From assembly GCA_964446735.1 (NCBI GenBank), contig CAYUQB010000001.1, positions 111,270-175,269 of the forward strand: a DNA stretch of 64,000 bases. The letters are read 5' to 3'. This stretch comes from an uncultured Candidatus Saccharibacteria bacterium. GTDB taxonomy: Bacteria > Patescibacteriota > Minisyncoccia > Phycocordibacterales > Phycocordibacteraceae. The translations under genes were made by a program, and so were the position numbers. Below the pieces are notes generated by a model, which worked only from the letters and a program-made list of their open reading frames with translations, was not told the DNA's origin and did not search any database. Within the stretch, counting starts at the first letter, position 1, and every line of letters begins with the position of its first letter. This document shows, in pieces, positions 1 to 64,000 of this stretch.

Positions 1-8
1 ACAGGCAT

Positions 9-1040
9 TTAGGCAATAATACCACCACCGCGCACCTGGTCGCCCTCGTAGAAAACCAGAGACTGGCCATGTGCGACCGGCTCAGTAATGGGTACGAGTG
101 GAGTAAATACCCTATTGGACACCGTTCCTTCAACGTGCGGTCCGTGATACCGATACTGCGCGGTGAGAACCTCGGATGCCATAGGTTCGCGAAACCAGTT
201 GGTATCGGTAAGGGTAAGTGCAGTAGTCGGAAGCGAAATCGTTCGCTTCTTGCCAACGATCAGCACGTTATTGCGGAGATCCTTGCGTAGGACGTACCAT
301 GGCCCGGGCGGTGCATCAGCAAGTGCAATACGTTCACCAAGTGTCACCAGGAGTGCTCCGCGATGCTTACCAATTGTGCGGCCCTCTTCGTCAACCGCGC
401 TACCCGGCTCAACCCCGAACTGATTGGTAAGAAAATCATCCATCGACACAGGACCCAGAAAGCAAATTCCTTGGCTGTCTTTCTTTACTGCATTTGGAAG
501 TCCAAGCGTGCGTGCACGGGAACGCACTTCTGCCTTGTTCATTTCTCCAAGCGGAAAGCGGGTCATGGCGAGAGCCTCGGGTGATATCGCCCAGAGAAAA
601 TAGCTTTGGTCCTTGTCTGGATCGACTCCCCGAAACAGGTTTCCACCCTCGTGCCGTGCGTAATGGCCGGTGGCAATCAGATCGGCACCATGTTGTTTCG
701 CGAATTCATAAAACGCACCGAACTTTACATCGCGATTGCACATAATGTCGGGATTTGGTGTACGCCCCGCTCCATACTCGCGCACCAGGTACTCAATAAC
801 CGACTCCTTATAACTCTCCGATGCATCGAGCGTATGGAATGGGATACGAAGATGTGCCGCGACCCGCATCGCATCCTTACGATCCTCTGCCCAGGTACAG
901 GGAAGACCTTCTGGGTACCAGCCCTTAATGAATACCCCGACAACGTCAGCGCCTGCATGCTGGAGGAGTGCGGCCGTCACCGCGGAATCTACACCGCCTG
1001 AAAGTCCAACAAATATGCGTTTGCCGCGTACGTCCTGCAT
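9..1040 (-). CDS. mnmA: tRNA-specific 2-thiouridylase MnmA
   Basis: 343 aa ORF with N-terminal PP-loop SGGVDS and a conserved MnmA-like C-terminal domain. Confidence 0.85.
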   Translation of the reverse strand: MQDVRGKRIFVGLSGGVDSAVTAALLQHAGADVVGVFIKGWYPEGLPCTWAEDRKDAMRVAAHLRIPFHTLDASESYKESVIEYLVREYGAGRTPNPDIMCNRDVKFGAFYEFAKQHGADLIATGHYARHEGGNLFRGVDPDKDQSYFLWAISPEALAMTRFPLGEMNKAEVRSRARTLGLPNAVKKDSQGICFLGPVSMDDFLTNQFGVEPGSAVDEEGRTIGKHRGALLVTLGERIALADAPPGPWYVLRKDLRNNVLIVGKKRTISLPTTALTLTDTNWFREPMASEVLTAQYRYHGPHVEGTVSNRVFTPLVPITEPVAHGQSLVFYEGDQVRGGGIIA

Positions 1041-1127
1041 GTCATTGGTATAGCATCCTTGACACTCCTTCGGTAGTTGTCATTATTGTAGTATCAGAAA
1101 CGCGAGATTCGGAAGGAGGTACGTTCT

Positions 1128-1427
1128 TTGCAAACCGCTTCGAACAGCTTCATCATTGTGCGTTTGGCTAAATCGCGTTCGCTCATGCTCTACGACCCCA
1201 ACGGCAAAGGCCTGCGGCAGACGAGCGACCGAGAGTTGCGCGGCATCGTCCGAGAGATCCAGGGCGTGGAGTGGGCGCTCTTCCCCCGGTACGGCAACTT
1301 CGGCATCCCGATCACGGGAGACGGTAGTCCGGCGTGCGAGAGCGATCTTGAGCTAGCTAAATCCTACGAGGATGTCGAGAGCTATGAACTCTCGTCAGAT
1401 CCTTTTCCTGAGGAAACGGCCCCATGA
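1128..1427 (+). CDS. hypothetical small protein (99 aa), TTG start
   Basis: GGAAGGAGGT Shine-Dalgarno 7 nt upstream of TTG at 1128. Lies in the mnmA-mltG intergenic region and is GC-rich. Confidence 0.35.
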   Translation: MQTASNSFIIVRLAKSRSLMLYDPNGKGLRQTSDRELRGIVREIQGVEWALFPRYGNFGIPITGDGSPACESDLELAKSYEDVESYELSSDPFPEETAP

Positions 1428-1478
1428 TGGACGCGAAGCTCTGGGTGGCCGCGGACGGACGACTCCGCGGCCACTTAT

Positions 1479-2489
1479 CTATTGTAAATACGCTTTTTTG
1501 TTGGCAACATGCTCGGCAAATGTCTTTGCATAGTGCATACGCCCGTCAGTACCCGTGAGGTAGTAGAGGTAGGGAGATTCACGAGGCGTGAATGCTGCAC
1601 GTATTGATTCCTCTCCTGGGTTATTAATTGCCGTTGGCGGCAACCCTTTATACCGATACGTGTTATACGCCGAATCGCTCGCGAGATCCTTCGCGGTAGG
1701 CGTATACCCGGTCACGCCATGAATGTATCCGAATGTGGCGTCCACTTGAAGCGGCATGCCCAGTTGAATTCGCTTCCAGAGGATGCCAGCAATAATGCGT
1801 CTATCCTCAAGTGTCTTTCCTTCGGCTTCAAGTAGCGAAGCCATGATGATGACATCATGCTCCGATCTACCGAACTCGGTCAGTTCATCGCTATACCGAT
1901 CCATACGCGCTTCGTAGTTAGCCCGCATGATGTTCATGGCCTCCTCTTCCGTAGTGCTTGGGAGAAAGAAGTAGGTGTCCGGAAATAGATATCCCTCTGC
2001 GGGAAGTGCAATCGTACGGAATCGCTCTGCATCAAAGTTCGGTATCCGTTCTCCAAGCTGCACACTCATTTGTCGTACCGTGGTCCCTTCCGGGAACGTA
2101 AGTCGGTGCGTCGGCAACCCTGAAATCCCATGCGAGAGATTCCAAACGATTTCTACCACTCCCACCGGCTTCGTGAAGGCATATGCACCACTTTTGATAC
2201 CCTGATCCCCCGCTATCGCGCGAGCAACAATCTTGTACACCAACACTGAGTCAATGTATCCGGCAGCATGAAGCTGTTCACCGGCAGCCGTAATGCTTGT
2301 CTTATACGCAATGGTGATGGGAGTATCGACCGGAAAGTTAGACGTCGGCTTAATGAACACCCACCAGCTTGCGATGCCTATAGCAATAAGCACAACGCCT
2401 AGTGCGATGTACGCATACTGCAGACGCTCGAGGTGCATTGCGAGAGCCAGCCCGATGCCTCGTGCTCGATCACTAAGTGCTTCGTACAT
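1479..2489 (-). CDS. mltG: endolytic murein transglycosylase MltG/YceG family
   Basis: N-terminal TM helix and YceG C-terminal motifs (LQVDATFGY, YNTYRYKGLPPTAI). Confidence 0.8.
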   Translation of the reverse strand: MYEALSDRARGIGLALAMHLERLQYAYIALGVVLIAIGIASWWVFIKPTSNFPVDTPITIAYKTSITAAGEQLHAAGYIDSVLVYKIVARAIAGDQGIKSGAYAFTKPVGVVEIVWNLSHGISGLPTHRLTFPEGTTVRQMSVQLGERIPNFDAERFRTIALPAEGYLFPDTYFFLPSTTEEEAMNIMRANYEARMDRYSDELTEFGRSEHDVIIMASLLEAEGKTLEDRRIIAGILWKRIQLGMPLQVDATFGYIHGVTGYTPTAKDLASDSAYNTYRYKGLPPTAINNPGEESIRAAFTPRESPYLYYLTGTDGRMHYAKTFAEHVANKKAYLQ

Positions 2490-2490
2490 G

Positions 2491-3879
2491 CTAGGTGGGC
2501 AGATTCGACGGCGCCTCGCTCGTTGACGACTGGATGCGCGGGAGCGACGGAGTGGTCACACCACTCGTTGGGATATGAAAGAGCGTCGCCAACTCCTCAG
2601 TGTTCATGACGAGCCAGGGCATCTTATACGGCTCGTTGAAGTACGAGCGTCTCCGGTATGAGTCAACGAGCCCGTGCGAAACGTGGCCACGATGGATACC
2701 CTTTGGGTCCTCCCACGGCCAGTCATCAAAGTTGGCATACCATCTCGTGATCGCTAGGCTGTTGGTGATTTCTGAAGAGAACGGCTTCCACAATCCGATA
2801 AGGTGACTCACCACGATTCCTTGGAATGCATCGCGAGGAGCAGTGTAGAGCGCACGAATGCCCACATCAAAGAGCGGTTTCGAAAGTTTGCGTTCAATAT
2901 CTTCCATTTGTTTCTGCTGCCCTTTAGAGAGCGGCGAGAAGCTTTCGCTCTCGTACGATTCCCCGCTTTTCGGATCAATCTGCTTGGTCTTGCGCATCGC
3001 GGCTGCGCGAATCTTATCAATCTCCTCGTTCTTCTCGTCCTTAATCCCATATTTACTACCCGACTTGGTTTTCATACCGGCATACTTCTCACCCTTAGAT
3101 ACACGTACCAGTATCTGAATCCAGAACTGCTCCTTGGGCGAAAGTGAGCCCATGAATTCAATGATCTGGGCAAGGGGATCGACCTGCTCCTCAGGCTTTG
3201 CAAGTGGAGACGTCGGATTCATGAACTCAGCGTAGGTGCGAAGTGGATATACGTCCTTACCAAGCGAAAACTTGTACTCTGTACCCCAAAGATCGAACGG
3301 CGGGTGTGATGGATCAACGAGAAGGCTGTAATCTGTTGCTTCCACGATTTCAACTTCCGGGTACTGTGCGTAGATGTAGCTCTCGACGCCGCGCCTAAAG
3401 CCTTTGCGGGTTCGCACATAGAGATGCACGCGCCCCCCGAGCGATACGATCTCAAACGACCACGAGGGGCGGACCGCACCTAGCACGATCCGCTTCCACC
3501 ACGTGGACTCACCGGGTGAGAGATGGAGCGCGGAGAATACCGCCTCCATCGCCAGAGGTGTTTTGCGTACCTCACGAGGAACCCGTATTTCAAGTAGTAC
3601 GTATTCCTGTCGAGCAATCCACGCTAACCGATTAGCTGCCATCCAACGAATAATGCCGAAATACCCGAGAAGGATTGGAAGCCAGATTGGCGAGATGAGC
3701 GCCAGGAGCTCAAAGTTCTTGAGCGTCTGATACGGTGCAATCGTGAGGAATGCGACGTTAGCTGCAATGAAGCAGTAGATGAAGGGACGCGCAGTGAGCA
3801 AAATACCTCGCTCGTGTGCAAAGTGCAGGGGGTCAAAGCCTCCAGATGACATGGAGAAAGTATAGCAAAGGAGCCGCAC
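2491..3879 (-). CDS. hypothetical membrane protein (462 aa)
   Basis: Long ORF with N-terminal hydrophobic helices and a charged soluble C-terminal region. Adjoins the mltG start. Confidence 0.6.
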   Translation of the reverse strand: MRLLCYTFSMSSGGFDPLHFAHERGILLTARPFIYCFIAANVAFLTIAPYQTLKNFELLALISPIWLPILLGYFGIIRWMAANRLAWIARQEYVLLEIRVPREVRKTPLAMEAVFSALHLSPGESTWWKRIVLGAVRPSWSFEIVSLGGRVHLYVRTRKGFRRGVESYIYAQYPEVEIVEATDYSLLVDPSHPPFDLWGTEYKFSLGKDVYPLRTYAEFMNPTSPLAKPEEQVDPLAQIIEFMGSLSPKEQFWIQILVRVSKGEKYAGMKTKSGSKYGIKDEKNEEIDKIRAAAMRKTKQIDPKSGESYESESFSPLSKGQQKQMEDIERKLSKPLFDVGIRALYTAPRDAFQGIVVSHLIGLWKPFSSEITNSLAITRWYANFDDWPWEDPKGIHRGHVSHGLVDSYRRRSYFNEPYKMPWLVMNTEELATLFHIPTSGVTTPSLPRIQSSTSEAPSNLPT

Positions 3880-3915
3880 GATATGCGGCTCCTGTGCTGT
3901 TGATGCGGTGCGTAG

Positions 3916-5004
3916 TTACACCGTCGTGTACTTCCCTTCTTTGTTCTTCTTGAAGTACCGGGTGTCGTTGAGGTTCACCAGAATCGTATTGTCTTTCACG
4001 TAACGAACCTTCTTCACTGCCGTGATAACTTCGTCGCGGGTAAGCGCCTTTCCTTTCAGAACATCACGAATCACCTCGCGTACCACACCAGGCTGGAAAC
4101 CCCACTCGGCAAGTGCATAGAGTCCACGACCAACGAGGACAAATCGAGAGTCCTTGATCAGTTCGTTGTGCGTAGTTGCAACATGCGCTTTCTTTGAAAA
4201 CGTCTCGGTAATAGCTGCAGCAACATCGGAGAAGTGCATTGGCTCGCCCTTCTTCTTGATGACGAGATACGCGTAGTCGCGGATACCCTTCGTGCGGATG
4301 GCAGGTGCCTGTGCCTTACCCCACTCGGAAAGTGGGTTGCTTGCGATTGATTTGGAGAGCGAAAGCCACCGCTTGAGAATTTCTTCATTGCGGTATGCGG
4401 CATTCACTTCCTTCAATTCCTCAAGGAAGCGATTGATGATCTCTCCTTCCGGAAGCACTTCAGCGTCATCGAGTGTTGCATAGAGACGGGTGAGTGCCGA
4501 GTGGACCATATCGGCGGTGCGATGATCCACATGCCACCTAGCATAGAACTCATCGGTTTCGCGTTCGCGGAAAAAGGCACTTCCGACAACCAGGAGGAAG
4601 CGGATACGATTACGGCTCTTCTCATCGATCGCAAGACCGGAAAGGAGTGCGTCTTCAGGAATCACAGAGCCCTGGGCCTCGATGTATGCACGCAGCTCTT
4701 CAAACGAACCTTCGGAATCATGAAAAGCGCGGGAATGGCGAATGGCCTCAATACCGGAAGCCTCGATCTGACGGACGCGTTCGCGGGTAATACCCCAGCG
4801 CTCACCGATTGCCTCAAGCGTGTCGCGTTCGCTTGCGGAGCCAAGTCCGAATCGGTACACGAGAACCTCGCGCGCACGCTCTGGTACTTCAGCCAGAAGC
4901 TTCTTTACGAGCCCCGCGGTATCGAACGACAGCTTAGCCGGCTGCTTTTTGGAAGCCGTCTGAGAAGCCTTGGATTTGACTACCTTTTTCGCCATATTTC
5001 GCAA
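3916..5004 (-). CDS. sigma-70 region 4 (HTH) domain fusion protein
   Basis: N-terminal segment ...VLVYRFGL...TLEAIGERWGITRERVRQIEASGIEAIRH matches the sigma-70 region 4 signature, followed by about 250 aa of unknown function. Confidence 0.6.
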   Translation of the reverse strand: MRNMAKKVVKSKASQTASKKQPAKLSFDTAGLVKKLLAEVPERAREVLVYRFGLGSASERDTLEAIGERWGITRERVRQIEASGIEAIRHSRAFHDSEGSFEELRAYIEAQGSVIPEDALLSGLAIDEKSRNRIRFLLVVGSAFFRERETDEFYARWHVDHRTADMVHSALTRLYATLDDAEVLPEGEIINRFLEELKEVNAAYRNEEILKRWLSLSKSIASNPLSEWGKAQAPAIRTKGIRDYAYLVIKKKGEPMHFSDVAAAITETFSKKAHVATTHNELIKDSRFVLVGRGLYALAEWGFQPGVVREVIRDVLKGKALTRDEVITAVKKVRYVKDNTILVNLNDTRYFKKNKEGKYTTV

Positions 5005-5058
5005 TGATTAATGTGTTATAGTTATATCAAATAGAGTCAAAACCGTCAAATCTGTGGA

Positions 5059-7902
5059 TTACACCACAAGGTTAAGGACTCGTCCGGGCACATAAATGAC
5101 CCGCGCAGGCTCCTTACCACCAAGTGCGGCCGTGACCGCCGGGACGGTACGCATAGCTTCGAGAGCCGCTGCCTCATCGGCGTCAGGAGAAAGAAGCACT
5201 TCTCCTCGCTTTTTCCCGTTTACCTGAACCGGAACCGATACTTCACTCTGCTGTATGAGAGCCGGGTCGTAGCTTGGCCACGAAGAGAGATGAATGGAAT
5301 CACCCTCTCCACAGGCCTGCCACAATTCTTCGGTGATATGTGGCGCAAAGGGTGCCAATACTTGGAGAAACCGCTTCCACTGATCACGACCGATGCTCCG
5401 TGCTTCTTCGAGGGCGTTCAGGAAGACCATGCACTGACTCACTGCAGTATTAAACTTAAAGGCTTCAATGTCGTCAGTCACCTTTTTAATTGTTTGCTGG
5501 AGTGTCGACTCAAGACTGGGCGTATCGGTATCTACCACCAGCTCCTGTGCTCGCCAGATACGGTCTACGAACCGAGAGGTGCCGGCAATAGATGCAGTCG
5601 ACCAGGCGACAGTATTTTCAAAGGGGCCCATAAACATTTCATAGAGGCGGAAGGCATCTGCTCCATACTCCATAACTACATCATCCGGATTGATGACATT
5701 ACCGTACCGTTTACTCATCTTCCTTCCATCCTCGGCAAGAATGAAGCCGAGGAATTCCAAACGCTTGAAAGGCTCGCTCGTCGTGACAACCGCGATGTCA
5801 TATAGAAACTTATGCCAAAACCGAGCATAGATTAGATGGCGAACGGCATGATCTCCACCAACATACACATCAACCGGTGCCCAATGCGTTTCGCTCTTGC
5901 GAGAGACTGGTTCATGCTCGTTATGCGGATCCATAAACCGGAGGTAGTACCAGGATGAACCCGCCCACTGCGGCATGGTATTCGTCTCACGCGTTGCCGG
6001 ACCACCACACTTAGGACACGTGGTGTTCACCCACTCGGAAATACCTGCAAGCGGTGACTCGCCCGTTCCAGTCGGCTCGTAATGATCGACATCAGGAAGT
6101 CGTACCGGCAGATCCTCGTACGGGACTGGTACTACACCATCAGTCGAACAATGAATAAGGGGAATGGGCTCTCCCCAGTATCGTTGTCGCGAAAATATCC
6201 AGTCCTTGAGTTTGTAGGCTGTAGTGCGCCGGGCAAGCCCGTGTTCCTCGCAGTAGTTGATGATCTCCTGTCGTACGTGGGTTGCAATCTTGCCGGCAAA
6301 TTCCGTCGGCTCAGTAAGAATGCCGTTCGCCATATCGGTCCACGGTGTTGGCGCCTGGAAGCGCTTCCATACGAAACGCTGAAGGGGAGCAGTGAGGATA
6401 GTCTCAAGTTCTTCTCCCGAGACCCAGCGCATCGTGTGCTTACTGTTCTCGCTTTCCTCTATGACTGCCTGCTCATCATTCTCAAGTTCAAAGTAAAGCG
6501 CTTGGAAATGACCGAATCGGTTTTCCCCTTTCGGTGGATGATAGAACTGGCTGTGGGACATACCAAGTTCCCGAATGAACGTAGGATTCAGATACCCGGT
6601 TTCCTCTCGTATTTCGGCGACTGCTGCCTCAACCGCGGTCTGCCCCTCTTCGATGCCGCCCGTGATCATGGTGGTCCATGCCACCTTTTTCCAGTCCAAA
6701 ACCAAATACTTCTCTTCACTCCAGTGCTTTACAAGTGCGGTAATGGCATTCCGTTCAACAAACGGAAGTTCTGGACGTACCCTGTCCTCACCGCTGGTTG
6801 CAACAAAGAGTGGTTCAAGCACCTCCTTGAGAGGAATACCGAACTTATGTGCAAACGCAAAGTCTCGCTCGTCATGAGCCGAGCATTTCACAATACCGGT
6901 GCCATAGTCCGCGAGTGCGTAACTGGCGACCCAAATGGGAAGCTCTCCGTTCCCTACCGGATCGACGGTGTAGCGACCGGTGAAGATGCCGTCAATATCT
7001 TTCGTCCCCTCATACCCCGCTCGCGCTCGTGCCTCAACCATATCCTTGGCCTTCGCGAGTACCTTCTGCTCAGTCGGCGTCCCCGCGACTAGTTCAGGAA
7101 GTCGAGGATGATCTGGGGCAATAACTACAAACGTGTCTGCACGGAATGCTTCAAAGTGTGCCGAGAACGTTTCAAGAACGATGTCGGTATCTTTTACGGG
7201 CGAGCTGAAGATAAGCCCTTCCGAGCGACCAATCCAGTTCCGCTGCGCTTCTTTGATATGTTCTGGCCATTCAAGTGAATCAAGGTCGGATAGGAGTCGA
7301 TCCGCGTACGCTGTGATTTTTAGCACCCATTGAGGCAGTGCTCGCTTTTCTACTTTTGTGCCGCACCGTTCGCAGACATCTCCATCGAGGTCTTCGTTCG
7401 CAAGACCCGTCATGCAGGACGGACACCAGTTGATGGGTTCATTGCTTTGATAGACGAGGCCATGCTCGAACATCTTGAGGAAAATCCATTGGGTCCAGCG
7501 ATAGTAGTCAGGATCGGTGGTGTTGATCTCTCGTGACCAGTCGTAATCAAAACCAATGTGCGCAAGCTGCTCCTTGAAATGAGCGATGTTACGCTCCACG
7601 GCCTCACGAGGGTGCACTTTGTGCTTGAGCGCGAAGTTCTCCGCAGGAAGACCGAACGCATCCCACCCCATGGGATGCAAAACTGAACGACCTCGCATAC
7701 GCATAAGGCGCGAGTAGATATCTGTCGCTATATAGCCCTTTGGATGCCCTACATGCAGTCCCTCACCGGACGGATACGGGAACATATCAAGCACATAGGC
7801 TTTCTCTTTATTCGGATCATCACTGGCAGCGTAGATTTTGTCAGCAGACCATTTCTCCTGCCATTTCCGTTCTACTGCTTTGTGGTCGTATCGCTCTGCC
7901 AT
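5059..7902 (-). CDS. leuS: leucyl-tRNA synthetase with inserted Nudix-fold domain
   Basis: HVGHP (HIGH), KMSKR and YKLKDWIFSRQRYWGEPIP motifs. 947 aa, about 100-130 aa longer than typical bacterial LeuS. Confidence 0.9.
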   Translation of the reverse strand: MAERYDHKAVERKWQEKWSADKIYAASDDPNKEKAYVLDMFPYPSGEGLHVGHPKGYIATDIYSRLMRMRGRSVLHPMGWDAFGLPAENFALKHKVHPREAVERNIAHFKEQLAHIGFDYDWSREINTTDPDYYRWTQWIFLKMFEHGLVYQSNEPINWCPSCMTGLANEDLDGDVCERCGTKVEKRALPQWVLKITAYADRLLSDLDSLEWPEHIKEAQRNWIGRSEGLIFSSPVKDTDIVLETFSAHFEAFRADTFVVIAPDHPRLPELVAGTPTEQKVLAKAKDMVEARARAGYEGTKDIDGIFTGRYTVDPVGNGELPIWVASYALADYGTGIVKCSAHDERDFAFAHKFGIPLKEVLEPLFVATSGEDRVRPELPFVERNAITALVKHWSEEKYLVLDWKKVAWTTMITGGIEEGQTAVEAAVAEIREETGYLNPTFIRELGMSHSQFYHPPKGENRFGHFQALYFELENDEQAVIEESENSKHTMRWVSGEELETILTAPLQRFVWKRFQAPTPWTDMANGILTEPTEFAGKIATHVRQEIINYCEEHGLARRTTAYKLKDWIFSRQRYWGEPIPLIHCSTDGVVPVPYEDLPVRLPDVDHYEPTGTGESPLAGISEWVNTTCPKCGGPATRETNTMPQWAGSSWYYLRFMDPHNEHEPVSRKSETHWAPVDVYVGGDHAVRHLIYARFWHKFLYDIAVVTTSEPFKRLEFLGFILAEDGRKMSKRYGNVINPDDVVMEYGADAFRLYEMFMGPFENTVAWSTASIAGTSRFVDRIWRAQELVVDTDTPSLESTLQQTIKKVTDDIEAFKFNTAVSQCMVFLNALEEARSIGRDQWKRFLQVLAPFAPHITEELWQACGEGDSIHLSSWPSYDPALIQQSEVSVPVQVNGKKRGEVLLSPDADEAAALEAMRTVPAVTAALGGKEPARVIYVPGRVLNLVV
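6358..6780 (-). other. Nudix-fold insertion domain inside LeuS (approx. residues 375-515)
   Basis: ...YLVLDWKKVAWTTMITGGIEEGQTAVEAAVAEIREETGY... has a Nudix-like beta-strand plus REETG helix. The Nudix box is partly degenerate. Confidence 0.55.
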
Positions 7903-7908
7903 GAGGCT

Positions 7909-8928
7909 CTAGAGCGGCATGGGCTTGCCTGGGAAATCGCGCAGCGGAGGATACTTATCTGGATCAATGGTGCGGTCAAAGCAGACCATACCTGCGTCAT
8001 GCTTCCAGCTACCACCCCCTACAATCCCAAATTCAGAAGGGTATGCGACATCGCGTCCATAGCCTCCCTTTCCTTCCATGTCAGGAGTCGCAGCATTGAA
8101 TGTTGTGCAGAGTTTGAATGAAAGATTTCCCGTTTTCTCATAGGTGTAGGCGGCTTTCGTTTCCGGGTCAGTCGGCACGACATACCCCGAGAGTGCGTCT
8201 GTGAGTTCCTCAAGACTAGTCGGAAGTACCTGCTTCTGCTGGTAGTAATAGACAACCTGAGATTGGATGCCTTGGAGATCACTCGTCTTCTGCGAATCGA
8301 AACGCAGATCACGCATGTGCGAAGGAGTTCCAATGATGAAGAAACCGGCAGCGATCGTGGCGAGCGTAAGTACGCCAACGCCAATACCAATCATGTTCGC
8401 TTTCTTTGCATGTGCGATCCAATAGCCCTTGAGATCCGCTAGGAAGTGGAGGAATACTCCTGCGGCAACCAGTAGCACCACCAGTACCTTGAGACCGAAT
8501 CGGACAGTGATTTCCCCACCCAGGAACGTGTTCGTGAGCGTCACCAAGTCGACGAGAATAGTAACGGTAGCAATGAAAAGCGTGAGTACCAGTGCCCAGC
8601 GGCGTACCCAGATCGTTGCCTTACCGGGTTCTGCAACGATCGAGCCACGAATGAGATGGAGGCAGACGAGCGTCGTGGGCACCAACACAATGAGAGCGGC
8701 CATTGAGAAGCGCACTGCACCACCATACGGATCACCATAATAGGCGAGCGGATCCGGAAACGAATAATTGATGTACTCAAATACGAGTGCGAGGAACGAG
8801 CTGATACTTCCGTAGAGCGCAATGACCGTAAGGAGCCAGAGGAAGAAGTCTTTTGGCGAAGTTTTCGATACAGGAGCAACGGGTGCTGGAGCGGGTGTGG
8901 TGTCCATATGCGCGGAATTATACCACAA
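7909..8928 (-). CDS. hypothetical polytopic membrane protein (339 aa)
   Basis: About 5 predicted TM helices followed by a soluble C-terminal domain. Confidence 0.6.
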   Translation of the reverse strand: MWYNSAHMDTTPAPAPVAPVSKTSPKDFFLWLLTVIALYGSISSFLALVFEYINYSFPDPLAYYGDPYGGAVRFSMAALIVLVPTTLVCLHLIRGSIVAEPGKATIWVRRWALVLTLFIATVTILVDLVTLTNTFLGGEITVRFGLKVLVVLLVAAGVFLHFLADLKGYWIAHAKKANMIGIGVGVLTLATIAAGFFIIGTPSHMRDLRFDSQKTSDLQGIQSQVVYYYQQKQVLPTSLEELTDALSGYVVPTDPETKAAYTYEKTGNLSFKLCTTFNAATPDMEGKGGYGRDVAYPSEFGIVGGGSWKHDAGMVCFDRTIDPDKYPPLRDFPGKPMPL

Positions 8929-8933
8929 AACCT

Positions 8934-9434
8934 CTACATCTTGCGGTATATGGCGGTGTGGCCGATGGTGCCCTCGAACAGCTTCTCGAACCCAGGAAAT
9001 TCAGGAAGTTTATTGCCCGCGTAGTTGAGATAAAAAATACCTCCTGTCTTGAGAACGCGTGCAATCTCATTGATCATCGCGTCCTGATTCTGTTGATACA
9101 CACTGGTATCGAACGTCCCAACGGAGGTGACGTAATCAAATGTCTCATCCCTAAAAGGCAGTTGCTCTACATGTGCTGCAACTTGGTTTGAAAAGTTGTT
9201 CCGAGGTTCTCGATCGACCCCGATCATATCGATTCCCTGTGTGCGTGCGTACTCAATGAGCGCACCTTTCCCTGAACCAATATCAAGAAACTTACCCTCT
9301 GGATTCAGTTCAAGTCCGGCTTGAGTCAGCTGTATTTTGAACAGATTGAGCATATCTTCCGCTTCCAAATCGGTACGGGTGAGATCCTCCCATTTTCTCT
9401 CCGGAGAAGACCAGCTCTTCCGTTCAATACTCAT
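8934..9434 (-). CDS. SAM-dependent methyltransferase (small, 166 aa)
   Basis: Motif I LDIGSGKGALIEYA...IGVD, typical of class I methyltransferases. Confidence 0.7.
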   Translation of the reverse strand: MSIERKSWSSPERKWEDLTRTDLEAEDMLNLFKIQLTQAGLELNPEGKFLDIGSGKGALIEYARTQGIDMIGVDREPRNNFSNQVAAHVEQLPFRDETFDYVTSVGTFDTSVYQQNQDAMINEIARVLKTGGIFYLNYAGNKLPEFPGFEKLFEGTIGHTAIYRKM

Positions 9435-9450
9435 GGAGAAAGTATAGCGG

Positions 9451-10557
9451 CTAGCTATGGAGAAACACCATTACATCTCCATCCTTGGTCTCGTATGTCT
9501 TCCCTTCGGTCCGAATATCCCCTTTATCGCGTGCCGCGCTCCAGGAACCATCTGCGAGCAGCGTATCCCACTGAATGACTTCCGCACGGATGAACTTGTC
9601 TCGAAAGTCCTCGTGAATAGCTGCACCCGCGTCAGGAGCAAGTGCACCCGCTCGTACCGTCCACGCCCGACTCTCTTTGGGCCCGGTGGTAAAGAAGGTG
9701 ATGAGGCCGAGCGTCTCGTACGCGCCACGAATAAGATCCCGAATACCGTCATCTGTGACACCGAGCTCAGAGCGGAACATATCTTTATCCTCGTCTGAAA
9801 CATCATTAAGTTCATGCTCGGTACGTGCGTCAATGAGCACGTAGCGTGCCCCAAGCGACTCTACGTAGTCATATGCTTTCTGCGCACGACCATCATTCAT
9901 TTCAGCGAGATTACGCCCTCCAGACTTACCGTTGAATGCGTAAAGAATGGGTTTCAGGGTAAGGAGATTCAGCGATTTAATGAGTTTCGTCTCGTCTCCT
10001 CCCAGCCCAGCAACCATCGCAAGCTTCCCGTCTTTGAGTACCGCTTCAACCTTTGTAAGCACCGCATCTTCTTCCAATGCCTCCTTCTTATTCATCTTCA
10101 CATCCCGGACAAGCTTTTCCTTGCGGCGTGTGACGCTCTCTTGATCAGCAAGGATGAGCTCAAGATTGATGATTTCGATGTCCCGAACCGGGTCGACGTC
10201 TCCGTGCACATGCGTGATATCAGGGTCGTCAAAGAAGCGCACAAGCTCGAGAATGGCATCGGTCTCACGGATATTGGAAAGGAATTGATTTCCCAGTCCT
10301 TCCCCCTCTGAAGCACCCCGTACGAGTCCTGCAATATCAACAAATTCTATCGCTGCAGGCACGATCTTCTCGGACTTTGAGAGTGCTGCCAGCTGCGTAA
10401 GCCGTTCATCAGGCACCGCAACAACTCCCACCGACGGATCAATGGTTGCAAAGGGGTAGTTAGCAATGAGCGCATTCGCCTTGGTGAGCGCATTAAAAAG
10501 GGTTGACTTCCCGACGTTGGGAAGCCCGACGATGCCGATCTTGAGCATTAGGTACAC
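9451..10557 (-). CDS. ychF: ribosome-binding ATPase YchF (Obg-family GTPase)
   Basis: G1 motif GIVGLPNVGKSTLFNALT, the YchF-specific NxxE and a TGS C-terminal domain. Confidence 0.85.
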   Translation of the reverse strand: MYLMLKIGIVGLPNVGKSTLFNALTKANALIANYPFATIDPSVGVVAVPDERLTQLAALSKSEKIVPAAIEFVDIAGLVRGASEGEGLGNQFLSNIRETDAILELVRFFDDPDITHVHGDVDPVRDIEIINLELILADQESVTRRKEKLVRDVKMNKKEALEEDAVLTKVEAVLKDGKLAMVAGLGGDETKLIKSLNLLTLKPILYAFNGKSGGRNLAEMNDGRAQKAYDYVESLGARYVLIDARTEHELNDVSDEDKDMFRSELGVTDDGIRDLIRGAYETLGLITFFTTGPKESRAWTVRAGALAPDAGAAIHEDFRDKFIRAEVIQWDTLLADGSWSAARDKGDIRTEGKTYETKDGDVMVFLHS

Positions 10558-10569
10558 CTTACTGACTAC

Positions 10570-10677
10570 CCGGGAAAAAAGGAAGGACCGTCGTGCGGTC
10601 CCTGGGTGTTGAGGCGGCCATGATCAGGGATGTCTCCCCTGATCTTCGCTGGGTGGGGCTCCGTAGACCGCCTCAAC
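10570..10677 (-). terminator. compound terminator / structured intergenic element
   Basis: GGACCGtcgtgCGGTCC hairpin followed on the minus strand by a U-tract (plus-strand cgggaaaaaagga). Upstream of it are nested inverted repeats GTTGAGGCGG...CCGCCTCAAC enclosing GATCAGGG...CCCTGATC. Confidence 0.45.
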
Positions 10678-10692
10678 AAACACACTAAACAC

Positions 10693-11268
10693 CTAGACTC
10701 CGCGTTTCGCAAGCGCCGCTATTCTTCTGAGCCATGCATTCTTCTGACGATCAGAGAGACGTTCGGAGTTCCCAACATCGGTCATGCGCACTTTGTAGCC
10801 AGCAAACCCCAAAGTAGCGTGTCGTATTTCGTTCGTGAAGTCCCCGAACATAAAACGAATTGCGAGCGGGTGGAGTTTGGAAAGGGCAATAACGCGTGCG
10901 GTCTTTCCCGTCATGAGCTTGTCCCAGCCCATGCCATTTTTCCAAAAGTGGAAACAAAACCCTGGGAGCCACATACGATCGAACATGCCCTTGAGAAGCG
11001 CCGGTGTTGCGCTCCACCACAGTGGGTATACCAGGACAAAATGATCTGCCCATTTCAAATTCTCTTGGACTTTCTTTAGGTCGGGTTCAAGTTCCTGAAT
11101 CGCTCGATACCCTTTATGAAGAATGGGATCAAACTGCAAGTCTCCAATGTTATCCCGTCGTACTTCGTGCCCCGCCTCGCGTGCGGCCGCCTCATACGTA
11201 TTCGCGAGTTTATTCGTAAATGTCCCCTCCTTATCGGGATTCCCCATCAGTACGTAAATCTTCTTCAT
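10693..11268 (-). CDS. flavodoxin-like NAD(P)H:quinone oxidoreductase family protein
   Basis: N-terminal MKKIYVLMGNPDKEGTF... is flavodoxin-like, with an NQO1/MdaB-like architecture. Confidence 0.6.
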   Translation of the reverse strand: MKKIYVLMGNPDKEGTFTNKLANTYEAAAREAGHEVRRDNIGDLQFDPILHKGYRAIQELEPDLKKVQENLKWADHFVLVYPLWWSATPALLKGMFDRMWLPGFCFHFWKNGMGWDKLMTGKTARVIALSKLHPLAIRFMFGDFTNEIRHATLGFAGYKVRMTDVGNSERLSDRQKNAWLRRIAALAKRGV

Positions 11269-11275
11269 GTCGGAA

Positions 11276-11509
11276 TTATTTCTGCATCAAGGCAGCGAGC
11301 TCGGTGCGGTACTTCTTCATGACCTCCATCGTTGCCTTCATTTGTGGCTCGCCACCCTTCTTTACGCGACGATCAACCTCCTCACCAATCTTCTTGAAAA
11401 GCTCTGGGTCCTTGGTAACCAGCTGCATAATCTGATCACGCTGTGCCGCCGGCACATCCTTCATTTTTGCCTTTAGCATCTGGCGAATGAAAAAGTCTTG
11501 GACACCCAT
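11276..11509 (-). CDS. hypothetical small protein (about 77 aa)
   Basis: Start refined to MGVQDFF. The longer track ORF would overlap the NYN gene. Confidence 0.4.
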   Translation of the reverse strand: MGVQDFFIRQMLKAKMKDVPAAQRDQIMQLVTKDPELFKKIGEEVDRRVKKGGEPQMKATMEVMKKYRTELAALMQK

Positions 11510-11573
11510 AGTGTCGAGAGTATACCAAAAACAGCGCAGTCTTTCGACCGCGCTGCCCTCTTTGAGTAGGTGA

Positions 11574-12197
11574 TTACTCGGCCGCGAGGTTAGGCGTTGC
11601 CGAAGTGTCAATTTGTACCCCAGGAATCTCGTCCAGATAGCGAATGCGATCCTCGCCGACGAACTCGCGCAGCTGGCCACTTAGATGATCACGCCATGCG
11701 TATACAATAACTCGTTGCAGCATATGGTCGCCGTACGCTTTCTCCAAGTTCCTGAACGACCGGAGGTAGCCTCCGTCGCCGGAGACCAGGACGTATTTCA
11801 TCTTGAACGGGTAGAAGGTCTCCTCATGCGCCATGAACTCGTACAGGTGGTAGAGCGTTGTCGCCATCCACATGTCGTTCATGATCCACGAGTCTACATC
11901 CTTGCCGTCACGGCGCGTGGCTTCGACTGTGCAGGTACGCGTGTGTTGCTTCCGACGGCGATAGAGCGCCTCATCGAGCCAGCGGCTCGGAGCTTCCCCT
12001 TCGCTTCGGTTGCGCGCGTACGCCCCTGCGTGAATGAGCTTGGTCTGCTGCAAGTCACGCTCGGCGATATATGCCGTAAGCACCCGCCAGTTGATGCGGG
12101 TCTTTCGAACACTTCCATGGAGCACATTGGGTACATCGATGAACAGCGCACTCCCCGGAAGAGAGGCACTGCCAGGTTGCAGGGCAGGAATGCCCAT
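11574..12197 (-). CDS. NYN/LabA-like domain protein
   Basis: LFIDVPNV... segment resembles the NYN nuclease-fold N-terminal motif. Confidence 0.55.
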   Translation of the reverse strand: MGIPALQPGSASLPGSALFIDVPNVLHGSVRKTRINWRVLTAYIAERDLQQTKLIHAGAYARNRSEGEAPSRWLDEALYRRRKQHTRTCTVEATRRDGKDVDSWIMNDMWMATTLYHLYEFMAHEETFYPFKMKYVLVSGDGGYLRSFRNLEKAYGDHMLQRVIVYAWRDHLSGQLREFVGEDRIRYLDEIPGVQIDTSATPNLAAE

Positions 12198-12257
12198 GGC
12201 CGCCTCCTCTCTATCGTGCGGTGCCTAGGAATATCTTTAGCACGCCACCCCGGTAGT

Positions 12258-12502
12258 TCAAAGGAGGACGGTCGCTTGATTGCTCGACACCTCGGCTATC
12301 CCTTTCTCGATAGAAAAAGTCTCCTTCTTTCCCTCCGCGGTTTCGACAACTGCCTCACCCGCTTTTAGTGGGGTCACGAAGGCCTCGTGTCCCGCAAGCA
12401 CCGTAAAAACACCGCCTTCACCAGGAAGAGTTACTGCGAGTGCTTCTCCGTCAAAGAGGTTCTCGCCGACCTTCGCAATAGTGAGATGGAATGTTCGAGC
12501 CA

Positions 12503-12503
<1 letters not shown>
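12258..12503 (-). CDS. atpC: F1 ATP synthase epsilon subunit (short form)
   Basis: 81 aa beta-sandwich-like sequence directly downstream of atpD, with a 1-nt overlap. Confidence 0.75.
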
Positions 12504-14813
<2,310 letters not shown>

Positions 14814-14815
14814 AG

Positions 14816-15340
14816 CTATGGATCAATGTGAATGAGTGCCATACGAAGTGCCTCCATCGTGTAGGTCTTACGATTTACTCGCCCCTTCGTAACAATGCTC
14901 ACCACGCCTTCTGCCTTTCCAATCTCAAGACTTTCAGTCATACCGGATGCATGTGCTGCTCCATTCAGGTCCATGCCCTCATCCACCACTTTGCGCATTA
15001 CTTCTGGATCAGGAAACTCCCAGGCTGAGGTTAGACCGAGATGAAATTCCGCTCCGTCATAGATGGCACATGCGGTGAGTTCCATATACCCACTTTTGGT
15101 ATGGGGCACGGGCATAATTCCTGACTCAAGTCCGATTGAATACTCACAGTCGGCATATGCTGCTCGTGCGCGGTTCATTGCTCCCGTGATGGATTCATCG
15201 AGTGATTTCGGCTGCTCTGAAACACCGGACGGTACTTCGACGCCAACCACTTCCGCATCTTTCAAATGCGAATAATCCTGAAGCATGTCTCGCACTGCTT
15301 CTATCTTTACTGGGTTCTTTGAGCCGACCGCGATCTTCAT
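14816..15340 (-). CDS. yjjX: inosine/xanthosine triphosphatase YjjX-like (non-canonical NTP pyrophosphatase) inside the atp operon
   Basis: MKIAVGSKNPVKI..., VPSGVSEQP and ...NRA... motifs parallel E. coli YjjX. Confidence 0.7.
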   Translation of the reverse strand: MKIAVGSKNPVKIEAVRDMLQDYSHLKDAEVVGVEVPSGVSEQPKSLDESITGAMNRARAAYADCEYSIGLESGIMPVPHTKSGYMELTACAIYDGAEFHLGLTSAWEFPDPEVMRKVVDEGMDLNGAAHASGMTESLEIGKAEGVVSIVTKGRVNRKTYTMEALRMALIHIDP

Positions 15341-15342
15341 GG

Positions 15343-16890
15343 TTATGCCGTGCGCTCGACGAATTGGTCGAGTTTTGCACGTAGATCTTTCTCGATGGTT
15401 TCGTTGATCTCGCGAGTAGTGCGGATTGCAGCAAGTACGTCATTCGCTTCACGAGAAAGGAATTCCTGAAGGCGTTCCTCTGCATCGCTGGTCTTCTCTG
15501 GCGCGAATCCATCGAAGTATCCGTTCACTGCCGCGAAAATGACCGCAGCTTCCATCTCAAACGGAAGGGGCTTACCGTTTGGCTGCTTGAGCACTTCGGT
15601 CATGCGACGTCCTGAATCAATCTGCTTCTTGGTGCCCTCATCAAGATCAGAGGCGAACTGCATAAACGCTTCCAGTTCGCGGAACTGAGCAAGCTCGAGC
15701 TTGATCTTGCTTGCCACTTTCTTCATGGCCTTGGTCTGCGCGGATGAACCCACGCGCGACACCGAGTTACCGACATCAATAGCGGGACGCATGCCCTGGT
15801 TAAAGAGGTTTGCGAGCACGAAGATTTGGCCATCGGTGATGGAGATCACGTTGGTTGGAATGTAGGTCGAGATGTCTCCCTCCTGCGTTTCAATGATGGG
15901 AAGCGCGGTGAGGCTTCCACCACCCTTCTCCTTAGAAAGCTTCGCAGCGCGCTCCAAGAGGCGTGAGTGGAGATAGAAGATGTCGCCCGGATACGCTTCA
16001 CGACCAGGTGGGCGGCGCAGAAGCAGGGACATCTGGCGATAGGCGACCGCCTGCTTCGAAAGGTCGTCATAGATGACCAACGCATCTTTACCCTGCTCCA
16101 TGAAGTATTCGCCGATTGCAGCGCCTGCAAATGGGGCGAGGAACTGGAACGCAGCAGGAGAGGACGCAGGTGCGGTCACGACAATGGTGTAGTCCATCGC
16201 TCCCTTATCAGCCAACTCCGCAACGAGCTTGGCGGTCTTCGACTCCTTCTGACCGATGGCAACATACACGCAGATCGGCCGAGTCGCTTCGGGCTCAGAC
16301 TTCTGGTTGATGATGGTATCGATCGCAATGGTCGTCTTACCTGTACCACGGTCTCCAATGATGAGTTCGCGCTGACCACGCCCAATGGGCACCATGGCGT
16401 CGATTGCCTTAATACCGGTATGGAGTGGCGTGTTCACCGGAGAGCGGTCCATAACACCATATGCTTCAGACTCGATCGGGCGCTGGATGGTGGCGCCGGT
16501 TGGTCCCTTGCCGTCAACCGCTTCTCCAAGTGGGTTCACGACACGACCAATGAGTGAGTCACCTACCGGGATGGAAAGGAGGCGACCCACACGGCGTACG
16601 AGCATACCCTCATATACCCGAGATGTATCGCCGAGAATAACGGTACGTACACCGTCCTCTTCGAGGTTGAGCACGAGCCCATACACAGGGTCAGCATCTT
16701 TGAGCGCTGCTTCGAGGGTGCGATCGAAGGTTGGATCGAAGAGCACCATCTCATTCATGATGGCGCCTCCGAGACCGTCGATCTCTGCGATACCGTCGCC
16801 GGCGGCACGCACAATGCCCGTCTCCTCCGCAACCTCCTTGGGTGCGAAGCCTGCGATCTCACTCTCGATACGCTTGATAATACTCTCCAT
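15343..16890 (-). CDS. atpA: F1 ATP synthase alpha subunit
   Basis: Walker A GDRGTGKT, 515 aa, canonical alpha. Confidence 0.95.
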   Translation of the reverse strand: MESIIKRIESEIAGFAPKEVAEETGIVRAAGDGIAEIDGLGGAIMNEMVLFDPTFDRTLEAALKDADPVYGLVLNLEEDGVRTVILGDTSRVYEGMLVRRVGRLLSIPVGDSLIGRVVNPLGEAVDGKGPTGATIQRPIESEAYGVMDRSPVNTPLHTGIKAIDAMVPIGRGQRELIIGDRGTGKTTIAIDTIINQKSEPEATRPICVYVAIGQKESKTAKLVAELADKGAMDYTIVVTAPASSPAAFQFLAPFAGAAIGEYFMEQGKDALVIYDDLSKQAVAYRQMSLLLRRPPGREAYPGDIFYLHSRLLERAAKLSKEKGGGSLTALPIIETQEGDISTYIPTNVISITDGQIFVLANLFNQGMRPAIDVGNSVSRVGSSAQTKAMKKVASKIKLELAQFRELEAFMQFASDLDEGTKKQIDSGRRMTEVLKQPNGKPLPFEMEAAVIFAAVNGYFDGFAPEKTSDAEERLQEFLSREANDVLAAIRTTREINETIEKDLRAKLDQFVERTA

Positions 16891-16914
16891 GATGGGTAGT
16901 TATCTAAATAATGA

Positions 16915-17280
16915 TTAGTTCGTCACTTTGCGATACAGATCGATAAGGCCACGCTTAGCACTGAGATCGACAAGCATTCCGCCCGAACGAGCTCGCCACC
17001 CTTTAATGAGTGAGTGGTTCACGTGTGCCTTCGCGGCTTCGATACCATGCTTTTTTGCCTCACTGAGTGCATGGTGCGCTTCTTTCTCACTTGCGACTTC
17101 GACAACTGAAGCCAGGTGTCCCTTACGCGCCTCAAGAACCTTCAGTTCCCGAAGAATGCGAGGAAGCAGCTTCATGCGACCAGTCTCTTTGAGATGCGCG
17201 GTAAGGTCCTTCACGACATTCTTTTCCTCACCGCCTTTGGCGAGGAGATTTTCTATAGCCTGTGCGTAGACCTTTTCCAT
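16915..17280 (-). CDS. atpH: ATP synthase delta subunit (OSCP), short 121 aa form
   Basis: Start refined to MEKVYAQAIENLL... (cat at 17278-17280), 5 nt from the atpF stop. The 230 aa track ORF overlaps atpF in another frame. Confidence 0.7.
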   Translation of the reverse strand: MEKVYAQAIENLLAKGGEEKNVVKDLTAHLKETGRMKLLPRILRELKVLEARKGHLASVVEVASEKEAHHALSEAKKHGIEAAKAHVNHSLIKGWRARSGGMLVDLSAKRGLIDLYRKVTN

Positions 17281-17284
17281 GCGG

Positions 17285-17728
17285 TTATTTCTCTCGAACC
17301 ACTTTCTCTGCGGCAAGCACCGCAAGGCGGGCGATCTCCTTTTCACTCTCACGAAGCGTACGTGCTGCATCTTCCTTGGCACGTGCTTCTGCGTCCTTTT
17401 CGATTGATGCTGCGCGTGCTTCTGCATCGCGTACGATGCGCGTGCGCTCGCTCGTAGCGGTTTCGCGTGCGGTACCCACAATGGTTTCCGCTTCGGTCTC
17501 TGCCGTATGGAGTACCTCTGCTGCCTCATGATCAGCGGACGCAAGCTTCTCTTCAGCGAGCTTCGCATCTTCAACACCTTTGGCGACCACACGACGCCGC
17601 TCATCAAGTGTTTTCATCACCGGCTTATACAGCAGGTACGTAAGTGCCACGAACAAGATGCCGAAGTTAACCGCCTGCGCGAGCAGGAGCTTCCAGTCGA
17701 TGCCGAATGCTGCGAAGAGTGATTCCAT
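17285..17728 (-). CDS. atpF: Fo ATP synthase subunit b
   Basis: N-terminal TM helix followed by a long Ala/Glu/Lys-rich coiled-coil. Confidence 0.75.
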   Translation of the reverse strand: MESLFAAFGIDWKLLLAQAVNFGILFVALTYLLYKPVMKTLDERRRVVAKGVEDAKLAEEKLASADHEAAEVLHTAETEAETIVGTARETATSERTRIVRDAEARAASIEKDAEARAKEDAARTLRESEKEIARLAVLAAEKVVREK

Positions 17729-17747
17729 ATGGCTCGACTACGCGCGA

Positions 17748-17987
<240 letters not shown>

Positions 17988-18042
17988 TTAATTCAATAAA
18001 TTCGGTTCCATCCCGGAGCCGCATGCAGACACTAGCGAGACG

Positions 18043-18870
18043 CTAATGTTCGGCGTGCGGTTCCGCGATCGCAAGCTTAATGAAGAACAGGGTGAGCATC
18101 GAGAACACCACTGCTTGAATAAAGCCAACGAACACCTCAAATGCCATGAGTGGCACCGGCAAGAGGTACGGCAAGAAGAACGCCGCGACCAAGATCATGA
18201 CTTCGCCAGCAAAGATGTTTCCGAAGAGACGGAAGGAGAACGAGATGAGCCGTCCCAGATTCGATACGAGCTCGATGATGCCGACGGCGAAATTGACCGG
18301 TGAACTAAAGTTAACAAATTTACCGCCGTACTTCAAAAGTCCGAGGGTAAGGACGCCAGTGAGCTCAATGGTGAGGAATGAGATGATGGCGAGTGCAAGC
18401 GTCATATTAAGGTCTGCTGCAGGAGCACGTAGGAGGGGACTGAACCCTTCATGCGTGTTGATTCCTATGGACCCAACGCCCGGCAGGAACGCGAGTTCAT
18501 TGGCAACGAATACAAATAGGAAAATGGTTGCAATAAGAGGGAAGAACCGACGTGCCAATTCCCTGCTTTCAAGCGTTTCTTCCATGTAGTTCAAAACTGC
18601 TTCGAATGCCCATTCGACTCCCGCCTGGAACTTACCCGGAATGAGAGCGAGCTTTCGAGAGAAGAGGACGGCAAAAATAATAAGGATCGCAACAACGATC
18701 CAGGCCATCAGGAGTGAGTTGGTGATCGGAAAACCGAGGACGTGGCCGAGGGTTTCTGCCTTGAGCACGACATGGATGGCACTCGCGTGCTCAGCAGTAG
18801 TCGCTGCAGCTTCAGTTGCGGTAGCGACCGCAGTCGTCGTAGCACCCACAAACTCTATGTGTGGCTCCAT
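18043..18870 (-). CDS. atpB: Fo ATP synthase subunit a
   Basis: 275 aa polytopic protein with the conserved Arg in the penultimate helix (...LSFSFRLFGNIFAGE...). Confidence 0.85.
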   Translation of the reverse strand: MEPHIEFVGATTTAVATATEAAATTAEHASAIHVVLKAETLGHVLGFPITNSLLMAWIVVAILIIFAVLFSRKLALIPGKFQAGVEWAFEAVLNYMEETLESRELARRFFPLIATIFLFVFVANELAFLPGVGSIGINTHEGFSPLLRAPAADLNMTLALAIISFLTIELTGVLTLGLLKYGGKFVNFSSPVNFAVGIIELVSNLGRLISFSFRLFGNIFAGEVMILVAAFFLPYLLPVPLMAFEVFVGFIQAVVFSMLTLFFIKLAIAEPHAEH

Positions 18871-18997
18871 ACGAAAAAGAGACCCCGCTGGGCCAGTACC
18901 CCTGTCATATAAGCCAGTCTAGCAAACGGCCTTTCAAATACAAAGGATAGTGTGGTAGGGTCCCAGGCAGGAAGCTATTTCCGGGGAGAGGGCCACC

Positions 18998-19516
18998 ATG
19001 ACTCCAAGATCATCGAGCCTCAAGAAGGGGCCGCTGCGCTGCGACGCAGCAACATCAATGCTGGGTGCGACAGCGCAACGCCTTCGTACGAGCTGCCAAG
19101 GGGTGTTCGAGGCCGCGTACAAAGGGCTCGACGGCCCGTACGCTCGCGCTGCCTTCGCCAAGTATATCGAAGGTGGATGCGGTGAACTGCCAGAAACGGT
19201 TGCGCGTTTCTGCAGGAATCCGGACCCGAATCGCGTGACGGCCGGGCGTACCTGCATTAAGTGCATGCTGGAGAACAAGGAGGCGCGGGACGCGGTGCTG
19301 GGACTGTATAGTGCGCATTTCGGTCCGGATGCGGCTGACTCGCAACAAACTCCGCTTGAGCGTTTTCTGGGGTGGCCGCACACGCAGCGGCAACCGCATG
19401 CGCCTCACACTCCGATGGTGCTGCCTCTTCAAGAGGCACCGCCGCCCTGTCAGGCAACCAAGGACGAGATCCGGGCGTGGTTGCTTGAGCGTCCCCTGAG
19501 GGCGCGAAGAAGTTAA
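18998..19516 (+). CDS. hypothetical Cys-containing protein in a GC-rich islet
   Basis: More protein-like than the overlapping Arg-rich minus-strand ORFs. Very high GC, no recognisable family. Confidence 0.25.
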   Translation: MTPRSSSLKKGPLRCDAATSMLGATAQRLRTSCQGVFEAAYKGLDGPYARAAFAKYIEGGCGELPETVARFCRNPDPNRVTAGRTCIKCMLENKEARDAVLGLYSAHFGPDAADSQQTPLERFLGWPHTQRQPHAPHTPMVLPLQEAPPPCQATKDEIRAWLLERPLRARRS

Positions 19517-19563
19517 GTACACATTGGCCGGGAGCGCTTGCGCTTCCGGTCATGTCGTTTATG

Positions 19564-19634
19564 TGGACCTACGGGGAGTCGAACCCCGACTTCATCCATG
19601 CCATGGATGCGTGATACCGCTTCACTATAGGCCC
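19564..19634 (-). tRNA. tRNA-Ala (anticodon GGC)
   Basis: Manual fold: acceptor GGGCCTA with G3:U70, anticodon loop AUGGCAU, T-loop TTCGACT, A73. Confidence 0.85.
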
Positions 19635-19647
19635 AATATTTTTGATA

Positions 19648-20202
19648 CTACTTCCCCTTCTTCAGCGCTTCAAGATCACGCAGGAGGCGCTGCACATCTT
19701 TGGTGAGTGCTTCGAGAAGCTCCTGTTCATCGTGCACCTTTTTCTCACGACGTTCACGGCGCTCTTTCTTTTCTTTCTCGTCTTTTGCCTCCTTGGCAAC
19801 TTTGGCATCCGCAACCTCCTCCTCGGTCATTTCATCAACATCCTCCTGAATCTCATCGATGTCTTCTGCGATCTCTTCAATGTCCTCCTGAATATCCTCC
19901 ACATCCTCTCCGAGCTCTTCGACATCTTCCTGAATCTCATCGATGTCTTCCTCGACTTCGCGAAGTGACTCAGTGTTCCGGTTCACGGCGATCTGAATGA
20001 AAATGGCCATGTAGATAGCCTCAAGGGAGACAATGGTGGTAAGCACGAGTAGCATGGTTTCCCATGCCACGATCCCAAAGACAGCAAGGAGAAAGGCCCC
20101 CGCAAAAAGTGCGGTGTGCAAAAGCAGTGACGCTATCGATCCAATGGACACGATAGCGGCTTCGATGAATGGGGTTTTCGGGCGTTCCTTCATCACTCGC
20201 AC
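19648..20202 (-). CDS. membrane protein with acidic tandem-repeat tail (DUF1003-like?)
   Basis: Two TM helices, then an E/D-rich heptad-like repeat and a Lys/Glu-rich C-terminal end. Confidence 0.55.
   Translation of the reverse strand: MRVMKERPKTPFIEAAIVSIGSIASLLLHTALFAGAFLLAVFGIVAWETMLLVLTTIVSLEAIYMAIFIQIAVNRNTESLREVEEDIDEIQEDVEELGEDVEDIQEDIEEIAEDIDEIQEDVDEMTEEEVADAKVAKEAKDEKEKKERRERREKKVHDEQELLEALTKDVQRLLRDLEALKKGK
19837..19959. repeat. approx. 21-nt tandem repeat (about 6 units) encoding acidic heptads
   Basis: gatgtcttctgcgatctcttc / aatgtcctcctgaatatcctc / ... units visible in the sequence. Confidence 0.7.
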
Positions 20203-20210
20203 CCTAGCTC

Positions 20211-21362
20211 GTGGATGGGGGTTTGTCTATGAACGAATGCGGTACTACGTGGATAGTCTCGTTTCCATTCATACGAAAACTCGGTACTATCAATCATATG
20301 CCGGGCCCCACCAATCGGACCCTTATCCCTCGCACGCTCGGACCGTATAACCGTAAGCCGGGATCTCCGCTTCGTCGTGCAATTAAAACGGTAACTCCCG
20401 TTGTTGCTTCGACGTTGGTGCTCGCCATCGCACTCTTCTCACTCCCCTCCGTACTTTCCATCGACCTTAAGGCGGATCGTGTTGCCACTCCCAAGCCTCC
20501 GTTCCCGGTGTCGGTCGATCCGTCTCGTAAGCTTATCGTCGAGAATCCGCAGGCCGACGTGCTCATTGAAAACGGCTCCACTAATGCCGCGCTACAGGCG
20601 GCCGCATCAAATGCGGAGTTCTTCTTTGCGTGGCTCGCAACGAAAGTGGCCTCACTTCCCGCCTATCGTCAGCTTGCCGGTGTGGACCTCGCCTACGTTT
20701 CTATTCAACCGGGATACCGCCAAGAAGAAGTGGCACAAGCCTTTGGAACCGCGCTCGGATGGAGCACCAAGGAGCGCCAGGCGTTCTTAACTCTCGTAAA
20801 GTCTTCTCCTCCGACGCTTTCAGAAGGTGAGTTCGTTCCCGGTATCTATGAAGTACACGGCGCGATGAAGGCAGCTGAAGTGCAGCATCTGTTGAACGAT
20901 CGGTTCACGACCGAGATCATGAATCGTTACAGCACCACCACTGCCGAGCAGGTGCCGCTCGATGATGCACTCACCATTGCATCCCTGATTGAACGCGAGA
21001 CCGGAGGCACCGATGATATGCGGCTCATTTCCGGCATTATCTGGAATCGCCTGTTCGTTGGTATGAATCTACAAATCGATGCCACGCTCCAATATGCAAA
21101 GGCACAGAACACTAAGAGCTGGTGGCCACCGGTACGACCTGCAGATAAATACATCAAGTCGGCCTACAACACGTACGCGCATCCTGGACTTCCGCCAACT
21201 CCTATCGCAAATCCATCAGTCGCAGCAGTTATCGCCGCACTGAATCCAAAACCAACCGACTGTATCTTCTACTTCCACGATAGGTACGGAAATTTCCACT
21301 GTGCACCGACGTACGAAGAACACGTACGCCTTCTTAAGAAATACTACGGGCAAGGGAAGTGA
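20211..21362 (+). CDS. MltG/YceG family protein (second paralog)
   Basis: C-terminal ...NLQIDATLQYA...YNTYAHPGLPPTPIANP... parallels the 1479-2489 paralog. Confidence 0.75.
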   Translation: MDGGLSMNECGTTWIVSFPFIRKLGTINHMPGPTNRTLIPRTLGPYNRKPGSPLRRAIKTVTPVVASTLVLAIALFSLPSVLSIDLKADRVATPKPPFPVSVDPSRKLIVENPQADVLIENGSTNAALQAAASNAEFFFAWLATKVASLPAYRQLAGVDLAYVSIQPGYRQEEVAQAFGTALGWSTKERQAFLTLVKSSPPTLSEGEFVPGIYEVHGAMKAAEVQHLLNDRFTTEIMNRYSTTTAEQVPLDDALTIASLIERETGGTDDMRLISGIIWNRLFVGMNLQIDATLQYAKAQNTKSWWPPVRPADKYIKSAYNTYAHPGLPPTPIANPSVAAVIAALNPKPTDCIFYFHDRYGNFHCAPTYEEHVRLLKKYYGQGK

Positions 21363-21492
21363 GGGCCGTCCCGTAGGACGACCCTCTTCGTTGGCTCACC
21401 GCCAACGTCCCCAACGGAAGGGAGAAACCACTGGCTTTAGTATCGTCCCGCACTCTACATCACGCACGTACACGCGGTGGATAAATGCAAAA

Positions 21493-21526
21493 GACCCCGC
21501 CCTTGCGAGCGGGGTCCCTTTTTGTT
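21493..21526. terminator. Rho-independent terminator (GACCCCGC-loop-GCGGGGTC + T-tract)
   Basis: Perfect 8-bp GC stem followed by CCTTTTTGTTGTT. Confidence 0.6.
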
Positions 21527-21542
21527 GTTGGGTGGGTGTTGG

Positions 21543-21953
21543 TCAGGCGGCGAGCGCGAGGTCGGCGGTGTTCAAGAAGCGTCGCAGTTCTCCGCGAGGC
21601 TGCAGCTTGATCTCGTAGCCCTCACTCGTGAACTCCGGAAGCACGTCGCGCTCGCTCTCGGTGAGAACGACACGATAGACGGTGATCAGTTGGATCACCG
21701 TCTCGAGCTCACGCTCCGCCACTCGCGTCAGCGAGAGGCGATTCGGATCGATGCACAACCCGAGTTCATCACGCGCCTTGCGGCACGCCGCTTCTTCGAC
21801 TGTTTCAGCCGTGCGAACACGCCCGCCCGGGAACACCCAGTTACGGAAGCCCTTCGGCGGCCGTACGAGTGCGAGGTGTCCCTTCCACGCGGCGTGGAGG
21901 ACAACGATCGGACGGTGATTCTTCGCCACCCCAACTCCAATGAACTTCCCCAT
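21543..21953 (-). CDS. Nudix hydrolase (137 aa)
   Basis: Nudix box GGRVRTAETVEEAACRKARDELGL. Start refined to MGKFIG. The track ORF extends over the tRNA. Confidence 0.7.
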   Translation of the reverse strand: MGKFIGVGVAKNHRPIVVLHAAWKGHLALVRPPKGFRNWVFPGGRVRTAETVEEAACRKARDELGLCIDPNRLSLTRVAERELETVIQLITVYRVVLTESERDVLPEFTSEGYEIKLQPRGELRRFLNTADLALAA

Positions 21954-22011
21954 CGAAATTAACTCCCTCTCCGATTGGTACCCGCGTACCATATCATGTC
22001 TTATCAAAATG

Positions 22012-22084
22012 TGGACCCGAGGGAATTCGAATCCCTGACCTCTGCAATGCGAATGCAGCGCTCTACCAACTGAGCTACGGGCCC
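22012..22084 (-). tRNA. tRNA-Ala (anticodon CGC)
   Basis: Acceptor GGGCCCG with G3:U70, anticodon loop UUCGCAU, T-loop GTTCGAATT. Confidence 0.85.
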
Positions 22085-22174
22085 GTATGGCATGACGAAT
22101 ATAGCATGTGGGCAGAGAGCGAAAAGATGACGCCGCCCAGCAGTGTGGGCGGCGTCTTCCTTGGGATCGGCTCG

Positions 22175-22786
22175 CTACGCTTCGAGCACTCCTTCGGGCG
22201 GCTTGAGCTTCCCGAGATCGATCAGCATGGCGGTGGGGTCGAAGTCTGGGCGACACTCATCGAGCCAGATCACCACCAGGTCGTCGCCGAAGACGAATTC
22301 CTTACGCCAGTCGAGCGCGAAGCTTGCCTCAAGGGTGGTGAGCGTCGCTCCGTGATAGTCGTCGTGGGCAACGAACGATGCCGGGAGTCGGCAGTATCGC
22401 TCAGAGCCGAACGACATCTCCGAGAACTCGTGGCCTTCCAGAAGGCCGACGGCGAAGTGCTCCCTCCGGTACGCCGCAGGGGCAAAGTAGCTGACGCCAG
22501 GCAGAATCTCCTCGTAGGCGACGAGCACCAATTGGCCCTGATGGGATTTCAAGAACTGCTCCGCCTTCCGTGCCAGGTCGCACACGTAGTCAGCGGGGTT
22601 GAACGGTCCGGCGACTGCAAAATCGCGGATCGGACAACCGGTGGTTTCGCCCGCGATGATCCGCCGGCGAAGTTCGGTGTATTCCTCCTTCGCGCGGCCC
22701 GCTGCACGCAGCGCAGCCGAATGTGCGCGGGTGCTACGCTCCCGCAGCACGAGCGCCTGCTGTAGCTGCTCTTCGATCGATCGCAT
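22175..22786 (-). CDS. hypothetical protein (203 aa) in a GC-rich islet between two tRNAs
   Basis: Long ORF. A mirror ORF on the + strand makes the strand choice uncertain. Confidence 0.35.
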   Translation of the reverse strand: MRSIEEQLQQALVLRERSTRAHSAALRAAGRAKEEYTELRRRIIAGETTGCPIRDFAVAGPFNPADYVCDLARKAEQFLKSHQGQLVLVAYEEILPGVSYFAPAAYRREHFAVGLLEGHEFSEMSFGSERYCRLPASFVAHDDYHGATLTTLEASFALDWRKEFVFGDDLVVIWLDECRPDFDPTAMLIDLGKLKPPEGVLEA

Positions 22787-22842
22787 GGTGCAACCTCCCT
22801 TACCTATCGAAAGGGTATCAGAAATGCTTAGAAAAAGAATTG

Positions 22843-22913
22843 TCGGGCTGCCGGGAATCGAACCCGGTCTACATCCACCCCATGGACGCGTACTACCGGT
22901 ATACTACAGCCCG
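22843..22913 (-). tRNA. tRNA-Pro (anticodon GGG)
   Basis: C1:G72 acceptor typical of bacterial tRNA-Pro, anticodon loop AUGGGGU. Confidence 0.8.
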
Positions 22914-22937
22914 CTCGTGTTCGAACGTTCTACTACC

Positions 22938-23345
22938 CTACATTCTGAACACTTTCGTCGCAACGACGTACGTAAGTCCTGCGGTAAGGGCAGTCATAAG
23001 TGTTCCCCACGCCATGTCGACCAGTGCTCCAAGCAGCGGCCAATTGGGAAGTGTTGCGAGGTTCGTGAGGTCGTAGGTCATGTAGACGGTGAAACCAAGG
23101 ACAGCACCGCCCGCAATTGCTTTCGTGAATGATCGTTCCTTGAGCGCGCCGTCGAGCACAAAGTAGATGAGCGCAAGTGCGTAGAGGATATAGAAGAGTG
23201 CCGCTGCCCACAGAAGTGGATCAGGACGGAAGAACGCTCCGAAGGTGGACTGGTAGAACCCAGCTGCGATAACACCAAGCCAACTCATGTCGAGTGCTAT
23301 AGAAATAGGAAGCGCGAGGCAGAAGAGCTTGAGATAGGTGTTCAT
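22938..23345 (-). CDS. small integral membrane protein (135 aa, DUF2177-like)
   Basis: Four hydrophobic segments. Confidence 0.55.
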   Translation of the reverse strand: MNTYLKLFCLALPISIALDMSWLGVIAAGFYQSTFGAFFRPDPLLWAAALFYILYALALIYFVLDGALKERSFTKAIAGGAVLGFTVYMTYDLTNLATLPNWPLLGALVDMAWGTLMTALTAGLTYVVATKVFRM

Positions 23346-23941
23346 ACGGTAATAGTACCCTGGCCGAGTAGGAAGTTTTGGAGCTCTGTGCGCTTCTCGG
23401 GATTGTACTTGGCTTCAATGAGAAGCGGCCGAAGGGCGGTGTTCTGGAAATCAGGTCTGCTTGAGAGTTCGATCAGCTCATCGAGTGTGACGACGCGTGT
23501 ACTGACACGCTCGCCTGCGTCAGTAGAGGGAGCTCCAACATATCTGCAGTTACGAGCGACGAAGAAGTAGACCGCAAAGTCGACTCTGGTTTCGGGCTGA
23601 AAGCCGAACCAGTACGTAAGCTCATCGCTCTCATACCCTGTTTCTTCTTTGAGTTCTCGTCGGGCAGTTGTGAGAGGATCTTCCCCTTCCTCGATATGTC
23701 CTCCGGCGAACGTGGTGAGTGGGACACGTCCTGGTTGTTCGTCGTATCCGATGACTATTCTTCCATCAGGAAGCACCGGAATAGCGACTGCAGCATCCTG
23801 AGTGCGCTTTGCCTTCTCAAACGTGGCTGTGCTTCCATCAAAGAGTTCCTGTTCCCATTGGTATATATGAAAGTCTTTGCCCTTGAATACGCAGGTCGCA
23901 TGGGGAGGGATTGGTTGGCGACTTACGGGCCGTTCGATCAT
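23342..23941 (-). CDS. Nudix hydrolase (ADP-ribose pyrophosphatase-like, 199 aa)
   Basis: Nudix box GGHIEEGEDPLTTARRELKEETGY. Confidence 0.75.
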   Translation of the reverse strand: MIERPVSRQPIPPHATCVFKGKDFHIYQWEQELFDGSTATFEKAKRTQDAAVAIPVLPDGRIVIGYDEQPGRVPLTTFAGGHIEEGEDPLTTARRELKEETGYESDELTYWFGFQPETRVDFAVYFFVARNCRYVGAPSTDAGERVSTRVVTLDELIELSSRPDFQNTALRPLLIEAKYNPEKRTELQNFLLGQGTITV

Positions 23942-23990
23942 AGCGCCAGAGTAGCATTGAGCTCGCTTGTTTGGTATCGTCCGAAGATTA

Positions 23991-24064
23991 GGACGATTAG
24001 CTCAGTTGGTTAGAGCGTTCGCTTCACACGCGAAAGGTCACAGGTCCGAATCCTGTATCGTCCA
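23991..24064 (+). tRNA. tRNA-Val (anticodon CAC), unusual T-loop UCCGAAU
   Basis: Acceptor GGACGAT/ATCGTCC, anticodon loop UUCACAC, T-loop with C at position 55. Confidence 0.75.
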
Positions 24065-24065
24065 C

Positions 24066-24136
24066 CGGGCCGTGGTATAGTGGTATTACGTACGCTTCGG
24101 GTGCGTATAACCCGAGTTCGATTCTCGGCGGCCCGA
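24066..24136 (+). tRNA. tRNA-Pro (anticodon CGG)
   Basis: C1:G72 acceptor CGGGCCG/CGGCCCG, anticodon loop UUCGGGU, T-loop TTCGATT. Starts 1 nt after tRNA-Val. Confidence 0.8.
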
Positions 24137-24138
24137 CT

Positions 24139-24176
24139 AAATAACAAAGCCCCTTTCGGGGCCTTTGTTATTTCGC
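24139..24176. terminator. bidirectional terminator (AAATAACAAAGCCCC tttc GGGGCCTTTGTTATTT)
   Basis: GC stem flanked by complementary A-tract and T-tract. Confidence 0.6.
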
Positions 24177-24530
24177 CTCTACCACTGTAGTGAATCCCCC
24201 GTACGCAAAGCTTCGCATCTCCACCGGCATCTTCTGGTCCTTATACTTCTCATCGAAGTACGCCATGACCTTCTTATTCACTTGATCACGATGCGCTCGT
24301 GACTTGAAGACGATGTATGAGAAGAATACTACTTCTGTCGGCTTTGCTCCGATTAGTTTCGGGAAGGTAAGTTTCGAGTGCTTTGGTTTGAGATCTTCTC
24401 CGACGCATTCTTTATAGTCCAGCGCACCAAACTTCATCCAGATATCGCGTCCTTCGGTTGCCATCTTCTTATACACATCGAGCTTCCGCTTCGGAACGGT
24501 GAGCAAAAACCCATCAACGTACGTTGCCAT
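24168..24530 (-). CDS. DUF1428-like small protein
   Basis: Start refined to MATYVDGF... Confidence 0.5.
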   Translation of the reverse strand: MATYVDGFLLTVPKRKLDVYKKMATEGRDIWMKFGALDYKECVGEDLKPKHSKLTFPKLIGAKPTEVVFFSYIVFKSRAHRDQVNKKVMAYFDEKYKDQKMPVEMRSFAYGGFTTVVEAK

Positions 24531-24532
24531 GA

Positions 24533-24916
24533 TTATTCCTGTATTAGTGCTAAGAAGTTCCCGGCAGGATCCTTGAACCACGCTATGGCCGCGGGCCCTA
24601 GCTGAACTCCGTCGTTACGACAGATACCCTTCTCATCTGTTTTCATCATTGGTTCGTCGTACTGTTCGAACATAACGCCCTTGGCGGTAAGCTCATCGAC
24701 TGCAGAGTCGATGTCTTCTACTTCGAAGTTCAGGACGGTGAACGTTGCTGGAGCGTGATTCTGCTTCGGATAGATGAACACTCGTGTGTTAGGTAGCGTG
24801 AGCTCAAGTCCTTCGGGCATCTCTGCTGTTTGGGTGCCGAGTGTTTCTCCATAAAAGGCTTTTGCGGTCGGTATGTCATCGACAGAAAAGCTGGCGAATG
24901 AATTTTGGATCTTCAT
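24533..24916 (-). CDS. glyoxalase/VOC-family protein
   Basis: 127 aa with a paired beta-alpha-beta-beta-beta pattern typical of the VOC fold. Confidence 0.65.
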   Translation of the reverse strand: MKIQNSFASFSVDDIPTAKAFYGETLGTQTAEMPEGLELTLPNTRVFIYPKQNHAPATFTVLNFEVEDIDSAVDELTAKGVMFEQYDEPMMKTDEKGICRNDGVQLGPAAIAWFKDPAGNFLALIQE

Positions 24917-24971
24917 GCAAATAGTATAGCGCTTGTATATGAGCGGTGTATGAGCGTGCTACGGTGATGCA

Positions 24972-25082
24972 ATGAAATGGTTGAAGCGTCTTGGCATCGT
25001 AGGTTTCCTTTTCTTTACGGTGAAGGGATTGCTTTGGCTTGTGGTGCCTGCGGCGATTGTGTGGTTTGGGGTGAACAATTAG
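24972..25082 (+). CDS. putative 36-aa hydrophobic peptide MKWLKRLGIVGFLFFTVKGLLWLVVPAAIVWFGVNN (absent from ORF track)
   Basis: ATG at 24972 with a weak GGTGA upstream. Single TM helix. Confidence 0.2.
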   Translation: MKWLKRLGIVGFLFFTVKGLLWLVVPAAIVWFGVNN

Positions 25083-25273
25083 GTGGACCTCGACGGAGTA
25101 AGTTCGAACCAGTCAGCACTCGCACCACAGACACTCGACGTACAGCTCAAGCTTTTAGCCAGATTAGTCATCGATGTGATCAAACGTGATCGTGCGAAAA
25201 AGGGGATGGTTGAAACTAAGTCCCCAACGTCCTCGAAGCCCCTCATGTCCCTGGAGGTAACAACACAGACGAA

Positions 25274-25837
25274 CTAGTCTAACTCCGGCAGACCGAAACG
25301 AGAGAGGTAATTCGCAAATCGTTGAGAGAGGTTTTCGCGGAAAAGTTCGTTTACCGTTGCTAGATAAGAGTCTGGCAAATGAGCCTGGAGAATATCAACT
25401 GGGATCGTATAGAAATGTTTGAAGTCAATGACGAAGGCTGGGACGGCGAATTCGGTTCCGGATTTTAGAAAGTGGTACCGCGGAAATTCCGTGTTTCCTT
25501 CAAGTTTTTCCCGCTCCCTGCTACTCGAAAAGGAGCGCTTGCGGGTTCCCGATATATGCTCACCCTTTACGAAAGTCTCGTATACATACGCTGGGCAGAC
25601 TAGAACAGTCGGGATGATTTTGTCAGTTATCTCAGGCTCCGCTGTCCGTTCCTCGTGATCGTGTTGTAGATCGCAATCCTGACTCATCACAACGGCGTAG
25701 TTTATTTGGGCCTCGGATTCCAATTCCGTGACCTCTCGGTATAGAGTGGAAAAATGTATGTCTATCAGGATGTCTCCTTGACAAATTCTTTCCCCCTCTT
25801 TTATGGCGTATCTAGCTGCTACTCGGCTCGGTAACAT
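25274..25837 (-). CDS. hypothetical protein (187 aa), third gene of the candidate operon
   Basis: Start overlaps the 65-aa ORF. No recognisable family. Confidence 0.5.
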   Translation of the reverse strand: MLPSRVAARYAIKEGERICQGDILIDIHFSTLYREVTELESEAQINYAVVMSQDCDLQHDHEERTAEPEITDKIIPTVLVCPAYVYETFVKGEHISGTRKRSFSSSREREKLEGNTEFPRYHFLKSGTEFAVPAFVIDFKHFYTIPVDILQAHLPDSYLATVNELFRENLSQRFANYLSRFGLPELD

Positions 25838-26009
25838 ACTTAGTAGTTTTGAAGCTGGTTCTTCGAGTCAAATGTTCAACCTCTACGGAAAATGGATCCA
25901 CCTGCGTGGTGGGAACTTCAATATTCATTGCCGATGCGGTCATGATTACATCGTTTGAATTTTCTAGATTGCTATCGGTACTTGGGTTCATTTTGCTTTG
26001 TTTAGCCAT
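25812..26009 (-). CDS. small ORF (65 aa) overlapping both neighbours
   Basis: Overlaps the 257-aa gene stop by 22 nt and the 187-aa gene start by 26 nt, a translational-coupling geometry. Confidence 0.2.
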   Translation of the reverse strand: MAKQSKMNPSTDSNLENSNDVIMTASAMNIEVPTTQVDPFSVEVEHLTRRTSFKTTKYVTEPSSS

Positions 26010-26761
26010 TCTTTGAAGAGTTTTGTGATGCTCATATCAAACAGTCTATCTACATACTTGTTGTATCTTTCAATCACCTTGGAAATCGTTCCTTCTTCGG
26101 TTCCAGTTGGGAACTGGGAGTAGCAATCATAGTCAAGTATGAATTCCTTCCGGAGAACCTCCGCAGGGAAATCATTGTTCAAAAGGCCAAAATTGAAGGT
26201 GATATCAGCATCATCGTACTTCAATACTAACTGTCCCATTGCGCGGGCATTTTTTCCCTTAGAGGCTTTTATGAATTTCAAAGAACTTATAAGGTTTGAT
26301 GAAATATACCGGTCCCAGGTGAAATTTTCCTTGATCTCGTTAAGATTAATTTCGTTCCGATACCTAAGTCCGATACGATTGATCGTCTTGATCCCTGCCG
26401 CTTTTAGAAATGGCTCGAATATACACGACACGTCGTTGAGAAGGTCTTTTTTGTTTATGTACTTCTTGTACTCCATCACTATGTTGTCGGTAGATATTTC
26501 TAGTTTCTTGCTTTTTGTTGCGTTATGAAATATCCACACGGTCTTATGTAGGTCGCTGGTTTGAATCTTTTTGGGATTCATATTTACAACCATCGCATTC
26601 ACCATCGTGGTCGACTCCAGGTAGGGAAACGTTCCTTCAATACTCTTGTGAAATTCTTTAAGAAAATTTAGCTCAACTTTATCGAAGTCGAGTCGAAGGA
26701 AGACGCTACTCAAGTAATTACGCTTGTATGTTTTCGGCGTAGCCGGCAGTGATGTAGCCAT
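25988..26761 (-). CDS. TIGR04255-like sporadically distributed hypothetical protein (257 aa), AT-rich
   Basis: Motif ...INRIGLRYRNEIN... matches my recollection of the R-I/L-G-L-R-Y-I-N signature of that family. About 36% GC. Confidence 0.45.
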   Translation of the reverse strand: MATSLPATPKTYKRNYLSSVFLRLDFDKVELNFLKEFHKSIEGTFPYLESTTMVNAMVVNMNPKKIQTSDLHKTVWIFHNATKSKKLEISTDNIVMEYKKYINKKDLLNDVSCIFEPFLKAAGIKTINRIGLRYRNEINLNEIKENFTWDRYISSNLISSLKFIKASKGKNARAMGQLVLKYDDADITFNFGLLNNDFPAEVLRKEFILDYDCYSQFPTGTEEGTISKVIERYNKYVDRLFDMSITKLFKEWLNKAK

Positions 26762-26813
26762 TGAGATGTAACTCTATAAGTATACGCAGTATCAGATCCT
26801 TTTCCACCGTGTG

Positions 26814-26838
26814 GGAGGTTCGAATCCCCTTCGGTCGA
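26814..26838 (+). other. tRNA-like 3' fragment (T-arm GGAGGTTCGAATCCCCT + acceptor-like TCGGTCGA)
   Basis: Canonical GGTTCGAATCC T-loop with no upstream D-arm or anticodon arm. One A-C mismatch in the T-stem. Confidence 0.3.
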
Positions 26839-27193
26839 ATGGCTGATGCAGCTCCTAAAAATATCCTTTGGCTGCTGGGCGAAAACTCAAACTATGCGCC
26901 CGGCGCATAGTGTGGACCACAACAGAACGATTTTCGAATCAAGATCGTGCCGGCGGCAGCAGTTGTTCACAAGTCGAAGTCAGACAAATCGTGGGCAGCA
27001 CTTCACGATGAACTATTCGCCGACGCGCAGTGGGAAGCACCTCCACCTGGTGCCGGTGACTATCTGCTGAATAAGTATGTGCTGAACTAGACGCCGAAGC
27101 GGCGCAAGGAAGCTCGTGTGGCTTTCAGGAACTGCGGGTTTGCCATGATACGGCTGGCGATGACGGTACTACTCGCTGAGAAGCCCCCTGCTA

Positions 27194-27760
27194 TTAGTAA
27201 GGATTTTGACGCAGTCTCTTGAGGGAAGAGATTATGTAAAGTCCAAGGAACAGTAGTATCACTATCATGACTGCCAGAAATATTTTCTTGATCAGTGCAT
27301 ACAAATTCTCATGGTACTTTTGCTCATACGGAAATGGCGATACCGGTTCAATACTGAACATTTTACTGCTGAGGTCGGAAGTGAATACCCACTCGGGCTC
27401 GTCAGTTACGAACACAACCTTCAGTTCCTCGTTCGGATAGATGGAGGCGAACTTTACAACAGTTGTCTCTTCACCGGGATAAACTATTTCCGAGCCTCCT
27501 TTATCTCCTTGCACTTGTATATCTTTCCGTTCGATCTTCTTGTCTATCTTGAAAACGAGATCGCCAGTCTGTCTGCTGCTGTTGTAAATGTGAACCCTAT
27601 TGTAGGTCTTATCCAGGAACGAGATGTGATCGGTGAGATAGAGCAATCTTGGTTGGAGATTGAAGAAGGACACGATACTCGGCTGAAATATGACAAACAT
27701 AGTCCCGATTGCCGTCGTTACGAGCGCATTCACGACAATATTTGCGAGACTCGTCTTCAT
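27194..27760 (-). CDS. hypothetical membrane-anchored protein (N- and C-terminal TM)
   Basis: Start likely MKTSLANIV. AT-rich. Confidence 0.5.
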   Translation of the reverse strand: MKTSLANIVVNALVTTAIGTMFVIFQPSIVSFFNLQPRLLYLTDHISFLDKTYNRVHIYNSSRQTGDLVFKIDKKIERKDIQVQGDKGGSEIVYPGEETTVVKFASIYPNEELKVVFVTDEPEWVFTSDLSSKMFSIEPVSPFPYEQKYHENLYALIKKIFLAVMIVILLFLGLYIISSLKRLRQNPY

Positions 27761-28169
27761 GCATTTTTGTGTTGTGGACCGATTTGGGGGCACGTTCGAA
27801 CTGGACGTAAATCGGACGATGGGCTGACGGAAATACTGTTTAGAATCGACGAAAGTTCGAACCCTACTGAACAGTCATGCCCAACCAGGCAATGGTCGAA
27901 AGAGGAGTTACGGCAGATTATGCTCCGCGTCAGAAAAGATAATCCTGACTGGAAGCCAACCTGGGAAGCAGCTCCGCCACCCCGCAAGGAAAACCCGGGA
28001 TGGGAGGCCATTCGACGGATTAATCGAGAGCGAATAGCGGACAGGGCGAAGAAAGAGTTTGAGGAGATGTCCTCGAAGTCCACTGATGAGGATGAGTGTG
28101 AGGCAGCCGGGTTCTCCGATGTGGGCGGTGCTGACTAGCCCACTTCAGATGGGCAAAGGCTTGCCAGTA

Positions 28170-29351
28170 CTAGAGTTGTGGAGTGGAAGTTGCCTTTCGT
28201 GTCCTTATATACTCAACTTGCTCTTTTCCTACTTGCATTGCCTGGGAAGTTGTCCCTGAAACCGTAGCCACAAAGATGAATTGGCTGGATTCATCTAAGA
28301 GGTAGATCCTCGAATTAGCGTCAAGGGGTATTTCTGTTTTAAGTTTCCACTCTATTTCACGAGGTTGTCCACCTCCGATTGCAAAAGGAATTCTCGGGAA
28401 TATTACCCACCCGAATAGGATGATTGAACCAAGTATTGGTACAACACCTTGCCTAAATATCATTTCGTAGGAATTGACGTCAGTAAAATCAAACAACTTC
28501 AGATTTACTTCTGCTTTTGGGAAAGTCCAGTTTAGAAAAAAATACATGGTTAGAACGAAACCGAACAACCATGAGAACACGAGTGCCGAGGTGAGCGAAG
28601 TATTTGAAAGAGAATTGAAGTCAAACAAATTTACTCGAAGCTTGTAGTACGCATATACCGCCACCGCTAAGTAGCCAGAAATGATAATAAAATCTACCAA
28701 AAAAAGAGACAAATACATCCATGTTGGCTTCTTTGGTTTCGGGGCCACATCTTCCTCGGTGTTTGTGTTCTGCTCAGTGGTGGCGGGAGATACTGCATCT
28801 TTTTTCCTTGGAATCCAACTGTAGATGATACAGACCGCGATAATGCACAGATACAGCAAAAAAATGTACGAAAATATGTATATCGTATTCTTGATCAAAT
28901 AATCAACCGATCCAGACACAATATTTAATGAGGAGATGAAGTCGCCCAGGAAATCATAATTCGGTATTACTGCTTTGAAATATAGATGATCAGCAGATAT
29001 TGGAGCTTGATACCGTCCTAGATTGAAAAAGGTCGTCACTGCAAAGCTTAGACCAAAAATAGAAGATATTATATATATAAGTGTTAATCCGCGTTTTCTG
29101 AAATGATTTAGGTCAAAGAAGTCTTTGAAGGGAAGCGCTTTGAATGCGATCCAGGATACGACCAGACCTATCGCAATCGAACACATTGAGAATATGCCCG
29201 CTATCACATACCTGGCGTTTAGAATATCGAAACTAGCTATTCCGAATCTTCCGAGGTAGGCATTTATCGTGAGGAATCCGAATAGATACAGAATCGATCC
29301 TCCTGCCACCAGAAGCTGTAGGATGTTCTTGAGAGTCTCTAATTTAGGCAT
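28170..29351 (-). CDS. hypothetical polytopic membrane protein (393 aa), AT-rich
   Basis: At least 10 hydrophobic segments and a central Thr/Glu/Pro-rich loop. Confidence 0.6.
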   Translation of the reverse strand: MPKLETLKNILQLLVAGGSILYLFGFLTINAYLGRFGIASFDILNARYVIAGIFSMCSIAIGLVVSWIAFKALPFKDFFDLNHFRKRGLTLIYIISSIFGLSFAVTTFFNLGRYQAPISADHLYFKAVIPNYDFLGDFISSLNIVSGSVDYLIKNTIYIFSYIFLLYLCIIAVCIIYSWIPRKKDAVSPATTEQNTNTEEDVAPKPKKPTWMYLSLFLVDFIIISGYLAVAVYAYYKLRVNLFDFNSLSNTSLTSALVFSWLFGFVLTMYFFLNWTFPKAEVNLKLFDFTDVNSYEMIFRQGVVPILGSIILFGWVIFPRIPFAIGGGQPREIEWKLKTEIPLDANSRIYLLDESSQFIFVATVSGTTSQAMQVGKEQVEYIRTRKATSTPQL

Positions 29352-29438
29352 TCTCTTGAGGGTTGTTCATCTGCTGACGTAAGAGCCGGGACCGTGGCAT
29401 GCTCGCCGTGACAAAAACTGTACTTATGTTATAATTTG

Positions 29439-29511
29439 TGGACCGTACAGGATTCGAACCTGCGACCCTCTCATTGCAAATGAGATGCTCTACCAACTGA
29501 GCTAACGGCCC
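29439..29511 (-). tRNA. tRNA-Ala (anticodon TGC)
   Basis: Acceptor GGGCCGT with G3:U70, anticodon loop UUUGCAA, T-loop TTCGAAT, A73. Confidence 0.85.
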
Positions 29512-29521
29512 AAGGGTTATG

Positions 29522-29869
29522 TTATAGCACGTTTCCCTCGCCAAGCATATCTATTTTCGCCGCCATAATGAAGTCATTTTCCGAGAGGCCTTTGATGCTG
29601 TGAGTCGTTAATTTCACCTCCACTTTCCCCCACGAAAGCTTGATATCCGGGTGGTGCCATTCCTCCTCTGCTATCTTCCCCACCGCGTTTACAAACATAA
29701 GCGCACTTTTGAAGTCCGGAAAACGAAACACCCGATGAATGACGGTGGATTCGTCATTCAGGCTCCAGAGCGGTGCATGTTCATGGAAATCCTTTGCCTG
29801 CTCTGGGGTGAGTGCAGGGAAATCCGGACTCTCACACGGAACACACCTCTTCTTTGCAAGCTCGTCCAT
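29522..29869 (-). CDS. pterin-4a-carbinolamine dehydratase (PCD/DCoH) family
   Basis: ...EEEWHHPDIKLSWGKVEVKLTTHSIKGLSENDFIMAAKID... matches the PCD signature. Confidence 0.7.
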   Translation of the reverse strand: MDELAKKRCVPCESPDFPALTPEQAKDFHEHAPLWSLNDESTVIHRVFRFPDFKSALMFVNAVGKIAEEEWHHPDIKLSWGKVEVKLTTHSIKGLSENDFIMAAKIDMLGEGNVL

Positions 29870-29871
29870 AC

Positions 29872-30891
29872 CTAAATGCGCGCTGGCTCATGCCCGAGTG
29901 AAAGCTCAACCAGATGCGAGAGGAAATCTGGAAACTTTACTCCCACTGCAGCAAGAGACTTTGGTAAGAGCGACTCACTCGTAAGTCCCGGGAGTGTATT
30001 AGTCTCAAGGAAGTAGATACCACGCGGAGAAACAATGAAATCGCTGCGGGAATAGTGGCGAAGTCCTAGTGCTTCGTGCATGACTTTCGCCTGTCGCATC
30101 AGCTCACTACTCTCAGAACGACTGAACCGCCCCGGAACAATCTCGGTAGTCGTACCGTCGTACTTAGCCTGTCGATCAAAGAAGGATGCTGTGGGAGGCG
30201 AGACAATCTCAATGGGAGGGAGCGTGTAAAGCGATTCACCACGTATGTGCTCAACCACCCCAACCGTCGCTTCTTTGCCGCGGATCAACTCCTCAACCAG
30301 AACCCCTGAAGAGCCTGACAGAATAGCTTGTATCGCTTCCTGTACCGGCAGATACCCACCAACGATGGATACCCCAACCGAGGAACCAAGCGATACCGGC
30401 TTCACCACTACTGGCTGATGGAAGGTGCGAATAATATGGTGCACCGCAGCATCAACATCACTTCCCGGCTCTACCAAATGATACTTAGGAGTCATCAGTC
30501 CCGCGTGAAGTGCTCGTTCCTTGGTCAGCACCTTATGCATCGCAATGGACGACGTAAGTGAATCAGCGCCCGTGTACGGGACCCCGTATCGTTCAAGGAG
30601 GCGCTGTACCGTCCCATCTTCTCCATATTCACCATGAAGCCCGATAACAACCGTGTCGACGGTAGGGAGCACCCGTTCCGGAGCAGTCGGAACGCCACGC
30701 TCATGCCAGATGCCCTGGCGATCTATATAAATATCTCGAACCGTATACCGTTCCTCCGGAAGATGCGTGAGAATCGCATGCCCCGTCTGGAGCGATACAT
30801 CATGCTCGCTCGAAGGTCCACCCCGCAGGACTCCGACAACGGTGCCACGCATGTAGGTGAGTATATCAGGAACTATCGCGGCCACTTCCAA
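29872..30891 (-). CDS. ddl: D-alanine--D-alanine ligase
   Basis: ATP-grasp motifs and N-terminal VGVLRGGPSSEHDVS. The true start may be the internal MRGTVVGV at about 30852. Confidence 0.85.
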   Translation of the reverse strand: MEVAAIVPDILTYMRGTVVGVLRGGPSSEHDVSLQTGHAILTHLPEERYTVRDIYIDRQGIWHERGVPTAPERVLPTVDTVVIGLHGEYGEDGTVQRLLERYGVPYTGADSLTSSIAMHKVLTKERALHAGLMTPKYHLVEPGSDVDAAVHHIIRTFHQPVVVKPVSLGSSVGVSIVGGYLPVQEAIQAILSGSSGVLVEELIRGKEATVGVVEHIRGESLYTLPPIEIVSPPTASFFDRQAKYDGTTTEIVPGRFSRSESSELMRQAKVMHEALGLRHYSRSDFIVSPRGIYFLETNTLPGLTSESLLPKSLAAVGVKFPDFLSHLVELSLGHEPARI

Positions 30892-30914
30892 GCGGAAGTG
30901 GCCGGCGAACAGAT

Positions 30915-31283
30915 TTAGGGTTGGGGAAGAAGCGCCCGAAGCTGGGACTCGCTCGTCTTGAGCTGCCCGAGCGTGACCCCGAGCCGAGCGAACCCGACCA
31001 GGAGCGACGTGAACGCTTGCTCACCCGCACGTCCGGAAAAGAGCTCCGGCTGCGAGGTGACGAGCGCAACGAACCGATCGCGCAGGCCTTCTGCCTGCAG
31101 CACGTTCGTGTCCGATTCTGGACATGTACAGTGCTCTGCTGGTTCGTATCCCGGCATCGGTGCTCCACACCGAGAGATCAGGCGTTCGATCACTCCGGAT
31201 CGTCCCCCTGCCGGAACCTGTACTTCCGGCAGACCCCAGAACAATTGGCTTTTCATATCAAAACCCCCTCTACTACTCAACAA
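30915..31283 (-). CDS. hypothetical protein (122 aa)
   Basis: A mirror + strand ORF exists. The minus-strand translation is more protein-like. Confidence 0.3.
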   Translation of the reverse strand: MLSSRGGFDMKSQLFWGLPEVQVPAGGRSGVIERLISRCGAPMPGYEPAEHCTCPESDTNVLQAEGLRDRFVALVTSQPELFSGRAGEQAFTSLLVGFARLGVTLGQLKTSESQLRALLPQP

Positions 31284-31433
31284 CTATGAGCAAGCAAATC
31301 ACGCCCTGTGCCCTGACGCAAACGTACTTATGCACGTGGCTGTCAGGGACGATTTTGAAACCTTTTCCTGACAACGGACCTAATCTACCCTCACCGACTT
31401 TCTTAGCTAGCGCGGGGAACTTATGTGAGGGTT

Positions 31434-31910
31434 CTATTGCTTTGATGTAGGTTCCTCAGCAAGATAAATCTTCTTAATAGAATCGGCAGGAACAAAATAG
31501 GTTAGTCCGCTTGCACCAATTTGCCCACCATAAGTAAAGATGATGTACTCTGTAGCGTCTTCCTGGGCTGTCCTTTTATCGAATTCAGCTTTGGGGGTTG
31601 GATCTACTGCTGACTGTCCCAAGCCAGTTCCCATCGCTAGACGTACACGCCCTGTCTTTGTGTAAGCCTCTCCTGGTCCATATACCGGGTCTCCATAGGT
31701 ACCTGCGCCTTCCATGGGATTAACAACGGCTTCGATCTTTACAAGCGGATAGTCCTCAGGGAACTTTTTGTGCTCCCGCCCCTTTTCTTTCCAGGCCTCG
31801 GTGGCTGTTCGGAGCTCCTCCAAGCTAACTTCCTTCCAGGTCGGCTCTTTTTCAGCCTTATTGCTTTCACGTTTGCCGAAAAGATTATTGGGGAACTTGC
31901 CAAAAGCCAT
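31434..31910 (-). CDS. hypothetical protein (158 aa)
   Basis: Clean ORF with no family recognised. Confidence 0.5.
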   Translation of the reverse strand: MAFGKFPNNLFGKRESNKAEKEPTWKEVSLEELRTATEAWKEKGREHKKFPEDYPLVKIEAVVNPMEGAGTYGDPVYGPGEAYTKTGRVRLAMGTGLGQSAVDPTPKAEFDKRTAQEDATEYIIFTYGGQIGASGLTYFVPADSIKKIYLAEEPTSKQ

Positions 31911-31983
31911 AAATATCAGTCGTTAGTGCTATGCCAAAAGCATAGCATGCTGTGCAACTCGTCAAGTAGATGGAGTATAGACT

Positions 31984-33297
31984 TTAGTGTCCCCTGTCAT
32001 GAGTGATGATATGGACTGCCTTCGGAAGCTTCGAACGAGCCTTCCGGTGCAGAGCCAAGGAGAAGCGATGCGCCTCACTATTCGCGAGCACCGCGTCCGC
32101 ATCACACACGCCAGCGCGTTGTCCACCGAGTACCTCTCGTGGCCGATGGCGCTCATCTTTAACGACCGCAACCACTGGAATACCCACACCGAACTCACGC
32201 AGCACTTCTTCTGCCTTCTTCTTATGCGTCTTTCCCCCATCCACCACGAACGCCCGAGGCAGTGGCCACTCCGGATGTCCTAGTCTGCGTGAGAGAATCT
32301 CTTTCAATGACGCAATATCGTCATTGAGCGACTTTCCTCCCATGCCCCGAATACGGAAGGTGCGATAGTCGGACTTCACAGGGGAACCGTTTTCAATGAC
32401 GGTCATAACTCCAATCGCGTTGGTACCAGAAATATGTGCAGTGTCGTATGCCTCAATACGCGGTCCGGTATCTTCTTTTCGATGTTCATCTTTGATAAGG
32501 GACACATCTTGCACATGATCGAGCGCAAACAGCTGATTACGTATGGTTGCAGCGTCCTCAAACAGTTCAGCTTTCACTGCCGCCTTCATATCCTTGGTGA
32601 GTTGAGTGCGAAGCGCTTTAACGCGCCCTGAAAGAAAGAGTGAGACATTACGAATGCTCTTCATATACGCAGTGCGGTCCATGTCTCGTGGGTACTGCCC
32701 GATCTGACGATTGAACTCAACCTTCGCTTGTAAATGCTTATTCCCGCCATCCACACGCCTCCCTAACCCCTTCGTATCCGGAACTATGGGACGGGGTGTG
32801 TCGTAGAACGGGAAGATGCGACGAATCAGTCGGAGAGCCTCACGAAGTTGATATCCGGAAGGGAACGGGCCATGAATGGCTTTCAGTGCAAGTGTTCCTG
32901 ATCGACTCTTCTTGAAGTCGATATCTTTACCACGTATTGCAAGCACCCGTGGTATTTCTTCATCGGTAATAACGGCGTAGAGAAATGTCTTATCATCCTT
33001 ACCCATCGCGTTGGCTGGTGGGTTGTGCTCACGTATGAGGGCAGCCTCACGCACGAGCGCCTCGAGCACTGTGGGCGTAGTCTCGTGCAAAAGTCCGTCA
33101 GCAACCGTGACCATGTCGACCAGCCGGGGGCCACGTGTCGCAATGAGGTCATCGTCGAAATACGAGCGCACGCGATCACGAAGGGAAGTCGCCTTACCTA
33201 CATAGAGCACCTTCTTCGACTTCCCTGTACCTCTGGTGAACAAATAGACGCCGGGGCAGTCAGGAAGATCGTATTTCTTTACATCTTCGCGCTGCAT
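31984..33297 (-). CDS. uvrC: excinuclease ABC subunit C-like, short form lacking C-terminal HhH
   Basis: N-terminal GIY-YIG (PGVYLF...VLYVGKA...RVRSYF), UVR-like helix (IRNQLFALDHV) and RNaseH-like ...VVDGGK... domain. Ends at 437 aa. Confidence 0.7.
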   Translation of the reverse strand: MQREDVKKYDLPDCPGVYLFTRGTGKSKKVLYVGKATSLRDRVRSYFDDDLIATRGPRLVDMVTVADGLLHETTPTVLEALVREAALIREHNPPANAMGKDDKTFLYAVITDEEIPRVLAIRGKDIDFKKSRSGTLALKAIHGPFPSGYQLREALRLIRRIFPFYDTPRPIVPDTKGLGRRVDGGNKHLQAKVEFNRQIGQYPRDMDRTAYMKSIRNVSLFLSGRVKALRTQLTKDMKAAVKAELFEDAATIRNQLFALDHVQDVSLIKDEHRKEDTGPRIEAYDTAHISGTNAIGVMTVIENGSPVKSDYRTFRIRGMGGKSLNDDIASLKEILSRRLGHPEWPLPRAFVVDGGKTHKKKAEEVLREFGVGIPVVAVVKDERHRPREVLGGQRAGVCDADAVLANSEAHRFSLALHRKARSKLPKAVHIITHDRGH

Positions 33298-33301
33298 AGG
33301 C

Positions 33302-35956
33302 CTACGTCTTCTTTGCGCTGCGTTTCGCCTTCTTCAGCATCTTTGCAAGATACTGCCCGGTGTAGGAGCTCTCCACATCTGCAACTTCTTCTGGGGTGCC
33401 CTTTGCAATCACTTTCCCTCCACCCACTCCCCCTTCGGGACCAAAATCAATGAGCCAGTCTGCAGACTTAATCACGTCCAAATTATGCTCGATGACTACG
33501 ACGGTATTCCCGCGTCGTACCAGCTCCTGGAGGATATCGATGAGCTTGCGAACGTCCTCGTAGTGGAGTCCCACCGTAGGTTCATCGAGTAGGTAGAGCG
33601 TCTTCATCGTCGTAGGACGATAAAGCTCGGACGCAATCTTCACTCGTTGTGCTTCGCCACCTGAAAGGGTTGTGGCTGACTGACCGAGCGTCAGGTATTC
33701 AAGCCCTGTTGAGTTAAGGGTCTGCAGACGTTCAGCAATGGCGGGAATGTCCTTGAAGAATACTTCCGCTTCTTCAATGGTCATCTGGAGCACGTCATAG
33801 ATGTTCTTACCACGGTATCGGACCTCAAGCGTCTCTTTCATGAACCGCGTGCCGTTGCAGACATCACAGGTGACATACACCGTCGGAAGGAAGTGCATCT
33901 CGACAGCAATCGTTCCGTTACCCTGGCACGCCTCGCATCGCCCGCCTGCGACGTTGAACGAAAACCGCCCTGGCTTCCAGCCACGTGCACGTGCTTCGCT
34001 CGTTGCCGAGAACAGATCTCGAATATGCGTGAATGCTCCGGTATACGTAGCAGGATTAGAGCGTGGGGTACGTCCGATAGGAGACTGATCAATCAGTACT
34101 GTACGCCCGATATATTCGGTACCCGTCATACTTGCCACATGCTCGAGCTTCACTTCACGCTTGGCAAACCGAGCGGCAACATTACGATGCAGAATGTCGT
34201 AGAGGAACGTGGACTTGCCCGAGCCTGAAACACCCGTAATGCAGACCAGTTTCCCGAGCGGAATATCAACATTCTGATTCTTCAGGTTATGCAGTGTCGC
34301 GCCACGTACCTTGATCTCCCCTTTTTGTGCCGTGCGCCGCTCTTCAGGTACTTCAATCTCATCCTCTCCACGCAAATAGGAAAGGGTCTTTGAACCGCTG
34401 GTATTCTTCTCAGCCGTGAGGAGGTCATCAAGCCATCCTGATGCAATTACTTTTCCACCATGCGTCCCGGCTCCCGGACCAATATCAAGCAAATAGTCAG
34501 ACGCATAGATAGTGTCTTCATCGTGTTCCACCACGAGTATGGTGTTGCCGAGCTCCTTCAGTGATACCAGCGTCTCAATCAACCGGTCATTATCCCGTTG
34601 ATGGAGTCCAATCGTAGGTTCGTCGAGCACATAGAGTGCTCCTACCAGTCCCGTACCCAATTGAGAGGCGAGTCGGATGCGCTGTGCTTCGCCACCAGAA
34701 AGGGTAGCGGCAGAACGGTTGAGGGTCAGATAATCAAGGCCAACATTGAGCATGAATTCGAGACGGCTGGTGATCTCACGAATGATGGGATGTGCGATCT
34801 CGGCACGCATCTCGGAAAGCTCGAGATGATCCATGAAGTCCTTAGCTTCTCGGATAGAAAAGTTCGTGAAATCGACGACATTGATGCCAAGTCCGTTATT
34901 GATCTTCGGGTTCTTCTTACCCGAAAGGTACACGCGCAGCGCTTCAGGGCGGAGTCGCTTCCCTTCACAGACCGGACATACCTCATCAGAGAACAGTGAC
35001 TTGGTACCCAGACCATTACAGTCCGGACATGCTCCGTATGGACTATTAAACGAAAAAAGACGTGGTTCAACTTCAGGGAATGAGACACCATCCTCCGGGC
35101 AAATGAACTTAGCCGAAAGTGTTTCGATAGTTCCATCAGCGTGTCCGATCTTCACCAACCCATCCGCTTCCTTAAGCGCAAGCTCCAGCGCTTCCGAAAG
35201 ACGTTCACGTGCCGCGTCTGGTGTCCGAACGAATTCCGAAACGAAGATGGAGTCCACCTGTGCATCCACGTCATGACGCTTGTTGCGATCAAGCACCACT
35301 TTCTCTCGTAGACTATGCAGCTTGCCGTCGATGACGGCCTTCTCGTACCCTTTCCCCAAGAGGTCGTAGAGGAGCTGATAGTATTCGCCTTTTCGACCAA
35401 CCACCACCGGTGCGTAGATCGTGACGGTGCTGCGATCAAGCGACACGTCCATTACTTTCATGCTTGCTCCCCCGGTCTTCTCCTGAATACGCTTCTGGAT
35501 AAGGCCAATCATTTCTTCCTTGGACAGCTTGCTGATGGGCACATCATGGTTCGTGCAGTACGGCTGGCCGGCACGCGCATATAACACACGCAGGTAGTCA
35601 TATATTTCGGTTACCGTCGCGACCGTGGAGCGCGGATTATTGGATCGTGATTTCTGATCTATGGAAATAGCTGGTGAAAGCCCCGTAATCTCATCAACAT
35701 CTGGCTTCTGCATCTGGTTAAGGAACTGGCGCGCGTATGCCGACAACGACTCAACGTAGCGACGCTGGCCCTCGGCAAAAATTGTATCGAAGGCAAGTGA
35801 TGATTTCCCCGATCCAGAGAGTCCCGTGACCACCGTCATCGCTCCACGAGGGAACTCCACATGGATATTCTTCAGGTTATGGGTACGAGCACCCTTCACG
35901 CGGATCCAATCCTCGCCTTTCGCCTGTTCGTGTTTAGCTGATTTCTTGGTCGCCAT
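33302..35956 (-). CDS. uvrA: excinuclease ABC subunit A
   Basis: Two ABC ATPase modules (GLSGSGKSSLAF; GVSGSGKSTF), zinc-finger cysteines, 884 aa. Confidence 0.95.
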   Translation of the reverse strand: MATKKSAKHEQAKGEDWIRVKGARTHNLKNIHVEFPRGAMTVVTGLSGSGKSSLAFDTIFAEGQRRYVESLSAYARQFLNQMQKPDVDEITGLSPAISIDQKSRSNNPRSTVATVTEIYDYLRVLYARAGQPYCTNHDVPISKLSKEEMIGLIQKRIQEKTGGASMKVMDVSLDRSTVTIYAPVVVGRKGEYYQLLYDLLGKGYEKAVIDGKLHSLREKVVLDRNKRHDVDAQVDSIFVSEFVRTPDAARERLSEALELALKEADGLVKIGHADGTIETLSAKFICPEDGVSFPEVEPRLFSFNSPYGACPDCNGLGTKSLFSDEVCPVCEGKRLRPEALRVYLSGKKNPKINNGLGINVVDFTNFSIREAKDFMDHLELSEMRAEIAHPIIREITSRLEFMLNVGLDYLTLNRSAATLSGGEAQRIRLASQLGTGLVGALYVLDEPTIGLHQRDNDRLIETLVSLKELGNTILVVEHDEDTIYASDYLLDIGPGAGTHGGKVIASGWLDDLLTAEKNTSGSKTLSYLRGEDEIEVPEERRTAQKGEIKVRGATLHNLKNQNVDIPLGKLVCITGVSGSGKSTFLYDILHRNVAARFAKREVKLEHVASMTGTEYIGRTVLIDQSPIGRTPRSNPATYTGAFTHIRDLFSATSEARARGWKPGRFSFNVAGGRCEACQGNGTIAVEMHFLPTVYVTCDVCNGTRFMKETLEVRYRGKNIYDVLQMTIEEAEVFFKDIPAIAERLQTLNSTGLEYLTLGQSATTLSGGEAQRVKIASELYRPTTMKTLYLLDEPTVGLHYEDVRKLIDILQELVRRGNTVVVIEHNLDVIKSADWLIDFGPEGGVGGGKVIAKGTPEEVADVESSYTGQYLAKMLKKAKRSAKKT

Positions 35957-36009
35957 AGATACGGTACGGGCCGATCCGTGGCGGGACCGGTACGTAGGGA
36001 GTATAGCAT

Positions 36010-36768
36010 TTAGCGCTTTTTTGTCCTTTGCGCCTCAGATACTTTCAGCTTGGCACCACGTATGCGTTTAATGAGTACCTGATAAAACTCATCGAATCCG
36101 ATGTTTGTATCGAGCGGCCCTCCCGCTTCTTGATAGATTGTCTCTGCTAACTGCTTTCCTTCAGCTGAGTCATATCGTTCAGCAAGAAGTTGTAGTTTTT
36201 CTTGTAGGCGAGCGAGGCCACGCGCCGTAAGGCGGCGTCGCAGACGTAAATCCGTTTGTTCAGGAGAAAATCCAGCCTCGGCAAAGTCGTGGTAGGTGGA
36301 GGTACCCTCTTCAAGGCGTGAGTTATGTCCTGAACTCGTTGGTTTCAGATCGCGCGTAAAATGGTCTGAATCGTCAGCAACGAGATACAAGAGTTCAAGA
36401 TCAGCGTCTGTCTCCTCTTCCGAAAGCCGTTCTTCGATACGGTCATGCGGCATGCGCTTTGAATAATACTCACCATCACGCTCCACGACGTCTGAGACAT
36501 TGATAATGCCTTTCAGGAGGCGTGCAACGATCTGCTGCAATCGTGGCAAACTTCCGTCGTCGAGCTTGTACCAGGTCTCACCGTCAGCCTCGAGTACCGG
36601 ATTGAGATAGTCGCCTTCACCACGAGAATGAACCGTGCCTACCGATTCCATTCGTCCGCGAGGAGCAAGTGCTGAGTAGTTCGTTGGATCGGCAGCCTCG
36701 TGGGCAGCACGTACTCGTTCAGCCTCTTCGGCTGACACCGGTTTTCGCTCTGGAGCACCTTCAGACAT
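36010..36768 (-). CDS. hypothetical acidic protein (252 aa), co-directional downstream of the response regulator
   Basis: Asp/Glu-rich ORF ending 7 nt before the RR stop region. Confidence 0.5.
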   Translation of the reverse strand: MSEGAPERKPVSAEEAERVRAAHEAADPTNYSALAPRGRMESVGTVHSRGEGDYLNPVLEADGETWYKLDDGSLPRLQQIVARLLKGIINVSDVVERDGEYYSKRMPHDRIEERLSEEETDADLELLYLVADDSDHFTRDLKPTSSGHNSRLEEGTSTYHDFAEAGFSPEQTDLRLRRRLTARGLARLQEKLQLLAERYDSAEGKQLAETIYQEAGGPLDTNIGFDEFYQVLIKRIRGAKLKVSEAQRTKKR

Positions 36769-36774
36769 AGCAGG

Positions 36775-37188
36775 CTAGGCCGTAGGAGTAGTCTCGCCCT
36801 TCACAATTGCCTGTGCACCAAGCATCGTTTCAATCTTTTTAACGATATCCTCGATAGGCACTTCTGCCTTTACCAAATAGTCGTTTGCTCCCATGGAGAT
36901 CGCCTTTTCTTTATCACTCGTCTGCCCAAGATTGGACACGATGATCACCGGGACATTCTTAAGCTCGTCGGTACGTGAGCGGATCTGTTGGAGAACCGTA
37001 AGGCCATCAACCGTGGGAAGCATGATATCGAGCAGCACCAGCTTTGGCCTGTTCTGTTCAATCAGTGCAATAGCTTCATTGCCATCGCTGGCGTAGAGGG
37101 TTTGGTACTTCCCGGCAAGCGTGTGGCCAAGGAGATTCTTCAAAATGGGATCGTCTTCAACGACGAGGATAAACTGTGTTTCCGCCAT
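36775..37188 (-). CDS. stand-alone response-regulator receiver domain (CheY-like)
   Basis: ILVVEDD...LVLLDIMLP...IVSNLG...K, 137 aa with no output domain. Confidence 0.8.
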   Translation of the reverse strand: MAETQFILVVEDDPILKNLLGHTLAGKYQTLYASDGNEAIALIEQNRPKLVLLDIMLPTVDGLTVLQQIRSRTDELKNVPVIIVSNLGQTSDKEKAISMGANDYLVKAEVPIEDIVKKIETMLGAQAIVKGETTPTA

Positions 37189-37214
37189 AGGGCTAGTTTA
37201 GCACCCCGCCATGA

Positions 37215-38312
37215 CTACCCCGCAAGCGCTAGGGATAGCGTAAACGTCGTTCCTGGGCCGTTTTCGTTGGCCTTGAAATTCAAATCCCCACCATGATCAG
37301 TCGCGATAGTGCGGGCGATATAGAGTCCCAACCCATTGCCGGCATTCTCTTTTTGAATCGCATTCTGGGCACGGTAGAAACGTTCGAAGATATTTGCGCG
37401 GTCTCCGGGCTTAATGCCGATGCCAGTGTCCCGGACATGAATGAATATACGACCCGCGCCACCTTCCATGAAGATCTTTACCGAGCCTCCGCCTGGTGTG
37501 TAGCGGATAGCATTCTCAATAAGGTTATTAAGCACCCATTTGATACGCTCCACATCCGCCTTGGCTTTACCAAGCGGTACGTCCGCTTTCTGGTAGATGA
37601 GAGACACATCGTGCGTCTTCGCAAAAGGTTCAAAGTCACGAACCACTTCCTCGAGCACACCGTCCATATCGACCGCATCGAACTTATATCGATACTTACC
37701 TGACTCAATAGAAGAAATGTCCAACAGCGTACCAATGATGGTCACAAGGTCGTGACTCTTCCCCACGGCGCTATCTACCAACGTCTGCTGGTCGGAATTC
37801 AGTCCGCTCTTTTGCAGTGCCTCAAGCGCCCACCGGATGCCGGTCATAGGAGTACGCAATTGATGTGCGGCAGTCGAAATGAAATCGGACTTCATCTGTG
37901 AGACCTCCATATCCCGCTTGTGCACCCGCTCAACGCTATCCGTGAACTCCATAAATACCTCGGCCATCCAGCGCACCTCATTGGTCGTACGCGAGAACGG
38001 CGGAAGTGGTACTTGATGGTTATGCTCCGCAAACTCATGAAGTGCCGACGCAATGTACTTCATAGGCTGGACGATCATGCGGTCGATAACCAGATACAAA
38101 AGCGAGAAGAGAAGCACTATAAGAACAAAGAGTCCAGCACCGGCAACCACGATGATAGAGATCGTGCTGAAAGTGAAATCGAGAACCGAGATAGTCTCGG
38201 GGAGCACCTCACTCAAGAGCATCCAAATGATGCGCAGGGTAAACGCGATGAACCCGAGAATTATCGCGAGTGAAGAGGTAAAGAGAAGAGAGAGCAGAAC
38301 ACGAATGCTCAT
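37215..38312 (-). CDS. sensor histidine kinase
   Basis: Two N-terminal TM helices, HisKA H-box AAHQLRTPMT and HATPase_c motifs (NLIENAIRYT, DTGIGI, GNGLGL). Confidence 0.85.
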   Translation of the reverse strand: MSIRVLLSLLFTSSLAIILGFIAFTLRIIWMLLSEVLPETISVLDFTFSTISIIVVAGAGLFVLIVLLFSLLYLVIDRMIVQPMKYIASALHEFAEHNHQVPLPPFSRTTNEVRWMAEVFMEFTDSVERVHKRDMEVSQMKSDFISTAAHQLRTPMTGIRWALEALQKSGLNSDQQTLVDSAVGKSHDLVTIIGTLLDISSIESGKYRYKFDAVDMDGVLEEVVRDFEPFAKTHDVSLIYQKADVPLGKAKADVERIKWVLNNLIENAIRYTPGGGSVKIFMEGGAGRIFIHVRDTGIGIKPGDRANIFERFYRAQNAIQKENAGNGLGLYIARTIATDHGGDLNFKANENGPGTTFTLSLALAG

Positions 38313-38331
38313 AGGAGCATTCTAGCAACCA

Positions 38332-40395
38332 CTACCGACGTCTGCGCCTTGCGCGTGGGGACGGCGCACCCTTCGGCTCTTTTCCTTCGAGCATATAAAT
38401 CTCATCACGAAGGATGGCAGCGGTCTCAAAGTCGAGTGCCTCCACCGCATCTGCCATCTGTTTTCGCTTTTCGGTAAGGAACACTTCAGGGTTTTCTTTG
38501 TAGAGACGCACGTCGAGTGTCAGGAGTTCTTCGACGGTCTTTTGGTGTTCCGTGCGCAGTGATTCAGCAATATCACGTATCTGCTTCTTCACAGTCTGAG
38601 GCGTAATGCCATGCTCTTGGTTGTACGCAACCTGTATGGCACGGCGGCGATTGGTCTCTCCTATGGCTCGCTCCAAAGAGCCGGTCATCTGATCTGCATA
38701 CAAAATGACCCGTCCAAGCACATTACGCGCTGCTCGTCCGATGGTCTGAATGAGCGAGGTTTCGCTGCGCAGAAACCCTTCCTTATCCGCATCCAGGATG
38801 CCCACCAATTCAACTTCGGGAAGGTCGAGTCCTTCACGCAAAAGATTCACACCAACCAAAATGTCGAATTCTCCCTTGCGAAACGCGGTGAGGATCTCGA
38901 TGCGATCGATGGTCTTAATATCTGAATGTAAGTATTCCGCCTTGATGCTTCGAGCGCGCAGAAACTCAGCCAGGTCTTCGGCCATCTGTTTGGTGAGTGT
39001 GGTTGCAAGTGCACGCCCACCACGTTTGATCACCACCTCCGCTTCCTCAATGAAGTCTGCAACTTGTCCCGGGAATTCTCCTTCCTCGGTAACGGGCCGC
39101 ACGACGAGCTCCGGATCAATAAGTCCCGTTGGACGGATGATCTGTTCAATTACTTGTCCGTGAGGAGGGACGCAATGCTCTCGCTCGTAATTACCCGGGG
39201 TTGCGGAGGTATAGATTACTTGCCCGACACGTGCTTCGAATTCTTCGAACCGAAGCGGTCGGTTATCACGCGCTGAAGGGAGGCGGAAGCCATGCTCAAT
39301 GAGCACATCCTTACGTGAACGATCTCCTGCGTACATACCGCCGATCTGCGAGACCGTCACATGCGACTCATCGATAACGGTAAGGAAGTCGGCAGAACCG
39401 TCAGCACGGTGCGGGAAATAGGAAAGGAGCGTGTGCGGCGGCTCCCCGGGAGCGCGCCCATCGAAGTGTCGGGAGTAGTTCTCAATGCCGCCGGTGTATC
39501 CCACCTCGCGAATCATGGCGAGGTCGTGGAGGGTGCGTCGTTTGAGACGCTCAGCTTCTAGTGGTTTCTCTTCACGTTTCAATACCTCAAGCCGTTCGTC
39601 GAGCTCGCGACGAATATCCTCAATTGCTCGCAGGCGCTCCTCTTCATTTGTGACGAAATGCTTAGCAGGGAAAATGAACAGGGAGTCGGGTTCGCCGGTC
39701 TTTGCGCGTGACACGGGATCGAGTGCATCAATGTGTGCGACTCGATCTCCATCAAAGCTGATCTTATAAATCGCCCGCTCGTTGACTGGCATGATCTCGA
39801 TCGCATTCCCAACTGCTCGTATCTTGCCTGGCTCAAGATCTGCAGTCGTGCGCTCGAAGTAAATATTCACAAGCTTTCGAATGAGAGAGGCGCGATCGCC
39901 TTCCCCACCCACCTGAAGCTTCACATGCACCTTTTCGTACTGCTCTGGAGAACCGAGGCCATAAATAGCAGAGACGGAAGCGACGATGACCACATCCCGA
40001 CGAGTAAGCAGGGCTTGGGTAGCTGCATGACGCAGACGATCAATTTCGGCATTGATCTGTGCCTCTTTCTCAATGTATGTATCGGAGTGAGCGATATACG
40101 CTTCGGGCTGGTAGTAATCGTAATAGGAGACGAAGTAGTGGACTGCGTTCTCTGGAAAGAATTCCCGGTACTCCTGGGCAAGCTGTGCGGCAAGGGTCTT
40201 GTTATGTGCCAGCACCAATGTTGGCTTATCGATGTTGGCGATGACATTCGCGATACTAAACGTCTTACCGCTTCCGGTAACACCAAGAAGCGTCTGATGC
40301 GTGAGCCCCTTCTGAATACCTTCCGTAAGCTTCTCTATGGCTACTGGTTGATCACCCGCTGGCGGAAAGGGTTGGTGGAGCGTGAAATTGGCCAT
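38332..40395 (-). CDS. uvrB: excinuclease ABC subunit B
   Basis: Walker A GVTGSGKTF, helicase motifs and C-terminal UVR domain, 687 aa. Confidence 0.95.
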   Translation of the reverse strand: MANFTLHQPFPPAGDQPVAIEKLTEGIQKGLTHQTLLGVTGSGKTFSIANVIANIDKPTLVLAHNKTLAAQLAQEYREFFPENAVHYFVSYYDYYQPEAYIAHSDTYIEKEAQINAEIDRLRHAATQALLTRRDVVIVASVSAIYGLGSPEQYEKVHVKLQVGGEGDRASLIRKLVNIYFERTTADLEPGKIRAVGNAIEIMPVNERAIYKISFDGDRVAHIDALDPVSRAKTGEPDSLFIFPAKHFVTNEEERLRAIEDIRRELDERLEVLKREEKPLEAERLKRRTLHDLAMIREVGYTGGIENYSRHFDGRAPGEPPHTLLSYFPHRADGSADFLTVIDESHVTVSQIGGMYAGDRSRKDVLIEHGFRLPSARDNRPLRFEEFEARVGQVIYTSATPGNYEREHCVPPHGQVIEQIIRPTGLIDPELVVRPVTEEGEFPGQVADFIEEAEVVIKRGGRALATTLTKQMAEDLAEFLRARSIKAEYLHSDIKTIDRIEILTAFRKGEFDILVGVNLLREGLDLPEVELVGILDADKEGFLRSETSLIQTIGRAARNVLGRVILYADQMTGSLERAIGETNRRRAIQVAYNQEHGITPQTVKKQIRDIAESLRTEHQKTVEELLTLDVRLYKENPEVFLTEKRKQMADAVEALDFETAAILRDEIYMLEGKEPKGAPSPRARRRRR

Positions 40396-40462
40396 GATGG
40401 GACCACCATAGCATATGCACCTATCGGAACTATGAGGGGTATACTGTATCCAGGTTGCCTGT

Positions 40463-40861
40463 ATGAGGTGCGTTATGACCAGGATCGATCTTCGAGAAAC
40501 CTTCTCGCGCCTTCCTCACCTTTCTGCACTCCACGAGCGTCTCCTCCGGGCCGCACGCGAGCAGTTCGGAATGGTGTTCATCGCGCTAAAGCCGTTCATG
40601 GTGAACGAGGACGGCTCGCTCTTCGAAGGCAAATTGGAGCGTCCCTGGCTCATCTTCGCCGATGATCTAGAGGACGAGGCCGTGCTCTATACTGAGCTCG
40701 AGGTGATCGCCCGAGGAATCCACTACGGGCGATACACCAAGGACCAGCTGAATGTCCTCGAGCAGTGGAGTAAGGGCATTCTCACGGTTGTCGACGAGGT
40801 CTGCCCCTTAGTCGACACCTTCGTGGCGCAGGAGCTGAACGATCACCACTTGCTGCAATAA
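40463..40861 (+). CDS. hypothetical protein (132 aa)
   Basis: Divergent from uvrB with no family recognised. Confidence 0.45.
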   Translation: MRCVMTRIDLRETFSRLPHLSALHERLLRAAREQFGMVFIALKPFMVNEDGSLFEGKLERPWLIFADDLEDEAVLYTELEVIARGIHYGRYTKDQLNVLEQWSKGILTVVDEVCPLVDTFVAQELNDHHLLQ

Positions 40862-40901
40862 GACTGACGGGCCGGATCCATGATGATCCGGCCCGCGGAA
40901 G

Positions 40902-42122
40902 TTATGCGTAGTACGCGGACATGAATTCCGCACGATACGCCTCGAACCGATTCTCAAGCAGTGCCAGCCGCGCGCCATCGACGAGTTGGATAATGAATCC
41001 AAGGTTGTGCATTGAAGCAATGATTTGTCCGAGCATCTCACCTGAGCGAAGTTGATGGGCGACATAGGCACGAGTAAATTTTTCAGTTCCAGGAACAACG
41101 GTCTCTGGATCAAGTGGACCGAAGTCATTCCGGTATTTCTCATTCGTAAGATTGATGCTACCGCGTTTCGTATACACGGTGCCGTGCCGACCCAAGCGGG
41201 TCGCAGCGACGCAATCAAAAAGATCCATTCCTTCCGCGATACCAGTCAGAATGTCTCCCGGCTCTCCAATGCCCAGGAAGTGCCGCGGTTTCTCTTCCGG
41301 TAGTTCCGGTATCGCTGCTTGAAGTGCCCCCTGCATATCTTCTTTACTAAACGATCCTCCAATCCCGAAGCCATCGAAATCCATACTGGCGATCTCCTGT
41401 GCACTTTCCCGGCGGAGCTCCTCATATCGCCCGCCTTGTACGATGCCGAAGATGGCTTGGGTACGATTGGCGGCTAGATTCTGTCGATGCGCCTTGAGCG
41501 AGCGAGCAGCCCATGCGTGCGTGCGCCGCATACCATCTTTCTGGTATTCATAGTCGGCAGTGGGCGAGGTGCATTCATCAAATGCAAAGAACATATCCGC
41601 TCCTAACGCATGCTGGATCTCGACAGAACGCTCTGGGGTGAAGCGATGGAGTGAACCATCAAGATGCGAGGTAAATGTCACTCCCTCTTCGTCGACGATG
41701 GCGAGCTGTCCGTGTTGTGACTGTATATCTTCGTCGTACACGGTAACTCCTTGATCACGCGCATTCTCATCGCCTTTTGCAATTTTGGTTATGTTCTTCC
41801 CGAACGCAGCACCAAGCGAGAATACCTGGAAACCACCTGAATCAGTCATGGTGGGCCCATCCCAACCCATGAAGTTCGCAAGTCCGCCCGCCTGCTCTAC
41901 GATTCCTGGCCCAGGCTGGAGGTACAGGTGGTAGGTATTTGCAAGCACGACCTGCGCACCAAGCTGTTTGAGCATGTCTGGCACCACGCCTTTGACTCCA
42001 GCCTTGGTGCCAACCGGCACAAAGGCTGGGGTTTCAATCACCCCGTGGGGTGTGCTTAAGATTCCCGCGCGGGCACGACCTGAGCGAGATTGGATAGAAA
42101 ACGAGAGTGGACGGCGCTCCAT
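40902..42122 (-). CDS. tgt: queuine tRNA-ribosyltransferase
   Basis: ...TPAFVPVGTKAGVKG...ANTYHLYLQPG... matches the Tgt TIM-barrel signature, 406 aa. Confidence 0.9.
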   Translation of the reverse strand: MERRPLSFSIQSRSGRARAGILSTPHGVIETPAFVPVGTKAGVKGVVPDMLKQLGAQVVLANTYHLYLQPGPGIVEQAGGLANFMGWDGPTMTDSGGFQVFSLGAAFGKNITKIAKGDENARDQGVTVYDEDIQSQHGQLAIVDEEGVTFTSHLDGSLHRFTPERSVEIQHALGADMFFAFDECTSPTADYEYQKDGMRRTHAWAARSLKAHRQNLAANRTQAIFGIVQGGRYEELRRESAQEIASMDFDGFGIGGSFSKEDMQGALQAAIPELPEEKPRHFLGIGEPGDILTGIAEGMDLFDCVAATRLGRHGTVYTKRGSINLTNEKYRNDFGPLDPETVVPGTEKFTRAYVAHQLRSGEMLGQIIASMHNLGFIIQLVDGARLALLENRFEAYRAEFMSAYYA

Positions 42123-42226
42123 ATCCTTTAGCTATAGCATAATTTGCGCCCGCAAAACGTGTTCATGAGCTCTTCATCTACCGCTCTGTACGCTTACGGT
42201 ACCGCTCATTCTCCTATCCCATAGAT

Positions 42227-42257
42227 TTGACATAGTGCGAAACTCAATGTATATAAT
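42227..42257 (+). promoter_or_regulatory. near-consensus sigma-70-type promoter (TTGACA-17/19-TATATAAT)
   Basis: TTGACA at 42227-42232 and TATATAAT at 42250-42257, about 75 nt upstream of the ATG at 42332. GGAGAGGAG SD at 42317-42325. Confidence 0.5.
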
Positions 42258-42331
42258 TGAACAGGTTCTGTTCTTCCGAGTCTAGGACGAGCAGAGCTCC
42301 ACATCGGCTTCAATCCGGAGAGGAGACCTCC

Positions 42332-43114
42332 ATGACTCGCACACAGTCGTTCGGGCGTTGGGGGTTCGCCTTCGCGCTCGCCTCCGCTAGCGTTCTCACG
42401 AATGCTGGCACCGCCTACGCACAGTTTGCGCCAGGAGCTCCCGCTTCCGCGGAGCGCCAGTGCGCGAGCTCCGTCGGCCCCGACGGCAAGTTGGTGACCG
42501 GTAGTTGTGGCGGTGCTACAACTCCGGCGCCTGCTGCTACCGCGCCTGGCACCTGCATCATGCAGCCGCTCGGTGACGGCAGGTTCGCCCTCACTGGCTG
42601 CGCGGGCTTCACGCCCACCGCGTCCGCCGTCGACACCAACGGCTTGCCGGATCAGGTGATGATGGACTTCAACGAGCGGACGGGCCCCATGGTCATGACG
42701 GCCCGGGACGCCATCCGGGCGAAGATGAGCCAGGGCTATTCCCACACGGAAGCCCGGGACTACGTCGGCTGGATGGCCTCGAGCAACGCCCAGATGTGCT
42801 CCAACCTGGAGCGCTCCAGGCGTAAGCAGAAGAACGCCGCCCCGTTGCGCTACTTCCTGTATGGCCTCGGCTTGGCCGGTGGCTTCGTGGCAAGCAGCGG
42901 ACTTTCGACGACTGCGCGCCTCGGCTACACGGGCATGGCGGCCACGACCTTCGCGCTCAACGAGGTGAACGTCTCCCAGTGGAACTTCGACCGTTCCATC
43001 TGGCGCGACGACTTCCAGGCCTGGTGCGGCTCCATGAACTATCACGAGGTCCGCACCAAGAAGTACGACCAGTCCTTCACCGCCTGGCAGGCCAAGACCA
43101 AGATCGGCCGCTAG
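42332..43114 (+). CDS. secreted hypothetical protein (260 aa) with very high GC and signal peptide
   Basis: Start refined to MTRTQSFGRWGFAFALASASVLTNAGTAYA|Q. GC3 is near-saturated, unlike neighbours. Confidence 0.6.
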   Translation: MTRTQSFGRWGFAFALASASVLTNAGTAYAQFAPGAPASAERQCASSVGPDGKLVTGSCGGATTPAPAATAPGTCIMQPLGDGRFALTGCAGFTPTASAVDTNGLPDQVMMDFNERTGPMVMTARDAIRAKMSQGYSHTEARDYVGWMASSNAQMCSNLERSRRKQKNAAPLRYFLYGLGLAGGFVASSGLSTTARLGYTGMAATTFALNEVNVSQWNFDRSIWRDDFQAWCGSMNYHEVRTKKYDQSFTAWQAKTKIGR

Positions 43115-43149
43115 ACTCCAACCAGTTCACTACCGTTTTGCATAACGGC

Positions 43150-43185
43150 ATCGCCGCGCCCTTCGGGACGCGGCGATACTGTTTT
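43150..43185. terminator. Rho-independent terminator (ATCGCCGCG...CGCGGCGAT + T-tract)
   Basis: 9-bp GC-rich stem followed by ACTGTTTTAT. Confidence 0.6.
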
Positions 43186-43199
43186 ATATCTAACGTTCT

Positions 43200-43709
43200 T
43201 TACTGCCCCACCTTCACCAACTCCACTTCAAAGATGAGCGTGGCGTTTGGAGGAATGACGCCACCTGCACCCTGGGAGCCATACGCCATATCGGGAGGAA
43301 TCACGAGTCGACGCTTACCACCTTCTTTCATACCCACGAGTCCCTCATCCCATCCGGTAATAACCTGGCGAGTACCGAGCTGGAAGGTAAACGGCTGTCC
43401 GTGCCTGGCTGATGCATCGAAGACGGTACCGTCTGGAAGTGCACCTATGTAATGGACGGTAACGATATCGCCAGACTTTGCTGCTGCTCCAGTTCCCTCA
43501 ACGGTATCAACAACCGTAAGAGTCGTAGGAAGTGGTCCGGACAAAGGTGCGACGTTTTCTGAAGTAGGTGCCATGTTCAAGTTCGCCTCTGATACCTGCT
43601 CGTCAGTAACAGCGCCAAACGGACGGAGCAGATTTGGTCCTAGAAACAGGAAGCCGACTCCTATGACGACGGCGAGCGTAACAGCTACAGCAGTTGCAGT
43701 GACGTTCAT
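43200..43709 (-). CDS. FKBP-type peptidyl-prolyl cis-trans isomerase (secreted/anchored)
   Basis: ...GDIVTVHYIGALPDGTVFDAS...FQLG...VITGWDEGLVGMKEGGKRRLVIPP..AYG... is a canonical FKBP domain with an N-terminal hydrophobic segment. Confidence 0.8.
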   Translation of the reverse strand: MNVTATAVAVTLAVVIGVGFLFLGPNLLRPFGAVTDEQVSEANLNMAPTSENVAPLSGPLPTTLTVVDTVEGTGAAAKSGDIVTVHYIGALPDGTVFDASARHGQPFTFQLGTRQVITGWDEGLVGMKEGGKRRLVIPPDMAYGSQGAGGVIPPNATLIFEVELVKVGQ

Positions 43710-43742
43710 ATGCTTAGATAAAATTAATACGAATCCAGTATA

Positions 43743-44129
43743 TCACTGGGCACTCCCGTCAAAGAATCCAACGACCTGAGGCCCATTGGCGTAGCGCATA
43801 AGGAGGCGCTCTTCCCCGCCTGTAGTAAGGACCAGCTGGCCACGCGAATCAATGGACAATTCCCCGGGCGCCCCTTCGGTGTAGTGTAGTGCACTTCGTA
43901 GACGCTCTGAGGGCACCGACTTGAGATACCGCACGAGGGGAGGCACAGCGCCACCCTCTGGAAACTGAACATCAAGTGCGTCCAGAAATGACTCCATCGA
44001 ATCGGTACCAGGTTCTGCTTCTGGAGTGTTTGGTCTTTGCGATGCCTCAATGGCTGACTGAAGCTCTCCGCGCCACTCCTTCGGCGTCTCCGGCTCCTCG
44101 CGTACCGTAAGTCGTCGTAGTCTCTCCAT
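43743..44129 (-). CDS. hypothetical protein (128 aa) tightly coupled downstream of the large ATPase
   Basis: Start 2 nt after the ATPase stop. Confidence 0.45.
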   Translation of the reverse strand: MERLRRLTVREEPETPKEWRGELQSAIEASQRPNTPEAEPGTDSMESFLDALDVQFPEGGAVPPLVRYLKSVPSERLRSALHYTEGAPGELSIDSRGQLVLTTGGEERLLMRYANGPQVVGFFDGSAQ

Positions 44130-44131
44130 AC

Positions 44132-46861
44132 TTAGGTGAGATACCGCGCACGAATAGCATCCTCGACCGGCCCACGCTCGCGTCCATACGTGAGATAGGA
44201 AAGCTGACGCAGATCGTCGATCTGTGCCTCGTTCCCCTTCACCGGTGGCAGGGCATGAATGTTAAAGGGCTTCTGTGGTACGCCATGCGCAAGAAGTTTC
44301 ACGTAGGCATTAAAGTTTTCGATTGACGTGAAGTCTCCGGCTTTAAAGACTGGCGCATACTGCTTCTCAAAGAATTCTCCATCCTCTTGGCCGACACGGA
44401 ATACTGCCATAGAACCCACGTTGCCGAAAACAGCATTGCGAATCTTCTCATCAACTTGGGAGAGGAACTGATGCGCAATGGTGAGCGAGAGCTTGTATTT
44501 GCGAGCTTCCGAGAGAATACCCGGAATCGAATCGGTTGTAATGTTCTGGAACTCGTCGATATAGAGGTAGAAGGGCGGGAATGTTCCCCGTGGATCATCC
44601 GCACGAGAGAGCGCTGCCATGAAGAGCTTCCCTACCAAGATGAGACCGAGCAGGTTTGCATTACGTTCTCCGAGGCGACCTTTGGAGAGATTGACCAGAA
44701 GTATCTTCTTTCCATCGATCACCTCTCGGAAATTAAACGAGGAGTGTTGCTGACCAATGATAGGCCGCATGAAGTCGTTTGCCGTGAAGTCGTCGAACTT
44801 GTTCGTGATGTACGGAACGATGTTGGCAAGAGAGGCTTCCCCTTCTGCCTGAGTAGCGATCTCCTGCCAGAATTGATTGACGATGGGGTTATTACTGCGA
44901 GAAAGCTTCAAATCCCGGAATGCTTTATTCGCAAGCACCCGCCCAATATCCATTAAGGTAGAGCCGGAAGCAGGATCTTCCATGACCAGCAGCGTGGCAT
45001 TGCGGAAGTACTGCTCGAAGGCCGGACCCATAGACTCCGGTACATCCCCGTACAGTCGACGGAAGATGGCGAGCATCTCGTTAACGATGAAGGTTTTCTG
45101 CTCCGGGTGCGCAGAATCGTATTCAAGGAGATTAAGACCAAACGGTCGTGAGAGTTCCGCAGGATCAAAGTAGATGACATCCTCGTAGCGTTCCGGAGGG
45201 ATGTACGAAAGTACATCGAGAATGTCGTTCCCGTGCGGATCAATGAAGCACACTCCCTCGCCTGCTTGTATGTCCTGGGCGATGAGCGTCTTCATGAATG
45301 ACGTCTTACCCGTACCCGTCTGGCCGATGACATATAGGTGCCGAAGCCTATCATCCGGTGATAGACGAGCCTCTGCATGTACGCCTCGATAGTCATTGGT
45401 GCCAAGCACGACTCCTTCTTTCGGGAGTGTTGACGGAGCGGGCGCTTCGGTGAAGCGTGACTGTGCGAGGTGTGGAGCTGACTCGATGCCGCGTGGCGGG
45501 AAATGATAGAGCGCAGTCAGTTCGCGAAGTGAGAGTGGAAGTGCGCTGGTGCGCGAGAACAGTCGGAATGTAAAGTTATGAAATAGCTTCTTGGCGTCAC
45601 TCTTCCCTGCCTCCTTGAACTCGAGCCGGTTTCCAATAGTGTTCTCGAACTGGTTGAATGCTGCTTCTAGTTCAGAACGAATGGAGCGAGCTTTGGCAGC
45701 ATCACGAGAAGAAACCACAATACGAATATTTGTCTCGACAATGGGTGCGGTGATCTTTCGTTCCACTTGCTCAATCGCCACCTTGTCTGCATTCGTAGGA
45801 TCAAGCTTCTTTTTAGATGAGCCAAACAGACCAATCGCCTCACGCGCAAGATCACCAGCAAAGGTTTCTGGGAGATTAAATGCACGGTACCTATTCTCCC
45901 CCTTACGAAGTTCCGCAAGAATGCGTCGGTAGTGCTCAACATACCGGTGACCAGTGGGACGCATGATGATCTGAAGTGAAGCTCCTTCGCCTTCTGGATC
46001 GATCTTTGCAAACGCATTCAATACCGAGTTCAGAGGATCGTAGTCAAAGTCTCCGTAATCCTTGAGCGGAAGCATGGGACGATCCTTAAGCGTTGCGTGG
46101 GAGCCAAGCGAAATACCGTCCTCGGCGAAGATGTTGTAGTCATTCGGCTGTGCCGCAACCCGTGCGCCAGGAAAGATGGCGAGCAACTGTTTTTCAAACA
46201 GATCTCGCTTACTATGCGCAACTGCCGCATAAAAACGGAGCGTCGGTGCATCCATCGGAACGGCAAGCTCAAGCGTCAGATATGCTGGCTCGTCTTTCTC
46301 TGCGTGCTCAACTGAAAGCATTCCCGCGTAGAACTGTTCCATTGCGGAGATGAGCTCCTTGAGCGGCTTGGTGCGGTTCTGAGAATCATCTCCTGCGGTG
46401 GGCTCTGGAAGCGCAATTTCATACAGGGTCATGCGGAGTGCCTTCCAGGTGGGCTGGCCCTCAGGAAGTCCAGACGGGCTCATGCCGGAAATTACGTACT
46501 GCACCAAAAACCTATGGAAATCATCCTCCAGGTGCGGGTTGTTTAGCTTCTCCAACACTGCAAAGGCATTTTTAATGCCTTTTTCCTCCATCAACACCTT
46601 GAGTTCGCGTATGGTCTCGTCGTTTGCTTCAGGCGCAAGCCCTTTCGCAAGTTCATGAGATGCTTCGGGTGAAAGTCGATACTCAGGAGCCAGCACGTGT
46701 TCAGCTGCCGTGCGATGTGCAAGCAGTCGTTCTTGTGCGACTTCTTCGCGCGCTGGTTGCTCACGCATCTGGCGTAGCTCAGCTTCTTTAAGCGCAACCT
46801 GCTGACGCAAGTATGCGAGTTCATCCTCGGGATTAGCGAGCGGACGAAGCGGGCCTTCCAT
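44132..46861 (-). CDS. VirD4/TraD-like (T4CP / FtsK-HerA superfamily) P-loop ATPase with long N-terminal helical extension
   Basis: Walker A VIGQTGTGKTSFMK followed by DPHGN, Walker B YLYIDEFQNI and ...LTIAHQFLSQV.... No TM helices seen. Start refined to MEGPLRPL (approximate). The 1004-aa track ORF overlaps purC. Confidence 0.65.
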   Translation of the reverse strand: MEGPLRPLANPEDELAYLRQQVALKEAELRQMREQPAREEVAQERLLAHRTAAEHVLAPEYRLSPEASHELAKGLAPEANDETIRELKVLMEEKGIKNAFAVLEKLNNPHLEDDFHRFLVQYVISGMSPSGLPEGQPTWKALRMTLYEIALPEPTAGDDSQNRTKPLKELISAMEQFYAGMLSVEHAEKDEPAYLTLELAVPMDAPTLRFYAAVAHSKRDLFEKQLLAIFPGARVAAQPNDYNIFAEDGISLGSHATLKDRPMLPLKDYGDFDYDPLNSVLNAFAKIDPEGEGASLQIIMRPTGHRYVEHYRRILAELRKGENRYRAFNLPETFAGDLAREAIGLFGSSKKKLDPTNADKVAIEQVERKITAPIVETNIRIVVSSRDAAKARSIRSELEAAFNQFENTIGNRLEFKEAGKSDAKKLFHNFTFRLFSRTSALPLSLRELTALYHFPPRGIESAPHLAQSRFTEAPAPSTLPKEGVVLGTNDYRGVHAEARLSPDDRLRHLYVIGQTGTGKTSFMKTLIAQDIQAGEGVCFIDPHGNDILDVLSYIPPERYEDVIYFDPAELSRPFGLNLLEYDSAHPEQKTFIVNEMLAIFRRLYGDVPESMGPAFEQYFRNATLLVMEDPASGSTLMDIGRVLANKAFRDLKLSRSNNPIVNQFWQEIATQAEGEASLANIVPYITNKFDDFTANDFMRPIIGQQHSSFNFREVIDGKKILLVNLSKGRLGERNANLLGLILVGKLFMAALSRADDPRGTFPPFYLYIDEFQNITTDSIPGILSEARKYKLSLTIAHQFLSQVDEKIRNAVFGNVGSMAVFRVGQEDGEFFEKQYAPVFKAGDFTSIENFNAYVKLLAHGVPQKPFNIHALPPVKGNEAQIDDLRQLSYLTYGRERGPVEDAIRARYLT

Positions 46862-46970
46862 CACTGTAAGTATAAAGTACGAAAACGTTTGTTTCTGCGT
46901 GAGGCGAGGATAAAAGAGTTGCCGGCAGCCACACATACGCGTAGCTGCCGGCAGTACTGCTTGGAGCAGA

Positions 46971-47897
46971 TTAGCTTCGAGGTACAGGGAAGGCTTTCGT
47001 TCCCCTGAAGACGAAGTTGGCGTTGACCCACTCCCGCACCTGTGCGGCCACTTCCGGAAAGCGATCCGAGAGGTCGGCGGCTCGGCCCAACTGCAACTTC
47101 GTGAGTTCAGCGGAGGCCCCCTTACGAAAGCCCTCCTTGCTCGCATGTTCCCCGTTCACGAGCAGACGGCAGGATTCGGCGTCGATGACGTCACCGATCC
47201 AGAGCTGGCCGTGCTCGTCGAAGCCATACTCGATCTTCATGTCGGGGAACGTGATGTCGACTCCCGCAAGCTCGCCCACAAGCTCCCAGGCGTACTCGAG
47301 TACTTCGTACACCGCCTGGTTAGTTGCGGCAATGACCGGGAGCAGTTCACGTGTTCCGACGATCGGAAAGGTTTCCAGCAAATTGAGCCGGAGGAAGTAG
47401 CAGCCATTCGTGCACGGCAGATCCGGCCGGTAGAGGTAGACGCCCTCGTCGGTAATCTGCATGAACGGGTCGTCGCACGGAAGCTCATAGCTCCCCTTGC
47501 TACCCGGCCACGTACGCCCCTTGGTCTTGAGGAAGAATTCGACGCAGGCCGTTTCGAAGGGTGTTCCCTCTTTGACCTTGGGGTTGCGCTTGAGGTATGA
47601 CCCCCAAGCGAGTCCCCGGGTCACGACCTCGAGCAGGATCATATCGAGCTCGAGGGCAATGAACGACGTCGGGCTGTCCTGCTCGCGATACGCGACCGGG
47701 AAGCCGCAGAACTTGAGCAGCTCGAAGACGTTGACCGTCGTACGAGTCGAGATCTCTGCCTTCCCTGCGATGACTTCGTGTCGTGCGCCGTCGCCGGCGG
47801 TGGTGTCGTCGAGATTCCGGAGCCGGACACGACGTTCGAACGGGTGATCGACGCGTTCGACCGCCTTCGTTTTGCCTCGTGCAAGAACCTGATTCAT
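46971..47897 (-). CDS. purC: phosphoribosylaminoimidazole-succinocarboxamide (SAICAR) synthase-like
   Basis: N-terminal ...ARGKTKAVERV...DDTTAGDGARHEVIAGKAEIS...NVFELLKFCGFPVAY parallels PurC. GC-rich. Confidence 0.7.
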   Translation of the reverse strand: MNQVLARGKTKAVERVDHPFERRVRLRNLDDTTAGDGARHEVIAGKAEISTRTTVNVFELLKFCGFPVAYREQDSPTSFIALELDMILLEVVTRGLAWGSYLKRNPKVKEGTPFETACVEFFLKTKGRTWPGSKGSYELPCDDPFMQITDEGVYLYRPDLPCTNGCYFLRLNLLETFPIVGTRELLPVIAATNQAVYEVLEYAWELVGELAGVDITFPDMKIEYGFDEHGQLWIGDVIDAESCRLLVNGEHASKEGFRKGASAELTKLQLGRAADLSDRFPEVAAQVREWVNANFVFRGTKAFPVPRS

Positions 47898-47908
47898 GGT
47901 GCGTTCCT

Positions 47909-48397
47909 TCAGTCTTCGACGGTCGTTGGGACCGACTCGGTTTGACGTTCACGCCACGCGTTGAGACGGGCGCGTACTTCATCGTTGGATAGCGCGAGAA
48001 TGGCGGCCGCATAGAGGCCGGCATTTTTCGCGCCGTTGATGGCCATGGTGCCCACGGGAATACCAGCAGGCATCTGTACGATCGAGAGCAGACTGTCCTG
48101 GCCATTCAAGGCCTTGCTTTGGATGGGCACGCCGATGACCGGCAGGCTGGTGAGCGCTGCGGTGACGCCCGGCAGGTGCGCGGCGCCGCCCGCTCCCGCG
48201 ATGATGACGCGGAAGCCATGGCGCCATGCCTTACTGGCGAACTCGTAGGCGCGACCCGGCGTCCGGTGCGCTGAGATCACCTTGGCCTCGTATGCGATGC
48301 CTAGTTCCTCGAGGACAGCCATCGCTTCCTTCATGACAGGCAAATCTGAACGGCTGCCCATGATGACCGCGACCAGCGGGGTATCGATTCTTTCCAC
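47909..48397 (-). CDS. purE: N5-carboxyaminoimidazole ribonucleotide mutase
   Basis: ...[17 protein letters not shown]...ISAHRTP...[13 protein letters not shown]... is canonical PurE. Confidence 0.85.
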
Positions 48398-48434
48398 GAT
48401 TGCACCTCTTGTGCGGTTGTTGTCGAAAGCGGGA

Positions 48435-48464
48435 GTCCCGCTGGAACAAAGGTTCCGGCGGGAC
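48435..48464. promoter_or_regulatory. 13-bp inverted repeat GTCCCGCTGGAAC-aaag-GTTCCGGCGGGAC in a divergent intergenic region
   Basis: Near-perfect palindrome (one G-U/A-G position) between the purE start and the + strand gene at 48566. No U-tract, so operator-like rather than terminator. Confidence 0.3.
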
Positions 48465-48565
48465 TATACCATTAGGTTGCATTTTTTACCTGCGGCGTTA
48501 GGGTACCTACAGGGTGCGGAAGACCAAGCAGCCCGCTTGGCCACACGTTCTCTGGAGGTGAAGAG

Positions 48566-48943
48566 ATGACCAGGTTCATGCGAACTGCCGTCCTGGAGGC
48601 GACCCTGCGCGCTGAGCTCACGCCGGCCGTGATGAGCGGCAAGGCCTGGCTCGACGAGAACTACCCCGGCTGGCATGCCAAGGTCGACATCGGTGTGCTC
48701 GACATCGGATGCCGCGAGTGCTGCATGATCGGCCAGCTCGAGACGGAGGGCAACTACAACGAGACGGTTCGGCGCCTGAAGCTCCGGGACACCACGATGG
48801 AGTCCCTCGGCCTCTTCGTGAAGGGGCCGGAGACCGAACTGAGGTCCTTCACGTACGACATCCTGACCGACCTCTGGATCGAGATGATCGTGTTGGCGGG
48901 CGCGGCCAACGACACCGGCGAGCGCCAGTTGCTGGCCGCCTGA
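48566..48943 (+). CDS. hypothetical protein (125 aa), GC-rich
   Basis: Divergent from purE with no family recognised. Confidence 0.45.
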   Translation: MTRFMRTAVLEATLRAELTPAVMSGKAWLDENYPGWHAKVDIGVLDIGCRECCMIGQLETEGNYNETVRRLKLRDTTMESLGLFVKGPETELRSFTYDILTDLWIEMIVLAGAANDTGERQLLAA

Positions 48944-49000
48944 CGCAACGGCAAGGCCGCTGGGAGAGATCCCAGCGGCCGCCACCTTTTATACCCCTTA

Positions 49001-49339
49001 CTACGCTGGGCGCTTAGTCATCACTCCAAAGAGTGCAGTGACCAATGAGACCACAATCGAGAAGAAGAATGCCGGCCAGAACCCGTCCACATCGAAACCG
49101 GGAACGAGCATCCCCGCCAGGATAATGAGCAGTGCGTTTACGATGAGCGAGAAGATGCCCAACGTCACGATATTCAAAGGAAGCGTGAGCAGATTGATGA
49201 TGGGCTTGAAGAAAACGTTGATAACACCAAGCACCACCGCAAGCACGATGGCGCCCAGAAGTGACACGGAGACGCCCGGTATCAGATATGCAGCAATGAG
49301 AATGGCCACTGCTGAAACGAGCCAATGGATGAGGGTCAT
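49001..49339 (-). CDS. four-TM small membrane protein (phage-holin-4/YvlD-like, DUF360-type)
   Basis: 112 aa with four hydrophobic helices and a short charged C-terminus. Confidence 0.5.
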   Translation of the reverse strand: MTLIHWLVSAVAILIAAYLIPGVSVSLLGAIVLAVVLGVINVFFKPIINLLTLPLNIVTLGIFSLIVNALLIILAGMLVPGFDVDGFWPAFFFSIVVSLVTALFGVMTKRPA

Positions 49340-49417
49340 GAATATGACGCTAGCGGATAACAGTATTCAGTATAGCGCTGTATAGAGAAGTGAAGGTGAA
49401 GGGTGTGCTTAACTCTT

Positions 49418-50080
49418 CTAGCGGGAGAACGCAAAGGTTCCGACAACCGTATCAAGCGCAGCGTACGCAGCATCTAACGTCTCCTGCGGTATATCGTCTG
49501 GACTATCCGGATCATCCTCGTAGGACGCACCAGCAGCAATGTGTTCAACGGCATAGCAGGCACCCTCATGTATGACTCGGTAACTCATTCCTTTCACATA
49601 CTGCATCATGCCAGCGCTTTGAAATGAGAACACTTTGAATGGGGTGCCACCGAGCATACGGTCAGGAAGCTGTCGCTCTCCTTGTTCTGCTGCCGGCGTC
49701 TCACAGCGAGCTATCTCTGCCGGATCACGAGAGACACCGATGCGTATTTCCGCATCGAAATACCGAGGATAGGAATGCTCGGAGGCGGTGCGATAGCCGA
49801 TAAGAGCAATGACCGGTGTGCCGGTCCCGCTCGGGAGTGCGTTAGCACGCCAGGTGGCGGGAAGATGATAAAACGAGGTAAATGTTTCGTCAGTTTGGAA
49901 AGTTTCTGGATACCGAATAGTAAATCCATATTCACCACTCGCAAAAATTGCCTGCCCAGTAAGATCTTCACTTGGTGCGAACGTGGTATCGGGAAGCGCA
50001 AACAGAAGATACCACCCCACCCCGAGCACTACCGCAAGAATGATGGCGAGCGCAAGAAGCGCTTTCGTTGCGGTCGTCAT
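49418..50080 (-). CDS. hypothetical membrane-anchored protein (220 aa)
   Basis: N-terminal TM followed by a soluble domain. Confidence 0.5.
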   Translation of the reverse strand: MTTATKALLALAIILAVVLGVGWYLLFALPDTTFAPSEDLTGQAIFASGEYGFTIRYPETFQTDETFTSFYHLPATWRANALPSGTGTPVIALIGYRTASEHSYPRYFDAEIRIGVSRDPAEIARCETPAAEQGERQLPDRMLGGTPFKVFSFQSAGMMQYVKGMSYRVIHEGACYAVEHIAAGASYEDDPDSPDDIPQETLDAAYAALDTVVGTFAFSR

Positions 50081-50081
50081 G

Positions 50082-51083
50082 CTACTTAATATTCAAACCT
50101 CCCCCGGTTTGTGTCATCGACGTAGGGGCGCCTTGAGCTGTTAGGTTCGGAATAGCAACATCGATTTTTGGTGTGAGTGCACCCGTTGGGGAAAGTGAGG
50201 TAGGGGTAAGACGGAACTTAAACGTGGTCGTGGCAGCACGGGGTGGTACTTTCCCGAAACGTCCCGTGACCGGATGCTTGGCAGGTGTGGTGGTGGGCGC
50301 TGTGGCAACGGACTTTGCAGCCATAAGAGACACCTCGGCTGGTGCATCCGTTGGTAGTGAAGCATCTGCTACCGTCGCTGCCGTACTCTCTTCATCGGGA
50401 GTTTCGGTGACTACACTCGCTACCGAAGGACCGGTGCCGGAAATGCTTTCACTCGTCGCCACGACCGAGCGCAGGAGCTCCCTGCTCTGACTACTGTCTT
50501 TCGCGGTAACGGCACCAAGCGCTTGGGCCTCTCCGGCAAGCTGTGCTGCAAGCGCTGCCTTAACCTTACGGGCTGCGGAAAGGTCGCCACGCGCTGCGAG
50601 GTCATCGCTCTTACGAGCAGCGATCTGCACTCGCTCATCAAAGGCTTTCGAAAGATACGCCTGACGCTCCGGGGTGAGCGTTCCTCGTGTGGCAAGCGTC
50701 ACCGCTTCATCAATACGCCTCGTTGCGATATCAGCAGCAACCTGTGCCTGCCCGGAAGCCGTGGGCGAGAAGGCCGTCATCACTGGCTCGTTTACATGAA
50801 TCTTAAGTGCATACAAAGAATCTCCGGGTGCACTTCCTTCGGCAGCGAAGGTGACCGCGCTCCCTGCGACAAGAATAACGGCCAGCGCCGGGACCATGCG
50901 AGCGAAGCGACGAGACGCGAACACCGCAAAGAACCCGTCCGTGTACGAGGGAGACGTGTCTGATCCGTACACCGGATGCAAATCCGTGTACGAAACCAGG
51001 CGTTCACGCAGAGCAAGCCGTTCGTTATCAGAAAGGCGTACAGCGCGTAGGCGCGACAGGAATGTAGTAATGGGGTCAGTCAT
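50082..51083 (-). CDS. putative anti-sigma factor (single-pass, Ala-rich extracytoplasmic domain)
   Basis: 8-nt overlap with the ECF sigma gene. Cytoplasmic N-terminal about 50 aa, one TM, then an Ala/Thr-rich periplasmic region. Confidence 0.55.
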   Translation of the reverse strand: MTDPITTFLSRLRAVRLSDNERLALRERLVSYTDLHPVYGSDTSPSYTDGFFAVFASRRFARMVPALAVILVAGSAVTFAAEGSAPGDSLYALKIHVNEPVMTAFSPTASGQAQVAADIATRRIDEAVTLATRGTLTPERQAYLSKAFDERVQIAARKSDDLAARGDLSAARKVKAALAAQLAGEAQALGAVTAKDSSQSRELLRSVVATSESISGTGPSVASVVTETPDEESTAATVADASLPTDAPAEVSLMAAKSVATAPTTTPAKHPVTGRFGKVPPRAATTTFKFRLTPTSLSPTGALTPKIDVAIPNLTAQGAPTSMTQTGGGLNIK

Positions 51084-51582
51084 GGATATGGAGTCGGTCC
51101 TGGACCTTTTTTACGGCTCGATTGATACGTACCGACACAGCATTTGCGGTCTCGCCTGATAGGGCAGCTATCTCTTGAGGCGACATACCCTCCACAAATC
51201 GGAGCGTGAGCGCTTCACGTGCCGGTTCATCGAGTTCGCGCACCACGTCGAGTACCTCGCGCACTTCGGCATGCTCCTTGATGGAGCGATGATCGTCGCC
51301 CGCAAACTCGAACCCGTCCTCGGTGAGCGCATCGAGCGACCGTTCCTTGCGCTTCCGATACCAGTCAATCACAAGATTGCGCGCGATGGTATAGAGGAGC
51401 GCCCGGTCGTTCTCAACTATCACGCCACTTCGCAACTGCTGCCAGTAGCGCATGAAGGCGTCTTGGGAGAGATCAAGCGCGATTTCGCGGCTCGAAACTT
51501 TGAGCACGCAAAAGCGAAAGATATCGTCAGCGTACTGGTCGTAGACCGCAAGAAAATGGTCCTGGGCTTCGTCGTGGTCCAT
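51076..51582 (-). CDS. ECF (sigma-70 family group IV) sigma factor
   Basis: Region 2 (...DLSQDAFMRYWQQL...) and region 4 HTH (...LTLRFVEGMSPQEIAALSGETANAVSVRINRA...). Confidence 0.85.
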   Translation of the reverse strand: MDHDEAQDHFLAVYDQYADDIFRFCVLKVSSREIALDLSQDAFMRYWQQLRSGVIVENDRALLYTIARNLVIDWYRKRKERSLDALTEDGFEFAGDDHRSIKEHAEVREVLDVVRELDEPAREALTLRFVEGMSPQEIAALSGETANAVSVRINRAVKKVQDRLHIHD

Positions 51583-51658
51583 GGGGTATGACGGTCGGGC
51601 GCTGGTGTTCTTACCGCGCCTCGCACGTGTCCCCGCATTGTATCAAAGACAAGCGATA

Positions 51659-52267
51659 TTATCCGATCAGCTCTCGGATAATGGCGAGTATCTCCGCTTG
51701 TGTCGCTGGCGCCAGTGCCATGGAGGCGAGGTACCCTTCTGAGCTAAGTAGTGTGCGCACCCGTACTTCCAGTGCCGTCTTCATGCGATCTCTCTCTACA
51801 AGTGTCACCTTTCCGTACCACGGTTCGGTGAACTGTACGGAACCGGTCGAGGCAACACTCGCCCTCCTTGGAACCGACAACGTGACAAGCCCGAGCAATC
51901 GTCCCTGTTTGCGGTATTCCACTGATATCCCTTGAGACGAGAGGGTTATGGACTCTAATGCCGAGTCTTGGATAAGGGTGAGTCGAGCGTATGTCTCCAG
52001 CTCTTTAACGGTACGTATTGAAGAAGCAGGGGGAAGATTCGTGGTGGTCGTTGCGAGTTCTCCACTGCGCCTCACCACTACCGTTTTTTGGGTTGCATCT
52101 GGGAGCGTTGTGCCGCTCGTCGACGCCGTAACAGCACTTGTGGTAGTCGCGCTATCAGGCAGAGCCTGTGCGCTCGCCACCCTGGTCATGATGAACAAAC
52201 TCAGAAGACCCGCGATCATGAGCGCTGGAACGACGATGATTAAATCGAATACCGGATTACGAAACAT
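51659..52267 (-). CDS. hypothetical membrane-anchored protein (202 aa)
   Basis: N-terminal TM. Ser/Thr-rich linker. Confidence 0.5.
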   Translation of the reverse strand: MFRNPVFDLIIVVPALMIAGLLSLFIMTRVASAQALPDSATTTSAVTASTSGTTLPDATQKTVVVRRSGELATTTTNLPPASSIRTVKELETYARLTLIQDSALESITLSSQGISVEYRKQGRLLGLVTLSVPRRASVASTGSVQFTEPWYGKVTLVERDRMKTALEVRVRTLLSSEGYLASMALAPATQAEILAIIRELIG

Positions 52268-52309
52268 TACTTCAGTTGTACGCGTCTCTCCGTGAAGTAC
52301 CGGTTAACA

Positions 52310-52345
52310 GATGAAGCCCTCATCCGTTGGGATGAGGGCTTCATC
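52310..52345 (-). terminator. perfect 16-bp hairpin GATGAAGCCCTCATCC-gttg-GGATGAGGGCTTCATC (no U-tract)
   Basis: Lies 14 nt downstream of the 52359 stop on the minus strand. Confidence 0.4.
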
Positions 52346-52358
52346 AAAGAAGAATGCT

Positions 52359-52805
52359 CTATCGAGTCTTCTTAGTTTTCTTCTTCACCGCTTTCTTTGG
52401 TGCCGGCCGTGCCGCTTTCGTCACCTTCTTAACCGCACGTTTCATTGCAGGAGCAGGTTCCATTTCCTTCTTGATCTGTACCCAGTTCTTCTTGAGCTCG
52501 CGCACTGCCGAACGTACATCGCCAGCGGCAACACCTCGCACTCCCTGATATGCGGCGGCTGCGTCATCAACGACGCGGGCGACCGTCTTCGCATCGACTT
52601 TCTTAAGTGACTTCACCCCCTTCTCAACATCACGCTTGAGGCCCTTCGCCCAGACGCTTGCCGCCTGACGATGCTTCTTTGCATTCTTTGTGCCGTAGAA
52701 ATAGTAGCCAGCGGCTCCTGCAGCGGCAGCTGCGGCAAGCGCTGCAGCTCCAGCGGCAACCGCTCTCGTATTCGTCTTGCCTGTCGCCCGTTTCTTCGTT
52801 GCCAT
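52359..52805 (-). CDS. basic Ala/Lys-rich protein (148 aa, histone-H1-like composition)
   Basis: Poly-Ala stretch, KKxxKK repeats, C-terminal KKAVKKKTKKTR. Confidence 0.5.
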   Translation of the reverse strand: MATKKRATGKTNTRAVAAGAAALAAAAAAGAAGYYFYGTKNAKKHRQAASVWAKGLKRDVEKGVKSLKKVDAKTVARVVDDAAAAYQGVRGVAAGDVRSAVRELKKNWVQIKKEMEPAPAMKRAVKKVTKAARPAPKKAVKKKTKKTR

Positions 52806-52814
52806 GATTCTAGG

Positions 52815-53099
52815 TTAGGTAGTAGGTTCGGATCGCTTCGAGCGTTTGCGAGGTTTCTTAAGACCGATGAGGTCGAGGAAATGGGTGACACGGAGTCCCT
52901 CGTCTTTAACGCGGGCGCGCACGTCTTCAATATCCTTTCGGATCTGTCGTCCCTCCTCCTCAACCATCACCGAGATGTCCTCGACGTTCTTCAATATCCG
53001 AAGCACCCGGATGAGAATCACCGCAAGCAGAAGCGTTGTGATGACGACCGCGACAGTAGTCACCACAAAGAAGATATCCATCTTGAGGAAGTCATCCAT
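52815..53099 (-). CDS. small membrane-anchored coiled-coil protein (DUF948-like)
   Basis: N-terminal TM followed by a charged helix. Confidence 0.45.
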   Translation of the reverse strand: MDDFLKMDIFFVVTTVAVVITTLLLAVILIRVLRILKNVEDISVMVEEEGRQIRKDIEDVRARVKDEGLRVTHFLDLIGLKKPRKRSKRSEPTT

Positions 53100-53143
53100 G
53101 GGTACCTGTATGGTAGCGCACTAGATGGTGGGTTGTCCCCACC

Positions 53144-53377
53144 CTATACCTCCCGGACGAATACGAAACGTGGGCCTCGGTATCCGTACTCTGGTCTATC
53201 CACCTCCTCAAGGAACATCGCTTTGGGACGTACCACGTACGCAGCAGTCGCTCCCTCGTACAGCGGTCGATACACCACCATATCTTCTTCGGTTTCTGTG
53301 TGGTGTGCGATACCTAATACCTCATAGAGTTTCTCTGGATGTTTGAAGTGATAGTAGATGCCAGGTTTGGGTTCCAT
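53144..53377 (-). CDS. DUF1653-like small protein (77 aa)
   Basis: ...YYHFKHPEKLYEVLGIAHHTETEE..VVYRPLY... Confidence 0.45.
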   Translation of the reverse strand: MEPKPGIYYHFKHPEKLYEVLGIAHHTETEEDMVVYRPLYEGATAAYVVRPKAMFLEEVDRPEYGYRGPRFVFVREV

Positions 53378-53378
53378 A

Positions 53379-53792
53379 TCAGGAAGTATATAGGGTGCCA
53401 GCCAGCCAATTTTCTATGACCTTGCGACTTGCCGCGAACATCTCTGACGGTAAATCATGTGGATCATGCCAGTGCCAATTAGCGCTTTTCTCAGGTTCTG
53501 CAGCATACGGTTCGCCTGACTTCCATTCAACGAGTACACCGATGTTCACGTAGTGCTTGCCATAGTCACGCTCGTTGTAGACCGAGACAATGCCTTGCAC
53601 GAGGACATCCGTAAGTCCTGTCTCTTCCGCGAGTTCTCGTGTTGCCGTTTCTTCAAATGAATCACCGAATTCAAGATGGCCACCCGGGAGCTGCCAGGTA
53701 TTGGCTCCATGAGATGCACGTCGTTCTCCAAGAAGTACTAACCCGTCCTTAACGACCAGGACACCAATACCAACGTTCGGACGTTCGGTCAT
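53379..53792 (-). CDS. Nudix hydrolase (137 aa)
   Basis: Nudix box GGHLEFGDSFEETATRELAEETGL. Confidence 0.8.
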   Translation of the reverse strand: MTERPNVGIGVLVVKDGLVLLGERRASHGANTWQLPGGHLEFGDSFEETATRELAEETGLTDVLVQGIVSVYNERDYGKHYVNIGVLVEWKSGEPYAAEPEKSANWHWHDPHDLPSEMFAASRKVIENWLAGTLYTS

Positions 53793-54385
53793 GAAAGCGA
53801 TCGAATATCGGCAACAAGCTCTGGGAGCTCTGGCTGCTGGAAATGCTCGCGATCAGTAAAAGTGCGAACGGTTGCATCGGGGAGAAGATTGACGAACTTG
53901 GCGAGTTCGGAGAACGCTACGATAGGATCGTCCTCGCTGTGGTACAGAAAAAGATGCCCTCCCTGTTCACGCAGGAGTGCCAAGTCGTTCGTGACGTTAA
54001 AGTCATGGAGCGCACGATCCCCATCAGTATCAAACGGTGCAGCGACGAGATACGTTCCAAGGATGTGTGTATCGATCTTGTTTTCAGAAAGATACTTAGC
54101 AAGGAAGCTGCCACCGAGTGAATGCCCCACCAGAAGTACCGTCGGCTCAAGTTCTGGCAGGAGCTTTTCGAACCAAAGTTTCCATTCGGCATACTTGGCG
54201 TTCTGGGGGTTAGGCATCCTCGGGAGTACGACATCGTATAAGTCGCCGAGTGCAGCTTGAAGGCTTCCCTTCCAGCCTGATAGACGCAGGCGGTCGAGGT
54301 GGAGGATCGTCTCACACAGGTGCTTCCAAAACTCTTCGTACGTGGCAAACGAATCGCCCCCATGGATAACTACCACTTGTCTCAT
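53789..54385 (-). CDS. alpha/beta hydrolase, YdeN/RBBP9-like serine hydrolase family
   Basis: VVVIHGG...LLVGHSLGG nucleophile elbow. Start refined to MRQVVVIHG. Confidence 0.6.
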   Translation of the reverse strand: MRQVVVIHGGDSFATYEEFWKHLCETILHLDRLRLSGWKGSLQAALGDLYDVVLPRMPNPQNAKYAEWKLWFEKLLPELEPTVLLVGHSLGGSFLAKYLSENKIDTHILGTYLVAAPFDTDGDRALHDFNVTNDLALLREQGGHLFLYHSEDDPIVAFSELAKFVNLLPDATVRTFTDREHFQQPELPELVADIRSLS

Positions 54386-54492
54386 GCCGAAAGTATAGCA
54401 AGTGCACATCAGGAGTGCGTTTTCTTCTATCAAATCCCACGCCAAGCAGATACTATGTAGACATGACCAAAGCTCCTTCCTCTACATTTCCC

Positions 54493-55197
54493 ATGCGGAT
54501 CAATAAGTTTCTCGCACACAATGGTCATGCCACCAGGCGCGATGCAGATGCGCTTATCACAAAGGGTTTTGTCTATATAAACGGCAAGAAGGCCGAACTC
54601 GGCGACAAGGTACAGGAGAGCGATGAGATCGAGGTACGCACCCGCACCAAGCGCAGCTATATATACCTGGCATTCAATAAGCCCAAAGGGGTGGTGACGC
54701 TTGCAGAGGCGCGCGGCGATACCGATGTCATTGCTATGCTTCCCTCTGACTTACAACGCCTTCATCTTTTCCCGCTCGGGCGACTCGATAAGTCATCCTC
54801 TGGTCTCATCCTGCTTACCAACGATGGTCGCATTACTGACCGACTCCTTAATCCAGATCGTGACCACGAAAAAACATACGAGGTAACCACGAAGCTCCCC
54901 CTGCGACCCTCTTTTGCTGAACACATGGCGAAAGGCGTTTCCATCGAGGGATACCGAACAAGGCCCACCAAGGTGCAAGTTATTTCAGAAACGCGCTTTC
55001 GTATCACCCTTACGGAAGGTAAGAAGCATCAAATCAGACGTATGGTTGTTGCGATGCACAATGAGGTGAAGGATCTCAAACGTATCAGCATCATGAATGT
55101 GAAGTTGGGTTCGCTTCCCGCAGGCGAATATCGAAGACTGGAAGGTAAGGAACTCGCTACTTTCCTTGAGGCACTTGGGGTACCCACCATGACGTAG
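54493..55197 (+). CDS. RsuA/RluB-family rRNA pseudouridine synthase (S4 + catalytic domain)
   Basis: MRINKFLAHNG...RRDAD... (S4), ...PLGRLDKSSSGLILLTNDG... catalytic Asp motif and ...EKTYEV.... Start uncertain (54415 or 54463 also possible). Confidence 0.75.
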   Translation: MRINKFLAHNGHATRRDADALITKGFVYINGKKAELGDKVQESDEIEVRTRTKRSYIYLAFNKPKGVVTLAEARGDTDVIAMLPSDLQRLHLFPLGRLDKSSSGLILLTNDGRITDRLLNPDRDHEKTYEVTTKLPLRPSFAEHMAKGVSIEGYRTRPTKVQVISETRFRITLTEGKKHQIRRMVVAMHNEVKDLKRISIMNVKLGSLPAGEYRRLEGKELATFLEALGVPTMT

Positions 55198-55202
55198 GCT
55201 CG

Positions 55203-55646
55203 TTACGGGTACTCTGAATAAAATTCTCCACGTGCCATTCGTTCAAGTGAGTCGCGGACATACGTAACGGTGTTCTCTGGTAGCGCATCAAGACGTGTCC
55301 ACAGCAACTCATCGCATTTGTCTGGCTCTGCAATATGCGGTTCACCGTCCCACCGTTCGGTCATGAAGAAGAAGTCGACATAGTGTCCGAGCCCATCTTC
55401 GTTTGATGGATATGTAACATGTGCAAATTGTACGTCCGCTCGATTGATGTCAACGCCAACCTCTTCCTTTGCTTCGCGAATGGCGGCATCAAGGGGAAGT
55501 TCTCCCGGTTCAATGTGTCCGGCAGGTGGTTGATAGTTACCATCCTCGTATCCCGTATTGCATCTACGTGCGAGCAGGATCTCCCCTTCCCGCTTGAGGA
55601 TCATGTAGGCTGCAGGCGTTACGAAGTTTTTTGCATTTTCACTCAT
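55203..55646 (-). CDS. Nudix hydrolase (147 aa)
   Basis: Nudix box AGHIEPGELPLDAAIREAKEEVGV. Confidence 0.8.
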   Translation of the reverse strand: MSENAKNFVTPAAYMILKREGEILLARRCNTGYEDGNYQPPAGHIEPGELPLDAAIREAKEEVGVDINRADVQFAHVTYPSNEDGLGHYVDFFFMTERWDGEPHIAEPDKCDELLWTRLDALPENTVTYVRDSLERMARGEFYSEYP

Positions 55647-56719
55647 TGGTACTGAATGTAGATTGGTGCTGGCTGGAGTGAGAGCACCTCTTCTGGCGTG
55701 AGCAGTCGTGTCGAGGGAGCCTTCATATCGTTTTTGTAAAACAACTTGAATCCGGTGAACTGCACTGGCTCTGACTGCACTACCCGCTTATACGTATTGA
55801 TCTTCTTTGCGCCAAATCCCCAGCCGTCCATGTCCATGACAATCTGCACTTCAGGTTGCAGTTTAATGTTGCGGTATCCCGTCACCATGCCTTCGGTGAA
55901 GCGATGTATCACCAGGATCTTCGGCGGCACATTATTCTCCTGCACAATGCGTGCAAGGAAGCTGGTCGCGTAGTTGATATCAGTGGAGCTCATCGTACCG
56001 ATGACGCGGCCGGGTGGTGTTCCGTTATGCATGGCAAATTCCGGATCCACTCCGAGGTGCACATTGGGGAGCTTGAGATACGGCTCAAGACGCGGCAGCT
56101 CCCGAGGAAGGTCAGAGAGACCTACTTGTATATCGAGGAACACCAAGCCATTCACCTGTGCGGCAAGGTCGATAGCCTTTTGAATTTCCTTTTCGGGCAT
56201 GCGTAGTCGATACGTGCCGTCCGCTTGTGGGCTTGCTTGGGCAGTCGTCACAATGTAATGGATGGCAGGTACGACGGGAGTCTCGGGATCTGCCGCCTCC
56301 CATCGCTTCGATTCAGCACGCAACTTTTCAAGCATTACGTGCGGTTCATACTCCCCGAGCACCCCCATGCGCGTGGAATAGAAATTACCGTAGTAGGCGA
56401 CAATGCGCTTGAACGGAAGTATCGCACCTGCTTTCGGATACGGACCTTTGACCGGCCATGCTCGAGTCGAGGTTCCAGTAGAGGTGCCGTAATTCGCGAG
56501 CTTCTCCATCCGCCGGTCGTACTCCTTGGTATCAAGCGTCGGGACCGTTGGCTTAGGCTTTAATAACGAAGTGAGTGTCGAGGTCGCCTGAGCTTCTGCA
56601 CGGTCATAACGCCCAGCAAAAAGCTCCGGGAGAAGTACGAAGTACAGGACAAGACACGCGAGGATAACTCCTACGCCGATGATAGTCCCGCGATGCGACT
56701 TTGGAGCGTCTTTGGCCAT
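55643..56719 (-). CDS. hypothetical membrane-anchored extracytoplasmic protein (358 aa)
   Basis: N-terminal TM and a large soluble domain that may be a TIM-barrel glycoside-hydrolase-like fold. Not assignable. Confidence 0.5.
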   Translation of the reverse strand: MAKDAPKSHRGTIIGVGVILACLVLYFVLLPELFAGRYDRAEAQATSTLTSLLKPKPTVPTLDTKEYDRRMEKLANYGTSTGTSTRAWPVKGPYPKAGAILPFKRIVAYYGNFYSTRMGVLGEYEPHVMLEKLRAESKRWEAADPETPVVPAIHYIVTTAQASPQADGTYRLRMPEKEIQKAIDLAAQVNGLVFLDIQVGLSDLPRELPRLEPYLKLPNVHLGVDPEFAMHNGTPPGRVIGTMSSTDINYATSFLARIVQENNVPPKILVIHRFTEGMVTGYRNIKLQPEVQIVMDMDGWGFGAKKINTYKRVVQSEPVQFTGFKLFYKNDMKAPSTRLLTPEEVLSLQPAPIYIQYQ

Positions 56720-56736
56720 CGCTCCATTCTACGGTA

Positions 56737-59406
56737 CTACCGGCTTGCGCCAAATCCGGTGTATGCAGGCTTCACGCGATAATTGGCAGTACCAGGAGCG
56801 ATAAAGAGGTCAGCTGGTGATACCAACCGTTCACCGACACCAAATGACCAGCCGTAGCGGGCACTCTGGAAGTGGCCAAGCGCTACATAGATATTGTTTG
56901 TGTAGGTTGCGTAGGTGCTCACGGACGTTCCGTCAATAATATTTTTGTCGATGACGTACCGGACACCTGCCTTGCTGTTAAGGGTCATCGAGGCCGCCTT
57001 ACTGCTTCCGATAATGGTGTTATTTGCAATACGAACGGTGCCACTCATGCCTCCCCAGTCTGCAAGCACTGCGGTCGTATTTTTTGCACCATCGAAGACG
57101 TTGTTGGTAAGCGTCACGTTCGATGAACGTTCCATCGTAAAGGCAATGTTGGAATCACGGACCGTGTTCCCTTCCACAGTGACATTATTTGAGCTCTGGT
57201 AGACCGTAAGGCCGTTACCATGAGTTGAGTTGCTGTCCGTCATGGTATTCCCGACCATGCGGCCATTGGTGACGGTAGCGAAGTAAAGACCGGTGCGTGC
57301 AATGTTGCGAAGAGTGTTACCCCGCGCAACCACATCCTTACTACTCCCCACCTGAATGCCACGCATGTTGCCGAGCGTATCGTGAACAGAATTGTTTTCG
57401 ATGACGAGATTCGTCACCTTTGAGAGCGCGATACCACCCATGTGGGTACTTTGGGTAAGCGACACATCGTTATTCTCGATCCGAATGTCTTCAGTATCGT
57501 TGTAGAGGAACTTCACGATACCAGCACCCTCACGAGCGCCATCACCGGTCTGCTTCCACACTTTGAATCCGGAAACGACGACGTGGTTTGCGCTACTGAG
57601 GTCGATACCATAGGAGCGTACTGAGTAATTCACAACACCATTGGGGTTAGCCCCACCGAGTGGCCAGACGTAGAGTGTGTTCGTTGACGAGTCGAAGTAG
57701 TACTCACCAGCAGTGTCGAACACTCCTGCCGTACTCGCGTTCACGACAGTGTAGCGCGTATCTCGATCGTCATACGGGGTGAACGCCTCGGAAAGGGTCA
57801 CGGTCGAGCCAACCAAGCGCACAATCTTGCGGATGGAGATCTCGTTCGGGACCCCCCATACATAGATATAGGCACCGGTAAGAAGCGTGCCACCAAGACT
57901 TGCGAAGCGTGTGTCGGTGATTGAGGTAGGTGTCACCTTTTCCTTTATCACAGCAAAGAACGTCTCAGGGTTCTGGTAGAACCGATTTGCAGATGCGGGG
58001 GTCTGCGCAGGAAGAATGACCTGATCTCCTTGGGTTAGGTTGAGCCGTATCTCCGGCTGATCCGAAAGGAAGGACGGGACGGTGATTCTGGTTTTGTAGA
58101 TGTTTGCCCAATTCGGATTTCCCTCACAATCAGCGGCTGAACGGCACTTCGCAAAGGTCGTAATTGGCTGTGACCCATCGATGATTGCCTTACCGGTTCC
58201 CCATCCCGTTCCTTTCAGTACTACTGGTTGCGAAGCGGTTCCGCTTCCATTCACTCTGATACTGCCATAGTACGTGACGCCACCCTTAAGCATGACGACA
58301 TCGCCTGGTTTAAGAGTCGTCTTTGCAGGATTGCCTGTTGCTTCTGGGTCTCCCGGAGCGTGCTTCCACGGGGAAGTCTGGGTTCCAGAGTTTGTATCAG
58401 CCCCCGCTGCGAAGTCGACATAGTAGGAACCGACAGTTGGTGTTGCAGGGGTCGTGGTTGCGGGGAGCGGAGTCGGAATTGGCGTCGGGACCGGTGTTGG
58501 ATTGTTACTAGGAGGGGTAGTAGTGGCCGGTGGCTTGGGTGCGTTCGGCGTACTGGATGCTGTTGGGGTATTTGGCGTGCTTGGCGATGTCGGTTGAGTG
58601 GTGCCTGGAGCAGGCGACGTACCAGCCACAGTTACAGTTACAGATCGCGTCACACTCTTATTCGCATTACCACAGGTGAGAGTATAAGTGGTTGTCTGCT
58701 TCGGACTAACCGTTCGTGCTGATCCGTTTCCTGACCATCCGCCAGATGCCGTGCAGTACGTTGCATTCGTTGCCTTCCACAGAAGGGTCGTAGCTTGTCC
58801 AGGAACAATGTTGGGATGCGAAGCTTTAAGCTCGAGCGTGACATCATCGGTGACAGTGACGGTGACTGTCTTCATCACGCTCGATGTGGCGTTCGTACAC
58901 GTCATGGCATAGGTGGTCGTTTGGAGCGGCGAAATGGTGAAGCGGCTGCCGATACGGCCACGTGGACCTTCCCATCCTCCAGAAGCGGAGCAGGTCACCG
59001 CATTTGTCGATTTCCATCCAAGTGTCGTGCTCTGCCCTGCGATAAGTGTTTGACGGATCGCCGAGAACGTGAGCGTGGGACTCGTGGTCGCGATACTCAT
59101 GTCTGCGTTGAGAACCGCTGCCGTGAAGCGCCCTACATATCCAGTCCCTTCAGTGAGATTGAGCGGTGCCAGCACAATGTCGGCATACGCTTCTTGCAGC
59201 ACAATAATGGCTTCTTTAGTGATCTTTCCAAAGTATCCAGTAATTTCCTCAACAAATAGGCCTTGGTCCTTCAAAAAGCGTTGGAGTGTAGAGACTTCTT
59301 CTCCGCGTGAGCCTTCCTGAAGGCCCGGCTCAATAGCAAGAACGCTTATGGGTTGCAATGCGAACGCGAACAGAAGCACGTACACGAGTAGGGTGCGGTA
59401 CAGCAT
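56737..59406 (-). CDS. large secreted surface protein: N-terminal peptidoglycan-binding domain, Ig-like repeats, Pro/Thr linker, parallel beta-helix
   Basis: Signal peptide, PG_binding_1-like ...VSTLQRFLKDQGLFVEEITGYFGKIT..., duplicated TLGWKSTNA/TLLWKATNA modules, PT-rich linker, NN/GN-x-V/I beta-helix rungs. Confidence 0.7.
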   Translation of the reverse strand: MLYRTLLVYVLLFAFALQPISVLAIEPGLQEGSRGEEVSTLQRFLKDQGLFVEEITGYFGKITKEAIIVLQEAYADIVLAPLNLTEGTGYVGRFTAAVLNADMSIATTSPTLTFSAIRQTLIAGQSTTLGWKSTNAVTCSASGGWEGPRGRIGSRFTISPLQTTTYAMTCTNATSSVMKTVTVTVTDDVTLELKASHPNIVPGQATTLLWKATNATYCTASGGWSGNGSARTVSPKQTTTYTLTCGNANKSVTRSVTVTVAGTSPAPGTTQPTSPSTPNTPTASSTPNAPKPPATTTPPSNNPTPVPTPIPTPLPATTTPATPTVGSYYVDFAAGADTNSGTQTSPWKHAPGDPEATGNPAKTTLKPGDVVMLKGGVTYYGSIRVNGSGTASQPVVLKGTGWGTGKAIIDGSQPITTFAKCRSAADCEGNPNWANIYKTRITVPSFLSDQPEIRLNLTQGDQVILPAQTPASANRFYQNPETFFAVIKEKVTPTSITDTRFASLGGTLLTGAYIYVWGVPNEISIRKIVRLVGSTVTLSEAFTPYDDRDTRYTVVNASTAGVFDTAGEYYFDSSTNTLYVWPLGGANPNGVVNYSVRSYGIDLSSANHVVVSGFKVWKQTGDGAREGAGIVKFLYNDTEDIRIENNDVSLTQSTHMGGIALSKVTNLVIENNSVHDTLGNMRGIQVGSSKDVVARGNTLRNIARTGLYFATVTNGRMVGNTMTDSNSTHGNGLTVYQSSNNVTVEGNTVRDSNIAFTMERSSNVTLTNNVFDGAKNTTAVLADWGGMSGTVRIANNTIIGSSKAASMTLNSKAGVRYVIDKNIIDGTSVSTYATYTNNIYVALGHFQSARYGWSFGVGERLVSPADLFIAPGTANYRVKPAYTGFGASR

Positions 59407-59479
59407 AGGGATTTAGGGGATTCCCCTTCAGTATCCCATGGCTTCTTGACACGGGTCGTTTCGAGTGGGGATAGCAAAA

Positions 59480-60382
59480 TTACCTGAAAATCACTGATCC
59501 GCTATCGAACTTCAGATCGAGTACCAACTGCCCGCGTGAGGTGAAATGGTAGCTGTGGGCATTCGTGAGCAAGGAGAAGAATTCGTTCTCCTTCGAACCT
59601 GCGCAATATTTCTCCGTACGTGCGATGTTTGAGAACGAAATGGTGTTTGCGTCTACACGATAGGTGCCTGCCATGCTGTTGCAGTCAGTAGTAGCGGAGA
59701 ACTCACCTCCTTCTTTGAAAGTTAGCGTGAACGAGTCATCACGAGGCTTCAGTTCTCGCCCGTCGTTATACAGCGCCGAATCCCAGATCCAGGTCTTCGT
59801 GGATAGAGACATACGCGAAGGATCGGCTTCTCCTTCAAAGTTTTGAGCGACCTCGCCAAACTGGAGCGTGTTCGTATCAAGTTTAAGCCAGATGCTTTTC
59901 CCTACCGATGGCGGAGTTGCAAAATCATCTCCCTGCGCTCGATCCGCATAGTTCACCACGATGATGGTTCGTTCGCCCCGATCAATGCTTTGGGGAGCGA
60001 TACGATCGCCAAGAAATACTCCTTCAGAGCCGAGATACCCGCGCTCGGTATTCAATGCGGCAACGACGTAATAGAAGGTTCCGCTTCCGCCGGTTTCTTG
60101 GGTAAGAAGAAACACGACGTCTTCTCGGCCATCAGCATTGAGATCAATGATGAGGTCATTTCCGAAATACCGAGTGATTGTCTTTGATGCAGATCCAGGA
60201 GCTGAATCTTGTTCAGCAACGCCGTTTACAAGTTTGATGCGTTCACTCCCAATGACATATTCGGCATCTTTATAGGTACCCGCTCCCTTCGCCTGCTTTT
60301 CGTTATAAATATAGGAGTTGAGCGCGAAAAACCCGAGGACAAGAACTGCAATGATGCCGCCGACCAGAATGAGAATTTTCTT
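59480..60382 (-). CDS. membrane-anchored META (HslJ-like) domain protein
   Basis: C-terminal ...DCNSMAGTYRVDANTISFSNIARTEKYCAGS... pattern. Confidence 0.55.
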   Translation of the reverse strand, partial: KKILILVGGIIAVLVLGFFALNSYIYNEKQAKGAGTYKDAEYVIGSERIKLVNGVAEQDSAPGSASKTITRYFGNDLIIDLNADGREDVVFLLTQETGGSGTFYYVVAALNTERGYLGSEGVFLGDRIAPQSIDRGERTIIVVNYADRAQGDDFATPPSVGKSIWLKLDTNTLQFGEVAQNFEGEADPSRMSLSTKTWIWDSALYNDGRELKPRDDSFTLTFKEGGEFSATTDCNSMAGTYRVDANTISFSNIARTEKYCAGSKENEFFSLLTNAHSYHFTSRGQLVLDLKFDSGSVIFR

Positions 60383-60421
60383 CATGCTGGGAAGTATAGC
60401 AACCAAGTCCACACGACTCAC

Positions 60422-60730
60422 TTACCTAAGTAACTCAAGCATTTGAGTGATTCCATCAACTGCAAGTTCCACCCAGACGAGGAGGAATGCGAGTACGATA
60501 GCTGCAATCGCAGCAATTTTGTGTATAGGGTTCGTGAATTTTCGTAACGCAAAATCAATAACAAGGCCGGTGCCGAACATGAGGCCGCCCATGACAAGGA
60601 AATCTCCTGGCTTCCAATTCCAGCCAACCCCTTCAACTCCCCCATCTCGAATCGTTAATACCAAGGGGATGAGGAGTATGAGGCACACTATGCCGGCGAT
60701 GCGGATAACACGTTTGCGTTGGGTGAGCAT
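60422..60730 (-). CDS. small membrane protein (102 aa)
   Basis: Three hydrophobic helices. Confidence 0.4.
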   Translation of the reverse strand: MLTQRKRVIRIAGIVCLILLIPLVLTIRDGGVEGVGWNWKPGDFLVMGGLMFGTGLVIDFALRKFTNPIHKIAAIAAIVLAFLLVWVELAVDGITQMLELLR

Positions 60731-60786
60731 TGCTATTTACAACCCCGAACGTCTTAAAAAGTTTCAGTTGATTGAGACAATGCACC

Positions 60787-61371
60787 CTACACATCCTGCT
60801 CCAGTACCTTGAATTCACCTTCCCTAAGCATGAGTACCGGAACGTCAGGTGCGGTAGCTTCAAGCTCTTGCTGAGCCATATCCCAATCGATATTGGGAGC
60901 GTTGTAATCGGACTGGTAATGGACAAGCGCGGTGATAGGCAAAATGCCTAACCCAGGACAGACTTCAAGATCGTCGAGACTGTAGTAGTACTGGGCAAGG
61001 AAATTTACACCTGCTGAAGTCCCGGCAACGGTCTTTCCTGCCAACTCTCGCTCCCACCCTTCGTGTTTACGCACCGCCTCAAGCAGTTTCTTCGTCCTTC
61101 CACCCCGGAAATAAATAACATCGTTTCGTTGAACCTGTTCTAGAAAATGCTCTGGGTCTGCAAGTTCCAAAATTACTTTCTGCCGTAGCATTGATGCAAA
61201 GAAGAATTTGTCCTTCTCAAATATTTCTTGCCAGGTAGCTTCCGGCCGAGCGAAGAGACAAATGAGAATACGGACCGGTTGGTCAAAACCTTCTACCAAT
61301 TCAGTAACAAAAGCCTGGCCTCCGTCTTCAGGTTTTGTAGGGTAGCCACCGACCAGAATGAATTTCGTCAT
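60787..61371 (-). CDS. peptidase S51 (dipeptidase E / cyanophycinase-like)
   Basis: GTSAG nucleophile motif and class-I glutamine-amidotransferase-like fold pattern. Confidence 0.65.
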   Translation of the reverse strand: MTKFILVGGYPTKPEDGGQAFVTELVEGFDQPVRILICLFARPEATWQEIFEKDKFFFASMLRQKVILELADPEHFLEQVQRNDVIYFRGGRTKKLLEAVRKHEGWERELAGKTVAGTSAGVNFLAQYYYSLDDLEVCPGLGILPITALVHYQSDYNAPNIDWDMAQQELEATAPDVPVLMLREGEFKVLEQDV

Positions 61372-61919
61372 ACGTGCGAATTAAGAACGTGCGCGAGGTG
61401 GGTAATAAGAAGTGAGTTTCCGTAGTCATTCAAGTGCACACCGTCTTCGGTGTGATAGTCAGGTCCATTCTCAAGTAACGGGCTAAACATCTCCCAGGAT
61501 TCAATGAGAGCGACAGAACCGGTAGCTACACAAACCTCCTTTGCTGCATCAGCATACTGTCGAGTCAGAATGTTTGTCCGTTGTCTCCCTTCTCGCTGCT
61601 TTGCTTCGTTAACTGGCGGAGGTAAGAAAAATACAATCCTTGAATCCGTAAAGCTCTTCAGAATACTAACGAGGTTTGACCTGAACCGTTCAATCGGAAC
61701 TTGTTTCCAAGGAGCTGAATCGTTAGTTCCGAGTGAGATAACCACAGCATCTGGATTAAGCGAAGCGATGTAGGGAGCTTTGATAACTCCATCATCTGTA
61801 TCCCATCCCCCTACGGCGCAGTTGTATACATCGCTTCCAGGAACCTTGGACTCAAGCTCTTGTATAAGCGGCTTGTATACAAGCGCGAGAAGACTGTCTC
61901 CGAATAAGACGACTTTCAT
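61368..61919 (-). CDS. SGNH/GDSL-family hydrolase
   Basis: Block I VVLFGDSL, block III GTND. Confidence 0.7.
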   Translation of the reverse strand: MKVVLFGDSLLALVYKPLIQELESKVPGSDVYNCAVGGWDTDDGVIKAPYIASLNPDAVVISLGTNDSAPWKQVPIERFRSNLVSILKSFTDSRIVFFLPPPVNEAKQREGRQRTNILTRQYADAAKEVCVATGSVALIESWEMFSPLLENGPDYHTEDGVHLNDYGNSLLITHLAHVLNSHV

Positions 61920-61969
61920 GGTTCGAGTATATGCGAGCGTTCGTCAGAGAAGTCCCGCCCGTCAAAAGT

Positions 61970-62320
61970 CTACCCGCTAATATCTTTATTCACGGACATG
62001 ACTTCGATCCATCCGCCGGGGATACCGAAATGCGGATGACTCTTGAACATATCTGCTGCAGCATCGAGAGACTCAGCCTCTACGAACGAATACATCATGA
62101 TGTCGTTACGTGAATCTTCGATTCCTGTAGCGGTTACGCGCTTTGGTTTCCCAACACCTGCGGTTTCAATGAGTGAGGCTTTGTTCTCTTCCATCCACGC
62201 ATTCCACTCTGACTGCATCTGCTGTTCTTGAGCTTTACGTTCATCTTCAGGCAGTTTCATCCACTCATCGAGTCCCGTATGGGGCATTTGGTATGTGACA
62301 AAGAATTTCATATACAGCAA
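61970..62320 (-). CDS. hypothetical protein (116 aa)
   Basis: Clean ORF with no family assigned. Confidence 0.45.
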   Translation of the reverse strand: MLYMKFFVTYQMPHTGLDEWMKLPEDERKAQEQQMQSEWNAWMEENKASLIETAGVGKPKRVTATGIEDSRNDIMMYSFVEAESLDAAADMFKSHPHFGIPGGWIEVMSVNKDISG

Positions 62321-62424
62321 CTATACCCTATGTGAGCTGGAACGTTACTGGAACCTTTCTATATAAAAGACCACCCTCCCGCCGGAGCGAGAGGGTTTTG
62401 ATCCCATGGCACGGAGTGGCTGGC

Positions 62425-62775
62425 TTACGGGTTGTAGGGCTTCGTACCACCACGCATGGCGAGAACCGGAATCGGAAACGCTTCGTTGAAGGTGTGGCCG
62501 CCCTCTTCCTCGAGGATCAGGACGATACCGTCGCAGATCTCGTTCAGCTCCTCTTCCTCCATGCCCATGAATTTCTTGGAGTAGAGGCGCGCCATGACGT
62601 GAACCGGCGTCCGGTGAGCGTAGCTTCCGTCCGTATCGTCCGTGATGAAGGTCACGGCCGTCGCGTCGAGCGGCATGTCGAGACGCTTGTGATAGAACTC
62701 TTGGATCCGTCTCCGGATTTTCTTCTTCGCCTCATACTCAGTTTCAGCGAAGCCGGAAATGTCGACGATAGGCAT
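62425..62775 (-). CDS. putative tautomerase-superfamily protein (Pro-1 after Met)
   Basis: MPIVDISG... N-terminus, 116 aa. Weak assignment. Confidence 0.35.
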   Translation of the reverse strand: MPIVDISGFAETEYEAKKKIRRRIQEFYHKRLDMPLDATAVTFITDDTDGSYAHRTPVHVMARLYSKKFMGMEEEELNEICDGIVLILEEEGGHTFNEAFPIPVLAMRGGTKPYNP

Positions 62776-62908
62776 CGTACCCTCCTCCTTGCGGTTGCTC
62801 GGATTACTATATCACAGTTTCTGAAAAAGTCATTACAGCCTTAACTGGGAGGCCTTCATTCGGTGCTGTTTCCTTTCAACATTGGCTATCCGGGACATTA
62901 TTGGAACC

Positions 62909-63166
62909 TCAGCTCAAGAAGAAATAAAGACCAATGACTAGTAGTACTTGAATAGAAAGCGCTAGCAAAAACCGCTTAAACTCAGTGGCTGAAGATCTCA
63001 ATAAATATGGCGCCAGGGACAACAAATACAGGAATGCTGCTAGTCCGATAACTATGAGTAAATTTGGACCTTCAGGATCATTTAAAAACAGAAACAGCAC
63101 CCTAGAGCTCACAACAGATGTGATGGCGAGGAGTAACAACGAAGTCTTTCTTGATTTGAAAAACAT
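62909..63166 (-). CDS. small membrane protein (85 aa)
   Basis: Two hydrophobic helices. AT-rich. Confidence 0.3.
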   Translation of the reverse strand: MFFKSRKTSLLLLAITSVVSSRVLFLFLNDPEGPNLLIVIGLAAFLYLLSLAPYLLRSSATEFKRFLLALSIQVLLVIGLYFFLS

Positions 63167-63374
63167 ATTGGCAATTGCACTCAGTTTAACTCCGGGCGAT
63201 GCTTGAAAGTTACGCCTGGAAGTCTGATATAACGTTTACGTATGATTCTTGCTGGGATGATTTATGGACATTCTCACCTTCACAGCTTAACAGTGTAGAG
63301 ACGTTCTCGATATACAACGACAATCGGGAACTTCGTTGCTCTGATGTTCCCTAGTGGATATCCCTTCTCTTATT

Positions 63375-64000
63375 TTACTTTCCCGTAATGAACGCACGAG
63401 TGATCGGGCCAAAGTACCCAAGAGCAGGTTTGATGCCTTTTGTTTTTTGGAATTCGGCAAGAGCTGCCCTTGTCAAGGGACCAAAGTAATTGGTTGCGCC
63501 ATGTGTAAGGAGTGCACGCGCGGCTGGTCCGACACCTTGTTGTATCAGATAGAGCTGGAGCACATTCACATCGGCGCCACTCCTGCCGAACATCAGATCG
63601 CGTGCGTAGGTCGCGCTGGGAAGCGAGGCGGCTGGTGACGTAGTTGTCGCAGCAGGTGGCGTGGAAGTTGATGCGACTACCGTCGTATCTGTGCTCGAAG
63701 CGGTCACGGTGTCTGTACTACTGGTGTAAACAACAATGACTGGCTTTCCTCCACTACTGCCGGCCGTACTTATGGTTACGGTAATATCGGATCCACTGCC
63801 TGACGAACTTGCGTTTCCTGCCGCATCGGTAATGACGACGCCTGAAATCTGAAGCGGAGAGCTCTGCGCAGCATGGGAATTCTCGGTCGTATATGTTGCA
63901 GTGTACGTCGCACCGTTATTGCTTGTGCTCCACGTCAGGGACTGGCCGTTATAAGAACCAGAAACGCTTCCTCCATATTCAGTAGCTCCAGGCGTAAGCG
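63375..64000 (-). CDS. C-terminal part of a surface protein (Ig-like/Thr-rich region + C-terminal peptidoglycan-binding domain); start beyond window
   Basis: Frame is open from 64000 down to the stop at 63375. C-terminal ...LQLYLIQQGVGPAARALLTHGATNYFGPLTRAALAEFQKTKGIKPALGYFGPIT... is PG_binding_1-like. Confidence 0.6.
   Translation of the reverse strand, partial: LTPGATEYGGSVSGSYNGQSLTWSTSNNGATYTATYTTENSHAAQSSPLQISGVVITDAAGNASSSGSGSDITVTISTAGSSGGKPVIVVYTSSTDTVTASSTDTTVVASTSTPPAATTTSPAASLPSATYARDLMFGRSGADVNVLQLYLIQQGVGPAARALLTHGATNYFGPLTRAALAEFQKTKGIKPALGYFGPITRAFITGK

Follow-up and report, generated by a model that had tools for sequence, protein, structure and literature searches.

Aminoacyl-tRNA synthetases (aaRSs) are among the most conserved enzymes, and to our knowledge those of bacteria rarely host additional catalytic domains. 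Precedents for an extra enzymatic or accessory domain are offered by the class Ia enzyme IleRS with an embedded GNAT domain (NCBIfam NF040702, 'ileS_w_GNAT') and by the domains appended to eukaryotic aaRSs. IleRS-GNAT differs from the fusion analyzed here in both its host enzyme and its guest fold, and we know of no description of cassette-like exchange for either of these precedents.

The closest host is canonical leucyl-tRNA synthetase (LeuRS), as represented by the enzymes of T. thermophilus (Tth; 1H3N/2BYT) and E. coli (4AQ7/4ARC). These share with the LeuRS encoded in the window (the whole stretch of 64,000 nucleotides that was analyzed) the HIGH motif, ZN1, a CP1 domain following ZN1, the KMSKS motif, and the anticodon-binding and C-terminal domains, with a TM-score of approximately 0.7 despite the insert in the latter. 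The canonical enzymes carry a 16-residue loop (Tth 364-379) where the window's LeuRS has a Nudix domain of about 150 amino acids; they also display the TTRPDT editing motif and a leucine-specific domain, whereas the window's enzyme reads SAHFEA and lacks the latter domain.

The host LeuRS and its inserted Nudix module

The preliminary description had proposed an embedded Nudix-fold domain at positions 6358-6780 (residues 375-515), and a single long ORF, that of leuS, spans this interval (Table 1). In an HMM search its product passed the equivalog threshold of TIGR00396 (leuS_bact; 902 bits, cutoff 548), and it aligned to T. thermophilus LeuRS (1h3n) with an E-value of 3e-207. The AF2 model of the full protein has a pLDDT of 89.9, and its best Foldseek matches are all LeuRS. 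Before KMSKS, the approximately 58 residues of the leucine-specific domain (Tth 581-637) have no counterpart, and the peptide A-E-D-G-R is found instead. The enzyme retains HIGH, KMSKS and the editing Asp, and to judge from these motifs it has kept its own chemistry.

When aligned to the T. thermophilus enzyme, query residues 364-525 stand in place of the 16-residue loop. The insert is thus located inside CP1, C-terminal to the HDxRD motif and followed by some 45 more CP1 residues before YKLKDW; its initial placement between the editing domain and the core does not hold. The upstream part of CP1 is matched by PF13603 over residues 221-364 (profile positions 1-142 of 185, 106.9 bits). Relatives without the Nudix module have 21 residues at the insertion site, and in Nudix-less orthologues the C-terminal remainder of CP1 is contiguous with the upstream part.

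The module is matched significantly by PF00293 (E-value of 6e-11 in the full protein; 46.5 bits for the excised segment), and displays the alpha/beta/alpha Nudix fold with its box on a loop-helix-loop. It was modeled with pLDDT values of 93-97 within the full-length protein and 92.9 when excised, while both connectors to CP1 have values above 92, so that rigid docking onto CP1 is predicted with confidence. The Pfam match and the independent predicted fold bear out the embedded domain that had been proposed, and the segment is not a mere expansion of a LeuRS element. We conclude that this LeuRS, in other respects an ordinary bacterial-type enzyme, carries a complete Nudix module of approximately 152 amino acids, inserted in frame at a surface loop of its CP1 domain.

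Table 1. Coordinates in the window of leuS and of the features discussed in the text.
Feature	Position	Strand	Basis or remark
leuS, bacterial-type leucyl-tRNA synthetase	5059..7902	-	947 aa, single uninterrupted ORF
HIGH motif H50-V-G-H53	7744..7755	-	Sequence reading; H50, G52, H53 invariant in 99 LeuRS
CP1 N-terminal part, residues 226-365, to insertion point	6808..7227	-	PF13603 and Tth LeuRS alignment
Thr-rich editing motif variant F-S-A-H-F-E-A-F (canonical F-T-T-R-P-D-T)	7144..7167	-	Alignment
HDERD motif with editing-site Asp D347	6862..6876	-	Aligned to Tth D344/D347
Nudix module, inserted cassette, residues ~365-517	6352..6810	-	Bounds from Nudix-less orthologues
Pfam NUDIX PF00293 match, residues 408-501	6400..6681	-	42.8 bits in the full protein, gathering cutoff 21.1
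Nudix box GGIEEGQTAVEAAVAEIREETGY (G x5 Q x7 A-E-I-x-E-E-x-G-Y), residues 415-437	6592..6660	-	Sequence reading
K458-G-E-N-R462 basic motif downstream of box, putative phosphate binding	6517..6531	-	Conservation
E485, conserved acidic residue outside box	6448..6450	-	Conservation, embedded and free-standing copies
CP1 C-terminal remainder, residues 518-563, back to catalytic core	6214..6351	-	Aligns to Tth 380-417
YKLKDWIFSRQRYWG core motif, Rossmann-fold re-entry	6172..6216	-	Block invariant in LeuRS alignment
A-E-D-G-R peptide at leucine-specific domain site	5722..5736	-	Query 724-729 vs Tth 580-638
KMSKS motif K728-M-S-K-R732	5707..5721	-	K728, M729, S730, K731 invariant in 99 LeuRS

Occurrence and exchange of the module

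When the insert was searched by itself, the matches were all free-standing proteins of about 160 amino acids and did not include the window's own protein, a result that would suit a chimeric assembly or read-through of a separate Nudix gene. This outcome stems, however, from a bias of the word-index method: searching with the full-length protein recovered the window's own protein together with over 100 orthologues that carry the insert too. The window's ORF is free of stops and frameshifts. An identical LeuRS is encoded on one further, independent 11-kb Logan contig, and the same protein is also recorded on a 516-kb NCBI contig. In the best 80 GTDB loci the module is embedded at the same site in 66 and lies within leuS at another site in approximately 10, only 4 having no LeuRS segment within 3 kb. 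An artefact is thus extremely improbable, and we consider it ruled out.

PF00293 was found in 113 of the 120 best LeuRS matches of the full-length search, and the same insertion is hence present in related genomes. Of the 150 best-matching cluster representatives from a set of 1.84 billion proteins, 106 (~71%) are LeuRS or fragments of it. The layout is typical of Patescibacteria/Paceibacteria, where it occurs in hundreds of related species, and this Nudix family has diversified almost entirely within Patescibacteria LeuRS genes. The fusion had been called unusual, which holds against model organisms only; in its own clade it is the rule. Our literature searches turned up no account of LeuRS fused to a Nudix domain, and no NCBIfam model names this architecture. 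Several Nudix-bearing LeuRS are named only 'class I tRNA ligase family protein' in NCBI records, pipeline naming for which the embedded Nudix domain accounts.

The relationship between module and host was analyzed in a set of LeuRS that had not been chosen by module similarity. Module and backbone identities are uncorrelated (Spearman rho of -0.12, 4186 pairs), and at backbone identities of at least 80% module identity ranges from 17 to 92%. A similar flank/module correlation for the GTDB loci was dropped, since these had been selected by module similarity. Identities between the window's module and those of the nearest relatives of its LeuRS are 37-52%, as against 58-60% with one distant LeuRS module and with free genes. 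Nudix-less orthologues are found in the same synteny, scattered over the backbone tree. The lack of correlation and these losses indicate that the module behaves as an exchangeable cassette that can also be lost. In addition, some relatives carry two to three Nudix copies together with Ser-hydrolase and HAD modules, spread over four LeuRS loops; the latter two types occupy other loops of related LeuRS.

The free-standing homologues of approximately 160 amino acids align end to end with the module (40-60% identity) and nest among embedded modules in a neighbour-joining tree. Some of their genes sit in clusters of small house-cleaning hydrolases. In one genome a free copy lies just upstream of a leuS that itself carries a Nudix module; the pair share no more than 30% identity, indicating that the copy is not a recent duplicate. 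Nudix-less orthologous loci have no free-standing copy within 10 kb. A complementary distribution of free and embedded copies is thus unsupported, given their co-occurrence in one genome and the absence of free copies near Nudix-less loci.

Conserved residues, candidate substrates and proposed role

The Nudix box reads GX5QX7AEIREETGY (G415, Q421, A429, E430, E433, E434, G436 and Y437). When compared to the consensus GX5EX7REUXEEXGU, it has Q421 for the first Glu and A429 for the Arg, while the other seven positions fit, and the metal-binding glutamates E430, E433 and E434 are all present. The absence of the first Glu and of the consensus Arg could weaken catalysis. One alternative reading is that the module is a pseudoenzyme with a Nudix fold, which would sense nucleotides or have a structural or allosteric part in CP1. 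Conservation argues against this. In 92 embedded copies G415, E430, E434, K458 and W493 are invariant, E433 is found in 98%, E485 in 97%, R462 in 90% and N461 in 89%; in 51 free-standing copies, E430, E434, K458, N461, R462 and E485 are invariant, with W493 in 98% and E433 in 86%. An active enzyme would be expected to show such conservation. At the same site many sister LeuRS, close relatives among them, have boxes that follow the consensus throughout, and the free-standing homologues are apparently ordinary enzymes. A non-catalytic module is therefore quite improbable, and the invariant catalytic residues likewise disfavour the regulatory nucleotide sensor, taken alone, that had been suggested for this domain.

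All 51 free-standing relatives, which belong to the subfamily of the window's module, have Gln421. The preliminary description was correct as to the substitutions and the retained Glu pair, but the decay implied by its term 'degenerate' did not stand, since Gln421, E430 and E434 are invariant, E433 is nearly so and canonical boxes occur in close LeuRS relatives. From the alignments, the variant box is a conserved subfamily signature and not a sign of decay. K458-G-E-N-R462 would bind phosphate and, judging from other members of the Nudix superfamily, E485 may coordinate an additional metal ion or serve as general base.

The location of the module within the editing domain, together with the non-canonical Thr-rich motif of the window's CP1, could point to amino-acid proofreading, in which the module would hydrolyse misactivated aminoacyl-adenylates, as was initially put forward, or stand in for a defective CP1 site. 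The TTRPDT motif (T247/T248/T252 in E. coli numbering) is indeed not matched. The SAHFEA variant, however, is kept in approximately 30 relatives both with and without the module, the module is equally common on backbones that retain TTRPDT, and H343, D344, R346 and the editing Asp D347, the residue that anchors the amino group of the substrate, are invariant in 99 LeuRS sequences. Moreover, aminoacyl-AMP has no pyrophosphate bond, and it is pyrophosphate bonds that Nudix enzymes cleave. Exchanges for Nudix modules with identities as low as approximately 17% and outright losses speak against adenylate proofreading as well, and we found no support for it; the reading is very improbable. Replacement of a dead editing site was rejected, since module and variant motif occur independently: the module is no substitute for editing, being found on canonical and variant editing sites alike.

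Sequence comparisons with characterised Nudix enzymes gave weak and mixed matches. The best PDB match of the module is lupin Ap4A hydrolase (E-value of 0.007), and profile matches (NudB, NudI, Ap4A hydrolase) have E-values of 3e-5 or worse, so that substrate assignment from the profile search against the PDB was dropped. No family-level Nudix HMM reached its cutoff for the window's module. In Foldseek the best structural neighbour is 2AZW, an uncharacterised E. faecalis protein; ApnA hydrolases rank among the nearest structures, and RppH and decapping effectors (AvrM14, oomycete WY-Nudix, g5R) are also among the neighbours. A Tyr approximately 16-18 residues after the box is reportedly a marker of ApnA hydrolases. 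F453 and Y454 are located 16-17 residues after Y437, F453 being present in 98% of free-standing but only 57% of embedded copies. The structural neighbours weakly suggest dinucleoside or nucleoside polyphosphates (Ap4A/ApnA or NTP-like) as the substrate class, and by analogy an Ap4A-type substrate is a reasonable lead.

An RNA-directed activity was considered as well, in which the module would remove a 5'-pyrophosphate or a cap (Np4A, NAD) from LeuRS-bound tRNA-Leu or other RNA, in the manner of RppH or NudC. CP1 adjoins the tRNA acceptor end in LeuRS-tRNA complexes (PDB 2BYT/4AQ7), and the weak NCBIfam matches, like some of the structural neighbours, are of the RppH type. However, the Ap4A hydrolase/RppH (NudH) subfamily models (NCBIfam PRK00714 equivalogs) score 15-17 bits, far under the RppH cutoff of 116 and cutoffs that range up to 259. 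The modules are markedly acidic (mean net charge of -6.7, and -9 for the window's copy), a property more in keeping with an enzyme that acts on small molecules than with a surface that binds RNA. The occurrence of free-standing copies in small-molecule hydrolase clusters and the dispensability of the module in orthologues also oppose an RNA substrate, which we consider distinctly improbable.

A further reading ascribes the fusion to aaRS chemistry and not to expression alone: the module would hydrolyse, in cis, Ap4A, Ap3A, Np4N or like by-products of LeuRS or of neighbouring aaRSs. The likeness to ApnA hydrolases, the near confinement of the family to LeuRS and the predicted rigid docking on CP1 are all in its favor, and aaRSs are a main source of Ap4A, which Nudix enzymes break down (PMC10148737). 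On the other hand, Nudix modules with as little as approximately 17% identity share the site in near-identical backbones, orthologues have lost the module, and the same proteins carry HAD and Ser-hydrolase modules that have no link to Ap4A. LeuRS itself is reportedly a poor producer of Ap4A. Such coupled clean-up is rather unlikely.

The reading that we favor, and to which we give an even chance, is that of a putative autonomous metal-dependent pyrophosphohydrolase that is carried by LeuRS and can be swapped between lineages. The module would hydrolyse a nucleotide-derived pyrophosphate compound with the help of a divalent metal. LeuRS would serve as its carrier, so that the module is made in a 1:1 ratio with a translation enzyme that is both essential and expressed constitutively, and the two would be coupled by expression or proximity, not by shared catalysis. 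Between its conserved CP1 flanks the cassette is swapped across lineages, duplicated to other loops, and occasionally deleted or present as a free gene. The near-exclusive association with LeuRS and the rigid docking predicted by the model could, nevertheless, reflect a closer mechanistic link than that of a carrier.

It is also conceivable, though unlikely, that CP1 of Paceibacteria LeuRS is a docking platform for interchangeable hydrolases, whose rapid exchange would be under diversifying selection and whose targets would be nucleotide signals, caps or toxic nucleotide analogues that come into contact with the translation machinery. The cassettes would be one to three Nudix modules, a Ser-hydrolase and an HAD module across the four loops, and examples of targets are Np4N alarmones or caps and aaRS-targeting nucleotide antibiotics. 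If true, this would amount to a new level at which nucleotide quality control, or conflict, is coupled to aaRSs, beyond simple gene fusion.

Significance and comparison with described systems

In hundreds of uncultured, reduced-genome species, an essential LeuRS thus carries a second, probably active hydrolase in its proofreading domain. While the host LeuRS remains nearly unchanged, its guest is exchanged, lost or present in several copies, which provides a natural map of the CP1 and core loops that tolerate insertions of 150-220 residues, which could be of use in aaRS engineering. The fusion of a nucleotide hydrolase to an aaRS is also a test case for mechanism (Ap4A/cap clearance) or for minimal-genome economy. 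Minisyncoccus archaeiphilus is a cultured member of the class (PMC12281837) and could permit experiments, if its own LeuRS has the module.

The closest relatives of the guest are the free-standing Paceibacteria Nudix proteins (P0001-P0051), which have the unusual box GGIEEGQT...AEIxEETGY in common with the window's module and are conserved at the same K/N/R/E/H/W positions, but are encoded by separate genes. They bear no annotation beyond 'NUDIX hydrolase' or 'MutT family', and none is characterised. Comparison with Nudix (di)nucleoside-polyphosphate hydrolases (Aquifex Ap4A hydrolase, 3I7U; T. thermophilus Ndx1, 1VC8; M. tuberculosis Rv2985, 9CXX; DIPP1/DDP1) and with the uncharacterised E. 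faecalis 2AZW yielded identities of only 11-21% (16-22% in Foldseek alignments), and these proteins have Glu and Arg in the box where the window's module has Gln and Ala.

On the host side, the reduced-genome LeuRS of Mycoplasma mobile (3ZIU) offers a likeness at the site of the leucine-specific domain, which is replaced by a short peptide in both enzymes; in M. mobile this is the tetrapeptide GKDG (PMC3643597). The M. mobile enzyme has lost CP1 altogether, whereas the window's LeuRS has kept CP1 and added a second hydrolase fold to it.

A Nudix domain inside the CP1 editing domain of LeuRS

The segment flagged in the preliminary description (positions 6358-6780) translates to residues 375-515 of the leuS product, a LeuRS of the bacterial type that scored 902 bits against TIGR00396 in a profile scan (cutoff 548) and matched Thermus thermophilus LeuRS with an E value of 3e-207. 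The HIGH (HVGH) and KMSKS (KMSKR) motifs are intact. The leucine-specific domain (approximately 58 residues) is missing, as it is from all close relatives, including those without a Nudix domain; the A-E-D-G-R that stands in its place is reminiscent of the GKDG tetrapeptide of Mycoplasma mobile LeuRS (PMC3643597).

The proposed Nudix domain was recovered as a match to Pfam NUDIX (PF00293) over residues 408-501, at 42.8 bits, or approximately twice the gathering threshold, and at 46.5 bits when the excised segment was scanned alone. In the alignment to T. thermophilus LeuRS, query residues 3-363 correspond to Thermus residues 2-363 and residues 526-724 to 380-580, approximately 160 query residues replacing the 16-residue Thermus loop 364-379. 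This loop is located within CP1, downstream of HDxRD with its conserved editing Asp, which is why the Pfam editing-domain profile is broken at position 142 of 185. Approximately 45 further CP1 residues precede the YKLKDW strand, where the chain re-enters the Rossmann fold; the module is thus inserted inside CP1, and not between CP1 and the catalytic core as had been suggested. Close Nudix-less relatives (804-816 amino acids) carry only 21 residues at this point, and this comparison sets the module boundaries.

The full-length AlphaFold2 model, built on a 99-sequence alignment, is confident (mean pLDDT 89.9, pTM 0.79). Values of 92-97 extend through the module and both connectors, and thus the model shows a domain docked on LeuRS, with no floppy tether. 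Modeled alone, the domain reached a pLDDT of 92.9 and its structural matches were exclusively Nudix structures, in agreement with an independent fold.

Features of the window, of one related locus and of the LeuRS insertion sites (residues in window LeuRS numbering)
Feature	Position (nt)	Strand	Residues or remarks
leuS ORF	5059-7902	-	947 residues; sole long ORF across the flagged segment
A-E-D-G-R in place of leucine-specific domain	5722-5736	-	723-727, before KMSKS
Nudix module	~6352-6810	-	~365-517; bounds from Nudix-less relatives
GTG-IVKCSAHDERD replacing canonical GTGAVMAVPAHDERD	6862-6903	-	334-347
S-A-H-F-E-A replacing Thr-rich TTRPDT	7144-7167	-	246-253
Separate 199-aa ORF, textbook Nudix box GGHIEEGEDPLTTARRELKEETGY	23342-23941	-	free-standing
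tRNA-Val(CAC) and tRNA-Pro(CGG), abutting	23991-24137	+	ARAGORN, Rfam
Small-hydrolase gene run with free-standing family member	L003 1-12474	co-directional	GDPD, four Nudix, Ham1, Ser-hydrolase, HAD, His-phosphatase
Insertion site, extra Nudix copies			~210
Insertion site, PF06821 Ser-hydrolase			~240
Insertion site, window-type Nudix			364/365
Insertion site, HAD phosphatase			~633

Nudix box and editing site

The box of the window module (Nudix consensus GX5EX7REUXEEXGU) reads G415-GIEEG-Q421-TAVEAAV-A429-E430-I-R-E433-E434-T-G-Y437; as noted at the outset, the first Glu (here Gln) and the Arg (here Ala) are replaced, while the EE pair is retained. G415, E430, E434, K458 and W493 are invariant in 92 LeuRS-embedded modules, where E433 (98%), E485 (97%), R462 (90%) and N461 (89%) are also conserved. 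A search with the insert only yielded 51 free-standing proteins of approximately 160 residues from Paceibacteria-type genomes, 40-59% identical across the whole module and carrying the same box (GGIEEGQT..AEIxEETGY). The pattern is the same in these proteins (E433 86%, W493 98%, all others 100%), and all of them have Gln421. At this site, the boxes of sister LeuRS fall into three classes: a canonical one that fits G x5 E x7 R-E-U-x-E-E-x-G-U throughout, the Gln/Ala type of the window and a hydrophobic/Lys type.

Mutagenesis of MutT identified the Glu of the RE pair and the second Glu of the EE pair as the most critical residues, the first Glu being far less important. Since conservation in the module fits this pattern, we infer that the box marks a functional enzyme subfamily and is not a sign of decay. 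A non-catalytic module is a less supported reading. The modules are acidic (mean net charge -6.7; -9 for the window module), which argues against a nucleic-acid-binding surface and makes an RNA-directed function less supported as well. Profile searches gave weak and mixed links to characterized families (NudB at 3e-5, then NudI and lupin Ap4A hydrolase), and RppH models scored far under their cutoffs.

In the editing site, S-A-H-F-E-A replaces the Thr-rich TTRPDT of canonical LeuRS and GTG-IVKCSAHD takes the place of GTGAVMAVPAHD; all the LeuRS compared, variant included, keep the editing Asp. The variant is tightly conserved in approximately 30 relatives, both with and without the module, and canonical TTRPDT backbones carry the module no less often. 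Module and variant thus occur independently, indicating that the Nudix domain neither replaces nor needs a particular editing site; we consequently rejected the notion that it stands in for one. Adenylate proofreading by the module is also less supported. The T252A variant of E. coli LeuRS hydrolyses cognate Leu-tRNA, and this effect, together with the variant motif, suggests that editing in the SAHFEA lineage may be altered or even absent.

Distribution, exchange and loss of the module

The same insertion is widespread among orthologs, with PF00293 present in 113 of the 120 best LeuRS matches (from Patescibacteria, Paceibacterota, Minisyncoccia, Nomurabacteria and Taylorbacteria). Several of these proteins are named just 'class I tRNA ligase family protein' in NCBI records, probably because the naming model no longer matches well across the insert. 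In a GTDB scan (one genome per species), this type of Nudix domain was encoded at no fewer than 523 loci. Among the best 80, the CP1 site is again the point of insertion in 66, approximately 10 lie in leuS just upstream of the editing-domain segment, and only 4 lie more than 3 kb from any LeuRS segment. When 1.84 billion cluster representatives were searched exhaustively with phmmer, just 348 relatives were returned; 101 of the best 150 carry LeuRS segments and 5 more are editing-domain fragments (approximately 71% together). By these counts, the family is essentially LeuRS-associated.

One free-standing family member lies in the L003 run, which includes hydrolase families that are inserted in LeuRS, as well as a faint 2H-phosphoesterase-type match. 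At L005 (6001-9438), the free-standing P0004 precedes, by 60 nt, the gene for a divergent LeuRS (38% identity to that of the window) with a canonical-box Nudix in the same CP1 loop; P0004 and this embedded domain are just 30% identical. The 199-residue Nudix ORF of the window is unrelated to the module family apart from its box. Elsewhere in the window, the tRNA-Val/tRNA-Pro pair has essentially no spacer for end processing, base 24066 being common to both in ARAGORN, versus one base between them in Rfam.

The window module shares 58-60% identity with free-standing genes and with the module carried on a LeuRS backbone only 65% identical, but just 37-52% with those of its closest LeuRS relatives, though their backbones are 70-77% identical; for the closest GTDB backbone, the values are 80% (flanks) and 49% (module). 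Module and backbone identities are uncorrelated over all 4186 pairs of the 92 module-bearing LeuRS (Spearman -0.12), and at backbone identities of at least 80% module identity ranges from 17% to 92%. Neighbor-joining trees, which carry no bootstrap support, agree with this: the box classes form coherent clades for the module and are interleaved for the backbone, with Nudix-less forms scattered over at least four positions in the latter. Three Nudix-less orthologues (L087-L089) share the gene order of window positions 2491-10557 (YchF, DUF5671, leuS, Sigma70_r4 protein, DUF8128, YceG, MnmA), and no free Nudix gene was found within 10 kb of them; one orthologous gene is thus polymorphic for carrying the module. 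In such orthologues, the 21-residue linker (PEDxxLRE...) looks similar to the helix of the Nudix box (PEETVLKE), possibly as a remnant left by deletion; this is a weak lead, since the match is short and could be due to chance.

Some LeuRS of the clade reach 1100-1560 residues (P0139, P0152, P0106, P0121, P0088, P0065 and P0110) and carry two to three Nudix copies, a PF06821 Ser-hydrolase and/or a HAD phosphatase, at four sites in window numbering.

Proposed role and comparison with known synthetases

The best-supported reading is that the module is a predicted autonomous, metal-dependent Nudix pyrophosphohydrolase housed in a permissive CP1 loop; its structural neighbors hint at a polyphosphate substrate, of the (di)nucleoside type or another. 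LeuRS would supply expression, stoichiometry and possibly proximity, and exchange could proceed by recombination via the conserved CP1 flanks. Clean-up of Ap4A in cis is attractive, since aminoacyl-tRNA synthetases produce this compound (PMC10148737); however, the site accepts widely divergent Nudix modules in place of one another, the module has been lost more than once and hydrolases of other families are inserted in the same proteins, and thus exact coupling to LeuRS chemistry does not appear to be required.

Full-text literature searches found no description of the LeuRS-Nudix architecture, and its domain matches are already precomputed in public databases. Synthetases with an accessory domain are already known, the NCBIfam IleRS-with-GNAT model being a precedent, and LeuRS-Nudix is no new category; what distinguishes it is its wide spread, its cassette-like exchange and its multi-hydrolase versions.

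Follow-up and report, generated by a model that had tools for sequence, protein, structure and literature searches.

A mobile three-gene cassette joining a TIGR04255 protein to a predicted MazF-type fold, possibly a tripartite toxin-antitoxin-like module

Type II toxin-antitoxin systems classically have a small open reading frame (ORF) that lies immediately upstream of a larger gene for a toxin-fold protein and overlaps it; the toxin arrests growth, and the antitoxin, which is proteolytically labile, binds and neutralises it. In tripartite toxin-antitoxin systems (omega-epsilon-zeta, paaR-paaA-parE, HipBST and the toxin-antitoxin-chaperone systems with a SecB-like chaperone), three genes are co-transcribed, the antitoxin lacks a DNA-binding domain of its own, and an extra component, often encoded by the first gene, serves to regulate or stabilise the pair. 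The ToxIN/AbiQ toxin is approximately 170-190 aa long, and thus larger than MazF, and adopts a Kid/MazF-related fold, and the ToxIN antitoxin is a tandem-repeat RNA located upstream of the toxin. In type II Gabija (Liu-DS1), the MazF-like domain with insertions of GajC is the presumed nuclease effector in anti-phage activity, and the partner of GajC is the UvrD-type helicase GajB (PMC13069673).

The locus described here occupies the minus strand of the window, that is, the whole stretch of 64,000 nucleotides that was analysed. It comprises gene A (25988-26761), the first gene of the cassette, which encodes a TIGR04255-family protein of 257 aa; gene B (25812-26009), which encodes a small protein; and gene C (25274-25837), which encodes a candidate effector of 187 aa. 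The ORF list agrees with the coordinates and lengths given for the three minus-strand ORFs in the initial annotation, and the head-to-tail overlaps proposed there are reproduced exactly, with 22 nt shared by A and B (25988 to 26009, inclusive) and 26 nt shared by B and C (25812 to 25837, inclusive). The 65 aa assigned to B are correct for the maximal ORF, but the likely start is the second ATG (25991), which yields a protein of 59 aa. This start creates an ATGA stop/start overlap with A, and a 59-aa B was called independently on a Logan contig whose A product is identical. The GC content of A is 39.8%, not approximately 36% as first estimated, and is indeed below the 52.9% of the whole window; the values for B and C are 43.3% and 47.5%, respectively.

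A sigma-70-like promoter candidate on the minus strand (26779-26806; TGGAAA, a 16-nt spacer and TATACT) is situated 18-45 nt upstream of the start of A. It matches the consensus at 9 of 12 positions, which is a weak pattern only, and such sites are fewer in this region than expected from shuffled sequences. A terminator-like hairpin on the same strand (26891-26911), which consists of a 9-bp stem followed by a T-rich tail, would terminate the upstream minus-strand unit, and the trio would therefore form its own transcription unit.

The expectation that the three genes travel together was borne out in other genomes. Among 73 loci from GTDB species-representative genomes with a C relative and enough upstream sequence, A immediately precedes C on the same strand in 72, and the sole exception retains a fragment of A and the tail of B. 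The gap between A and C is filled by an ORF of 50-80 aa in 68 of the 72 loci, with stop/start overlaps of 1-17 nt, and the trio is also present on independent metagenome contigs. This recurrence of the A-B-C order is far beyond chance. An all-against-all BLAST of 387 neighbour ORFs revealed no conserved fourth gene, as no cluster occurred in more than five loci. The trio is a real, self-contained cassette, conserved across domains, whose three genes keep their order and coupling geometry, are inherited together and are all under selection at the protein level.

A search with C returned 187 hits among 185,579 species (approximately 0.1%), and the best 80 of these 187 loci comprise 31 archaeal and 49 bacterial genomes from about 20 phyla, with enrichment in small-genome Patescibacteria and methanogen/ANME archaea. 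Homologues of A accompany C in these 80 genomes, consistent with the sporadic distribution previously attributed to its family; the short name of the family model is 'sporadTIGR04255', and the family is described as sporadic in bacteria and archaea. Plasmid NZ_CP143318.1 of Methylocystis iwaonis SD4 carries an annotated trio (29547-31075) that adjoins a recombinase gene and an Abi-family gene, and Piscinibacter koreensis ID0723 is a second cultured carrier. Seven of the 2.9 million viral contigs in IMG/VR contain the cassette, with A directly upstream of C on all seven and a B-sized ORF in the gap on six. On one phage contig (L096), the terminase, portal and head genes follow 1.4 kb downstream of the cassette, which is where accessory phage genes are typically found, and another viral copy sits on an integrase-bearing contig; no match to C was found among 50,697 GenBank phage records. 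Some copies are adjoined by integrase, transposase or recombinase genes, and the two nearest neighbours of most chromosomal copies include no mobile-element gene.

The absence of shared neighbours, the sporadic occurrence over about 20 phyla and the plasmid and phage copies confirm that the locus is accessory rather than part of a syntenic core. Since no fourth gene is conserved, about 20 phyla are represented, the GC content is lower than that of the surroundings in the window and copies exist on a plasmid and in phages, the cassette moves as a unit; it is horizontally mobile and sporadic in bacteria, archaea and some phages. The suggested link to restriction or abortive-infection neighbourhoods proved weak, because the 136 immediate neighbours are mostly housekeeping genes and include only a few from defence systems or the mobilome. 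Association with defence islands was likewise weak, as comparison of these 136 neighbours with Pfam and PADLOC gave only scattered restriction-modification, ATPase, integrase and transposase hits.

Protein C had been considered to lack recognisable domains, which is true at the sequence level but not at the level of the fold. In the AF2 model (pLDDT 88.5, pTM 0.84), C is predicted to adopt a MazF/PemK (MazF/CcdB)-type toxin fold with insertions, the similarity being confined to the fold. All of the top 50 Foldseek matches among 350,542 PDB chains are MazF toxins, from at least four species, with a best E value of 1.1e-3 and TM-scores of 0.57-0.71 when normalised to MazF and approximately 0.45 when normalised to C. 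The order of the secondary-structure elements, as we read it from the model, parallels that of MazF. A sequence-level link to PemK_toxin (PF02452) was rejected, since C and 32 relatives (33 members) gave no Pfam match at E<=10; similarly, a PDB profile search with C found no MazF, and hhalign gave a probability of 0.3% with four MazF/Kid sequences and of 0.03% once a MazF from one of the loci was included. C has no match in NCBIfam or PADLOC (with PADLOC-DB v2.0.0, neither A nor C matched a model at E<=1), and a match to phrog_4575 (E 0.017) is not significant.

The invariant residues of C are QGD (20-22), Q53/C55/D56, G92/H94, R120, DFK (138-140), R167/E168, F174, R180 and P184, and the invariant Cys sits at the N-terminus of a helix. 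In an alignment read against the secondary structure, the segment of C before β2 is variable and that after β3 is P-A-Y, and the catalytic Arg (before β2) and Thr/Ser (after β3) of MazF, a sequence-specific RNA-cleaving toxin, have no evident counterparts. The pI of C is 5.2 in the window and about neutral family-wide; an acidic or neutral charge is unusual for an RNA-binding toxin. By sequence, C belongs to a large unnamed protein family, which contains at least 2,232 clusters (50% identity) at E<=1e-3, 1,071 at 1e-10 and 331 at 1e-30; a word-indexed search found 212 relatives. Longer members appear to be start-codon over-extensions or to contain internal insertions or uninformative C-terminal tails, and no informative domain fusions were found.

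Compared with MazEF/PemIK (Kid-Kis), the cassette shares the predicted MazF-type fold of C, the small overlapping gene upstream and the mobile, sporadic mode of occurrence. However, C lacks PF02452 homology, is approximately 70 residues longer, contains insertions and has another invariant set (QGD, CD, RYH, DFK), whereas B carries neither an AbrB nor an RHH DNA-binding domain and an obligatory third gene, A, comes first. The size of C, its predicted MazF-related fold and its carriage on mobile elements resemble type III ToxIN/AbiQ, in contrast to which the A-C spacer shows neither repeats nor a special RNA fold and codes for a protein that is under selection; ToxN is absent from the top 50 structural matches of C. 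In its published description GajC also has a MazF-like domain with insertions, as predicted for C, but no helicase accompanies A-B-C among the neighbour ORFs examined.

The small ORF B, for which support from conservation had been called for, is well founded. Across the A-C gap, the coding strand has an open frame at 58 of 71 loci and the opposite strand at 13 of 71, compared with 5% of shuffles, and dN/dS values of 0.16-0.34 outside the overlaps indicate purifying selection. B is annotated independently by PGAP on the plasmid and by metagenome gene callers. In the alignment, the N-terminal part is variable and polar and the last ~25-30 residues contain a conserved hairpin-like motif; part of this C-terminal conservation (Y-V/E) follows from the overlap with the start codon of C. 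Similarity among B proteins is weak, and a leave-window-out HMM ranks B first of 758 window ORFs with an E value of 0.13. B matches no Pfam, PADLOC or PHROG model and has no recognisable DNA-binding or antitoxin domain, and a match to the PADLOC Orf5 model (E 0.014) was judged spurious. The RNA fold of the A-C spacer is unremarkable (z = -0.96) and no tandem repeats occur at 25000-27200; a type III RNA-antitoxin spacer was rejected on these two grounds and because the ORF is under purifying selection. Mean pairwise identity decreases from C (0.43) to A (0.32) to B (0.25), and this ranking, taken with the dN/dS of B, is the pattern of a conserved putative toxin with a fast-evolving but real protein partner.

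The assignment of A to TIGR04255, originally made from a motif, is verified by the NCBIfam profile (77.6 bits against a cut-off of 30, E 1.3e-21), and the alignment is full-length, from residues 12-251 of A to profile positions 2-249 of 252. The RIGLRYRN motif corresponds to residues 129-136, of which G131 and R133 are invariant in the family; the conserved polar residues comprise N15, R129, G131, R133, Y134, N136, N195, D210, D212, E242 and R250. The plasmid copy bears the same TIGR04255 name in RefSeq, NCBIfam assigns no function to the family, and no paper in the searchable literature mentions it. A has no match in Pfam, PADLOC or PHROG and none in NCBIfam besides TIGR04255; 49 members gave only noise against Pfam, and a profile of A found nothing among PDB sequences.

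The AF2 model of A (pLDDT 93.0, pTM 0.87) has a predicted fold of two tandem beta-alpha-beta(3-4)-alpha units, a duplicated TBP-like topology, and the order of its secondary-structure elements fits the tandem TBP-like repeat twice. In the TBP-like superfamily, such beta-alpha-beta4-alpha repeats build a pseudo-dimer that binds DNA on the face of its sheet. Foldseek matches to TBP in the PDB have probabilities of 0.57-0.93 but are weak (TM <=0.38, rmsd >10 Å), and other weak PDB matches include the enzymes AdoMetDC, SAM lyase and McsB. In BFVD, giant-virus TBPs match with E values of 5e-5 to 1e-3, and the best structural match is an unnamed viral protein (E 4e-8). An internal duplication was not detectable in the sequence, as the two halves gave an hhalign probability of 1%. 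A has no HTH, RHH or SecB-like signature in Pfam or NCBIfam, its fold hits are not SecB or HTH, and its net charge is not consistently basic (family median -4). Divergent A-family genes head other downstream sets (L085, L091, L094); at L085, the TIGR04255 gene is followed by genes for an Xre-type HTH protein and a 291-aa protein. Against PADLOC, the partners of divergent A genes gave weak HTH-region hits (E >=0.007) for one protein only. These other sets fit A as an add-on to swappable two-gene pairs. The obligate link of A to B and C in this subfamily, and to other partners in divergent branches, is recorded for TIGR04255 in no searchable source.

In light of the near-universal architecture, the mobility of the unit, the fold of C, the conservation order, the geometry, the swappable pairs and the GajC precedent, we consider the chances about even that A-B-C is a mobile, self-contained tripartite toxin-antitoxin-like module of the addiction or abortive-infection type. 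The type II geometry is present, with B upstream of and overlapping C in the window and an equivalent arrangement in 68 loci, and the predicted MazF-type fold of C is compatible with a toxin or abortive-infection reading. C would be a growth-arresting effector with a MazF/CcdB-type fold and its own constellation of invariant Cys, Asp, His, Arg and Lys residues; its target would most likely be RNA, with a chemistry that is not necessarily that of MazF. B, which is small, fast-evolving and mostly polar, may be the labile neutralising partner of C, translated by coupling from A into C and binding via its conserved C-terminal hairpin-like motif. We infer for A the role of an accessory first-gene regulator, sensor or stabiliser that would set the time at which C is released; any role in phage defence is likewise inferred. 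The presence of three genes, an antitoxin-like B without a DNA-binding domain and an extra first gene recalls the tripartite toxin-antitoxin systems, from which the cassette differs in that A has a predicted TBP-like fold and no HTH, RHH or SecB-like signature and that none of A, B and C is homologous to their components.

Several observations count against the toxin-antitoxin-like reading, namely the missing sequence homology between C and MazF, a Foldseek E value of only ~1e-3, the lack of obvious counterparts to the MazF catalytic residues, the charge of C, the lack of an antitoxin domain in B and of a known regulator, chaperone or sensor domain in A, and the weak association with defence islands. 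The same parts could have other roles, A being a neutralising or enzymatic component (a type VII-like antitoxin that modifies C, or a ligand-binding switch) with B as adaptor or coupling peptide, or A being the effector with C as a binding or regulatory subunit. The dense conserved polar residues of A point to an active site or a pocket, other downstream partners are found with A-family genes, and the weak fold matches of A include enzymes. Nevertheless, we find such an exchange of roles rather unlikely: these matches are of low quality, C has the highest conservation of the three proteins and is alone in its toxin-type fold, and the purifying selection and the motif of B outside the overlaps exceed the needs of a coupling spacer. 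That the A-C spacer is instead a regulatory or RNA element (type III-like RNA antitoxin) with an incidental open frame is very hard to credit in view of the coding-strand openness, the dN/dS values, the unremarkable RNA fold without tandem repeats and the independent annotations of B, although the similarity among B sequences is weak (E 0.13; identity 0.25) and its last residues are constrained by the start codon of C.

Outside any conflict system, the genes could form a small, horizontally transferred accessory operon that serves cell physiology, for example in processing RNA or proteins or in responding to stress. It would accord with the housekeeping nature of most immediate neighbours, with the enrichment in small-genome Patescibacteria and methanogen/ANME archaea and with the apparent absence of the MazF catalytic residues from C, whose invariant Cys, His and Asp could serve a non-toxic enzyme. 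We judge it unlikely, given an occurrence in ~0.1% of species of both domains with no conserved context, the copies on phage genomes and, adjoining an Abi gene, on a plasmid, and the tight three-gene translational coupling together with a toxin-type fold. A function for the mobile element itself (superinfection exclusion or anti-defence), with chromosomal copies as element remnants, would explain the seven IMG/VR contigs, including the copy near terminase, portal and head genes and the one with an integrase, the integrase, transposase or recombinase genes beside some copies, the viral protein as best structural match of A and a T-arm-like relic beside the window copy. This explanation, which largely overlaps the toxin-antitoxin-like reading, toxin-antitoxin and Abi modules being frequent passengers of mobile elements, is improbable, because 7 of 2.9 million viral contigs stand against 187 of 185,579 species genomes, GenBank phage records gave zero hits and most chromosomal copies are without mobile-element genes among their two nearest neighbours.

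The cassette provides the first functional context for TIGR04255, a family without an assigned function, defines a large unnamed family (at least 2,232 clusters) with a predicted MazF fold and a different set of conserved residues, and is compact and common to Patescibacteria, Proteobacteria, methanogenic and ANME archaea, a plasmid and tailed phages. Should the toxin-antitoxin or Abi reading prove right, the first gene of this new tripartite architecture would encode something other than a classical repressor or a chaperone; should it prove wrong, the cassette has an even less expected mobile function. A broader and doubtful proposal is that TIGR04255 is a common sensor or regulator 'head' of unrecognised bacterial and archaeal conflict systems with interchangeable effector pairs, of which B and C would be the commonest, and that C would be a MazF-fold enzyme with a new Cys/Asp centre and a non-MazF chemistry or target. 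The predictions are directly testable in the cultured carriers M. iwaonis SD4 (plasmid) and P. koreensis ID0723.

The tRNA genes said to bracket the locus are present in the window, at 23991-24066 (Val(cac)), 24066-24137 (Pro(cgg)) and 29438-29511 (Ala(tgc)). Bracketing is not a general feature, since 19 of 60 loci have a tRNA within 6 kb and three have one within ~300 nt, and tRNA proximity at other cassette loci is unremarkable. The supposed tRNA-like 3' fragment exists as a T-arm-like stretch on the plus strand (26811-26836, GTGGGAGGTTCGAATCCCCTTCGGTC) that adjoins the cassette, but it is no more than T-arm-like and was not called as a tRNA by ARAGORN or by Rfam at E<=10. Integration at a tRNA was rejected, as neither flanking tRNA end recurs in the relic as a direct repeat and the relic is undetected as a tRNA. 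It contains the 11-mer GGTTCGAATCC, whose sole other occurrence is in tRNA-Ala(tgc), with 0.13 expected by chance. The relic lies outside the functional module and may mark a former integration site.

The cassette consists of three minus-strand genes, transcribed in the order A, B and C, whose maximal ORFs occupy 25988-26761 (A, 257 aa), 25812-26009 (B, 65 aa) and 25274-25837 (C, 187 aa). The three overlapping ORFs described at 25274-26761 in the initial annotation are confirmed, as are the overlaps of 22 nt between A and B and of 26 nt between B and C. A second in-frame ATG of B at 25991 forms an ATGA overlap with the stop codon of A, and this is where a gene caller begins B (59 aa) on a metagenome contig that encodes the same A product as the window. 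The B/C overlap is secure because the N-terminus of C (M-L-P-S-R-V) matches the conserved start of its relatives (M-x-x-S-K-I) in the family alignment, which places the true start of C at the ATG at 25837. The NCBI protein for C (P0001) has only 149 aa, is 99% identical over the C-terminal 80% of the window ORF and would, by our own count, begin at an internal TTG (residue 39); in view of the start indicated by the alignment it is a truncated call, which hides the QGD motif of C in the public annotation. A terminator-like hairpin (26911-26891, minus strand) and a weak promoter-like site (26806-26779, minus strand) precede A, so the trio looks like a separate transcription unit. The GC content is 39.8% in A, 43.3% in B and 47.5% in C compared with 52.9% in the window; the earlier figure of about 36% for A is slightly too low.

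In the HMM search, A scores 77.6 bits against a cut-off of 30 and is a full-length member of TIGR04255 (the NCBIfam family "sporadTIGR04255", with no assigned function), as initially proposed. A has no match in Pfam, PADLOC or PHROGs, and B and C have no family match in NCBIfam, Pfam, PADLOC or PHROGs. Residues 9-155 of C, which span most of the protein, align with phrog_4575, a phage family of unknown function, at a non-significant E of 0.017.

Relatives of C number 212 in a word-indexed search, and an exhaustive profile search over 1.84 billion representatives yields at least 2,232 clusters (50% identity) at E<=1e-3, 1,071 at E<=1e-10 and 331 at E<=1e-30, nearly all of 175-220 aa. A scan of one genome per species gives 187 hits among 185,579 species (approximately 0.1%), and the best 80 of these 187 loci include 31 archaeal and 49 bacterial ones. 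The archaeal carriers among these 80 are Methanoperedens, Methanothrix, Methanosarcinales/ANME, Methanobrevibacter, Thermoplasmatales, Nanoarchaeota and Woesearchaeota; the bacterial carriers are many Patescibacteria, Gamma-, Alpha- and Betaproteobacteria, Planctomycetota, Bacteroidota, Spirochaetota, Acidobacteriota, Chloroflexota, Actinomycetota, Elusimicrobiota and Omnitrophota.

The trio travels together. Where 1 kb or more of sequence precedes C (73 loci), an A homologue lies directly upstream of C on the same strand in 72, and in 68 of these 72 the 140-220-nt gap between A and C is filled by an ORF of 50-80 aa, typically with overlaps of 1-17 nt. Independent metagenome contigs carry trios of 261, 59 and 192 aa and of 263, 64 and 186 aa. 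The sole exception (L050, binned as Spirochaetales) still has an A fragment and a B-like tail; with translation table 11 its A and C look broken up, for which an alternative genetic code, a binning error or decay of the copy may be responsible. We attribute the fragments of A and C seen under translation table 11 in two Gracilibacteria loci (L024 and L028) to the alternative genetic code of Gracilibacteria. A comparison of the neighbouring ORFs reveals no conserved fourth gene, and most of the genes directly beside the cassette are unrelated ones with housekeeping roles; a few encode integrases, transposases, restriction-modification proteins or ATPases. The neighbours are unrelated across loci and the trio is clearly not a set of conserved core genes in syntenic positions, which supports its accessory status; the defence-island setting that had been suggested is overstated.

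The cassette is also present on mobile elements. One plasmid in PLSDB, Methylocystis iwaonis SD4 unnamed4, carries the trio with annotated products of 250, 70 and 192 aa and 8-nt overlaps, named in RefSeq "TIGR04255 family protein" (A) and "hypothetical protein" (B and C); beside it are genes for a recombinase and an "abortive infection family protein". In this region (NZ_CP143318.1, 27528-31075), the recombinase gene, the Abi-family gene and two tiny WGR-domain fragments stand directly before the cassette and may form a small defence or accessory cluster with it. The plasmid is 31.5 kb in length and is typed as non-mobilizable in PLSDB, yet a MobQ family relaxase is annotated. In IMG/VR, A precedes C on seven viral contigs, and on six of these the gap holds an ORF of the size of B. 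On a tailed-phage contig (IMGVR_UViG_3300045988_149591, 1682-9175), 1.4 kb separate A-B-C from the downstream genes for the terminase large subunit, the portal and the minor head protein, a position that is typical of an accessory phage gene; an integrase and a tail protein are encoded on two others (L097 and L098, respectively). No C relative is found in GenBank phage records. The proposal of an undescribed accessory three-gene system is largely right in substance. No mention of TIGR04255 or its InterPro synonyms is found in the searchable literature; the importance of the cassette lies in this silence, in the large unnamed C family and in a breadth that takes in bacteria, archaea, a plasmid and phages.

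The A-C gap is fully open in one coding-strand frame in 58 of 71 loci; on the opposite strand the count is 13 of 71, and shuffling the gaps gives 5%. Additionally, the dN/dS of B outside both overlaps, obtained from close pairs with unsaturated synonymous divergence, is 0.16-0.34, similar to those of A and C, and both results support the small OR​F as a real gene. B is the fastest evolving of the three (mean pairwise identity 0.25, compared with 0.32 for A and 0.43 for C), and a leave-window-out HMM recognises it by sequence only weakly (E 0.13). The N-terminal two-thirds are variable and polar-rich (median 67%), and the last 25-30 residues show a recurring hairpin-like pattern, such as KDFxIxTxKYxKTxxKVxxxEYEIKD, whose terminal Y-[V/E] is dictated by the overlapping ATG of C and whose earlier part lies outside the overlap. 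A ToxI-like RNA in the spacer is excluded because neither tandem repeats nor unusual RNA structure are found there.

A Foldseek comparison of the C model (pLDDT 88.5, pTM 0.84, from a 33-sequence alignment) with 350,542 PDB chains reveals that the best 50 matches are all MazF toxins, namely M. tuberculosis MazF-mt1/mt3 and those of S. aureus, B. subtilis, B. cereus and B. anthracis (MoxT), with E of 1e-3 to 8e-2, probability of 0.97-1.00 and TM normalised to MazF of 0.57-0.71. The order of elements in C is beta-beta-alpha-beta-[insert]-beta-beta-beta-alpha-beta-alpha, which by our reading of the model parallels that of MazF with about 70 extra residues. The residues invariant in the family (Q20-G21-D22, Q53/C55/D56, G92/H94, R120, D138-F139-K140, R167-E168, F174, R180 and P184) show no evident correspondence to the Arg/Thr catalytic pair of MazF; divergent members retain QG[DE], CDL..D, R[YL][HY] and DF, and C55 is located at the N-terminus of helix 54-66 in the model. 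Because none of the profile methods applied (Pfam, PDB profile search and hhalign) links the sequences of C and MazF, C is placed outside the MazF family, as a protein with a predicted MazF-type fold and its own putative active-site signature. The conserved residues and the neutral-to-acidic charge of C speak against a simple RNase mechanism of the MazF type.

The A model (pLDDT 93.0, pTM 0.87, from 49 sequences) consists of two similar successive units, the first of them S1-H1-S2-S3-S4-S5-H2, in a topology that fits a TBP-like fold. Foldseek matches in the PDB are of low quality (TBP and AdoMetDC/prozyme, probability 0.85-0.97, TM <=0.38), and those in BFVD include giant-virus TBPs; the best BFVD match is an unnamed viral protein, A0A515MGR4 (202 aa; E 4e-8, TM 0.59 normalised to target). 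The match to A0A515MGR4 is much better than any in the PDB, and this protein could be a virus-encoded TIGR04255-like protein. The conserved polar residues of A (N15, R129, R133, Y134, N136, N195, D210, D212, E242 and R250) suggest a defined pocket. In nine A-seeded look-ups, of which eight started from the A-family hits that diverge most, A is the first gene every time. The A-x-C order recurs in three (L086, L092 and L093; C-profile E 2e-9 to 4e-29); the genes downstream of A otherwise encode an Xre-type HTH protein of 223 aa and an unknown protein of 291 aa (L085, 3944-6344), unknown proteins of 296 aa and 306 aa (L091, 1962-4554) or an acidic 178-aa protein (L094, 917-2183). With A always first and the downstream genes varied, A seems to head different downstream sets, which points to TIGR04255 as a common first component whose partners can be exchanged; the pair in L085 looks like an antitoxin-toxin pair.

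We regard the cassette as a candidate tripartite module of the toxin-antitoxin-like kind, whose putative effector has a predicted MazF fold. A toxin-antitoxin or abortive-infection-type module, in which C would be the effector, B would neutralise C and A would act as a regulator, sensor or stabiliser, has about an even chance of being correct and fits best because the cassette is tightly coupled, autonomous and horizontally mobile, the most conserved protein (C) has a predicted toxin fold, the small, fast-evolving B sits directly upstream of C and overlaps it, and the obligatory first gene A also heads other two-gene sets. A swap of roles, with A as the enzyme or the antitoxin, is unlikely; an accessory function outside conflict is slightly less likely still, and a function specific to the mobile element is improbable. 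In architecture, this toxin-antitoxin-like module comes nearest to the tripartite omega-epsilon-zeta, paaR-paaA-parE, HipBST and toxin-antitoxin-chaperone systems, and in toxin fold to MazF and ToxN; type II Gabija offers a precedent in GajC, a presumed defence effector whose MazF-like domain carries insertions (PMC13069673). However, the module differs substantially from these: A, B and C show no sequence homology to the tripartite systems or to the toxins MazF and ToxN, and A resembles neither an HTH/RHH repressor nor SecB.

The flanking tRNA genes are present where the initial annotation placed them. The importance it gave to this context is overstated, as a tRNA gene occurs within 6 kb in 19 of 60 cassette loci and within about 300 nt in three, which is not clearly above the gene-density expectation; the tRNA bracketing in the window is therefore probably incidental or a matter of local integration history. 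The reported tRNA-like fragment is a T-arm-like stretch of 26 nt (26811-26836) that has the 11-mer GGTTCGAATCC in common with tRNA-Ala(tgc), but it is not recognised as a tRNA by ARAGORN or Rfam and is not a direct repeat of a neighbouring tRNA end.

Six tRNA genes (Ala-ggc, Ala-cgc, Pro-ggg, Val-cac, Pro-cgg and Ala-tgc) lie within 10 kb (19563-29511), an unusually high density. The Val and Pro(cgg) genes abut, with base 24066 common to both according to ARAGORN, and a near-perfect inverted repeat of 15 nt, a bidirectional terminator-like hairpin (24139-24173), comes after them. Between the cassette and tRNA-Ala(tgc), a second low-GC stretch (27194-29351, 37-45%) contains minus-strand ORFs of 199 aa and 393 aa whose products would be membrane proteins; both ORFs have no family match in NCBIfam, Pfam, PADLOC or PHROGs and are not found travelling with the trio at other loci. 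A plus-strand 275-aa ORF (27311-28138), antisense to the 199-aa ORF, is the one chosen by the metagenome gene caller and likewise does not accompany the trio at other loci. Additionally, three direct repeats with 42-nt spacing (19815-19955, 67-77% identity to the reference copy) lie within a minus-strand ORF of 184 aa (19648-20202) and suggest a repetitive protein segment.

Follow-up and report, generated by a model that had tools for sequence, protein, structure and literature searches.

Background

Type IV coupling proteins (T4CPs) such as TrwB of R388, VirD4, TraD, DotL and Cag-beta share a Walker A/B nucleotide-binding domain, a helical domain inserted into it and a TraG-D_C region. VirB4 (TrwK of R388) possesses an N-terminal alpha/beta domain followed by a RecA-like motor, and HerA and FtsK/SpoIIIE are members of the same superfamily. 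Related ATPases are also found in viruses: a 'DNA translocation operon' of Bacillus phages was described in 2012 (PMC3357382), and SPO1 gp27.4 was discussed there alongside orf201 of phage 0305phi8-36, a coupling ATPase without transmembrane (TM) helix (PMC3357382).

In Patescibacteria, VirD4-type homologues were reported from 2918 of 3035 genomes, and 148 of the 5713 homologues lie near virB4 (Quinonero-Coronel et al. 2025, PMC12102498). According to the same survey, T4CP homologues are more widespread than VirB4 (96% vs 80% of the genomes), and the VirB4 proteins of Patescibacteria form a clade of their own (PMC12102498). [quoted passage not shown] The N-terminal domain of the T4CP homologues, the distinction between TM-anchored and fused forms and the gene neighbours are not described in the 2025 survey. 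Here we analyse a gene for a VirD4-like ATPase in a 64-kb stretch of DNA (the window) from an uncultured Candidatus Saccharibacteria bacterium.

Results

Gene structure

All features of the locus lie on the minus strand, and both open reading frames (ORFs) from which the earlier note set out are real: a gene for an ATPase of 909 aa (44132..46861, stop codon included) and an ORF of 128 aa downstream of it. The longest open frame of the ATPase extends to 47146. Because the additional stretch overlaps a purC-like gene (46971-47897) and the homologues measure 905-920 aa at 100% coverage, the start is the ATG at 46861. A protein identical to the 909-aa product is already on record in the databases. 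Between purC and this start we found a terminator-like hairpin of 15 pairs with a T-rich tail (46920..46953; a consensus match only), which suggests that the ATPase begins its own transcript.

The proposal that N-terminal TM helices are lacking is borne out by hydropathy, the highest 19-residue Kyte-Doolittle mean being 1.53 and thus below the threshold, and by the AlphaFold (AF2) model, which is globular throughout (mean pLDDT 89.2). By contrast, the proposed division into a 560-aa N-terminal extension and a C-terminal part of 350 aa carrying Walker A has to be shifted: the ATPase fold begins at about aa 484, leaving an N-terminal region of ~480 aa, and Walker A lies 397 aa from the C-terminus.

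The motor

The C-terminal half of the protein (aa 484-909; 44135..45412) consists of a nucleotide-binding domain, an inserted helical domain and a TraG-D_C region. Walker A (GQTGTGKT, aa 513-520; 45302..45325), the IDPHG element (aa 540-544), Walker B (YLYIDEFQN, aa 765-773; 44543..44569) and the motif TIAHQFLSQ (aa 794-802) are all intact in the translation, as had been noted, and G513, G516, K519, P542, G544, D769, E770, Q798 and Q802 are invariant across 82 homologues. The helical insertion between the two Walker motifs (aa ~588-716; 44714..45100), delimited by the secondary structure of the model and spanned by the profile alignment to TrwB, can be equated on these grounds with the all-alpha domain of TrwB.

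Profile and structure comparisons agree in placing this motor next to the coupling proteins. With hhalign it matches TrwB over aa 498-805 (Prob 96%, E 3.9e-9) and a VirB4 profile at 80% (E 1.4e-5); Foldseek superposes it on TrwB with a TM-score of 0.65 normalised to TrwB (rmsd ~5), and a profile of the family retrieves TrwB (2.3e-7) and DotL (4.6e-6) from the PDB sequences. Among the Pfam families, TraG-D_C is reached narrowly (22.9 bits, cut-off 22) and DUF87 exceeds its cut-off with a match at the P-loop confined to aa 507-544; FtsK_SpoIIIE stays under its cut-off (E 0.015). In a set of 52 family members, TraG-D_C was detected in 50, TrwB_AAD_bind in 47, T4SS-DNA_transf in 26 and CagE_TrbE_VirB in none; NCBIfam TraD/VirD4 models match 48-52 of them and VirB4 models 12-17. 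The curated NCBIfam T4CP models give a best score of 44.2 bits, far below the cut-off of 366. Judged from profiles and models, the C-terminal half is a motor of the coupling-protein (TrwB/VirD4) type within the FtsK/HerA superfamily, in line with the VirD4/TraD-like affiliation first proposed.

The N-terminal region

The region ahead of the motor had been regarded as one long, acidic, partly coiled-coil extension of undescribed architecture. It is in fact composed of two parts, and the description holds for the first ~135 residues, which are helical and acidic (25 D+E vs 16 K+R), whereas aa 140-480 form a compact alpha/beta domain. This second part (aa ~140-480; 45422..46444) is Pfam DUF8128 (PF26449), an assignment which derives from the precomputed annotation of the identical protein, and it was further characterised by a domain model, Foldseek and hhalign. 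Since PF26449 is present in thousands of Patescibacteria proteins, the architecture is not new; the family, defined by DUF8128 plus DUF87/TraG-D_C, is already catalogued, very large and patescibacterial. A literature search under PF26449 and DUF8128 returned nothing. The conserved motif ELTALYHFPP (aa 447-456) closes the domain, and the succession of PF26449 and P-loop motor can be aligned over the full length of the ATPase and its homologues.

A model of the domain, built from the window fragment aligned to full-length homologues, reached a pLDDT of 93 and a pTM of 0.91. Its top 13 PDB matches are all TrwK/VirB4 (E 6e-6 to 2.5e-4), the sole confident fold match for this domain. The resemblance is to the N-terminal domain of VirB4 alone and exists at fold level only (TM 0.38-0.45): a profile search of the domain against PDB sequences gave no link to VirB4, hhalign against a VirB4 profile yielded a Prob of 0.1% (the profile being a shallow one whose sequences share 56-84% identity with TrwK), and PF03135, the VirB4 N-terminal domain, occurs in 0 of 52 family members.

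The first part (aa 1-135; 46457..46861), hereafter the N-module, bears the motif EKGIKNAFAVLEKLNNPHLEDDFHRFLVQY at aa 93-122. A stand-alone protein of ~140 aa, whose gene lies just upstream of those family members that possess a TM helix, is its homologue. An HMM of 17 clustered upstream proteins matches aa 12-121 of the ATPase (34.5 bits, E 1.8e-12; 0 of 5000 shuffles scored as well), and the N-module was aligned with these proteins; searches of Pfam families, PDB sequences and phage proteins gave no match to it. The N-module forms part of the ATPase in 45 loci and has a gene of its own in 23, and one protein (P0158) represents an intermediate form. A single N-terminal TM helix is present in 66 of 88 relatives. 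Because the separate upstream gene of the membrane-helix members encodes a homologue of the first ~135 residues, sequence comparison indicates that the soluble form of this clade arose by fusion of a small upstream protein together with loss of the N-terminal membrane helix.

The downstream ORF

The 128-aa ORF (43743..44129) begins, as described, 2 nt after the ATPase stop, its ATG at 44129 following the TAA at 44134-44132. On another contig with an identical ATPase (L001) it has been called as 84 aa from an internal ATG; the 128-aa start is preferred because it is supported by synteny with the nearest relative (L089), where a 127-aa homologue occupies the same place (BLASTP E 8e-5). The order of codon-position GC values (GC1>GC3>GC2) resembles that of coding genes. 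The ORF is not a conserved partner. A database search found the ORF's own 84-aa version and nothing else, and its identity to the homologue in the nearest relative is 29%, compared with 84% for the ATPase. In other relatives the downstream position is taken by a large partner gene of 492-1151 aa, in most cases with predicted membrane segments. An HMM of a module of these partners matches the 128-aa ORF with 8.7 bits (E 8.4e-5; 1 of 5000 shuffles as good), and an HMM of the whole large-partner proteins gave no signal. A supposed likeness between the C-terminal tail motif of the long members, PGEVYVDExGNVIIGE, and APGELSIDSRGQLVL in the 128-aa ORF was no better than shuffles and was discarded. 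The ORF thus looks like a reduced, fast-diverging form of the large downstream partner; it does not belong to the core and would be no more than an accessory.

Genomic neighbourhood

The ATPase stands among housekeeping genes, namely purC/purE, a gene for an FKBP-type prolyl isomerase, TGT and uvrB, and uvrA and uvrC are likewise located in the window. The FKBP gene (43200..43709, minus strand; Pfam FKBP_C 2.8e-37), whose product has a hydrophobic N-terminus, retains the same downstream position in L002-L006 and L089; it is a conserved neighbour in the clade and is given as context, with no functional link implied. In other lineages, genes whose sequences resemble ndk, adk and secY by eye lie close to the family gene. 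A Pfam scan of the ~21 main ORFs of the window that lie outside the region ~8-31 kb revealed none of the VirB4, VirB6, TrbL, pilus, relaxase or defence genes that had been envisaged as possible partners. VirB3 and VirB8 are absent from among the neighbours of the ATPase, as are methylase, nuclease and integrase genes, and no DUF5663, large partner or second ATPase copy was found in the window. The GC content of the locus (0.52-0.58) does not clearly depart from that of its flanks (0.53-0.58).

Distribution and phage relatives

More than 2900 full-length homologues with 70-84% identity are indexed, and 20775 cluster representatives match the ATPase at E<=1e-3, of which 5320 do so at E<=1e-30. 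In a collection with one genome per species, at least 598 matching stretches were found, the listed titles being nearly all Patescibacteria. In comparison with the nearest relative, the ATPase of the window is more conserved (84% identity) than TGT (80.5%). The family is probably nearly universal in the ultra-small Patescibacteria and present in some Bacillus phages, and the locus of the window is an ordinary member of it. We assume that it is the same family as the near-universal chromosomal VirD4-like genes located away from virB4 in the 2025 survey, the T4CP homologues counted there (PMC12102498) probably including the DUF8128 family.

The phage relatives (SPO1 gp27.4, phage G gp156 and 0305phi8-36 orf201; phrog_5156) share with the ATPase the DUF8128-like N-terminal domain, the motor and the lack of a TM helix. 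The profile of phrog_5156 matches aa 170-903 at 6.9e-68, hhalign of the N-terminal domain gives 98.4% for gp156 of phage G and 97.2% for gp27.4 of SPO1, Foldseek against BFVD returned 1.7e-41 and 2e-37 (TM up to 0.60), and phage relatives were also recovered by tblastn. They differ in sequence (~22% identity), in the absence of the N-module and in their surroundings: annotation and Pfam identify relaxase-like (Replic_Relax), actin-like, VirB4-like and TrbL/VirB6-like genes beside the phage homologues in SPO1 and phage G, and none of them, nor any MOBC-type relaxase, occurs among the scanned ORFs of the window. In phage G, a separate VirB4-like gene lies directly beside gp156.

Discussion

Gene structure, homologies, fold similarities, invariant catalytic motifs and very strong conservation mark the protein as a DUF8128 coupling-type ATPase, a soluble one formed by gene fusion; such ATPases represent one branch of the FtsK/HerA superfamily. 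That it works as a coupling-type motor we consider, on balance, probable. The ATPase would form a ring, probably a hexamer, which would use ATP to recruit a substrate, DNA or protein, and to push it towards a membrane channel, with the VirB4-like domain and the N-module possibly serving as docking or regulatory surfaces. Because the gene stands alone among housekeeping genes here, either the channel partners would have to be encoded elsewhere, e.g. by a type IV system of Patescibacteria, or the motor has taken on a different task. The phage homologue, which adjoins relaxase-like, VirB4-like and VirB6-like genes, supports a mode of action like that of coupling proteins. From the known coupling proteins the ATPase nevertheless differs in several respects: in place of an N-terminal membrane domain it has a 340-aa domain folded like the N-terminal part of VirB4, to which a helical module is fused, the ~21 ORFs scanned include neither a relaxase nor an Mpf gene, and the curated models are missed by a wide margin.

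Alternatively, the protein could be a motor independent of any T4SS: a chromosomally encoded translocase with a housekeeping role, for example in nucleotide salvage or the uptake of DNA, in repair or in the handling of the chromosome, as known for HerA, FtsK and the Ced ATPases of archaea. We regard this as possible, if rather doubtful. The housekeeping surroundings, both here and in the other lineages, fit such a role, and so do weak matches: 43 of 52 members hit CedD, and HerA is hit as well (Foldseek E 1e-10 to HerA 4d2i). Two points from the literature argue that the motor need not work with a T4SS: T4CP homologues are found across a larger share of genomes than VirB4, and the one of S. 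epibionticum is dispensable where the T4SS is essential. The homologues also lie rarely near virB4. However, the CedD and HerA matches mainly cover the P-loop, there is no HAS-barrel, no NurA partner and none of the membrane, linker and gamma domains of FtsK, and the N-terminal domain matches VirB4 rather than HerA. The closest relatives in sequence and fold are conjugative coupling proteins, and the informative neighbourhoods, those of phage G and SPO1, contain VirB4-like, VirB6-like and relaxase-like genes.

That the ATPase is itself a VirB4-family motor, engaged in T4SS assembly or pilus biogenesis, appears unlikely. The best whole-protein PDB match is indeed TrwK/VirB4 (E 4e-13 over ~896 columns), in which an alpha/beta domain likewise precedes a RecA-like motor, and the N-terminal domain matches nothing but VirB4; but PF03135 matches none of the 52 members, and the sequence profiles of the motor favour TrwB/TraD. 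Furthermore, phage G encodes a separate VirB4-like protein beside its homologue, Patescibacteria have their own VirB4 clade (PMC12102498), and no VirB3, VirB6 or VirB8 gene is adjacent in the window.

An anti-phage defence ATPase (HerA/mad8-like), or a relic of a conjugative element or of an integrated phage, is very improbable, since a motor-level match to PADLOC mad8 (1.4e-12), weak HerA matches and homologues in phages stand against a gene that is syntenic and highly conserved in many species (defence islands being patchy), that lies in a housekeeping context with a GC content not clearly different from that of its flanks, and whose neighbours include neither a methylase or nuclease nor an integrase or relaxase. 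Both the defence and the FtsK/HerA readings were set aside because their partner genes and defining domains are absent.

Returning to the coupling-type motor, one may speculate further that the DUF8128 ATPases constitute a third, ancient lineage among the motors of type IV secretion, in which an N-terminal domain shared with VirB4 is joined to a VirD4-type motor and which would preserve the ancestral architecture that gave rise to the canonical, membrane-anchored coupling proteins. In Patescibacteria, this branch would be a near-universal core gene with small helical partners, either separate or fused, and may act independently of a T4SS, for example in acquiring host DNA or macromolecules. 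We advance this scenario tentatively, as a minority view of the data. The genomes of Patescibacteria are tiny, yet this large ATPase is probably kept in nearly all of them and is here more conserved than a tRNA-modification enzyme. Its VirB4-like N-terminal domain, its fused small partner and its presence in conjugation-like modules of Bacillus phages provide three testable handles, which bear on the evolutionary split between VirB4 and VirD4, the two ATPases of type IV secretion.

Results and Discussion

The ATPase and its motor domain

The ATPase gene lies on the minus strand (44132-46861). Its mechanical open reading frame (ORF) begins at 47146, but over its initial 95 codons it runs into the 3' end of a purC-like gene (46971-47897); since, in addition, homologues (905-920 aa, 100% coverage) agree in length with a product of 909 aa, the ATG at 46861 was taken as the start. 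This product is encoded by a single ORF with no frameshift, so that the N-terminal region is part of one gene. Walker A (GQTGTGKT, aa 513-520), IDPHG (aa 540-544), Walker B (YLYIDEFQN, aa 765-773) and TIAHQFLSQ (aa 794-802) are all present where the earlier note placed them, and the key motif residues are invariant in an alignment of 82 sequences with identity down to 29%: the ATPase is an intact, strongly constrained coupling-type motor. The reported lack of transmembrane helices was likewise borne out, as no 19-residue segment reaches membrane-helix hydropathy (maximum 1.53). The N-terminal extension is indeed long, but spans about 480 aa instead of the 560 aa proposed, because the ATPase fold begins near aa 484; 397 aa extend from Walker A to the C-terminus.

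The VirD4-like reading holds for the motor, which is coupling-protein-like. In hhalign comparisons it matched TrwB with 96% probability (E 3.9e-9, 265 columns that start ahead of Walker A, take in the helical insertion and end at the HQ motif), against 12% for TrwK (the VirB4 of R388) alone and 80% (E 1.4e-5) for a VirB4 profile. Among Pfam models, DUF87 (26.6 bits, cut-off 23.2) and TraG-D_C (22.9 bits, cut-off 22) matched above threshold, while the TraD and VirD4-like matches in NCBIfam were all sub-threshold. Across 52 diverse family members, Pfam detected TraG-D_C in 50, DUF87 in 49, TrwB_AAD_bind in 47 (best 1.7e-13), T4SS-DNA_transf in 26 (best 7.8e-12), AAA_10 in nine and CagE_TrbE_VirB in none; NCBIfam TraD/VirD4 models matched 48-52 members and VirB4 models 12-17. 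The family profile also matched the PDB sequences of TrwB (2.3e-7) and DotL (4.6e-6). The AlphaFold model (pLDDT 89.2, pTM 0.77) superimposes on TrwB over about 440 columns (TM 0.65 normalised to TrwB, rmsd ~5 Å), and also matches HerA, DotL and Cag-beta.

Genomic setting

The ATPase lies among housekeeping genes, with purE and purC on its upstream side and FKBP, TGT, uvrB and a gene for a histidine kinase on the other, and uvrA, uvrC, leuS and an ECF sigma factor gene are found elsewhere in the window. Secretion or defence partners, suggested by the earlier note, were sought among the window ORFs scanned, with no VirB4, VirB6, TrbL, pilin or other pilus, relaxase, integrase or defence gene recovered; nor was a second ATPase copy found in the window. 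Between purC and the start of the ATPase lies a strong terminator-like hairpin (46953-46920). Just past it (46862-46919, minus strand) a TATACT hexamer, about 8 nt upstream of the ATG, may indicate that the leader is very short or missing.

Other features of the window may be recorded here. GC3 of purC and purE (46971-48397, minus strand) is 0.74-0.76, compared with ~0.55 in other genes checked, and in most relatives holin_4_2/Na_Ca_ex genes precede the ATPase in their place; purC/purE may be a recent acquisition. Six tRNA genes at 19.5-29.5 kb lie around and inside a low-GC stretch (24-30 kb, GC 0.45-0.48 vs ~0.53-0.56 elsewhere), and this region (~19500-30000) may be an island. The leucyl-tRNA synthetase (5059-7902, minus strand, 947 aa) has an unusual insertion, a NUDIX domain at aa 408-501 (Pfam 6.3e-11) after the editing domain. 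The 889-aa product of 56737-59406 (minus strand), possibly a surface or cell-wall-acting protein, combines a right-handed beta-helix with a peptidoglycan-binding domain.

The N-terminal region

The central domain of the ATPase (aa ~140-480) belongs to DUF8128 (PF26449), so that the N-terminal architecture, considered undescribed, is already catalogued and that reading is only partly right; two studies of Patescibacteria (PMC12102498, PMC10633639) contain no account of this domain or of the small partners. A separate, very confident model of aa 130-482 (pLDDT 93, pTM 0.91) has a predicted VirB4-like fold: TrwK/VirB4 chains take all of the first 13 places among its PDB matches (E 6e-6 to 2.5e-4, probability 1.0, TM 0.38-0.45 normalised to the query), and the next family is HemQ (E 2e-3, TM 0.19). 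Similarly, the best PDB match of the whole-ATPase model is TrwK/VirB4 (~896 columns, E 4e-13), with a low TM because domain orientations differ. As no sequence-level link between DUF8128 and VirB4 was found, we regard this as a moderately strong resemblance of modelled folds and not as proven homology.

A single membrane helix directly precedes DUF8128 in 66 of 88 representatives, the remainder being mostly truncated; in the clade of the window ATPase a helical extension of 125-155 aa takes its place. Neighbour clustering of the 88 loci revealed a gene for a ~140-aa protein immediately upstream of members with the membrane helix (TM-type), and an HMM of this protein matches aa 12-121 of the window ATPase (34.5 bits, E 1.8e-12; best of 5000 shuffles 9.4 bits). 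Fusion of this module to the ATPase was seen in 45 loci; another 23 carry it as a gene of its own on the same strand (mostly at gaps of -4 to 151 nt), and it went undetected in 20, about half of which are without upstream sequence. The C-terminal ends of the separate proteins coincide exactly with the DUF8128 start in the fused form, and one family member, P0158, is an intermediate (module, two TM helices, DUF8128, motor). The ATPase thus carries a fused partner module, and its first 135 residues were once a separate gene. No Pfam family or solved structure matches the module.

One member of the family alignment matches T4SS_pilin (PF18895, E 1.8e-5); it may be P0158, with two hydrophobic helices in its N-terminal extension. 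Six TM-type loci (L063, L064, L068, L072, L083, L085) have another conserved upstream small protein (150-190 aa, ending '...WLKIIPGVNKFFLEQEAKIKTD...'), unrelated to the module.

The downstream gene

The 128-codon ORF (43743-44129, minus strand) starts with an ATG 2 nt past the ATPase stop TAA. Relatives whose ATPases are 70-83% identical share the gene order ATPase, a large partner, a ~100-aa DUF5663 protein and FKBP. The large partners (492-1151 aa as called; four further ones from other loci, taken as longest ORFs, 799-1045 aa) match no Pfam family, usually contain hydrophobic segments and have long P/A/S/H-rich stretches. The window and its nearest relative, P0002 (ATPase 84% identical), have a single ORF between ATPase and FKBP, of 128 and 127 aa, respectively, and the 2-nt gap is the same in both. 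The adjacency claimed for a coupled partner therefore stands, but not its conservation: the 127-aa protein is the sole homologue, at 29% identity globally (37% over 71 residues, E 8e-5), compared with 84% for the ATPase, 80.5% for TGT, 70% for the ECF sigma factor and 59% for FKBP. The large partners evolve as fast, being 25.5% identical where ATPases share 82%.

When an HMM of a module from six large partners was run on the 128-aa ORF, aa 41-69 and aa 90-121 matched as two collinear blocks; the score of 8.7 bits (single-target E 8.4e-5) was equalled by one of 5000 shuffles. The ORF has a codon-position GC pattern like real genes, and a search of 5.8 billion proteins returned only its own 84-aa version. 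We read it as a probable miniaturised descendant of the large partner, possibly still expressed; the downstream partner is decaying here. It is not a family-wide partner, and in other lineages an ndk-like or some other gene follows the ATPase.

Two genes downstream of the ATPase, L002-L007, L009, L011, L030, L032 and L074 encode an acidic helical protein of ~100 aa, with DUF5663 in some; it always lies between large partner and FKBP, and the window lacks it.

Distribution and phage relatives

Homologues are almost exclusively from Patescibacteria (Parcubacteria/Paceibacterota, Kaiserbacteria and others); an identical protein is encoded on a contig of 516,752 bp. An indexed search returned 2933 proteins, the best 120 of which are all full-length (69-84% identity) with precomputed PF26449 and PF01935, and PF12696 in some. 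Among representatives clustered at 50% identity, an exhaustive search found 20775 matches with E<=1e-3 and 5320 with E<=1e-30. When each species was represented by one genome, at least 598 stretches matched, with many Patescibacteria lineages among the titles listed. Source names include 'putative Type IV secretory pathway VirD4 component', 'DUF87 domain-containing' and 'TraM recognition domain-containing'. Eleven members (P0166, P0171, P0176-P0179, P0181, P0182, P0185, P0191, P0202) reach ~1100-2000 aa through a long P/A/E-rich, apparently disordered C-terminal tail terminating in a conserved motif, 'L.PGEVYVDE.GNVIIGE'.

The family extends to phages. PHROGs phrog_5156 (annotated 'function unknown') matches aa 170-903 (6.9e-68), and tblastn of phage genomes found phage G gp156 (E 3e-35, aa 172-857), SPO1 gp27.4, CP-51, SP8 and about 35 other Bacillus-group phages. 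The DUF8128 profile aligns with gp156 (98.4%, E 9.6e-15) and gp27.4 (97.2%, E 3.9e-11), and Foldseek comparison with viral models returned gp156 (E 1.7e-41), a phage JL protein (E 2e-37, TM 0.60), A7KUX5 (E 1.9e-27) and the VirB4-like gp155 (E 6e-13). In phage G, gp156 neighbours gp155 (P-loop_TraG, AAA_10) and the TrbL/VirB6-like gp153; in SPO1, gp27.4 neighbours a Replic_Relax protein (gp27.3) and an actin-like partition protein (gp27.9). Pathria et al. 2012 named this phage gene set a 'DNA translocation operon', dispensable in the laboratory; its coupling ATPase in phage 0305phi8-36, orf201, is without a transmembrane domain and homologous to SPO1 gp27.4 by their BLASTP (PMC3357382).

Possible role of the ATPase

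The ATPase would form a ring, ATP would drive recruitment or translocation of DNA or protein, and the N-terminal parts would do the docking; it may serve either the T4SS of Patescibacteria or a separate process. The surroundings of the phage homologues favour action as a coupling protein. Distribution and non-essentiality favour some independence from the T4SS. Quinonero-Coronel et al. 2025 found 5713 VirD4-type homologues, which we assume include the DUF8128 ATPases, in 2918 of 3035 Patescibacteria genomes, with only 148 of these homologues near virB4, and VirB4 in 2417 genomes; the S. epibionticum homologue is not essential and may be exapted (PMC12102498). Wang et al. 2023 described an essential T4SS cluster without a recognisable coupling protein (PMC10633639).

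Within a catalogued, uncharacterised family, the window locus is a typical member and a fused soluble variant. Interest is moderate and stems from points at the level of the family, not of this locus: the VirB4-like N-terminal domain predicted by modelling, the conserved small partner indicated by the fusion, and the link to phages.
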